Positions 1-32,000 of a stretch of DNA of 32,000 nucleotides are shown here, piece after piece. This stretch comes from Nostoc punctiforme PCC 73102 (GTDB lineage Bacteria > Cyanobacteriota > Cyanobacteriia > Cyanobacteriales > Nostocaceae). Under the pieces are notes generated by a model. It was not told the origin of the DNA. It saw only the letters and a list, made by a program, of their open reading frames with translations, and did no database searches. Made by a program: the position numbers and the translations under genes. The stretch is taken from the NCBI RefSeq assembly GCF_000020025.1, contig NC_010628.1, forward strand, positions 2,790,001 to 2,822,000, read 5' to 3'. How positions within the stretch are numbered: position 1 is the first letter of the stretch; the number at the start of each line of letters is the position of its first letter.

Positions 1-1367
1 TAGGGCAGAAAGTCAGCAGAGATCCCCATACCAGTGTCGCTGACAGAGATTTGAGTGTATTCCGAAGGATGAGTATCTAGTTCATTCTCGATCCTTTCTA
101 ACCGCACCTCTACTTGGCCACCCTGTGGGGTAAATTTAATCGCGTTGGAAAGTAGATTCCAAACAACCTGTTGCAGGCGACCAGAATCACCCAACACTTG
201 CCCAGCGTTCGGTTCAAATATTGTTTGAATTTGAATGGATTTAGCTTCAGCAGCGAGGCGCACGGTTTCCAGAGCAGCTTTGATGGTAAAAGTTAGACCG
301 ACTGGAACTGTATTCAAACTCAACTTGCCTTGGAGAATACGCGACACATCGAGCAAATCTTCGATCAGTTGCGCTTGCAGTTTAGCGTTACGCTCGATCG
401 TTTCGAGTGCATACTGAGTTTTGGCTGCGTCCTGCCGACTCGTTTGCAAAATTTTTGCCCATCCCAAAATAGGATTCAGGGGCGATCGCAATTCATGAGA
501 TAGCACTGCCAGAAACTCATCTTTAATCCGATTGGCTTGTTGCGCTTGTTCAGTTTGTTGCTGCAAAGAAATCATCAGCTGATTGAGGCGATCGTTCTGC
601 TCTTGCAGCAAGGCTGATGCTCGCTTCCGTTCGGTGATATCGGACAGGATGAAAACGGCACCTGTGAGAGTTCCATGCTCATCAAGTACTGGATCGATAG
701 TTTTGGCAAACCACCGTTCTGTGGACTGAAATTCTAGAACTTGCCGTTGGTGAGTTTCTTTAGCACGGCGAAAGCAGGTGCCATCACCAATTCCCAATTC
801 TGCGGCCATCAAATTATGGTGAGCACAACCTAAAATTTCGTGGGAGGGTTTGCAAAAAATCTGCGTTATCGCTAGATTACAGCGCAGAATTATACCTTTT
901 GTGTCTACGAGACACACACCGTCCTTGATAGAGTCAAAGGTACTTTGCCACTCTCGTGCTGAGGATAAAGCCGCTTCCTCCGCTCGTCGAATTCGCAGCA
1001 GCGATCGCACCGTCGCCAGCAGTTCAATGGGTTCAACAGGTTGTACCAAATAAGCATCGGCACCACTGTCTAAGCCTTCTGCTTTATCCTGGCTTTGGAC
1101 AAAACTTGCAGAAAGGTGTAGCACCGGAATAAAAGCAGTTTCGGGATTTGCCTTAATTTGACGACAGACTTCAAAGCCGCTGATATCTGGTAATTTGACA
1201 TCCAAAATCACCAGAGTAGGCTGATGTTCAGTAGCAGCTTTTAATCCTGCTACTCCGGTTGCCGCTTCCACAACGGTAAAGCCTGCATTTTGCAAAATCC
1301 GGGCCACAATGTAACGATTGGCTTCGTTATCGTCAACATGCAGGATGATAACCTGTGGCTCAAACAT
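1..1367 (-). CDS. Hybrid REC-PAS-HisKA-HATPase_c sensor kinase; the C-terminal end runs off the window
   Basis: My own minus-strand translation; it is absent from the ORF track because it is open-ended. It reads MFEPQVIILHVDDNEANRYIVARIL...LVILDVKLPDISGFEVCRQIK (receiver), then a PAS-like segment WQSTFDSIKDGVCLVD...FILSDITERKRA, the H-box ANRIKDEFLAVLSHELRSPLNPILGW, and the N-box QQVVWNLLSNAIKFTP. No stop occurs down to position 1. The ATG at 1367-1365 overlaps the upstream stop by 8 nt (ATGTTTGA). Confidence 0.85.
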   Translation of the reverse strand, partial: MFEPQVIILHVDDNEANRYIVARILQNAGFTVVEAATGVAGLKAATEHQPTLVILDVKLPDISGFEVCRQIKANPETAFIPVLHLSASFVQSQDKAEGLDSGADAYLVQPVEPIELLATVRSLLRIRRAEEAALSSAREWQSTFDSIKDGVCLVDTKGIILRCNLAITQIFCKPSHEILGCAHHNLMAAELGIGDGTCFRRAKETHQRQVLEFQSTERWFAKTIDPVLDEHGTLTGAVFILSDITERKRASALLQEQNDRLNQLMISLQQQTEQAQQANRIKDEFLAVLSHELRSPLNPILGWAKILQTSRQDAAKTQYALETIERNAKLQAQLIEDLLDVSRILQGKLSLNTVPVGLTFTIKAALETVRLAAEAKSIQIQTIFEPNAGQVLGDSGRLQQVVWNLLSNAIKFTPQGGQVEVRLERIENELDTHPSEYTQISVSDTGMGISADFLP

Positions 1368-3582
1368 GACTTTGCCCACAATCTAGAACAAGTCCGGCTT
1401 TGATCAGCGCATCTTGAAGCTGGGCGTAGACGCGTTCGCCCTTGGCGTTGCCGCAGGCTAGCGGCTTGTCGTCAGACATCGCTGCTGTTTGAGAGCCTGT
1501 TTCTTTGGAAAGAATGGCGATGCTTTTTTTTGCTAATTGGCTCTGAGTTTCTGCATCAAGTTGTGCCGATGAGTAGATGATCACAGGAATCGACTGAGTG
1601 ACAGGATTGCTTTTAAGCTGCTTAAGCACATCAAACCCACTCAACTCTGGCATCTCCAAGTCAAGAACGATCGCGGTCGGTTGCTCGCGTTGTGCTAAAT
1701 TTAATCCTTCCCATCCGTTCATGGCTTCTAAAATACTCAATTGTGTATTTATTAACAACTGCTTCACCAAATACCGATAGGCAGGGTCATCGTCAATTAA
1801 CAAGATTTTTTGAGGCTTGTTCTGATTAATTAGCGTATTAAGTTTGTTCAATAACTGCAATCTGTCTACCGGCTTAATTAAAAAACCATTGGCTCCTAGT
1901 GCTAGTGCTTGCTTCTCGTTATCAATGATGGTAATAACTACTATAGGTATATTGCGGGTCGTTTCATCTCCTTTGATTTCTCGCAAGAACGTCCAGCCGT
2001 TTTGCCCTTCTAGCATAATATCTAGCATAATCGCCGCTGGTCGAACTTGTTGTAATACTTGCCTTGCCTGAGCTAAGGTGCGGGTTGCAATCAATTGATA
2101 AGTTGACTGCTGAAGATGATTTTCGTAAATAAATAGCGTTTCGGGATGATCTTCAACCGCCAGAATGGGCAGGCCAGTTGGTTCAAGTGATGCGATGGTC
2201 TCCGACCGACCGGAGGTCATCGGTTGCAGTAGGGTGGGAAATTCGGTCGCGTATGGGTAGATAATCGGAATCGATGCCGTAAAGGTGGAGCCTTCACCCA
2301 GCTTACTTGTAACTGAAATGCTGCCGCCCAGTAGCTCCGTTAGCTTGCGCGATAACGGCAATCCTAACCCGGTTCCCTTGACCTGCTTTTGCAGAGAAGA
2401 CTCAATTTGGACAAAATCCTCAAAAATGCGCTCTCGATCGGCGGTCGCAATGCCGATGCCCGTATCTGATACGGAAAATATCACGGTATGACCCCTTTGC
2501 ACAGAGGTTACACGCACTTCTCCCTGCTCGGTAAATTTGAGGGCATTGGAGATAAAGTTTCTTAGAATTTGCGCGACTTTGCCCTCATCGCTATATATCT
2601 GCCCAATGCCTTCAGGTTCCTCGATATTCAGCGCGACAGAGGAGCCTTGAACCAATAATGGGCGTAGCATCCCCCGCAGCGTGGCAAACAAATCACTAAC
2701 TTCAAAGGAACTGGGACGCACTTCAATCTTTCCAGCTTCCACCTTTGCTAAATCCAGCAAGTCGTTGACCAGTTCTGATAATCCGCTCGCCGCCTTTTGG
2801 ATGAATGTCACCTGCTTTTCTTGCTCTGCGGTCAAATCACCATCCATTCGTGCCAGCAACATCCGAGATAACGACAGAATCGAGTTGAGCGGTGTGCGAA
2901 ACTCATGGCTCATGTTTGAGAGAAAGCGGGTTTTTAGCTCGTTGGCCTTTTGCAGAGAGTCTGCTTTTTCATCCAATTCTGCATAGAGGGCAACCACACC
3001 GCGATTGGTATCTTCCAGTTCCCGGTTCAGCTGGGTTAGTTCTTCCTCCCGCTTCCGTAACTCTGCCATTGCCCGCAGTAATTCCTGGTTTTGTCGCTGG
3101 ATCTCTTCATAGGGATTCTGGGGCGATCGCTCCATCACGCTTTCTCGAATCTGCTGCAATTGCAAATCGGTGAAATTAGGTGTGCGCTTTGATAACCTTT
3201 TACTCATCACCACCGTTGTTCCCTGTCCCGGCAGCGATTCTATCTCAAAGAAATCCATCAGCTTTTGGCTGCCTACAATGCCTAGCCCCATTCCTGTATC
3301 AGAAGCGTAGCGTCCTGCCAAAACGTCTTCCAGATGAGGAATGCCACCACCCCGATCCTGAATCCGAATCAGAAACTCTTGAGGTTCTCCTGCCACAGAA
3401 AATTCAACCGTTCCACCTCTGGCATACTGAAAGGCATTGCGGGCAATTTCTGAAACTGCCGTTGCCAATCGTGCCTGATCTTGAGTATCAAAGCCCAATT
3501 GCTCGGCAATCTCACGAGTTCGCTGCCGAGCTTGGACAACATCTTGTTCGTTCTGGATTTCGAGGATGAAAATAGTTGTCAA
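1360..3582 (-). CDS. Hybrid histidine kinase: N-terminal RsbT/RsbW-type GHKL domain, coiled coil, HisKA, HATPase_c, two receiver domains
   Basis: 740-aa ORF. Residues 1-130 are paralogous to the RsbT-like protein upstream (EIARNAFQYA N-box, IQDRGGGIP G1, DTGMGLGIVG G2). The H-box is NMSHEFRTPLNSI and the CA domain contains VSDTGIGI...GTGLGLPLS. REC1 is ILAVEDHP...IMLDIML...LIKPV and REC2 is ILLIDDDP...IVLDLEMPELSGF. The start is TTG, with GGAG 10 nt upstream and an in-frame TGA three codons upstream, so there is no ATG alternative. Confidence 0.85.
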   Translation of the reverse strand: MTTIFILEIQNEQDVVQARQRTREIAEQLGFDTQDQARLATAVSEIARNAFQYARGGTVEFSVAGEPQEFLIRIQDRGGGIPHLEDVLAGRYASDTGMGLGIVGSQKLMDFFEIESLPGQGTTVVMSKRLSKRTPNFTDLQLQQIRESVMERSPQNPYEEIQRQNQELLRAMAELRKREEELTQLNRELEDTNRGVVALYAELDEKADSLQKANELKTRFLSNMSHEFRTPLNSILSLSRMLLARMDGDLTAEQEKQVTFIQKAASGLSELVNDLLDLAKVEAGKIEVRPSSFEVSDLFATLRGMLRPLLVQGSSVALNIEEPEGIGQIYSDEGKVAQILRNFISNALKFTEQGEVRVTSVQRGHTVIFSVSDTGIGIATADRERIFEDFVQIESSLQKQVKGTGLGLPLSRKLTELLGGSISVTSKLGEGSTFTASIPIIYPYATEFPTLLQPMTSGRSETIASLEPTGLPILAVEDHPETLFIYENHLQQSTYQLIATRTLAQARQVLQQVRPAAIMLDIMLEGQNGWTFLREIKGDETTRNIPIVVITIIDNEKQALALGANGFLIKPVDRLQLLNKLNTLINQNKPQKILLIDDDPAYRYLVKQLLINTQLSILEAMNGWEGLNLAQREQPTAIVLDLEMPELSGFDVLKQLKSNPVTQSIPVIIYSSAQLDAETQSQLAKKSIAILSKETGSQTAAMSDDKPLACGNAKGERVYAQLQDALIKAGLVLDCGQSHV

Positions 3583-3616
3583 GTCGCTTCACTCCAATTC
3601 AAAATTCTTAAATATT

Positions 3617-3658
3617 CTGCCCCCTGCCTCCTGCCCCCTGCTTCCTGCCCCCTGCTTT
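3617..3658. repeat. STRR-like heptanucleotide tandem array, 6 units (CTGCCCC/CTGCCTC/CTGCTTC)
   Basis: Read directly: ctgcccc ctgcctc ctgcccc ctgcttc ctgcccc ctgcttt. The array fills the 3583-3656 intergenic gap and overlaps the TAA of the PP2C gene by 2 nt. Confidence 0.85.
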
Positions 3659-4661
3659 AATTGCTCATTCCTTTAGCCACTAACACTGTCACATCGTCTC
3701 GGTCTCGGTTAAAGTCTCGGTATAAGACACCTGCAATCAGGCTGGGATGTTTTTGACTCAAGCCTGGATAGCGATCGAGCTGCCACTTACTGTCTAATCC
3801 GTCAGAATGCATAATTAAAAGTCCGTTGGCATACCAGGGATAGCTAAACTCTTGAATTTTGCGAATTTCATGTCCCACCGTGCCGTTGTTAGATATCAGA
3901 TGGTGGCGTTCAGTAAAGGAGAAGATGCTAGCAGCGATATTGCCAATTCCGGCAAAGCGGACAGACTGTTGTTCAAAGTCGATTTCAGTAATGCCGAGTG
4001 CTGCTCCTCGCGTACTTCGCAAGGCGGCGTGGGCAGCTTCGACGATCGCACCAGGAGAGCGATCGTGTTCTTGAAAGATTCTGACGGCTTTTGAGGAAGC
4101 AGTAGCCGCCGCAGGCCCATGCCCTAAGCCATCGGCTACTAGCAACAGGCTGCGGCAACGATCGACTTGATATGCCCAGGCATCTCCTGAAATGTCCTCA
4201 CCTCGTTTGGGCAAACAAATCGCCCCAATTTCTAAGATTTTTTCAGGCTCATGGGGTGCGGAGGTTGACCAGAGGTGGGCGAGGAGCGCCGTCCCCTGGT
4301 TGCGAATGGAGTAAATTTCAAATAAACCAGACAGGCGAGAAATTGCGCCCAGTCCATTGCCTAAGGTTCCGGCGGTGGAAAAGCCATCTTGCAAACACTC
4401 ATCCACATCAACCATTCCCCGTCCTTTATCTAGGGACAAGACTTCAATACCAATAGCTGAATTGTGTTCGATCAATCTTAGCAACAACACTCCACCCTTA
4501 CCGTGCTGTATCAGATTACTCGCAACCTCTGTCACCACAATGCCAAGCTTGCCCCGTTGCGTTTCCTGAAAGCCGAGCTGAGTTGCCAAAGCGATCGCTA
4601 CCCGTCGCGCTTCCCCGGTCTGGCTAGATTCAGTAATTGTAATGGCGACAGATTCTCTCAT
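3657..4661 (-). CDS. RsbT-like GHKL domain fused to a PP2C (SpoIIE-type) Ser/Thr phosphatase; occupies the RsbX/RsbU position in the module
   Basis: The N-terminal half has EVASNLIQHG (N-box), SLDKGRGMVD (G1) and GTLGNGLGA (G2). The C-terminal half has PP2C motifs ISGDAW, LLVADGLGHGPAAA, LLIMHSDGL and DDVTVLV. The ORF track starts at a TTG at 4679. The ATG at 4661 sits 1 nt after the rsbT-like stop (TAAAATG), so I prefer it. Confidence 0.85.
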   Translation of the reverse strand: MRESVAITITESSQTGEARRVAIALATQLGFQETQRGKLGIVVTEVASNLIQHGKGGVLLLRLIEHNSAIGIEVLSLDKGRGMVDVDECLQDGFSTAGTLGNGLGAISRLSGLFEIYSIRNQGTALLAHLWSTSAPHEPEKILEIGAICLPKRGEDISGDAWAYQVDRCRSLLLVADGLGHGPAAATASSKAVRIFQEHDRSPGAIVEAAHAALRSTRGAALGITEIDFEQQSVRFAGIGNIAASIFSFTERHHLISNNGTVGHEIRKIQEFSYPWYANGLLIMHSDGLDSKWQLDRYPGLSQKHPSLIAGVLYRDFNRDRDDVTVLVAKGMSN

Positions 4662-4662
4662 T

Positions 4663-5067
4663 TTATTTCCATCGTACAATTATTACCCGTGTTCCTTCTC
4701 CCACCGCAGACTGAATCTCAAACTCGTTAGCAAGTCGTTTAGCACCGCTCAATCCCATACCCAATCCGCTACCCGTGGTGAACCCATCCTTCAGCGCCAG
4801 ATCAATATCGGGAATTCCCGGGCCCCGATCTTCAAAGGTCAGCCGGAGTCCTCGTCGTCTCCCTTCCTGAAGCGTTTCTAGTTTTACTGTGCCACCTCCC
4901 CCATAGTCTAGGGTATTGCGGGCTAACTCACTGGCGGCGGTGACAATTTTTGTTTGGTCTACTAAGCCAAAGCCAATTTCCACGGCCAGCAGGCGCACGG
5001 CTTGCCGAACTAAGACTACATCTGTAGAAGATTGAATGTCGATTGTTTCAGTCTTCTGCATCGTCAT
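4663..5067 (-). CDS. rsbT: RsbT-like stressosome switch kinase (anti-sigma regulatory factor type Ser/Thr kinase)
   Basis: IDIQSSTDVVLVRQAVRLLAVEIGFG...ELARNTLDYGGGG...FEDRGPGIPD...GSGLGMGLSG...VRWK is colinear with B. subtilis RsbT as I recall it. The start is ambiguous (ATG at 5109, 5067 or 5061). The internal ATGs give the RsbT-like length and overlap the rsbS-like stop. Confidence 0.85.
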   Translation of the reverse strand: MTMQKTETIDIQSSTDVVLVRQAVRLLAVEIGFGLVDQTKIVTAASELARNTLDYGGGGTVKLETLQEGRRRGLRLTFEDRGPGIPDIDLALKDGFTTGSGLGMGLSGAKRLANEFEIQSAVGEGTRVIIVRWK

Positions 5068-5461
5068 CTGCACGCCATTGAGTGGCAATGACCTGATTTG
5101 TAGTTTCATTGAGTGACGATCGCAAGAGTGCCATACCTTTTTCTACGTTTAGGGCAGTGCGAATACCCGTCAGCGACAGCCCCAATTCCACCAGGGTAAT
5201 TGCCACAGCAGGCTGCATCCCAACGACAACTGTTTGGGCATCCAACACCCGTGATATTCTGGCAATGTTGCCTAAAATCCTCCCAATGAAGGAATCGACA
5301 ATTTCTAATCCAGAAATATCGATCAAGACACCGTGAGCGTGAGTTTGAGTGATGCGGTTGGTCAAGTCATCCTGTAAAGTCATGGCGAGGCGATCGTACA
5401 TATCCACTTGAATTGTCACAAGTAGGAAATTGCCCATTTTGAGTATAGGAATACGTTCCAT
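5048..5461 (-). CDS. rsbS: RsbS-like single STAS-domain stressosome scaffold protein
   Basis: 137-aa ORF. MERIPILKMGNFLLVTIQVD...VLIDISGLEIVDSFIGRILGNIA carries the conserved phosphorylatable Ser in the DS motif. The position between the RsbR-like and RsbT-like genes matches the canonical order. Confidence 0.85.
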   Translation of the reverse strand: MERIPILKMGNFLLVTIQVDMYDRLAMTLQDDLTNRITQTHAHGVLIDISGLEIVDSFIGRILGNIARISRVLDAQTVVVGMQPAVAITLVELGLSLTGIRTALNVEKGMALLRSSLNETTNQVIATQWRADDDAED

Positions 5462-5472
5462 TGGTTCCTACC

Positions 5473-6324
5473 TCATTTGGGTTGAGAGGGGGTAATACTC
5501 ACTCCCAAACGTTTTAGTGCTATGAGAAAGGCATCAGCTAAGGTTGCCTTCGTTGTGATATCAGTCAAATCAATGCCGAGATAAACGATCGTTTGGGCAA
5601 TTTGAGGACGAATCCCACTAATCATACAATCGGCTCCCATGAGACGGGCAGCAGTAACGGTCTTGAGCAGATGTTGAGCGGTGAGGGTATCCACGGTGGG
5701 AACCCCCGTAATGTCAATGATGGCAATTTCTGACCCGGTTTCAACAATTTTCTGCAACAACGACTCCATCATCATTTGCGTGCGGGCACTATCCAGGGTG
5801 CCGATAATGGGTAATGCCAAAATTCCTTCCCAAAGTTTAATCACTGGGGTAGATAGCTCCATCAACTCTTCCTGCTGCCGCAAAATCACGTCTTCCCGCG
5901 CCTTTTGATACACTTCAATTGTCAGCAATCCCAGCTGATCCAGTAAGTTGGTGGCTAGCCATATCTCCTCACTCAACTCAATGGGGTCTTGCAATTGCTG
6001 ACGCATCCGCTTGAAAAGGGGTTGCTTGAACGAAAAGACGAATGTAGCTGTTTCCGCCGGTGTGAAGCCTTTTTGCGATCGCGATCGAGAAATGCTGTTT
6101 AGTATCTCTCGCATATCCTCCCACGCCCCTGCCTGAATATTGGTCAACTTGCCCTGCCCAACGGCACTCCGAAACAAGCTCAGGAATTCCCGGCACTCCT
6201 CCTTTAGCTCGGCTTCTTTAATCAAGCCTTTCCGAATATTGACATTGGCTAACTCCTGAGTCCACTCTGACAGCAAGTCTGCCTCAAAGGTTTCCAGGAT
6301 TTCTGGTATCTTACTTTCGCTCAT
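5473..6324 (-). CDS. rsbR: RsbR-like stressosome sensor: N-terminal non-heme globin-like domain plus C-terminal STAS
   Basis: The C-terminus AIIDITGVPTVDTLTAQHLLKTVTAARLMGADCMISGIRPQIAQT is STAS with a Thr in the VDT motif. The N-terminus PEILETFEADLLSEWTQEL... is an RsbR N-domain-like helical sensor. The ORF track starts at a GTG at 6345; the ATG (MSESK...) at 6324 is more likely. An 11-nt gap (GGTAGGAACCA) separates it from the rsbS-like ATG. Confidence 0.8.
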   Translation of the reverse strand: MSESKIPEILETFEADLLSEWTQELANVNIRKGLIKEAELKEECREFLSLFRSAVGQGKLTNIQAGAWEDMREILNSISRSRSQKGFTPAETATFVFSFKQPLFKRMRQQLQDPIELSEEIWLATNLLDQLGLLTIEVYQKAREDVILRQQEELMELSTPVIKLWEGILALPIIGTLDSARTQMMMESLLQKIVETGSEIAIIDITGVPTVDTLTAQHLLKTVTAARLMGADCMISGIRPQIAQTIVYLGIDLTDITTKATLADAFLIALKRLGVSITPSQPK

Positions 6325-6408
6325 CGTTCTTATAAGGGCAACCACTTTGATTAGTCCAAAATCAGTGTATGCTGATTCAGACCAACGCGAAAGTCGTTCG
6401 TTGGCAGC

Positions 6409-8616
6409 TCATATTAAACTAGCGATCGCTTCTACTAGTTCTTCGGGATCAATCGGTTTGGATAAGTGTCTTTGAAAACCTGCTGCGAGAGCTTGTTTTT
6501 GATCGGATTCTCCAGCATAAGCTGTCAGCGCGATCGCTTTTATCTGTCCGCCTTGTCCTTTTGGCCAACTTCTTACCTGACGGATGAGCATATATCCGTC
6601 CATCTCTGGCATAGCAATATCACAGATGAGAATATCTGGCTGAGATTGTTTTAATATCTTTAATGCCTCACGACCGGATGCGGCGGCTGTCACTTCTGCA
6701 CCATATTGCTCAATCATGAATACCAGTAGTTCTCGCGTATCTTGCTCATCCTCTACTGTCAGCACCCGCACACCGCGCAAATTCAACGAGATTTTAGGTA
6801 AACTTTTATTTTGATTTGGTTGTAAAAATGTAGTGATGAGCGGTAATCTAACTGTAAATATTGCTCCTTGGTCTTCTCCTTTGCTGTCTGCGTGAACTGT
6901 ACCACCATGCATTTCTACAATGTGTCGGACAATTGCTAATCCTAATCCCAAGCCGCCAAACTTGCGTGTTGTGGCACTATCAGCTTGACGGAATGTTTCA
7001 AACACGTAAGGTAAAAACTCTGGTGTAATCCCCTTGCCTGTATCGCTAACTTGAATCTGAGTGTAGGTATTGGTAGACTCTAATTTGATTTTTACCTCGC
7101 CGCCAGTTGGGGTAAACTTCACCGCATTAGTAAGTAAATTCCACACTACTTGTTGCAAGCGACTAGCATCACCCATAAAAAGCTGGACATCTGGTGCAAT
7201 CTCAGTGTGAATTTGAATCGATTTCGCTTCTGCTGCTAAAGCGACTGTTTCATTGGCAGCTGCAATAGTTGCAGCTAAATCAACTGAAGAAATGTTCAGC
7301 GTTAATTTGCCTTGCAGAATGCGGGAGACATCTAATAAATCAGCGATCAGTTGAGTTTGTAATTTAGCATTGCGTTCGATTGTTTCTAAAGCGATCGCTT
7401 TTTTCTCCTCACTTAATTGGTGAGTCCGCAGCAATTTTATCCAGCCAAGTATCGGATTTAGCGGCGTTCGCAATTCATGAGACAACACCGCCAAAAATTC
7501 ATCTTTAATGCGGTTGGCAGTTTCAGCTGCTTCTCGTGCAGCTTGTTCGCGTAGCAGTAATTCTTCGCGTTCTTCTTCCGCTCGCCTGCGGGAAGTCACA
7601 TCAATTGCTACTCCCCCTACCAAAGATTGCCCAGATAAATGAGCAATGGGGAATTTATAAACGAGGAAATCGCCTATTGTGCCATCCAGACGAGGTGCCA
7701 TTTCAATTGTCTCTAAAACCTGATTAGTTTTAGCCACTGTTTGGATGTTGTTTAATAATTGGGTGGCAATCTCAAGATCAAACAATTCAAATGCAGTTTT
7801 GCCGATCGCATCTTGAGTAAATAGCTGAAAAGTATTTACATAAGTCGGACTAAGGTAAATAACTTTACCATCTGCATCTGTAATCCAAGCAGCAGCAGGA
7901 CTATGTGCCATGAATGCCTGAAAGCGTTCTTCACTTTCTTGCCGCACTTCTTCGGCTTGCTTGCGCTCGCTAATGTCAATGTTGACTCCTAAAAAACACT
8001 CGGCTTGTCCCTCTGCATCTCGGATAATTTGCCCTTTCGATGCTACCCAAATAACTGTATTATCTCTGCGGACAATGCGGAATTCGTCGTAATATTCCTT
8101 ACCTTCAGCTAATACTTTTTCTACTCCTTCCATAACCCGTGGGCGATCGTTAGGATGGATAAAATCAACCCAAGGTTTCACACCAGGTTCTTCTGTACCT
8201 ATTTCCAACCCCAAAATCTCCCAGATTCCTTCCGACCAAAATACCTCACCAGTAGCTACATTCCACTCCCAAGTCCCAATTTTTCCTGCTCTTTGTGCCA
8301 TTTGGAGGCGTTGTTCGCTTTGTCGCAATGCTTGCTCCGTTCGCTTGCGTTCGCCAATATCACGAGATACAGCAATTACACCTGCGATCGCTTGCTCAGG
8401 ATTATATAAAGGAGCCAAAATATATTCGTAACAATGCACTCCATCAACGGTATTATATTCGGTCTCTGCTCTGATGGGTTGCCCCGTTGTCATTACTGTT
8501 TCTCGTTGGGTGTCTACCCGACGCATCGTAGTAAACATTTCTGGGGCAAAATCAAGTTCTTGCCAAGTCTTACCGACTATCTCTTTTGGCTGATAACCTA
8601 AACCGCAGCCCCACCT
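6409..8616 (-). CDS. C-terminal part of a split sensor hybrid kinase: second half of a PAS domain, two further PAS domains, HisKA, HATPase_c, REC
   Basis: The ORF track gives 6409..8538, but the frame stays open upstream to 8616. The product begins mid-PAS (…[30 protein letters not shown]…). The H-box is [19 protein letters not shown], the CA domain contains VSDTGKGI...[10 protein letters not shown], and the receiver is VLTVEDEQD...[13 protein letters not shown]...LSKPI. Confidence 0.8.
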   Translation of the reverse strand, partial: [735 protein letters not shown]

Positions 8617-10226
8617 TCACTGACATACTGATAATGACCATGCCGATCAAAAATATAAATATGATCTACTGAGGCAGAGAGAATCGCATTTAAGATATTG
8701 GCTTGATGTTGCACCTGGCTCATCAACTTACGTGTGCATTCTTCTGCCTGCTTGCGTTCAGTAATATTCAAAAATGCAGCTACCGATCCTCTAGGATTAT
8801 CCTGTTCATCAAGTAGGGGAGCAGCATAACCAAATAAATTAAATATAGTGCCATTACCGCGAACGATATCAACTTCTGTGCCTTTGACTTCTGTATTATG
8901 AATGGCTGCATAACGTAGCGGATATTCTTCTGGTGAGAGTTCCTTTCCCTGCCGCAAAATTTTGTAAGATGGAGGCGGAGCATTAACGGGAGTAGAGGAA
9001 ACATTAACTTCAGGCAAGATACCTAAAATCTCAGCAAATGCTGGGTTAGATTTTACCTCCTTAAATTCCATATCTTCCGCGATCAGAATGCCAATAGGAA
9101 TTAACTCAAATAAAGTTTGCATATTTTGGCTCAGAGAAGCGATCGCGATTTCCCGTGCTTCTAGTGCTGCGGCCATTTTGTCAATCGCTTGCGCCAGTTG
9201 ACTAAGTTCTCCCGATATATGAGCAAGTCCAGTACGAGTGTTGAGTTGACCACTACCCAAGGTCTTGGCTGTTTGCACTAAAGATTGTATCTGGTTGAGA
9301 AAAAATACATCTCCACCTACCCAAGCAGCTGCGATCGCTAAAAAAGTAACTGCACCTAAACTAATTAAGTTTCTGAATAATAAACTATCAGCATTAGCAA
9401 AAACTTCAGACTTGGGAATACCAATCCTGATATATCCATCCGGCTTGACTGGATTATCGCCCAAAGGAATAAAGGCAAAGATTCGCGGCACACCATCAAG
9501 GCTAGTCACTTCATCGATCCCCTCAACCTGAGCGATTTTCATTCTGGCGAAAGCATCCGGCGATATAGATTTACCTACCCAATTTTGCGTATTGGGATAG
9601 CGGACTAAAAGTGTTCCTTTCTTGTCAACCAAACTCAGCACCGAGCCTTGAGGCATTTTTATTTGCGCCGCCAACTGATTTAACTGAGCTAAATCAAGTG
9701 CAGCTACAACCACAGTTTGCACTCGCCCTGCTTTGTCTAAAATTGGGTAAGCGAAATTCAGGGTAGCTTTTTTAGTGACGCGATCTATTTGATAATCACC
9801 AACCACAAATTTCCGAGTTTGCAAAGCACGTTGGAAATAACTGCGGTCTCTGAGATTCACAGAGCCAGAGTAGGCAATCCCAGTACAAATCACGTTTCCT
9901 TGACCATCAAGTACGGCAAAATTAGCGTAAGCTGAGTGTTGTTTCAGGATATCGGTCAACAATTGATTGCACTCTGCTGAATTACCCTGACGGACAACTG
10001 GCAGCTGTGCCAATATCATCAGCAGTTGACGGGTTCCTTCTACAACCTGTTTTTGGTTATTAGCCGCCAATCTCGCCAGCCGTAGTGTCTGTTCTCGTGC
10101 CTCTACTGTAGCGGTACGCCGTTGTTCGGAAGCAGTGTACAGAATTAATCCTAGTGCTGGAACAACAGCTAAAAGGACGAGAAGTACTAAGCGAATGCGA
10201 AGTGTACTGTTTAACCAAGAGCGCAT
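8598..10226 (-). CDS. N-terminal part of the same split sensor kinase: TM, Cache-like periplasmic domain, TM, HAMP, PAS, first half of the next PAS
   Basis: 542-aa ORF. TM1 is [20 protein letters not shown]. It is followed by a roughly 250-aa extracytoplasmic segment with a Cache-like pattern, then TM2 [19 protein letters not shown], a HAMP-like linker and a PAS domain. The ORF ends ...[21 protein letters not shown], inside a PAS core. Confidence 0.8.
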   Translation of the reverse strand: [542 protein letters not shown]

Positions 10227-10347
10227 TATGGTTTAGTTCGATTTGCTACACATAATTTTGAACCAAAATATAAAATTCGAAACTGTTATTCACTGAAGCA
10301 ATGAGCAAAATCAAGGCTTTGGACAAGGGGTGTAGGTAAAAAAACTC

Positions 10348-11355
10348 TTATAATCTTATACCCAGTCTCGACAAACAGTTTTTCTGCGTAAGTTCTGATT
10401 GTAACAATTGAGCGATCGCAGGCACCTTTAGAATATATATGCAGTAAGAAACAAAGTGCAATGGTTTCTTACCCAAAAAAGAAAAGACATGGATACTACA
10501 AAAATGACTGCACAGTTCACTCTTTTCAACGCTGACTAGGTATGAAGTTAACTCCAGATGCGTAGTGCGATTTATGAATTTTCTGTAAATAATCCATTCT
10601 TTTTCGGAAGAAGCCACCATGCAAGCTGTATATCTTCTACATACCGAACCACTTATACAGTAACCGGGGCATTGAATTTATGAAGCCCCATGTAATTTCT
10701 AGCGAGAGCTAAAGCTGTTCTCTTGTCAAACAAGAGAACAGTGAAAGCATTCTCAATCAGCCCTGTGGTGGAGCGCTCAAAAAGCGGGAGCCACCTTTGT
10801 ATTTCAAGCAATTTAATAAAAGTTCTTCTAGCATCACAGAAGCTGTTAACAGACGCTATCGCTTCCGTTATGGATGGAAGAAACAAAATTAAGATGCACC
10901 AAAAATTACACTTTTATTGTGTCCTGACAGTTAAGACCGATCCCCCAATGATGCTTTGTCGCCCGTACAGAAGCTTGGTTGTAGGGTTGAGACGGTTATG
11001 ACATTGGTGAAATGGTTGCTGCCATTATCCCGTTTAGGAGACTGTATTCATCCGTCAACCCAGGTCAGGGCACTTAATGCTCTCTTGATTTGATTTAATC
11101 TTCGGATTTTTAATTCATTTATTGACCAATTTGAATTGGCTAAGAAATGGTGTAATGACGCTCGCTGAGTTATACTCACAACTTAGCTATTTCTGGTAAT
11201 GATTTTATTTTTATTGGCGAGATTATTCCTAAGTGCAAATATTTGAAGCATTCATAATTTCTCACCTCTTTAAATAAATCTTGATACTCTGCACAATATT
11301 CATCTACGATCGCTTCCAGCGGGCGGTTACGCCATCGCAACTGTTGGGTGGGCAT
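10348..11355 (-). mobile_element. Decayed IS4/IS701-superfamily-like transposase relic with several frameshifts and stops
   Basis: My own translation gives three pieces. 11355..11179 (TGA at 11178-11176) reads MPTQQLRWRNRPLEAIVDEYCAEYQDLFKEVRNYECFKYLHLGIISPIKIKSLPEIAKL*. 11182..11051, in a shifted frame, reads VVSITQRASLHHFLANSNWSINELKIRRLNQIKRAL. A third frame reads LTDEYSLLNG...WGIGLNCQ. The ORF-track 10348..10620 piece (...WIIYRKFINRTTHLELTS...SELTQKNCLSRLGIRL) resembles the C-terminal motifs. These patterns match my memory of cyanobacterial IS701-like transposases; this was not searched. Confidence 0.45.
10836..10886. repeat. 51-nt dispersed repeat, copy 1 (direct repeat of 11460..11510)
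   Basis: acagaagctgttaacagacgctatcgcttccgttatggatggaagaaacaa versus acagaagctgtttacggacgcgctcgcttccgttatggatggaagaaacaa: 47 of 51 identical. It contains the small hairpin cttcc-gttatggat-ggaag. Confidence 0.85.
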
Positions 11356-11459
11356 CTCTAGCTAAATGTTTCAGGATTTGTAATTCTACATCCATTGCCC
11401 TGGCTTACCTGAAGAGAGTTTTTTCTTTTAATCCTTTTATTAAGAATACTCGGAAAGTG

Positions 11460-11510
11460 ACAGAAGCTGTTTACGGACGCGCTCGCTTCCGTTATGGATG
11501 GAAGAAACAA
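11460..11510. repeat. 51-nt dispersed repeat, copy 2
   Basis: See copy 1. It lies between the IS relic start and the REC-kinase stop, 8 nt from a heptamer array. Confidence 0.85.
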
Positions 11511-11518
11511 GTCAAATC

Positions 11519-11549
11519 CTCTTCCCTTCTGCCTTCTGCCTCCTGCCTT
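11519..11549. repeat. STRR-like heptanucleotide array (about 3-4 units of CTGCCTT/CTGCCTC)
   Basis: cttcccttctgccttctgcctcctgcctt, read directly. It lies about 37 nt downstream (minus sense) of the stop of the 509-aa kinase. Confidence 0.7.
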
Positions 11550-11585
11550 GTTTCTTAGGAGAGGGATAATACACATCTCTATAAA

Positions 11586-13115
11586 TTAGATTTTAACCTT
11601 CACTGGGTCTTGTATTGAAATATCGATGACAAACTCTGTACCCTTACCTGGCATGGAAGAGCAGCTTAAATTGCCTCCATGCTGTTGCACCACAATCGAG
11701 TAACTAGTCGATAATCCTAAACCTGTACCACTGCCTATAGGTTTAGTGGTGAAAAAAGGATTGAATATGCTGTTTAGTGTCGACTCATTCATGCCTGGAC
11801 CATTGTCAGCAATACGAATCAGTACCTTATTAGCATCGTGAATTTCAGTGCGAATGTGAATTATGGGGAGCGGACATTGGGAAAATATCTCACTTGTGAT
11901 TTCCCCGTCGCCAGCGATGCACTGAGCCGGTCGTTGTGTCCCCATTTCCAAAGCATCAATTGCATTACTTAAAATATTCATAAATACCTGATTGAGGTCA
12001 CTGGCATAGCATTTGACCAAAGGCAGTTGACCATATTCTTTAATTACTGTAATTTTTGGATGATTATCATTAGCTTGAAGTCGGTGCTGTAAAATTAACA
12101 GAGTGCTATCAATGCCGGAGTGAATATCTACTGGTTTAATTCCCGCTTCATCTAGGCGGGAGAAGTTACGCAGTGAGTCCACAATATGTTTAATACGTTC
12201 AGCTCCAGCTTGCATTGAGTTGAATAGTTTAGGTAAATCTTCCATCAAAAACGGTAAATCAATAGACTCTGTTGTAGTTTGGATCGCCTTCACTGGAGCG
12301 GGATAATGTTGTTGATAGGTTTTGATGAGTTTTAACAGAGCCTGCACATAAGTTTCAGTATGAAACAAGTTGCCATAAATAAAGTTGGCAGGATTGTTTA
12401 TTTCGTGAGCAACTCCTGCAACCATTTGCCCTAAAGACGACATTTTTTCAGCTTGAATCAGTTGAGCTTGAGTTTTTTGAAGATGGTCTAAGGCTAGAGT
12501 TAATTTAGAATTTTGGTTTTCTATTGTGAGGATATTACTGTAGGAACGGAGGGAAGAAATCACCACTGTAATCAGTTTTTGTCGTGTCAGTTCTGTCTTC
12601 AGGCGATAGTCGTTAATATCGTAGCCCAGAATAACTGAGGCTTCCGGCGCTTCTCCAGGCTGACCTGTACGTAAAACAATTCGTACTTTGTGGTTGTGCA
12701 ATTCTGCTCTAATATACTGAACCACCTGTAATCCAGCATCATGTGTTTCCATAACGACATCCAGCAAAATTAATGCTGTATCTGGATGTGCCTGGATTAA
12801 AGACTTCGCTTCTGTACCAGAGTAAGCATGGAAAAACATCAGTGGTTTACTCTCAAAGGTGCAATCTTCCAGAACTAGGGTCGTGGCTCGATGGACTAAT
12901 ACATCATCATCCACGATCAAGACTTTCCAAACTGCTACAGGCGCTGGTGGAGAGTTTGGAACCGCTTGGGAAGTAATATCATCTTCATTGCTTGGTTGTC
13001 TACCATCGTCATCTGCAAAGATAAACGCATCATTGTTGTCCGCAAAGACGAAAAGAGCGTCAGTTGCTGAGTTGGAAACCCTTTGATTTTCGCTCGACAT
13101 ACTCGATCCTCTCAT
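11586..13115 (-). CDS. Receiver-domain histidine kinase (N-terminal acidic tail, REC, coiled coil, HisKA-like, HATPase_c)
   Basis: 509-aa ORF. The receiver is VLIVDDDVLVHR...ILLDVVMET...GYDINDYRLK. The H-box is QMVAGVAHEINNPANF. The CA domain contains LSNAIDA...IADNGPGM...GSGTGLGLS. The ATG lies 15 nt downstream of the stop of the 1801-aa gene. Confidence 0.85.
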   Translation of the reverse strand: MRGSSMSSENQRVSNSATDALFVFADNNDAFIFADDDGRQPSNEDDITSQAVPNSPPAPVAVWKVLIVDDDVLVHRATTLVLEDCTFESKPLMFFHAYSGTEAKSLIQAHPDTALILLDVVMETHDAGLQVVQYIRAELHNHKVRIVLRTGQPGEAPEASVILGYDINDYRLKTELTRQKLITVVISSLRSYSNILTIENQNSKLTLALDHLQKTQAQLIQAEKMSSLGQMVAGVAHEINNPANFIYGNLFHTETYVQALLKLIKTYQQHYPAPVKAIQTTTESIDLPFLMEDLPKLFNSMQAGAERIKHIVDSLRNFSRLDEAGIKPVDIHSGIDSTLLILQHRLQANDNHPKITVIKEYGQLPLVKCYASDLNQVFMNILSNAIDALEMGTQRPAQCIAGDGEITSEIFSQCPLPIIHIRTEIHDANKVLIRIADNGPGMNESTLNSIFNPFFTTKPIGSGTGLGLSTSYSIVVQQHGGNLSCSSMPGKGTEFVIDISIQDPVKVKI

Positions 13116-13130
13116 CCCTAATTTTGGCGT

Positions 13131-16100
13131 TTATGGAGTAACCTGTGGTTCAAGTGGAAGGGTTACTATAAATAGAGTTCCCTTCTCCACTTCGCTTTGC
13201 ACATTGATTCTTCCTTGCAATTTTTGGGTGACTAGATTATAGACAATATGCAGTCCTAACCCTGTTCCACCGCGATGTCTGGCGGTGGTGAAGAAAGGTT
13301 CAAAAATGCGGCTTAGATGCTCTTCAGGGATACCACAGCCATCATCACTGTATTGAACGATCGCCCGATCGCCTTGCTGCAAGACCTGAAAGTACATCTG
13401 CCCAGCTTCTCCGGGCTGATATGCGTGCATGAGGGAGTTCATTACCAAATTGGTGACAACTTGTGCCAATGCTCCTGGATAACTGCTGATGGTTACAGTA
13501 TCATCACCCGTCACAGTCACCGTATGTAGTGTTTGTCTTAAATTTGGTGCCAAACTAAAAAGTGTTTCTTCCAGATAGACTTTAACCTTAATAGTGCGTT
13601 GCTCCAAGTTGGTTTGATCGACAGCAACCTGTTTGAAACTTTGCACCAATTCTGCGGCATTATTAAGGTTTGTCAAAATAATGTCTCCGCATTCTTTAGC
13701 AATGTTTAGGTAGTTGGTCAAATCAGACCGTTTCAGCTTCCCCTGCTCAACTGTCGCCATGAGAGCGGTAGTTTTATCAATCAGGGTTGATACCAATGTG
13801 ATGCTAGTTCCAACAGGGGTGTTGACTTCATGAGCAACCCCTGCGACAAGGCTACCTAAAGCAGCCATTTTTTTGGATTCTACGAGCTGATCTTGAGTAG
13901 TTTTGAGTTCTTCTAGAGCTTGAGAAAGTTGTTGAGTGCGATCGCTAACTTTCTGTTCGAGAGTATTGTAGAGATTAGCATTTTCGAGCGAAATGGCAGC
14001 TTGGGATGATAGAAGCTTAACAATTTCTAAACGGTCTGGTGTAAACGCTTCTGTAGCTAGGTTATTTTCCAGATACAAAATTCCCAGCAGTTTACCTTGA
14101 TGCACAATGGGATTACATAGTAGGCTTTTGGGCTGCTGCTTTCTGATGTATAAATCATTTACCAAAGTCGCCTCTGTACTAGCATCAGCGATGACATGGG
14201 ATTTTAGACTCCGTTTGACAAGGTAAATCAGACTGAGAGGAATATCAAAACTCCGATCGATTGGCAATCCTGGCCCAACGCTGGGTTCTTGTCCTAGTTG
14301 AGCGATCGCTTCTACTCGCAAGTCATTATCCTGGATCAAGATCAGCACACATTTGCTAGCTCCAGCATTGGTCATGATTGCATTGAGCAAGCTAATCAGC
14401 AATTTGTCTAATTGAATCTCGCTAGACAGGCTCTGGGAGGCTTTGAAGATAGTGGCAAAATCCAAGGCTTCAGAGATAGAAGTACTGCTGGAGCTAGATG
14501 TTTGCGTCGGTTGATGAATCGTGCGGGCAGGTATCGCGAGGGTTTCTAAGGGCTGGAAAGTGAATTGCTTTTGTTGCAGAATATGTTGTAGTAATTGCGG
14601 ATAACGTGTTTCCAAGTCATCGATTTTAGCTTTGGCATCCCAACGAGAGTAGCAGTAGTAGGCTTCTTGGATGTAGGCTTGAGCCACCTTTTCTCCGCCC
14701 CAATTGAGGTAGAATTTGGCTGCCAACTCATTGCTCAGTGCTTCTTCGTTAAGGTAGCCATTTTCTTTAGCACCCGCAATGGCGCGATCGTAATACTCCA
14801 TTGCTTTGAGCGTATCTCCCATCACCCGCGCTGTCTCTGCCTCAACTAAATCATACTTGTGCTGGTAATTAGCAGGAGCATTATCAGCCCAGTCGCGCAT
14901 AAGTTTTTGGTTGGTAAATACCTGGTTGAGCCAACGTTCCGACTGGTTACAATCTGCCTCCTCTAGACAAGCTGAACATAATGCAAGTAAGGACAAAGAG
15001 TAGTAAAAGTTATGTCCAGTAACAAGTAGTAAACCAAAGGCTCCATCTACAAACTCAGTAGCCTGCTCTGCACAGATTACAGCCTGTTCATACTTTTCAA
15101 AGGCATAAAGGATAACTGTTTTGGCTACATAGGTTGCAAATAGTGACTGATGATTATGGGTGCTATGAAAATGCAGTAGCATTTCCGTTTCATTAAAATC
15201 AGTACCAGTTAGGTGAAACCGATCGGAGGCTTGTCCAAGAAAGTTTAAAGTGAGTTGCTTCCAAATCTTGGCATAATCAACACAATGCTTTTGTTTAAAG
15301 TTTAAAAGTAGATCGATATATTGTGTTTGCTTTTTCTCAACAGAATCTAGAGGTTCTCCAATTAGGAATAAATGTGCAGACTCAGCCATTATTGAATAGC
15401 TAGTGTATTCGATGTCTCCGACCTCTAGTCCACACTGCATACTTTCTTGTAAAAATGTGAGTGTATTTCGACCATGCTCCTTACAAGCACAGATAAAAAC
15501 ACCAAAGAGCATATAAATTTTGGAACTGTGTTCTTTGGCATGATATTGCTTTAAGAGGTTTAGAGATATTTGACCTGAGTGATAAGCTGTATCTACATCT
15601 TTGATTACAGCACACAGAAATAAGCCATAAATTCCATAAACATAAGCAGCCAAGGATGAATGTCCCTGCTCAAGACAAAGCTGGAGCATTGTCAGCGCTA
15701 CTGACGGAAACATATCTGGTTTGACATGATGAACAGGAGGAGTAATGCTAATCAGCAACCGGAGTGCAGCCAGAGATTCAGGATCGATCATCTCTGGAAT
15801 ATTGGCTAAACTTGTCAACTCTGGTAGTTGCTGTAAATAATTTTCCTGCTCTACACCAGGTAATCTCAACGAAATTTTTAACTGTTCTAGTGCTTTTAAC
15901 CCTGTTTCAATAGCTTGAACTTGCCGATCTTGGGCAATATAAACTTGAACTTTTAGCTCATAGCTTTTAATTCTGTGCAACAGATGCGTGGTTTGCTGCA
16001 ATATCAGGTCTGTTAGAGTTATAGCTTGTTCAAAGTGGGTATTTAAGTATTCTGCTTCTGCGGCTTCTTCATACAGCGCCAGCATTAGAAGATACTGATT

Positions 16101-18536
16101 TTGCCAGCTATCTGCTGCTAGCAGTTCTATTCCTAGCATAAAATATTGAACCGCAGCAGTATAGGCAGTGGAAGCCTTAGCTTTTCGTCCAGCTACTAGA
16201 TTTAACTGAGCTAGTTGATTGCGTTCGTTCTGTTGAGTAATTAACTCCAACCCCATGTTTAATTGATTAACAATTTGAAAAATTTTCTCTTGTCGCTCGT
16301 CCGCAGAAATATTATTTAACAGTAACTGTCCAAGTTTTAAGTGAGTAGTCTGTTTCTCATCTTCAGGTATTAGAAAATAAGCCGCTTGTTGGACGCGATC
16401 ATGCAAAAATTTATAAGTAACTGCTTGTGAGCTTTGCCCTGCAATTGTTTGACTTTCCTCACCCACATAGAACTTATAAACTTCAGTTTGAGGTAAGATT
16501 AACCCCTCTTGTAAAGCTTTCCATAAGGCTGTTGCGGTTTCGGCTTCTGACGTTTCAGATACATTCTTAGAGCTTGCACCTCGCGCGATCGCTAAGGTTG
16601 CTAAGTCAAATTCGTTACCAATGCACGCCGCTAATTTCAAGACTTCCTGCGTTGCTGTTGGCAACTTTTGCAACTGCAATGCCATGAATTCAACAACATC
16701 ATCCGTGAGAGCTAACGCTTTCACTTCCGAAATGTCATACTGCCAATTTCCCCGAGCAAAATCAAACTGGATCAGCCCATCTTCATGCAGTGCTTTGATA
16801 AATTGTGTACTAAAAAATGGATTACCTGCGGTCTTTTGATATACCAGTTGAGTTAATATTTGTGCGGCTTCTGGCGAACAACTGAGGGTATCGGTAACTA
16901 GTTGATTTAAACTTGCTGCACTCAACGGTGCTAGTGTAATAATGTTAATTGTGACTTTGGCTTTAGCAATCTCTTCTATTGTCAACATCAAAGGATGAGC
17001 AGCAAAAACCTCATTATCGCGGTAAGCTCCAATTAATAATAAATATCCTCCCTCTAAATCATCCATCAGCAACTGCATTAACTTCAAAGAAGCTGAATCT
17101 GCCCACTGCAAATCATCTAAGAAAATCACTAGGGGATGTTCTTTGGTCGTAAATACTTGAATAAACTTCTGAAATAGTAAATTAAAGCGATTTTGTGCCG
17201 CAGTTCCAGATAAATTGGGCGCAGGTAGTTGTTGACCAATAATTTGTTCTAGTTCTGGAATCACCTCAATAATGATTTGCCCATTATCACCCAGTGCTGC
17301 TAAAATTTTGTTTTTCCAAGCTGATAATTGGGTATCATTCTCACTCAGCAATTGCCCTACTAAATCTCGAAACGTCTGTACAAAGGCAGAAAAAGGAATA
17401 TTACGATTAAATTGATCAAACTTGCCTTTGATGAAGTAACCCCGCTGTTCGGCAATCGGCTTATGAACTTCGTTAATAATCGCCGTTTTACCAATACCAG
17501 AAAACCCTGCGACTAACATCAGTTCCGTTTGATGATTAGTAACGCGGTCAAATGCTTCTAGCAAAGTTTTCACCTCTTCTTCCCGACCGTAGAGCTTTTC
17601 AGGGATAATGAAGCGATCGCTAACATCTCGTTGCCCAATCGAGAAACTTTCAATTTTGCCCGTTTGCTGGAGTTGATGCAAACAAGTTTCTAAATCATAT
17701 TTCAGCCCAAATGCACTCTGATAGCGGTTTTCGGCATTTTTCGCCATCAATTTCATAACGATATCACAGAGTACCTGGGGAATTTCCTCCCTTCTGCCTT
17801 GTGCCTCCTGCCTTCTGCCTTCTGCCTTCTGCCTTCTGCCTTCTAGGGGTGGCGGTAGTTTGGCAATATGGCAATGTACTAACTCCATCGGATCGTTTGA
17901 TTGGAACGGTAATTGTCCCGTTAGTAACTCGTAAAAAGTTACGCCTAGAGAATAGAAATCAGACCGGTAATCTATGCCGCGATTCATCCGTCCGGTTTGT
18001 TCTGGCGACAAATAAGCGAGTGTTCCTTCCAATACATTGGGATTCTTTAGGGTTTGGGTTTCCCGTGGCAGCAGAGATGCAATACTAAAGTCAATCAGTT
18101 TGACATCGCGAGTTTCTGGATTAATGAGAATATTGGCAGGTTTAATATCTTTGTGAATAATGCGATGACGAATGAGAATATCTAATATATTGCACAGGGC
18201 GATCGCTAAGGGCAAAAATTCCATGAGAGTTGGCACAGTTCCCAATTGCTTCAGAGAAATTCCCCCAAAGTCTTCCATTACCAATGCATAACCATTCTGG
18301 TAAGTTTCCAAGCTGTAGGTTTGAATGATCCCAGGGAAGTTAAGATTTTTGGCAATGGTGTACTGATTGCAAAACGACAACAGTTCAGTGAAGCTGGGAT
18401 AAGGGTTTTTCAGCAGCTTGATGACTACAGGCTGTTGGTCAGTCTTTTTATATCCGCGATAAACCAGGGTTCTTGAACCGTTGTAAAGTTGTTCGCTAAT
18501 GTGATATCCGCTCATACTGACTTGGGTACTAGCCAT
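13131..18536 (-). CDS. Giant multidomain sensor (HstK-like dual kinase architecture): Ser/Thr protein kinase, P-loop NTPase (AAA_16/STAND-like), TPR-like helical array, GAF, HisKA-like, HATPase_c
   Basis: 1801-aa ORF. Kinase motifs are VVIK, IIHKDIKPANILI, DFS and LAYLSPEQ. Walker A is LVAGFSGIGKTAIINEV and Walker B is LVIFLDDLQWAD. A long helical-repeat region follows, then a GAF-like segment (...KCVLILIQDN...LLGILYLEN). The H-box is SLVAGVAHEVNTPVG and the CA domain contains YSDDGCGI...GTGLGLHIV. Confidence 0.85.
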   Translation of the reverse strand: MASTQVSMSGYHISEQLYNGSRTLVYRGYKKTDQQPVVIKLLKNPYPSFTELLSFCNQYTIAKNLNFPGIIQTYSLETYQNGYALVMEDFGGISLKQLGTVPTLMEFLPLAIALCNILDILIRHRIIHKDIKPANILINPETRDVKLIDFSIASLLPRETQTLKNPNVLEGTLAYLSPEQTGRMNRGIDYRSDFYSLGVTFYELLTGQLPFQSNDPMELVHCHIAKLPPPLEGRRQKAEGRRQEAQGRREEIPQVLCDIVMKLMAKNAENRYQSAFGLKYDLETCLHQLQQTGKIESFSIGQRDVSDRFIIPEKLYGREEEVKTLLEAFDRVTNHQTELMLVAGFSGIGKTAIINEVHKPIAEQRGYFIKGKFDQFNRNIPFSAFVQTFRDLVGQLLSENDTQLSAWKNKILAALGDNGQIIIEVIPELEQIIGQQLPAPNLSGTAAQNRFNLLFQKFIQVFTTKEHPLVIFLDDLQWADSASLKLMQLLMDDLEGGYLLLIGAYRDNEVFAAHPLMLTIEEIAKAKVTINIITLAPLSAASLNQLVTDTLSCSPEAAQILTQLVYQKTAGNPFFSTQFIKALHEDGLIQFDFARGNWQYDISEVKALALTDDVVEFMALQLQKLPTATQEVLKLAACIGNEFDLATLAIARGASSKNVSETSEAETATALWKALQEGLILPQTEVYKFYVGEESQTIAGQSSQAVTYKFLHDRVQQAAYFLIPEDEKQTTHLKLGQLLLNNISADERQEKIFQIVNQLNMGLELITQQNERNQLAQLNLVAGRKAKASTAYTAAVQYFMLGIELLAADSWQNQYLLMLALYEEAAEAEYLNTHFEQAITLTDLILQQTTHLLHRIKSYELKVQVYIAQDRQVQAIETGLKALEQLKISLRLPGVEQENYLQQLPELTSLANIPEMIDPESLAALRLLISITPPVHHVKPDMFPSVALTMLQLCLEQGHSSLAAYVYGIYGLFLCAVIKDVDTAYHSGQISLNLLKQYHAKEHSSKIYMLFGVFICACKEHGRNTLTFLQESMQCGLEVGDIEYTSYSIMAESAHLFLIGEPLDSVEKKQTQYIDLLLNFKQKHCVDYAKIWKQLTLNFLGQASDRFHLTGTDFNETEMLLHFHSTHNHQSLFATYVAKTVILYAFEKYEQAVICAEQATEFVDGAFGLLLVTGHNFYYSLSLLALCSACLEEADCNQSERWLNQVFTNQKLMRDWADNAPANYQHKYDLVEAETARVMGDTLKAMEYYDRAIAGAKENGYLNEEALSNELAAKFYLNWGGEKVAQAYIQEAYYCYSRWDAKAKIDDLETRYPQLLQHILQQKQFTFQPLETLAIPARTIHQPTQTSSSSSTSISEALDFATIFKASQSLSSEIQLDKLLISLLNAIMTNAGASKCVLILIQDNDLRVEAIAQLGQEPSVGPGLPIDRSFDIPLSLIYLVKRSLKSHVIADASTEATLVNDLYIRKQQPKSLLCNPIVHQGKLLGILYLENNLATEAFTPDRLEIVKLLSSQAAISLENANLYNTLEQKVSDRTQQLSQALEELKTTQDQLVESKKMAALGSLVAGVAHEVNTPVGTSITLVSTLIDKTTALMATVEQGKLKRSDLTNYLNIAKECGDIILTNLNNAAELVQSFKQVAVDQTNLEQRTIKVKVYLEETLFSLAPNLRQTLHTVTVTGDDTVTISSYPGALAQVVTNLVMNSLMHAYQPGEAGQMYFQVLQQGDRAIVQYSDDGCGIPEEHLSRIFEPFFTTARHRGGTGLGLHIVYNLVTQKLQGRINVQSEVEKGTLFIVTLPLEPQVTP
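17787..17844. repeat. STRR-like heptanucleotide array (about 8 units of CTGCCTT and variants) inside the kinase-domain coding sequence
   Basis: cctcccttctgccttgtgcctcctgccttctgccttctgccttctgccttctgccttct. On the coding strand, GAAGGCA repeats translate as EGRRQKAEGRRQEAQGRREE (aa 232-251). Confidence 0.85.
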
Positions 18537-18639
18537 ACTGCTGAATTCTTGAGGTTTCAGCTTTTAGTATTCCCCGATGAACTCCCGTAATTTTTAGACA
18601 GGTATCGAGTAAATACCTTATCTATTGCTAACTTAAACT

Positions 18640-18670
18640 AAAAAGCGCCCTCCCGAGCTGGGAGAGCGCT
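18640..18670 (-). terminator. Rho-independent terminator of psbA
   Basis: The minus-strand RNA is AGCGCUCUCCC-AGCUC-GGGAGGGCGCU: an 11-bp stem with one G.U pair, followed by UUUUU. It sits about 35 nt after the psbA stop. Confidence 0.75.
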
Positions 18671-18704
18671 TTATTATTTAGCTAATAGAGTTAATGTTTG
18701 AGAA

Positions 18705-19787
18705 TTAACCGTTGATAGCAGGAGCAGAAAGAGCAACAGGAGCAGATTGTGCAGATGCCAAATCTAGAGGGAAGTTGTGAGCGTTACGCTCGTGCATTAC
18801 TTCCATACCGAGGTTAGCGCGGTTGATTACATCCGCCCAAGTTGCAATCACACGACCTTCAGAGTCAATGATTGATTGGTTGAAGTTGAAACCGTTCAAG
18901 TTGAACGCCATTGTGCTTACACCCAAGGCGGTGAACCAGATGCCGATTACAGGCCATGCTGCGAGGAAGAAGTGCAGTGAACGGCTGTTGTTGAAGGAAG
19001 CGTATTGGAAGATTAGACGACCGAAGTAGCCGTGAGCTGCAACGATATTGTAGGTTTCTTCTTCTTGACCGAATTTGTAACCGTAGTTAAGGGACTCGGT
19101 TTCGGTGGTTTCACGAACTAGTGAAGATGTTACAAGAGATCCGTGCATTGCAGAGAACAAGCTTCCGCCGAATACACCAGCTACACCTAGTTGGTGGAAG
19201 GGGTGCATCAAGATGTTGTGTTCTGCTTGGAACACGATCATGAAGTTGAATGTTCCTGAGATACCTAAAGGCATACCATCAGAGAAAGAACCTTGTCCGA
19301 TGGGGTATACCAAGAATACTGCGGTTGCTGCTGCAACAGGTGCAGAATATGCGATCGCAATCCAAGGACGCATACCTAAGCGGTAGGATAGTTCCCATTC
19401 ACGACCTAAGTAGCAGAATACGCCAATCAAGAAGTGGAAAATTACCAATTGGTAAGGACCGCCGTTGTACAACCACTCATCTAAGGATGCTGCTTCCCAA
19501 ATTGGGTAGAAGTGCAAGCCGATGGCGTTGGAGGAAGGTACTACTGCACCAGAGATGATGTTGTTTCCGTAGATTAAGGAACCTGCAACTGGTTCGCGGA
19601 TACCGTCGATGTCAACGGGAGGTGCAGCGATGAAGGCGATTACGAAGCAAGCGGTGGCGGCTAGCAGGGTTGGGATCATGACTACGCCGAACCAGCCGAT
19701 GTAGATGCGGTTGTTGGTGCTGGTGATCCACTCACAGAATCGATCCCATACGTTGGCGCTTGAGCGCTGTTGTAAGGTTGTTGTCAT
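18705..19787 (-). CDS. psbA: Photosystem II reaction-centre protein D1 (E130, D1:2-type), with a 16-aa C-terminal extension
   Basis: The 360-aa sequence is unmistakably D1. By my own count Y161, D170, E189, H198, H215, S264, H272, H332, E333, H337, D342 and A344 are all present. Residue 130 is Glu (GREWELS). Confidence 0.98.
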
Positions 19788-19867
19788 TGTTTTATAAGTG
19801 CGGTTAGTGATTTATGAATCAGGCTCGTTTGTCTTTGCCTGTGAATACACTTTACAATGCTTTACAT

Positions 19868-19896
19868 TTTTTAATCAACTATCTCACTTTTGTAAA
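19868..19896 (-). promoter_or_regulatory. Candidate sigma70-type psbA promoter (TTTACA, 17-nt spacer, TAAAAA)
   Basis: The minus strand reads TTTACA aaagtgagatagttgat TAAAAA, about 75-105 nt upstream of the psbA ATG. This rests on the sequence pattern only. Confidence 0.3.
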
Positions 19897-20208
19897 CCTG
19901 ATGGAACTCATCAGCTTTGCTTATTTAAAGCCCAAGTTACAAGCAAGCTAGAGGATTTGATTTCAAATGAATTTCCGCGATCGTTTACCTAAATCTGCAA
20001 TATTGCGGTTACTTATACTATTTACATGTGAGTGAAGCTGCACAAAACCAACCTTGATAAAGCAAGGGGGCTGAAGCCGCTTATATACAACCTCACAGAT
20101 AACGATGTTGGGGACAAAAATATTCCAACCAATGCCCGTAGCCACTTTCAAGACGGTCGCTACAATGATTTGCACTTAACCTAATGAAAAAGTTAAATGT
20201 GTTGTAGT

Positions 20209-20634
20209 TTATTTAAATAACTCCAAACATTCATTTTTTAAAATGCCTTTGGTGACTTTGATGTTTCTAAATGATTTAGCGATTACCTCTTCGCAAGATA
20301 AATTAATTTGTGATTGATTTATCGAGATTAAGTCTTGAATTGAAGCACCATATACAATTTCTGATAAACCACTCCAAACACAAGCAGTTGCACACATTGG
20401 ACAAGGTTCGCAAGTTGTATATATACTATAACCTTCTAAAAAATGGTTTTTAAGTTTAGCTGTTAAACTACGAATAACGTTGATTTCAGCATGGGCTGAT
20501 GGATCGTTGTCTCTGCTGACAGTATTATGAGCTACGGCAACAACTTCATTATCTTTAACAATCACAGCACCGTAAGGCGTATCTCCTTCTTTTGCTTGCG
20601 CCAAAGCTAAACGCATAAAATATTCTGGAATCAT
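20209..20634 (-). CDS. CMP/dCMP-type zinc deaminase (guanine/nucleoside deaminase or TadA-like)
   Basis: 141-aa ORF with the zinc motifs HAE (SAHAEINV) and PCPMC (TTCEPCPMCATA). The N-terminus YFMRLALAQAKEG...PYGAVIV is typical of the family. Confidence 0.8.
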   Translation of the reverse strand: MIPEYFMRLALAQAKEGDTPYGAVIVKDNEVVAVAHNTVSRDNDPSAHAEINVIRSLTAKLKNHFLEGYSIYTTCEPCPMCATACVWSGLSEIVYGASIQDLISINQSQINLSCEEVIAKSFRNIKVTKGILKNECLELFK

Positions 20635-20722
20635 AGAAAGTGAGGTTAATATAAGGATAGTGATTAATAATATCGTATTTATGATGCTATAAATGGGAAT
20701 TAAGATTAGTTAATAGTCGAAT

Positions 20723-21514
20723 ATGTTATTGAGCAGACAAGAAACAGAATTCTACTTAAAAGACCTAGAAACACCAATAGGTAAGGCGATTAATTTAACA
20801 CTTGCCGCTTTGGTACTACTATCATCAGGAATTTTTGTCGCAGAAACTTATAACATTCCTGATTATGTGCGATTTCAATTACATCTAGTCGATACTGCGA
20901 TCGTCATCATATTCGCGGTGGAATATTTACTCCGTTTGTGGAGTGCAGAAAACAAAATTCAGTATGTTTTTAGCTTTTATTCGATTATTGACTTAATGGC
21001 AATTTTGCCATTCTTTCTAGGGATGGTGGATATTAGCTTTATCCGACTACTGCGATGGTTTCGGATTTTACGATTAATCAGGTTTATAGATAGAAAGTTT
21101 TTATTCGCTACTATCAGCACCGAAGATGGCATGATCTTTACGCGAATATTATTTACATTATTTGCAATTGTTTTTATTTATTCTGGCTTAATATATCAAG
21201 TAGAGCATCCGGTTAATCCTCAAAATTACGGTACATTTTTGGATGCATTCTATTTCTCTGTTGTCACAATGACAACTGTGGGATTTGGCGATGTTATTCC
21301 AATTTCTGAATTAGGACGTTTGCTAACGGTATTGATGATTTTTACAGGAATTGCACTGATTCCCTGGCAAGTGGGGGATTTAATTAAGCAAGTTGTGAAA
21401 ACTGCTAATCAGGTAGAAATGGTTTGTTCCAACTGTGGATTGGCTTTCCATGACATAGATGCTGGGTTTTGTAAAAGGTGCGGGGCCAAGTTACCTAGTC
21501 ACAGGGTTGATTGA
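20723..21514 (+). CDS. 6TM voltage-sensor-type K+ channel with a C-terminal zinc-ribbon tail
   Basis: The S4-like segment is FIRLLRWFRILRLIRFIDRK. The selectivity filter is TMTTVGFGD. The hydrophobic segments fit S1-S6. The C-terminus is CSNCGLAFHDIDAGFCKRCGAKL (CxxC...CxxC). Confidence 0.85.
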   Translation: MLLSRQETEFYLKDLETPIGKAINLTLAALVLLSSGIFVAETYNIPDYVRFQLHLVDTAIVIIFAVEYLLRLWSAENKIQYVFSFYSIIDLMAILPFFLGMVDISFIRLLRWFRILRLIRFIDRKFLFATISTEDGMIFTRILFTLFAIVFIYSGLIYQVEHPVNPQNYGTFLDAFYFSVVTMTTVGFGDVIPISELGRLLTVLMIFTGIALIPWQVGDLIKQVVKTANQVEMVCSNCGLAFHDIDAGFCKRCGAKLPSHRVD

Positions 21515-21573
21515 AATGCGATGTCTACGGCGGTATATAGTGCTAATTACCGGGTAGTTCGAGAATATAGTCA

Positions 21574-22461
21574 ATGCCTAACGTTAACGTCATTTCAGAA
21601 TATAAAAGCTTTGGTGGCAAACTCGGCTTTTACAGTCATTTCTCCTCCACGTGTAATGGTGAAATGCATTTTGCTGTTTATCAACCACCACAAGCAACTC
21701 ATAAACCTGTGCCAATTCTCTATTTTCTCTCTGGGTTGATCTGTACAGAAGAGAATTTTATGGTGAAGGCGGGGGGAGTGCAACGGTTTGCGGCTGAGTA
21801 CGGCTTGATGCTGGTTACACCAGATACTAGTCCGCGTCATACTGGCATTGCAGGCGAGGATGATGATTGGGACTTTGGTACAGGTGCAGGCTTTTATGTT
21901 GATGCGACAGAAGAACCCTGGCGTAAAAACTACCAAATGTATAGTTATGTTGTCCACGAACTACCTTCTTTAATTAACGCAAATTTCCCCACCCAACCTG
22001 AAAAACAAGGTATTTTCGGTCATTCAATGGGGGGACACGGGGCGCTTGTTTGTGCAATGAGAAACCCAGAACTTTACAAATCAGTATCAGCCTTTGCACC
22101 TATCACTGCACCTATGCGTTGTCCTTGGGGACAAAAGGCTTTTGGTGGTTATCTTGGCAGAAATCAAGAAAGTTGGCGCGCTTATGATGCTAGTGAATTA
22201 GTCAAACAAGTAGGATATCACAGTTCAATTCTCATTGACCAAGGGACTGCTGATAAATTTTTAGCTGAACAATTACTACCGGAAGTGTTTGAGAAAGCTT
22301 GTGCAGATGTTAAGCAGCCGCTAAACTTGCGTTACCAAGAAGGCTATGACCACAGTTATTATTTCATCGCCAGTTTTATTGAAGATCATATCCGCCACCA
22401 TGCGATCGCTTTATTGGTTACAGCGGTTTTCATCTATTTAAACCCCACGTTTCTATTTTGA
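21574..22461 (+). CDS. fghA: S-formylglutathione hydrolase (esterase D family)
   Basis: [31 protein letters not shown], the nucleophile elbow [10 protein letters not shown], and DQGTADKF...[10 protein letters not shown] are colinear with FrmB/FghA as I recall them. Confidence 0.85.
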
Positions 22462-22581
22462 TTTTTGAACAAAGATACGAGAGAGTACAGCAGGTCTAAA
22501 AGTCTTACAAAAAACATACAAATTGCCACATGGCAGTGAGTATATGTAAAAGAGCAGTTATAATTCCCACAATCATTAGAC

Positions 22582-22608
22582 ATCTTGCAAAAGTAACTTT
22601 TGCAAGAT
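22582..22608. repeat. Perfect 27-nt palindrome (13-bp arms)
   Basis: atcttgcaaaagt-a-acttttgcaagat, in the 370-nt gap between the hydrolase and glycosyltransferase genes. Confidence 0.8.
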
Positions 22609-22831
22609 ATTAGGGAAAGATGAAAGGTTAAAGGAAAATTCCATGCTGTACCTCTTCCCCTTTCCCCCACTTCTGCAAAAAGTCTATTGCAGCCCATCTC
22701 TTAATCCTTTCCAGGATCAAGGAGCAGAGTTCTTAGAGTTTAAGAAGGTAGTTAAGCGAACATAATATTTATTGAAACGGCGATCCATGACAGATATATA
22801 ATTAGTTGAGCTTTATTAGTGAGCAATAAAT

Positions 22832-25270
22832 ATGAATGATTTTGTGCGTTATCAGCGTAGAAAAGACTATATCATCCTTTTAATAATTTGGCTGATAGCA
22901 TTAGTTATAGATAGAACTTGGTTTTTATTAGATAATTCGATTCCATCCTACGATCAAAGCGCACATTTAACGACAGCATTACATCATTATAGGATTTTTC
23001 AAAACTTTAATATCTTCTCAGAAAATTGGTGGTTATCTCTGTGGCAATTAACTCCAAGTTATCGCGCTCCTTTTTTATATATTTGCACTGTACCATTCTT
23101 GATGTTGTTTGGGCGTGGGTATGACCAGGCTAGTTTGGTCAACTTATTATATACTGCAATGATTATACTTTCAGTATATCATTTAGGTAACTTTTTATTT
23201 AAAAACCGAAAAACTAGCATAACTGCCAGCGTATTTTGTTTATTATTTCCTATTTTAGGAATAATCAGAACAGATTATTTATTAGATTATGGGTTAACAG
23301 CAATTGTTATAGTAACTTTCACAATTTTGACAATTTGGAAAGATAGTTATGTTGGGTTTTTATCATGGGGGTTAACTCTCATATTGGGCGTAGGGATAGG
23401 TTTAATATTGTTGACTAAACCTACAGGATTTATTTTTATTTTAGTTCCTAGTATTTGGACATTAATTAGTTTTATTATAAAACGTAAATTCATTAAGCTA
23501 ATACAAGCTTGCTTGTCTTTGATGATAGCTTGGTTAATTTGTGGTTTTTGGTATAGCTTAAATTGGTTAACAATTATTACATCGGCATTAAACGCTAACC
23601 AAGTTGGAAAAGGGGAAGGCGATCCTTCTGCCACAACTATTGCTGGATGGTTATTCTATCCAAAGATTATCCCAGAAAGCGTTGGTTTTCCAATATTATC
23701 TGTGAGTATTGGCATTTTATTGGTTTATCTTATTAAATATAAATTTACTATTGATTTAACTCCCATATCTATTCATAAATCAGCTCGAATTTGGTTATTA
23801 GCTACCTTACTAAGTAGCTATATAATTTGTACTTTAGGTACAAATAAAGACATTAGATTTATTCTGCCGTGCTTTCCTATTATTAGTTTAATATTGGCAG
23901 ATTTATTTAACCTAATTGAAAATATATATTTTGATAGGCTGAGATTAGCAACTCTGGTATTAAGTAGTATATTGTTACTCAATAATTTGTTTCCATTACC
24001 CCTAATTCAAGCATGGGGTGGTAAACATTTTCCTAATAATGATGGCAACGAATATCCTTTGGGTCAAGTAATAAATAAAATCATTGAAAAAAATATATAT
24101 TTAAGATCAACTTTAGGGGTAATTCCCGTTTCTACATCTCAGGTAAATGAGTTTACTTTAGATTATTTTGGCGCATTAGCAGATTTTCGCGTATATGGCA
24201 GAAAATTCACATATAATTTATCTCAGGCAGAGGAAGATTTACAATATTTTTCTTGGTATGTCATTAGAGATAATGAACCAAACCAACTAGGAAATAGTGG
24301 AGAGATTAAACGAAAATTAAACTCTTTAGTCAAATCTTCTACTGATTTGAAATTACAGGGTGATTGGATATTACCTAATGGAGATAAACTTCGATTATAT
24401 AACCGTAAGAATCCTTATGTAGTTGTTCAAAAAATCAGCAATAGTGAATCTGTTATTAGGCTAGAAAAAGTTGAGATTTCTCAACAATTAATTTTAGATA
24501 AGAATAACCCTGTAACATATCAAATAACAGGTTCATGGGATAATTTGCAAAATGGTATTTTACTATTAAAATGGCAAAATGGTCAATCATCTTGGGATCA
24601 CGATCATGCCATTGGCTTGGGAAATTTATACTGTGGTATCAAATGTCATCCTAAAGGAACTTTCCAGGTGAAAGAATCCTTAGCCACATTTATTCCTAAA
24701 ACTTTACCAGTAGGAAAATATAAATTATCAGCACTATATTTAGATAGAAGAACCAACAAAGCCACATCTTTAAGTATTCCAGATATTACTGTAGATGTGA
24801 CAGATGTAGGAACAGCAGAAAAATCCCCGCCTTTAGATTTAGTTACTCGAACTTCACAACTAGCACAAGAGTTACAACAGGGTAAATTAAATAATATATT
24901 TGCACAGATAGATAATTTCAATCTATACGATCCTACTCAAGATTATTTAAAACAGATTGGATTTGCGGCTAATTATCATCTGCAAAGAGAGCCAAATAAC
25001 TTAAATTGGCGTTATACTCTAGTCTTATCACAAGTTTTACAGCGCCAAGTGCCAGAATTAATCCAAAATTTAATAGAATTAACTAAATATGATGCTAAAA
25101 ATCCTTACATATATCTTTATTTAGCTGTTGTTTATTTATATAACTTTCAACCTGCACAAGCTGAACAAAAATTAGCGATAGCAGAACAATTAAAACCAGA
25201 TATCCCAGAATTAAAAACTTTAAGGCAAGTAACAAATATTATGAAATTTTTGCCATTAATCCATTTTTGA
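22832..25270 (+). CDS. Polytopic GT39/ArnT-PMT-like (lipid-carrier-dependent) glycosyltransferase with a soluble C-terminal domain ending in a TPR-like motif
   Basis: 812-aa ORF. There are about 11-13 hydrophobic segments in the first 400 aa, and a first-loop motif SYDQSAHL resembling the PMT_2/ArnT DE-loop. The C-terminus YIYLYLAVVYLYNFQPAQAEQKLAIAEQL is TPR-like. The gene is very AT-rich. The family call is from pattern only. Confidence 0.6.
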   Translation: MNDFVRYQRRKDYIILLIIWLIALVIDRTWFLLDNSIPSYDQSAHLTTALHHYRIFQNFNIFSENWWLSLWQLTPSYRAPFLYICTVPFLMLFGRGYDQASLVNLLYTAMIILSVYHLGNFLFKNRKTSITASVFCLLFPILGIIRTDYLLDYGLTAIVIVTFTILTIWKDSYVGFLSWGLTLILGVGIGLILLTKPTGFIFILVPSIWTLISFIIKRKFIKLIQACLSLMIAWLICGFWYSLNWLTIITSALNANQVGKGEGDPSATTIAGWLFYPKIIPESVGFPILSVSIGILLVYLIKYKFTIDLTPISIHKSARIWLLATLLSSYIICTLGTNKDIRFILPCFPIISLILADLFNLIENIYFDRLRLATLVLSSILLLNNLFPLPLIQAWGGKHFPNNDGNEYPLGQVINKIIEKNIYLRSTLGVIPVSTSQVNEFTLDYFGALADFRVYGRKFTYNLSQAEEDLQYFSWYVIRDNEPNQLGNSGEIKRKLNSLVKSSTDLKLQGDWILPNGDKLRLYNRKNPYVVVQKISNSESVIRLEKVEISQQLILDKNNPVTYQITGSWDNLQNGILLLKWQNGQSSWDHDHAIGLGNLYCGIKCHPKGTFQVKESLATFIPKTLPVGKYKLSALYLDRRTNKATSLSIPDITVDVTDVGTAEKSPPLDLVTRTSQLAQELQQGKLNNIFAQIDNFNLYDPTQDYLKQIGFAANYHLQREPNNLNWRYTLVLSQVLQRQVPELIQNLIELTKYDAKNPYIYLYLAVVYLYNFQPAQAEQKLAIAEQLKPDIPELKTLRQVTNIMKFLPLIHF

Positions 25271-25521
25271 AAGATTAGCAAGGAACAAAATAATATATAG
25301 CAATCCGATAGCGAAGCGGTAGCGAGTCAGACGCTCCTGCGTCGCTAACGATGCGCTATCGAGCGTCTTTGATTTATAAACTTATTTGTGTAGGAGGCAA
25401 TAGGCAACAGTCAAGAAGGCTCTTTGAGTTGTACTGAATTTTTTCAGAAATCAAATATGAGTCCTACAGCAGTCTTATTTGATTTGCGAAAAATCGGGAC
25501 TTGCTGATAAAAAAATGCGCT

Positions 25522-27738
25522 TTATTTCGTGGAAATTAGCCGTTCCATCGCTGAGTGCATAGCAGTCAACCGACGGACAATCTGATTGATCTCCAAATCT
25601 AATATGCTGTAATCAATGACTGCTTGACGAACAGGTGTATGTCCTTGATTGACAGCTAACTCTTGTATTCGGGCTGTACGCAGTGCTTGCAGGTGCGGTT
25701 GGATTTTTTGCAGCGTTTCTTCCAAGCCAGGTAAGGGCGGTGGGGTAATTTCCAGTTGTACTGAATCAGCTAACTGCTCTAACATTAGCGAAACTTGGCG
25801 GACAAAAGTTTCTAATTCCGGCAGTGGTACTGTTCCTCGAAAATGTTCGAGATGTACTGCTAAAACTGTCACGGAGTTAGTAAAACGTCCCATGTACACC
25901 AACAGCGTCATTACTGGTTCTACTAATTCTTTGGGCATTTGGGGTTCGCGCAGCAATCCTTGAAATGAGGCTTGAGCATTGCCAATTGCCAATCCCGTTT
26001 GTCGCCGTTGACTGATAATGGTGGAGTCACGCTCTTTTGTCCCCTGGTAAACAGCCATCACATCCCGAAAGTATTTGTGGCATTCTCGCAGTGCAGTGGC
26101 GAGTTGGCTGGGTAAGCGATCGCGTTCCCGATTTGGCAATATAAAGTAATGGCTTGCAAAAGCCAGTCCCGCCCCAATAAATGTATTCAACACGCGGAAG
26201 CCAGCAAATTGCCAACCAATGGGATGACCAATATCGATAATCAGTAAGACAAATATTGATAAGAAAATCACCGAATACCCATAGTTGACAGTGATTAGGG
26301 AAATGCCAAAAAATACTGTCAACACAATGATGATGTCTAACACAGACTTACTGGTGATAGTTGCAACTAAAACAGCTGCTAACACGGCTCCCAATATCGT
26401 CCCGCCAACTCGCTGAAAAAACCTCTGGAAAGTTGCACCTAAGTTCGGTTTCAGGACTAGGATGCTTGTCAGTGTCACCCAATACCCCATTGGTAAATTA
26501 GTAATGCTGTATAGGATTACGCCTACAGTGAGAGTTACACTAATGCGGAGAGCATGACGAAAGATTGCTGAATCTAAGGTGAGGTTGTCTTTGAGTAAAC
26601 TTAAGAGCGATCGCTGTTCATCTTCAACTACAAGAAGTTTATCTATATCTCGGCGACTTATCTTGTTATGTTCTACCAGAGATTTAACTGTCTGAGCCGT
26701 ATATTGCAACTGCTTGATCAGTTTTTCTATCATCAGCACCAGGTTAGTGAAAGCAACGAGGGTTGTGTAGTCTGTCTCACTCCCAGCAATTGCTTTTCTT
26801 TGCAGACTTTCTTGTTCTTTTAGTGCCTCATAAATGCGGTTAAGATTTCCCAAATCGATGCTAGCAGGCTTGCGAGATATGACTTTCGCTATGGCTTGCA
26901 AAACGACTGATATTTGTTCGAGTGCATCGTCTACTAATTGCTGAACTGCGTGATATTGCTGTTGTTGGAAGTGTGTTTCTAGTAACTCTGTTAAAGCAAT
27001 AACTGAGCCAAGCAAGCGATCGCCATCCTGAATTAGCACCAATAACTGCTCATCCATCCAACTCCGAGCCGGCTTTCCAATCCGTGCAGTACCTAAAGTA
27101 GTCCGTGCTGTCTCTAATGCCTGTCTAATTTCGAGAATATTTTCAGGTGTTGCCACCTTACCGAGAAATGCCTGAATGTATCTGGCGATTCCACTGAAGC
27201 AATCAGCCAAAGCTATTTTTAGTGGGTCATAAGGTCTAAAAGGCCACATTACTAAAGAAAGTAACATCGCCCATCCACCTGCAATCAGACATAGCAGCGA
27301 TCGCATAAGTGCGGCTTCCAGATTTCCTGGCTGTGCGATCGTCGAAATAAATGATACCCCTACAACCAGACCGACATTTGCACCAGCATTACCATATATC
27401 GACGCAAAACCTGAAGCAAGTCCCCAAAGAAATGTAAGTACTACAGATAATCCTTGAATTTTAGCGACTAGAGTACCCACAAATACTGAAACAGCCATTC
27501 CCAAAGTAGCCGCCACCATTGCCTTAGCTTTGATCTGGTAAGGGCCACCAACATTTGCTAAGTTGACAAAGTGAGCCATTAAACCGACAAATAATCCGCT
27601 TTCCCTTTGGTTGATCAGTTGCCCAATTAGCATCGGAACTCCCAACGCTAATGCAGCTCGCAAGCCGTTGGATATTGCTGGTTTTCCTTGCTCTGGCTGG
27701 ATCAGAGACCTGAGAAAATTACTTCGATTCAACTGCAT
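25522..27738 (-). CDS. FUSC-family (YccS/YhfK-like, fusaric-acid-resistance-type) integral membrane protein
   Basis: There are two blocks of about 5-6 TM helices separated and followed by long helical cytoplasmic regions, the typical FUSC duplicated architecture. I place the start at the ATG at 27738 (MQLNRSNF...). The ORF-track GTG at 27864 reads through a repeat element. Confidence 0.7.
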   Translation of the reverse strand: MQLNRSNFLRSLIQPEQGKPAISNGLRAALALGVPMLIGQLINQRESGLFVGLMAHFVNLANVGGPYQIKAKAMVAATLGMAVSVFVGTLVAKIQGLSVVLTFLWGLASGFASIYGNAGANVGLVVGVSFISTIAQPGNLEAALMRSLLCLIAGGWAMLLSLVMWPFRPYDPLKIALADCFSGIARYIQAFLGKVATPENILEIRQALETARTTLGTARIGKPARSWMDEQLLVLIQDGDRLLGSVIALTELLETHFQQQQYHAVQQLVDDALEQISVVLQAIAKVISRKPASIDLGNLNRIYEALKEQESLQRKAIAGSETDYTTLVAFTNLVLMIEKLIKQLQYTAQTVKSLVEHNKISRRDIDKLLVVEDEQRSLLSLLKDNLTLDSAIFRHALRISVTLTVGVILYSITNLPMGYWVTLTSILVLKPNLGATFQRFFQRVGGTILGAVLAAVLVATITSKSVLDIIIVLTVFFGISLITVNYGYSVIFLSIFVLLIIDIGHPIGWQFAGFRVLNTFIGAGLAFASHYFILPNRERDRLPSQLATALRECHKYFRDVMAVYQGTKERDSTIISQRRQTGLAIGNAQASFQGLLREPQMPKELVEPVMTLLVYMGRFTNSVTVLAVHLEHFRGTVPLPELETFVRQVSLMLEQLADSVQLEITPPPLPGLEETLQKIQPHLQALRTARIQELAVNQGHTPVRQAVIDYSILDLEINQIVRRLTAMHSAMERLISTK

Positions 27739-27764
27739 TGTTTTTTTAACAAAACAAAAGTTTT

Positions 27765-27904
27765 TAGGGCTTACGCACGGGTAACGGAAAACGTAGACAC
27801 GTTCGCGTAGCGTCTCGTAGAGAAGTGGCTTGCCGCAGGCTACCACAGAGGGCGCAGAGGTCACGGAGGAATGAGAGTTTTAGAGGGTTTTTGCGTAAGT
27901 CCTA
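27765..27904. mobile_element. MITE-like element of about 140 bp with 13/14-nt terminal inverted repeats
   Basis: The left end is ttagggcttacgca. The reverse complement of the right end is ctaggacttacgca. The GC-rich interior (gcgtagcgtctcgtagagaag...cagagggcgcagaggtcacggagg) contrasts with the AT-rich flanks. Confidence 0.5.
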
Positions 27905-28221
27905 GTTTTATTTGGATTTTTTTAATATTCTTATATATTTAGATTTATTCTAATTCATCGTGGGCAAGTGAGAGCTTTTCGAGAAAGTGAATATTAGGAT
28001 GCACTTTTGCTACTTTATCATTGACAGAATGATTGCCAACTAAGCTTCACAGGTATATGCCCCAGAGATTGCTAAGGCTGTGTAACTAATTGTAGCCAAA
28101 GTTATGCTTTAGATAATTTGAAGTGATCCGAATAATTTGCCTCCATTGGAGTAGAAACTAAAAACGGCGTTTTTTGAAATGAAGTATAAATTTGATCTGT
28201 CTCTAATTTATAACTATTTTC

Positions 28222-28269
28222 TAGGGGCAATTCATGTAACTGCGAACGTGGCTACATGAATTGCCCCTA
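28222..28269. repeat. Perfect 17-bp inverted repeat with a 14-nt loop (3' stem-loop of the SLH gene)
   Basis: taggggcaattcatgta-actgcgaacgtggc-tacatgaattgccccta, 41 nt downstream (minus sense) of the 28310 stop. No U-tract follows on either strand. Confidence 0.8.
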
Positions 28270-28309
28270 CAAAAATAATCCGATTGTGCAAAATAAATTA
28301 GTTGAACAA

Positions 28310-29941
28310 TCAAGCAGTCAGAATATAAGGCGAGTCGATCGCCGCTACACGACCAGCATCTACCAAGGCTTGGTATACCATCGCCGCTACCTCAGCGCGT
28401 GTAGCATCACGGGTAGGATTGAGTTGTTTGAGGTTCGGGTGATTGACAATAATCTCCTTGTTTATAGCTTTTACTACCTCATCCTTGGCATATTCAGGAA
28501 TCTTGGCTTGGTCATCGAAAGCTTTAATAGATGCTGTACCATCAGCAGATAGCCCCAACCCATTCACGAGGGAGACAATCACTTGCACGCGCTGAATATT
28601 TTTGTTCGGACCGAAAGTATTGTCAGGAAAACCAGAGAGAAATAAACCTTGATATGCCTGCTGAATAACCTTAGATGCCCAGAAATCTGCGGGTACATCT
28701 TTGAATTTAACCACGGGGCGATTTGGCGATGGGTTGAAAGCTTTTACCAATAATGCGGCGTATTGTGCCCGTGTCATCGTAGCATCGGGTTTAAATGTGC
28801 GATCGGGGAAACCATTAACTATCCCTAATTTGACTAATTCCCGAATAAACCCACCTGCCCAATGATTACTAATATCGGTTAATTCGATAGTAGGTGTGGG
28901 GGTTGGTGTCGGCGTTGGTGTTGGTGTTGGTGTTGGTGTTGGCGTTGGTGTTGGCGTTGGCGTTGGTGTCGGCGTTGGTGTCGGTGTCGGGGTTGGCGTT
29001 GGTGTTGGCGTTGGCGTTGGTGTCGGGGTTGGCGTTGGTGTCGGGGTTGGCGTTGGTGTCGGCGTGGGAACCGAACTATCTGCAAACTCTATACTTCCCG
29101 CGACTTTAGACGCATCTATTTTATTTCCTATAGAAACCAGCTTGTTGGAACTGGCATTTTGCAAATCAAATTTACCGTTATTGCGTAAAGTATTACCTCC
29201 TAAGTTATTAGTACTGCCGATATCCGGTAGGGCAGTTCCAATTACTGTGATACCATCATCGGTGTTATTTTCACTGACATTGTTACGTAATAGAGGACGG
29301 GCACTACCAGAGATGACAATCCCAGAACGGTTTTCGTAAATTTTGTTATCTCGAAGGATGGGTGATGCAGTATCACTAATAGCAATGCCAAAACCTGTTT
29401 TGACGCAGGTATTACCTTGAATTTGACCTTTGGAATTTTTAGCGATCGCAATTCCATTGGCTGCATTCTCACTGAACAAATTACCTAAAATAATTGGGTT
29501 CGCCTCACCTGTAGCAAATACTCCCTCCCGCTTACAGTTGGTGAAAGTATTATTAGCAACAGTAGGAGCAGTTGATTCAATCCAGACACCACTACCACGG
29601 CTAGCCAGATTTGTTACAGTGACCCCCCTGAGTTCGGCTTTATCCAGCAACACAAATGTGACATTCTGAGCAGCGAAGGTACGGCTCAAGTAGGTACCAC
29701 TACCTTCAATCAAAATGCCCTTACCAGTGTTTATTTCATTACCCACCACTGTCACGCCAGATGGAACCGTTAGCGGAAAGACTTCACCGCTAGCAACATT
29801 ATAATTACCATCTGCTAGTTGAATCTTGGTATCAACAGTAGCTACCTTAAGGGCTTGGGTAATAGTTTTGAATGGGGCTTGTTGGCTACCAACGTTGGTA
29901 TCGCTACCTGATACTGGATTTACATAAAAAGTTTGAGCCAT
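28310..29941 (-). CDS. Cell-surface protein: N-terminal right-handed beta-helix (DUF1565/pectate-lyase-like repeats), (PT)30 linker, three C-terminal SLH domains
   Basis: The N-terminus [27 protein letters not shown] and repeated G-N-x-I/V turns indicate a beta-helix. The SLH motifs are [54 protein letters not shown]...GFPDNTFGP, and ...[19 protein letters not shown]. Confidence 0.85.
28889..29068 (-). repeat. 180-nt coding dipeptide repeat encoding (Pro-Thr)x30
   Basis: Codon boundaries traced by hand: the first CCC is at 29068-29066 and the last ACT at 28891-28889. The units vary synonymously (ggtgtt/ggcgtt/ggtgtc/ggggtt). An 18-nt higher-order unit ggcgttggtgtcggggtt is repeated near 29010-29065. 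Confidence 0.9.
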
Positions 29942-31112
29942 ATTTATACTTCCAAAAAATACATAGCTATCTTAGCGCTAACTATAAAAGTAGGTAGCGA
30001 TTGATGCATTAAGTAACTTAAAGTACTTCTCACTGCAAAGTTTAAAAATTATGCATATCCGCTATGCCAGCAAAAAAGGACTAGAACCACTTACTACGCT
30101 TTTTCAAATCACTGTATTTTCTGTTGCTTTGGTAATGTAACGGAGGATTGAATCAAAATCTTGACGAAGTTCAGCAAGTTGTCTTACCCAAGTGTTAGAA
30201 GGTGCGATCGCACTTTCTTCTTGTTGACGTGCGGCTGTAATTTGCTTGTCAATCTCGCCGTATACCTTAAATTCTGTTGCAACTCAGAAAGGTGATAAAA
30301 CAATGGCGTTCCTATTTCACCCTTCCGAGCAGCCAAACTCAATTCGCTTTTCAAATTTAGCCCCTTCCCCTTTACCCTTTACCCAGACCAAACCCAGCAA
30401 TTTTGGGTTGGCAGACTACTAGCACCATGCTTTAAAGTAAGTGAACGTAAATAATTGTCGTTAGGATAAGGCAATAGGTATAACAGTTTTAGCGTACTTC
30501 ATTTTTCTTTACATAGTTTGATTTTATTCTGGCAACTTACTTAACCCGTAAACAAAATCGAATTTAACATTGCCAAAAATTGTCTGCAATGCTACGCTGT
30601 GACTGAAATTGTACATACTATAAATATGTATAAATTTCAGAGTTAATTTAATCATTAGCTGGGTTAATTTAAGTAAAAAAATATTAACTTTTTTGTTAAC
30701 CTGCATATAATACCCAATTAGCTCCGATAACTGAATCGTATAACTGAAATTTGTTGTTTAATCCAAATTAATCAGGCTTTAGTTTTGATTAAAGCCACAC
30801 ATAACTTATTCATATAACCCCTTTCTAAACCTCCCGTCCATAGGGATAGAGGCTCTGATTCTTACTAACCTTACCTTTTAGTGAAGGGTTTAGGGGTAAT
30901 GTTTGAGTGCAATTTGTACACGACAACAAATTATTATCGACACCATTTTTCTTGAATTTTCTGGAAAAGCTTTGATTGCTTTTGAATTCCAATACTAGTA
31001 GTTAAAAATCCTGCTGCATCATTAGAAATCTTGATTAGATTAGCTTTTGCCTCCATCTGTAATCTAGATGAAGTGTATATTTTCATGTCCATAATTGCTA
31101 AGGATGAATACA

Positions 31113-32000
31113 ATGACTCGTTTATCCAGCCCGATTGAAAACTTAAAAAGTTCCTATACAGTTGTAGTTATTGGTTCTGGTTATGGTGGTAGTATTGCCG
31201 CATCGCGTTTAGCACGAGCCGGACAGCAAGTGTGTATTTTAGAGCGAGGGAAAGAATTTCAACCTGGTGAATATCCCAAAACTCAAAGCAAAGCATTGGC
31301 ACAAATGCAGATAGATTTGCCACAACATCATCTAGGTTCGCACACAGCTTTGTATGACTTTCATGTGAATAAAGACATTAATGTCTTTATTGGTTGTGGA
31401 CTAGGTGGAACATCTTTAGTTAACGCCAATGTGTCATTACAAGCTGAACCGCGTGTATTTGCAGATTCACGCTGGCCAAAGGAATTGCGTGATGATGTCG
31501 GGACTTTATTAGCCGCAGGTTATCGTCGTGCAGAGGAAATGCTCAAACCTACTCCCTACCCTGAAAATTTTCCTCCACTACCAAAATTACAAGCTTTAGA
31601 AAAGTCGTCTAAATATTTGAATGAAAAGTTCTATCGTCCCCCCATCAATGTGACATTCCAAGATGGGGTGAATCATGTCGGTGTAGAACAAAACAAATGT
31701 AATCTCTGCGGTGATTGTGTTTCTGGCTGTAATAATAAAGCCAAAAACACCGTGTTGATGAATTACCTCCCAGATGCAAAAAACCACGGTGCAGAAATCT
31801 ATACACAAGTTTCCGTGCGACGAGTTGAACGTCAGGGGAATCGCTGGCTAGTCCATTACCAATTATTAAACACGGGACAAGAAAGCTTTAACGCTCCCAC
31901 AATGTTCGTCAGTGCTGATATTGTGATTCTGGCGGCTGGGACATTGGGATCTACAGAAATTTTGCTGCGTTCTCAAGCTGCTGGTTTAGCGGTATCTGAG
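31113..32000 (+). CDS. GMC-family / cholesterol-oxidase-like FAD-dependent oxidoreductase; the 3' end runs off the window
   Basis: My own translation: MTRLSSPIENLKSSYTVVVIGSGYGGSIAASRLARAGQQVCILERG (a Rossmann GxGxxG FAD fold), GCGLGGTSLVNANV, CNLCGDCVSGCNNKAKNT, and ILAAGTLGSTEILLRS. AAGGA lies 8 nt upstream. An alternative in-frame ATG is at 31104. Confidence 0.75.
   Translation, partial: MTRLSSPIENLKSSYTVVVIGSGYGGSIAASRLARAGQQVCILERGKEFQPGEYPKTQSKALAQMQIDLPQHHLGSHTALYDFHVNKDINVFIGCGLGGTSLVNANVSLQAEPRVFADSRWPKELRDDVGTLLAAGYRRAEEMLKPTPYPENFPPLPKLQALEKSSKYLNEKFYRPPINVTFQDGVNHVGVEQNKCNLCGDCVSGCNNKAKNTVLMNYLPDAKNHGAEIYTQVSVRRVERQGNRWLVHYQLLNTGQESFNAPTMFVSADIVILAAGTLGSTEILLRSQAAGLAVSE

Follow-up and report, generated by a model that had tools for sequence, protein, structure and literature searches.

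An RsbRST operon of Nostoc punctiforme that may link a stressosome-type sensor to a histidine kinase phosphorelay through fused RsbT-like domains

The window, a 32,000-nucleotide stretch of the Nostoc punctiforme PCC 73102 genome, begins with six genes that run in the same direction on the minus strand and are packed into positions 1-6345, as seen from ORF calls. In order, these are rsbR (5473-6324, with an ATG start at 6324, the longest ORF starting from a GTG at 6345), rsbS (5048-5461), rsbT (4663-5067, 134 aa, longest ORF from 5109), a GHKL-PP2C gene (gene 4, 3657-4661), a GHKL-HisKA-HATPase-REC-REC hybrid kinase gene (kinase 1, gene 5, 1360-3582) and the 5' part of a REC-PAS-kinase gene (kinase 2, gene 6, 1-1367), which is cut by the window start. 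The rsbT start at 5067 is backed by orthologues and gives a 20-nt overlap with rsbS. The other junctions are an 11-nt gap between rsbR and rsbS (5462-5472), TAAAATG between rsbT and gene 4 (4665-4659), a 74-nt spacer containing tandem heptamers between gene 4 and kinase 1 (3583-3656) and an 8-nt overlap between the two kinase genes, ATGTTTGA (1367-1360). Kinase 1 starts with TTG; an in-frame stop lies just before this codon, and a GGAG is found 9 nt upstream of it. A packed, co-directional operon with this list of products had been proposed from the sequence-only reading; the gene positions and every listed junction were correct, and each domain call was matched by Pfam. The operon was also found to be richer in GC than its surroundings, as that reading had stated (48.3% in 1-6345 compared to 40.7% in the rest of the window), and GC3 was 0.42-0.54 in the operon genes versus 0.21-0.40 in most other genes of the window. 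The operon promoter is expected in the upstream intergenic region (6325-6408, minus strand), where a sigma-70 consensus scan found none, the matches being no commoner than in shuffled sequence. The claim that RsbV, RsbW and SigB-like genes are absent held for the window, which contains no such gene and no additional STAS, RsbW-like or sigma ORF.

RsbR (5473-6324, minus strand) consists of an RsbRD_N-family N-terminal sensor domain (Pfam, E 2.4e-27) and a C-terminal STAS domain (E 2.8e-14). RsbR N-domains are described in the literature as non-heme globins. Residues 9-265 aligned with the stressosome RsbR chains 7o0i_B (E 3e-35) and 9o3o_A (E 4e-34) in the PDB. RsbS (5048-5461, minus strand) is a single-STAS scaffold protein by Pfam and matched the RsbS proteins of B. 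subtilis (6jhk, E 1.9e-32) and Listeria (6qcm_A, E 1.2e-30), both over the full length. The 290-aa and 137-aa proteins thus fall into the RsbR and RsbS families to which they had been assigned, and the predicted phospho-acceptor sites are also in place. Ser57 of RsbS (5291-5293), the predicted target of RsbT, aligned to the DS(F) serine, a position at which the mutant chain 9o4r_a has Ala; the hDS motif was found in 77 of 80 orthologues. The candidate acceptors of RsbR are Ser179 (5788-5790) and Thr213 (5686-5688), which aligned to residue 175 and Thr209 of 9o3o_A, respectively, and both were invariant (78/78 orthologues). Residue 175 of that chain is Ala, and, from the residue count, we take the chain to be a Thr175Ala variant of Listeria RsbR. 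Across phyla, the median identity of RsbR was 76% in the STAS domain versus 46% in the sensor domain, and this unusually high STAS conservation fits a surface common to many partners. RsbT (4663-5067, minus strand) is a free 134-aa GHKL protein and a predicted serine/threonine switch kinase, with matches to HATPase_c (E 5e-14) and HATPase_c_2 in Pfam and to SpoIIAB in the PDB (E 3e-5). Its N-box Asn, DxGxG and GxGxG were invariant in 81/81 sequences.

Gene 4, in which Pfam finds HATPase_c_2 and SpoIIE, is named generically among its NCBI orthologues as an "ATP-binding SpoIIE family protein phosphatase". Its RsbX-type minimal PP2C domain (3657-4235, minus strand; SpoIIE, E 2e-10) gave an AF2 model with a pLDDT of 92.9 and a pTM of 0.92. 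In Foldseek, the best matches of this model were 3zt9, the Moorella stressosome phosphatase MtX (TM 0.90, rmsd 1.8, 27% identity), and B. subtilis RsbX, 3w40 (TM 0.83). D160, D177, D287 and D322/D323 are invariant across orthologues and are presumably the metal-binding Asp residues, an assignment made from general knowledge of PP2C enzymes. The N-terminus carries an RsbT-like GHKL domain, here T*p (4269-4661, minus strand), which shares 31% identity with the adjacent RsbT (E 3e-19). All of R19, E45, N49, D78xGxG and GxGxG in T*p are invariant across orthologues, and its predicted fold resembles SpoIIAB (AF2 domain, Foldseek TM 0.76-0.78). Judged by sequence and model, gene 4 is an RsbX-type PP2C bearing an N-terminal RsbT paralogue.

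Kinase 1 carries a second RsbT-like GHKL domain, T*h (3196-3582, minus strand; HATPase_c_2, E 2.8e-17), as its sole N-terminal domain. T*h is closest to the operon's own RsbT, whose gene lies two places upstream, with 38% identity (E 1e-26). A helical linker containing the invariant motif ELEDTNRGVVALYAELDE runs from T*h to the phospho-histidine (2908-3114, minus strand). In the AF2 model of residues 1-300, positions 157-243 form one continuous 87-residue helix through His226 (pLDDT 86). Between the C-terminal edge of the RsbT-like domain and the His there are 97 residues in 51/70 loci, 104-105 in six and 94-98 in the others. The catalytic and receiver part (1360-2907, minus strand) matched HisKA (E 3e-17), HATPase_c (E 3e-40) and two stretches of Response_reg (E 1e-36), and its key residues by translation are His226 of HisKA (2905-2907), Asp521 of the first receiver (2020-2022) and Asp641 of the second (1660-1662). 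By its domain content, gene 5 is a hybrid histidine kinase with an RsbT paralogue as its only input domain. Kinase 2 has the order REC-PAS-HisKA-HATPase_c (Response_reg E 6.5e-22, PAS_4 E 2e-11, HisKA E 6e-16, HATPase_c truncated), with Asp56 of the receiver at 1200-1202 and His291 of HisKA at 495-497, and its full-length orthologues are REC-PAS-HK-REC. The cassette encodes neither an Hpt domain nor an output regulator.

The same gene order was found in 80 independent loci from about 15 phyla, so the arrangement is far beyond chance. RsbS and RsbT were present in 80/80 loci, RsbR in 79/80, the kinase with the RsbT-like domain in 76/80 and the receiver-first kinase in 52 of the 63 loci with room for that gene. 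Genes within the cassette overlap by 4 nt in most taxa, and the flanks of the 80 loci contained no conserved gene outside the cassette. The operon had been described as a cyanobacterial version of the module; it is real in Nostoc, but it is shared far beyond the cyanobacteria. The gene 4/5 junction measures 0 to -4 nt in most other loci and is a 4-nt overlap in most taxa, while in this window the spacer holds 5.6 copies of a 7-nt repeat (TRF, 3617-3655, CTGCCCC on the plus strand). In other Nostoc loci the junction has repeats with no relation to this one (TAATGAG, TTACTCA, a 21-mer and a 63-mer), and the interruption, 74 nt here, reaches 1.1 kb in locus L008. By this comparison, the spacer is a lineage-specific insertion, and it could uncouple expression of the kinases. 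Taken with the Pfam domains and the PDB matches to subunits from B. subtilis, Listeria and Vibrio (E 1e-30 to 1e-35), the synteny supports the original reading of an RsbRST module wired to a PP2C and two hybrid histidine kinases without a sigma-factor cascade.

The GHKL domains at the N-termini of the phosphatase and kinase 1 had been called correctly, but their relationship to RsbT had been missed. On their similarity to the adjacent RsbT, both are RsbT paralogues. RsbT, T*p and T*h formed three clean orthologous groups (239 sequences, 80 loci); each shows little or no variation in the ATP-binding motifs, and all three share an invariant Arg in helix 1. From an ungapped extension of the alignment, we infer that this residue corresponds to Arg20 of SpoIIAB, which binds the partner. 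All 80/80 loci retain free RsbT as well, so the fused domains are not mere substitutes for it.

The best reading is a STAS scaffold that would control three RsbT-type modules, one of which is the input domain of a phosphorelay. RsbR and RsbS would form the scaffold, with the signal entering through the RsbR N-terminal domain, and free RsbT would phosphorylate Ser57 of RsbS and Ser179/Thr213 of RsbR. T*p would bring the phosphatase to the scaffold to remove these phosphates, which is the reset role of RsbX. T*h may bind the same STAS surfaces according to their phosphorylation state, and its docking or release would act through the long helix on the DHp domain to switch autophosphorylation. The phosphate could then move on to the receivers within kinase 1 and to that of kinase 2, which would add a PAS input and signal to an unlinked regulator. 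We infer the steps that go beyond homology, architecture and synteny, namely binding, phosphorylation and assembly, from sequence; a megadalton particle and co-transcription are presumed, and the conserved ATP motifs of the fused domains do not prove STAS binding. The reading as a whole, a stressosome-type partner-switching sensor with a His-Asp phosphorelay output in place of a sigma factor and coupling via the fused domains, seems to us about evenly balanced between right and wrong.

A possible but doubtful alternative is that only free RsbT docks on the STAS scaffold and, once released, pairs with T*h and T*p by GHKL-GHKL heterodimerisation. The fused domains would then be receivers of RsbT, not competitors, and would play the role of RsbU_N in Bacillus and Moorella. 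Free RsbT, present in every locus, must have a target, and Pfam found no RsbU_N domain. SpoIIAB and RsbW form homodimers; we know of no precedent for heterodimerisation by RsbT. For docking alone, intact ATP motifs would be unnecessary, but both fused classes preserve them with little or no variation, and the helix-1 Arg, by extrapolation a STAS/partner contact in SpoIIAB, is common to all three classes, which points to the same kind of partner. The alternative does follow the family logic, in which released RsbT activates an effector via the effector's N-terminal domain and a helical linker (PMC12143880), and kinase 1 has such a linker.

It is unlikely that the locus encodes a simple soluble partner switch with no megadalton stressosome, in which RsbR and RsbS are RsbV- or SpoIIAA-like antagonists of three GHKL kinases. 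Soluble STAS/GHKL/PP2C switches such as RsbV-RsbW and SpoIIAA-SpoIIAB are common, and icosahedral assembly cannot be read from sequence. However, both RsbS and the STAS domain of RsbR match subunits of solved stressosome cores over their whole length (E 1e-30 to 1e-35), whereas the SpoIIAA-type match is far weaker (NCBIfam spore_II_AA, E 8e-5). The rsbR-rsbS-rsbT order and the two-domain RsbR are those of assembling systems, and the STAS domains are extremely conserved. That the histidine kinases are mere neighbours outside RsbRST control, with an autonomous ATP-/energy-sensing or self-regulating GHKL domain, is very unlikely because of the synteny: 76/80 loci keep the order, with genes overlapping by 4 nt and nothing else conserved alongside. 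The similarity of T*h to the nearby RsbT also speaks against it. In its favour, cyanobacterial genomes have clusters of signalling genes, the window contains at least four further kinase genes and repeats interrupt the Nostoc gene 4/5 junction.

Compared to the stressosome systems of Bacillus subtilis and Listeria monocytogenes, the locus has the same rsbR-rsbS-rsbT order, conserved Ser/Thr acceptors, an RsbX-type PP2C and an RsbR of the same family and architecture that aligned over its full length. Those systems include RsbU, RsbV, RsbW, sigma-B and RsbX, whereas the Nostoc locus lacks RsbU, RsbV, RsbW and a sigma factor, its phosphatase directly follows rsbT and has the N-terminal RsbT paralogue, its output is two hybrid histidine kinases and Ser takes the place of Thr at the first RsbR site. 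Nostoc RsbS is nearer to the Bacillus protein (E 2e-32) than to Vibrio RsbS (E 9e-11). Vibrio vulnificus and V. brasiliensis also have a sigB-less rsbRST with a PP2C, and the two-component genes D1 and D2 come directly after it (PMC9237108, PMC10014275, PMC4976288). Vibrio RsbR has a heme globin-coupled sensor, in contrast to the RsbRD_N-family domain of Nostoc, and Vibrio RsbX is reported to consist of a single PP2C domain (PMC9237108), while the Nostoc PP2C has an RsbT-like domain in the same chain. The output in Vibrio presumably controls c-di-GMP, but Pfam found no GGDEF, EAL or HD-GYP domain on the two Nostoc HK/REC proteins. Moorella thermoacetica MtR-MtS-MtT-MtX, which works with the diguanylate cyclase MtG, is likewise a stressosome with a non-sigma output (Quin 2012, as summarised in PMC12143880 and PMC4976288), and MtX is the closest structural match of the Nostoc PP2C domain. 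According to these summaries, MtG takes RsbT via an RsbU_N-like domain, whereas the Nostoc effector is a histidine kinase with an RsbT-like GHKL domain. Rv1364c of Mycobacterium tuberculosis (PDB 3ke6) also joins an RsbW/RsbT-type GHKL and a PP2C in one polypeptide, but it is a weaker structural match (Foldseek E 2e-8 versus 5e-17 for MtX). In gene 4 the order is reversed, with GHKL first and PP2C second, the chain has no PAS or STAS and its place after rsbRST is obligatory.

RsbRST modules beside two-component genes had been noted as known from other phyla, which is correct, but sigB-less rsbRST(X) modules adjoining such genes had already been reported for Cyanobacteria as well (Heinz 2022, PMC9237108, citing Pane-Farre 2005). 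A literature search found no experimental work on a cyanobacterial stressosome, in agreement with the description of this version as uncharacterised. No description of fused RsbT-like domains was found in the part of the literature that was read. The coupling step has been left open: no RsbU_N domain was found on most stressosome-linked kinases, the Vibrio kinase among them, and an interaction between RsbT and D1 could not be shown; for Vibrio, the mechanism is acknowledged as unknown (PMC9237108). Nothing else in the locus is as informative as the RsbT paralogy of the fused domains, since these domains suggest how a stress sensor couples to its output.

The six co-directional genes that the sequence-only reading had placed between positions 1 and 6345 were borne out on the minus strand, in the order rsbR, rsbS, rsbT, a GHKL-PP2C phosphatase gene (3657-4661), kinase 1 (1360-3582) and kinase 2 (1-1367, cut by the window start). 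The junctions it had described also matched: an 11-nt gap between rsbR and rsbS (5462-5472), a 20-nt overlap of rsbS and rsbT that is the same in orthologues, TAAAATG between rsbT and the phosphatase gene (4665-4659), a 74-nt gap before kinase 1 (3583-3656) and a ATGTTTGA overlap of the two kinase genes (1367-1360). The gap had been called heptamer-filled, and Tandem Repeats Finder placed a heptamer array at 3617-3655. The likely starts are ATG 6324 for rsbR, ATG 5067 for rsbT, ATG 4661 for the phosphatase and, for kinase 1, TTG 3582, which is preceded by GGAG and an in-frame stop. Scans for promoters and terminators over 1-11600 gave hits no more numerous than in shuffled sequence, and the operon boundaries yielded nothing useful. 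All the domain calls agreed with Pfam, which gave, in gene order, RsbRD_N and STAS; STAS; HATPase_c / HATPase_c_2; HATPase_c_2 and SpoIIE; HATPase_c_2, HisKA, HATPase_c and two receivers; and receiver, PAS, HisKA and HATPase_c. The observation was thus confirmed, and its interpretation as an RsbRST module with a PP2C and two kinases was supported.

RsbR was placed in its family by Pfam (RsbRD_N, E 2.4e-27; STAS, E 2.8e-14) and matched the PDB stressosome chains 7o0i_B (E 3e-35) and 9o3o_A (E 4e-34, residues 9-265), and the assignment of RsbS held against 6jhk (E 1.9e-32) and 6qcm_A (E 1.2e-30), each over the full length. A Vibrio-like heme globin was rejected for the N-terminal domain of RsbR, since this domain matches RsbRD_N and aligns with the N-domain of 9o3o_A; the match to Vibrio RsbR spans only the linker and STAS domain (residues 116-278). 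RsbS Ser57 aligns with the acceptor serine, which the mutant chain 9o4r_a replaces by Ala. In RsbR, Ser179 falls on residue 175 (Ala) of 9o3o_A and Thr213 on its Thr209; by residue count we read this chain as Listeria RsbR with a Thr175Ala substitution. The conserved phospho-acceptors of RsbR are T171/T205 in B. subtilis and T175/T209 in Listeria. Here the first acceptor is Ser rather than Thr, as it also is in Vibrio RsbR, and both Ser179 and Thr213 were invariant in 78 of 78 orthologues. Between phyla as far apart as Cyanobacteria, Acidobacteriota and Proteobacteria the STAS domain of RsbR (5473-5900) is 62-100% identical (median 76%), and the median for the sensor domain among the same orthologues is 46%. 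Such conservation of the STAS domain may reflect either unusually strong constraint or recent horizontal spread. RsbT, encoded directly after rsbS, matches HATPase_c / HATPase_c_2 in Pfam and SpoIIAB at E 3e-5, with N, G1 and G2 boxes invariant in 81/81 sequences. The claim that no RsbV, RsbW or sigma gene is present stood, as the 32-kb window has no other ORF for a STAS, small GHKL or sigma protein. The RsbV-RsbW-SigB cascade is therefore absent from both the cassette and the window.

The phosphatase gave an AlphaFold2 model of high quality (pLDDT 92.9, pTM 0.92). In Foldseek the PP2C half had as its nearest structures the solved stressosome phosphatases MtX from Moorella (3zt9, TM 0.90) and RsbX from B. 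subtilis (3w40, TM 0.83), and the N-terminal half resembled SpoIIAB. D160, D177, D287 and D322/D323 are invariant and, from what is known of PP2C enzymes, are presumably metal-binding aspartates. The model thus points to an RsbX-type enzyme, with a minimal PP2C fold, candidate metal ligands and RsbX and MtX as nearest structures. Canonical RsbX of Bacillus, Moorella and Vibrio is a single-domain protein, whereas the enzyme here carries a 131-residue RsbT-like GHKL domain ahead of the PP2C domain, and it is a fusion variant rather than a canonical RsbX. Databases give it generic names only, either 'ATP-binding SpoIIE family protein phosphatase' or 'anti-sigma regulatory factor'.

The GHKL-PP2C architecture is widespread, with 7025 relatives at E <= 1e-5 among 8000 candidates. 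At 50% identity, 1336 clusters had E <= 1e-30, and the best 150 were all full-length matches of about 335 residues. A genome scan with one genome per species and a 12-sequence alignment as query found at least 536 loci, of which the best 80 were kept. By their record titles, the 80 come from Nostocales and other filamentous cyanobacteria, Sericytochromatia, Acidobacteriota, Gemmatimonadota, Planctomycetota, Myxococcota, Verrucomicrobiota, Chloroflexota, Methylomirabilota, Alpha- and Betaproteobacteria (Methylobacterium, Janthinobacterium), Heliomicrobium, Propionibacteriaceae, Desulfuromonadaceae, Kapaibacterium and an archaeon, a Methanoregula. The 'cyanobacterial version' of the sequence-only reading therefore does occur in Cyanobacteria but is not confined to them. 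ORF calling and phmmer domain mapping on the 80 loci recovered a single order: RsbR, RsbS, RsbT, T*-PP2C, T*-HisKA-HATPase-REC(-REC) and REC(-PAS)-HisKA-HATPase(-REC), where T* is the fused N-terminal RsbT-like domain. RsbS and RsbT were each present in 80/80 and RsbR in 79/80 of these best 80 of at least 536 loci, and none of the 80 had an extra STAS or small GHKL ORF adjoining the cassette. No seventh conserved gene (regulator, Hpt or c-di-GMP enzyme) was found on either side in 65 loci beyond close relatives. Since no gene family outside the six is kept, the cassette looks self-contained and probably moves horizontally. Its higher GC, which the sequence-only reading had noted, was confirmed in the window (48.3% versus 40.7% for the rest, with the same trend at third codon positions), and across hosts the cassette has 46-53% GC with flanks of 35% to 58%. 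This is compatible with horizontal spread or with compositional constraint and does not decide in favor of recent transfer. Among the best 80 of at least 536 loci, the closest genome is that of Nostoc sp. LEGE 12450, whose phosphatase is 98% identical. The window locus is a typical representative of this widespread form of the stressosome system.

The N-terminal domains of the phosphatase and kinase 1 had been called GHKL, which is correct but generic, as both resemble the adjacent RsbT. Identity to the RsbT encoded upstream was 31% for the phosphatase T* (E 3e-19) and 38% for the kinase 1 T* (E 1e-26). The three RsbT-type domains were taken from the best 80 of at least 536 loci and aligned (239 sequences). 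They formed three clean classes, with identities of 0.63, 0.53 and 0.49 within classes and 0.24-0.36 between them, and the nearest neighbor of every domain (239/239) was in its own class. The triplication therefore predates the cassette's spread. All three classes retain the N-box Asn, DxGxG, GxGxG and a Glu. A helix-1 Arg is shared by all 239 sequences and, by ungapped extension of the HMMER alignment, probably corresponds to Arg20 of SpoIIAB, a residue with a role in partner binding. Three RsbT-type modules, one of them apparently serving as the input domain of a phosphorelay, are the distinguishing trait of this variant.

Both kinases have the makings of hybrid histidine kinases: HisKA domains with a predicted phospho-His (His226 in kinase 1, His291 in kinase 2), HATPase_c, and receivers with an acidic pocket and putative phospho-Asp (Asp521 and Asp641 in kinase 1, Asp56 in kinase 2). 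No Hpt domain is encoded in the cassette. In kinase 1, T* is the sole domain upstream of the DHp, and its last strand lies 97 residues from the phospho-histidine in 51/70 loci and 94-98 or 104-105 residues from it in most others. The AlphaFold2 model of residues 1-300 (pLDDT 86) contains the GHKL domain, a short helix and a continuous helix, 157-243, running through His226. Kinase 1 is thus predicted to have the layout of a sensor domain linked to a kinase via a signaling helix, a logic recently argued to be common to RsbU, histidine kinases and diguanylate cyclases (PMC12143880). Just before the H-box lies an invariant linker motif, ELEDTNRGVVALYAELDE / NRGVVALYAELD (E-L-E-D-T-N-R-G-V-V-A-L-Y-A-E-L-D-E; window 2959-3012, residues ~191-208), which is conserved far more than the remaining linker across phyla and may act in binding or in setting the register. 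When the first 217 residues of kinase 1 served as query, the matches were mostly gene fragments, all GHKL plus HisKA, with no other architectures. Orthology of kinase 1 to a named kinase was rejected because the best NCBIfam matches, TorS, HrmK and ArcB, were all far below cut-offs. The receiver of kinase 2 retains the acidic pocket, phospho-Asp and Ser. At residue 109 (window 1038-1049 region), the Lys before the conserved Pro is replaced by Q, E, H or D in 51/54 orthologues (from related loci L005-L084) and by Arg in 2, and Lys is never among the five commonest residues. This is a family-specific departure from canonical receivers, in which the Lys is otherwise universal.

For the mechanism as a whole, we consider it an even bet that a STAS scaffold and RsbT-type domains switch the kinase 1 phosphorelay. 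RsbR and RsbS, which in a stressosome assemble into a pseudo-icosahedral complex of about 1.5-1.8 MDa holding RsbT sequestered, would form the scaffold, with the N-terminal domain of RsbR sensing a cue, and RsbT would phosphorylate Ser57 of RsbS and Ser179 and Thr213 of RsbR. Reset would come from the phosphatase T*, which would bring its RsbX-type PP2C onto the scaffold. The kinase 1 T* would bind the scaffold according to its phosphorylation state, and docking or release would be relayed along the helix to switch autophosphorylation. Phosphate would then pass to the kinase 1 receivers and to Asp56 of kinase 2, which would contribute PAS input and signal to an unlinked partner. A more specific version is put forward tentatively: the T* domains of kinase and phosphatase would compete with free RsbT for docking on RsbS/RsbR, making the stressosome a platform for three RsbT-type clients that sequesters a histidine kinase and converts Ser/Thr partner switching into a His-Asp phosphorelay, and the cassette would count as a pan-phylum system in its own right that has spread horizontally. 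If true, this docking platform would explain how stressosomes with neither sigB nor RsbU_N reach their outputs, an answer so far missing. RsbU_N is the N-terminal four-helix module with which RsbU, MtG and some proteobacterial kinases bind released RsbT. No such domain was matched by Pfam at E <= 0.01 on either kinase or the PP2C, and the N-terminus where it would sit is HATPase_c_2 with a SpoIIAB-like fold. In the main rival, to which we give about one chance in four, the fused GHKL domains would substitute for RsbU_N and be bound by RsbT on its release. A soluble partner switch without any assembly is less probable than this; RsbR and RsbS match chains of solved stressosomes along their whole length at E 1e-30 to 1e-35. 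That the kinases are merely co-located with RsbRST is very improbable; a T*-kinase was present in 76/80 and a receiver-first kinase in 52 of the 63 loci with room, among the best 80 of at least 536.

The window's own peculiarity is only the repeat-filled spacer. Most taxa have a 4-nt overlap at the phosphatase/kinase 1 junction, and the Nostoc clade has unrelated tandem repeats there (heptamers CTGCCCC, TAATGAG, TTACTCA and TAATTCG, a 21-mer and a 63-mer) in spacers of 55 to ~1130 nt. Besides 3583-3656 in the window, such spacers lie at 9402-9472, 9644-9864, 9408-9619 and 9438-10105 in the related loci L007, L008, L009 and L011, respectively. We take this junction to be a hot spot for repeats like the STRR sequences of heterocystous cyanobacteria. 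Two minus-strand ORFs upstream of rsbR (6409-10226) represent one sensor kinase gene, dCache-HAMP-PAS (8598-10226) and PAS-PAS-HisKA-HATPase-REC (6409-8538), split at ~8598-8603 by a 1-nt deletion in a T-run (GCGGTTTTAGG -> GCGGTTTAGG). The gene is intact (~1272 aa) in Nostoc sp. LEGE 12450 and 12447. The deletion is probably real in this strain, leaving a pseudogene or split gene, because it is also carried by independent read assemblies (related sequence L002, 100% identical). The gene-poor stretch 10300-11580 holds short ORFs that by eye resemble transposase remnants and a segment of ~45 nt present twice (~10835-10885 and ~11460-11510; peptide ...FLPSITEA.ASVNSFC...), and is probably a decayed insertion sequence or MITE. 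An 1801-aa Ser/Thr kinase-AAA_16-GAF-HATPase protein (13131-18536, minus strand) contains an in-coding, perfect-frame heptanucleotide array, CCTTCTG x7.9, at 17790-17844, and the same heptamer is intergenic at 11525-11549. The AT-rich island at 20000-25300 (30-36% GC versus 42% for the window), with an 812-aa ORF that has no Pfam match (22832-25270, GC 30.8%, GC3 0.21) and a small cytidine-deaminase-family gene (20209-20634, GC3 0.23), is possibly foreign DNA. A 543-aa surface protein (28310-29941) has its DUF1565/beta-helix part joined to its SLH domains by a long (Pro-Thr)n linker, which is encoded by an 18-nt/12-nt tandem repeat at 28893-29065.

That RsbRST modules with two-component neighbors had been noted in other phyla is indeed published. 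PMC9237108 and PMC10014275, both citing Pane-Farre 2005, describe rsbRST(X) modules without a sigma gene from Cyanobacteria, Bacteroidetes, Proteobacteria, Deinococci and some archaea, where they adjoin two-component, c-di-GMP or PP2C genes. The experimentally studied Vibrio system differs from the Nostoc cassette in its heme globin sensor, single-domain RsbX and c-di-GMP-linked output. RsbT reaches its effector through RsbU_N in Moorella and some Proteobacteria (PMC12143880), whereas the Nostoc effectors are without it. In the Vibrio work, most linked kinases were also without RsbU_N, no RsbT-kinase interaction could be demonstrated, and the coupling was stated to be open; the supplements of that study (Heinz 2022) hold no cyanobacterial entries (PMC9237108). 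The accessible literature contained no description of RsbT-like domains fused to a phosphatase and a kinase; the 2005 and 2017 Pane-Farre surveys and Quin 2012 fall outside this scope and may have noted such fusions.

The result for the window itself is modest, one ordinary cassette member in a Nostoc genome. Stressosomes occur across bacteria, and their link to outputs outside Bacillus and Listeria is an acknowledged question, to which the three RsbT-type modules offer a concrete, testable answer. In this compact cassette, found in hundreds of species (at least 536 loci, one genome per species), both the output kinase and the phosphatase for reset come with an RsbT-type domain of their own, so the coupling question could be reduced to direct binding and switching experiments. 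The cassette may be a stress-sensing pathway, with a conserved sensor domain, shared by cyanobacteria, Acidobacteriota, Gemmatimonadota, Planctomycetota and many soil Proteobacteria, and since pathway and sensor domain are common to these groups, one model organism could inform many.
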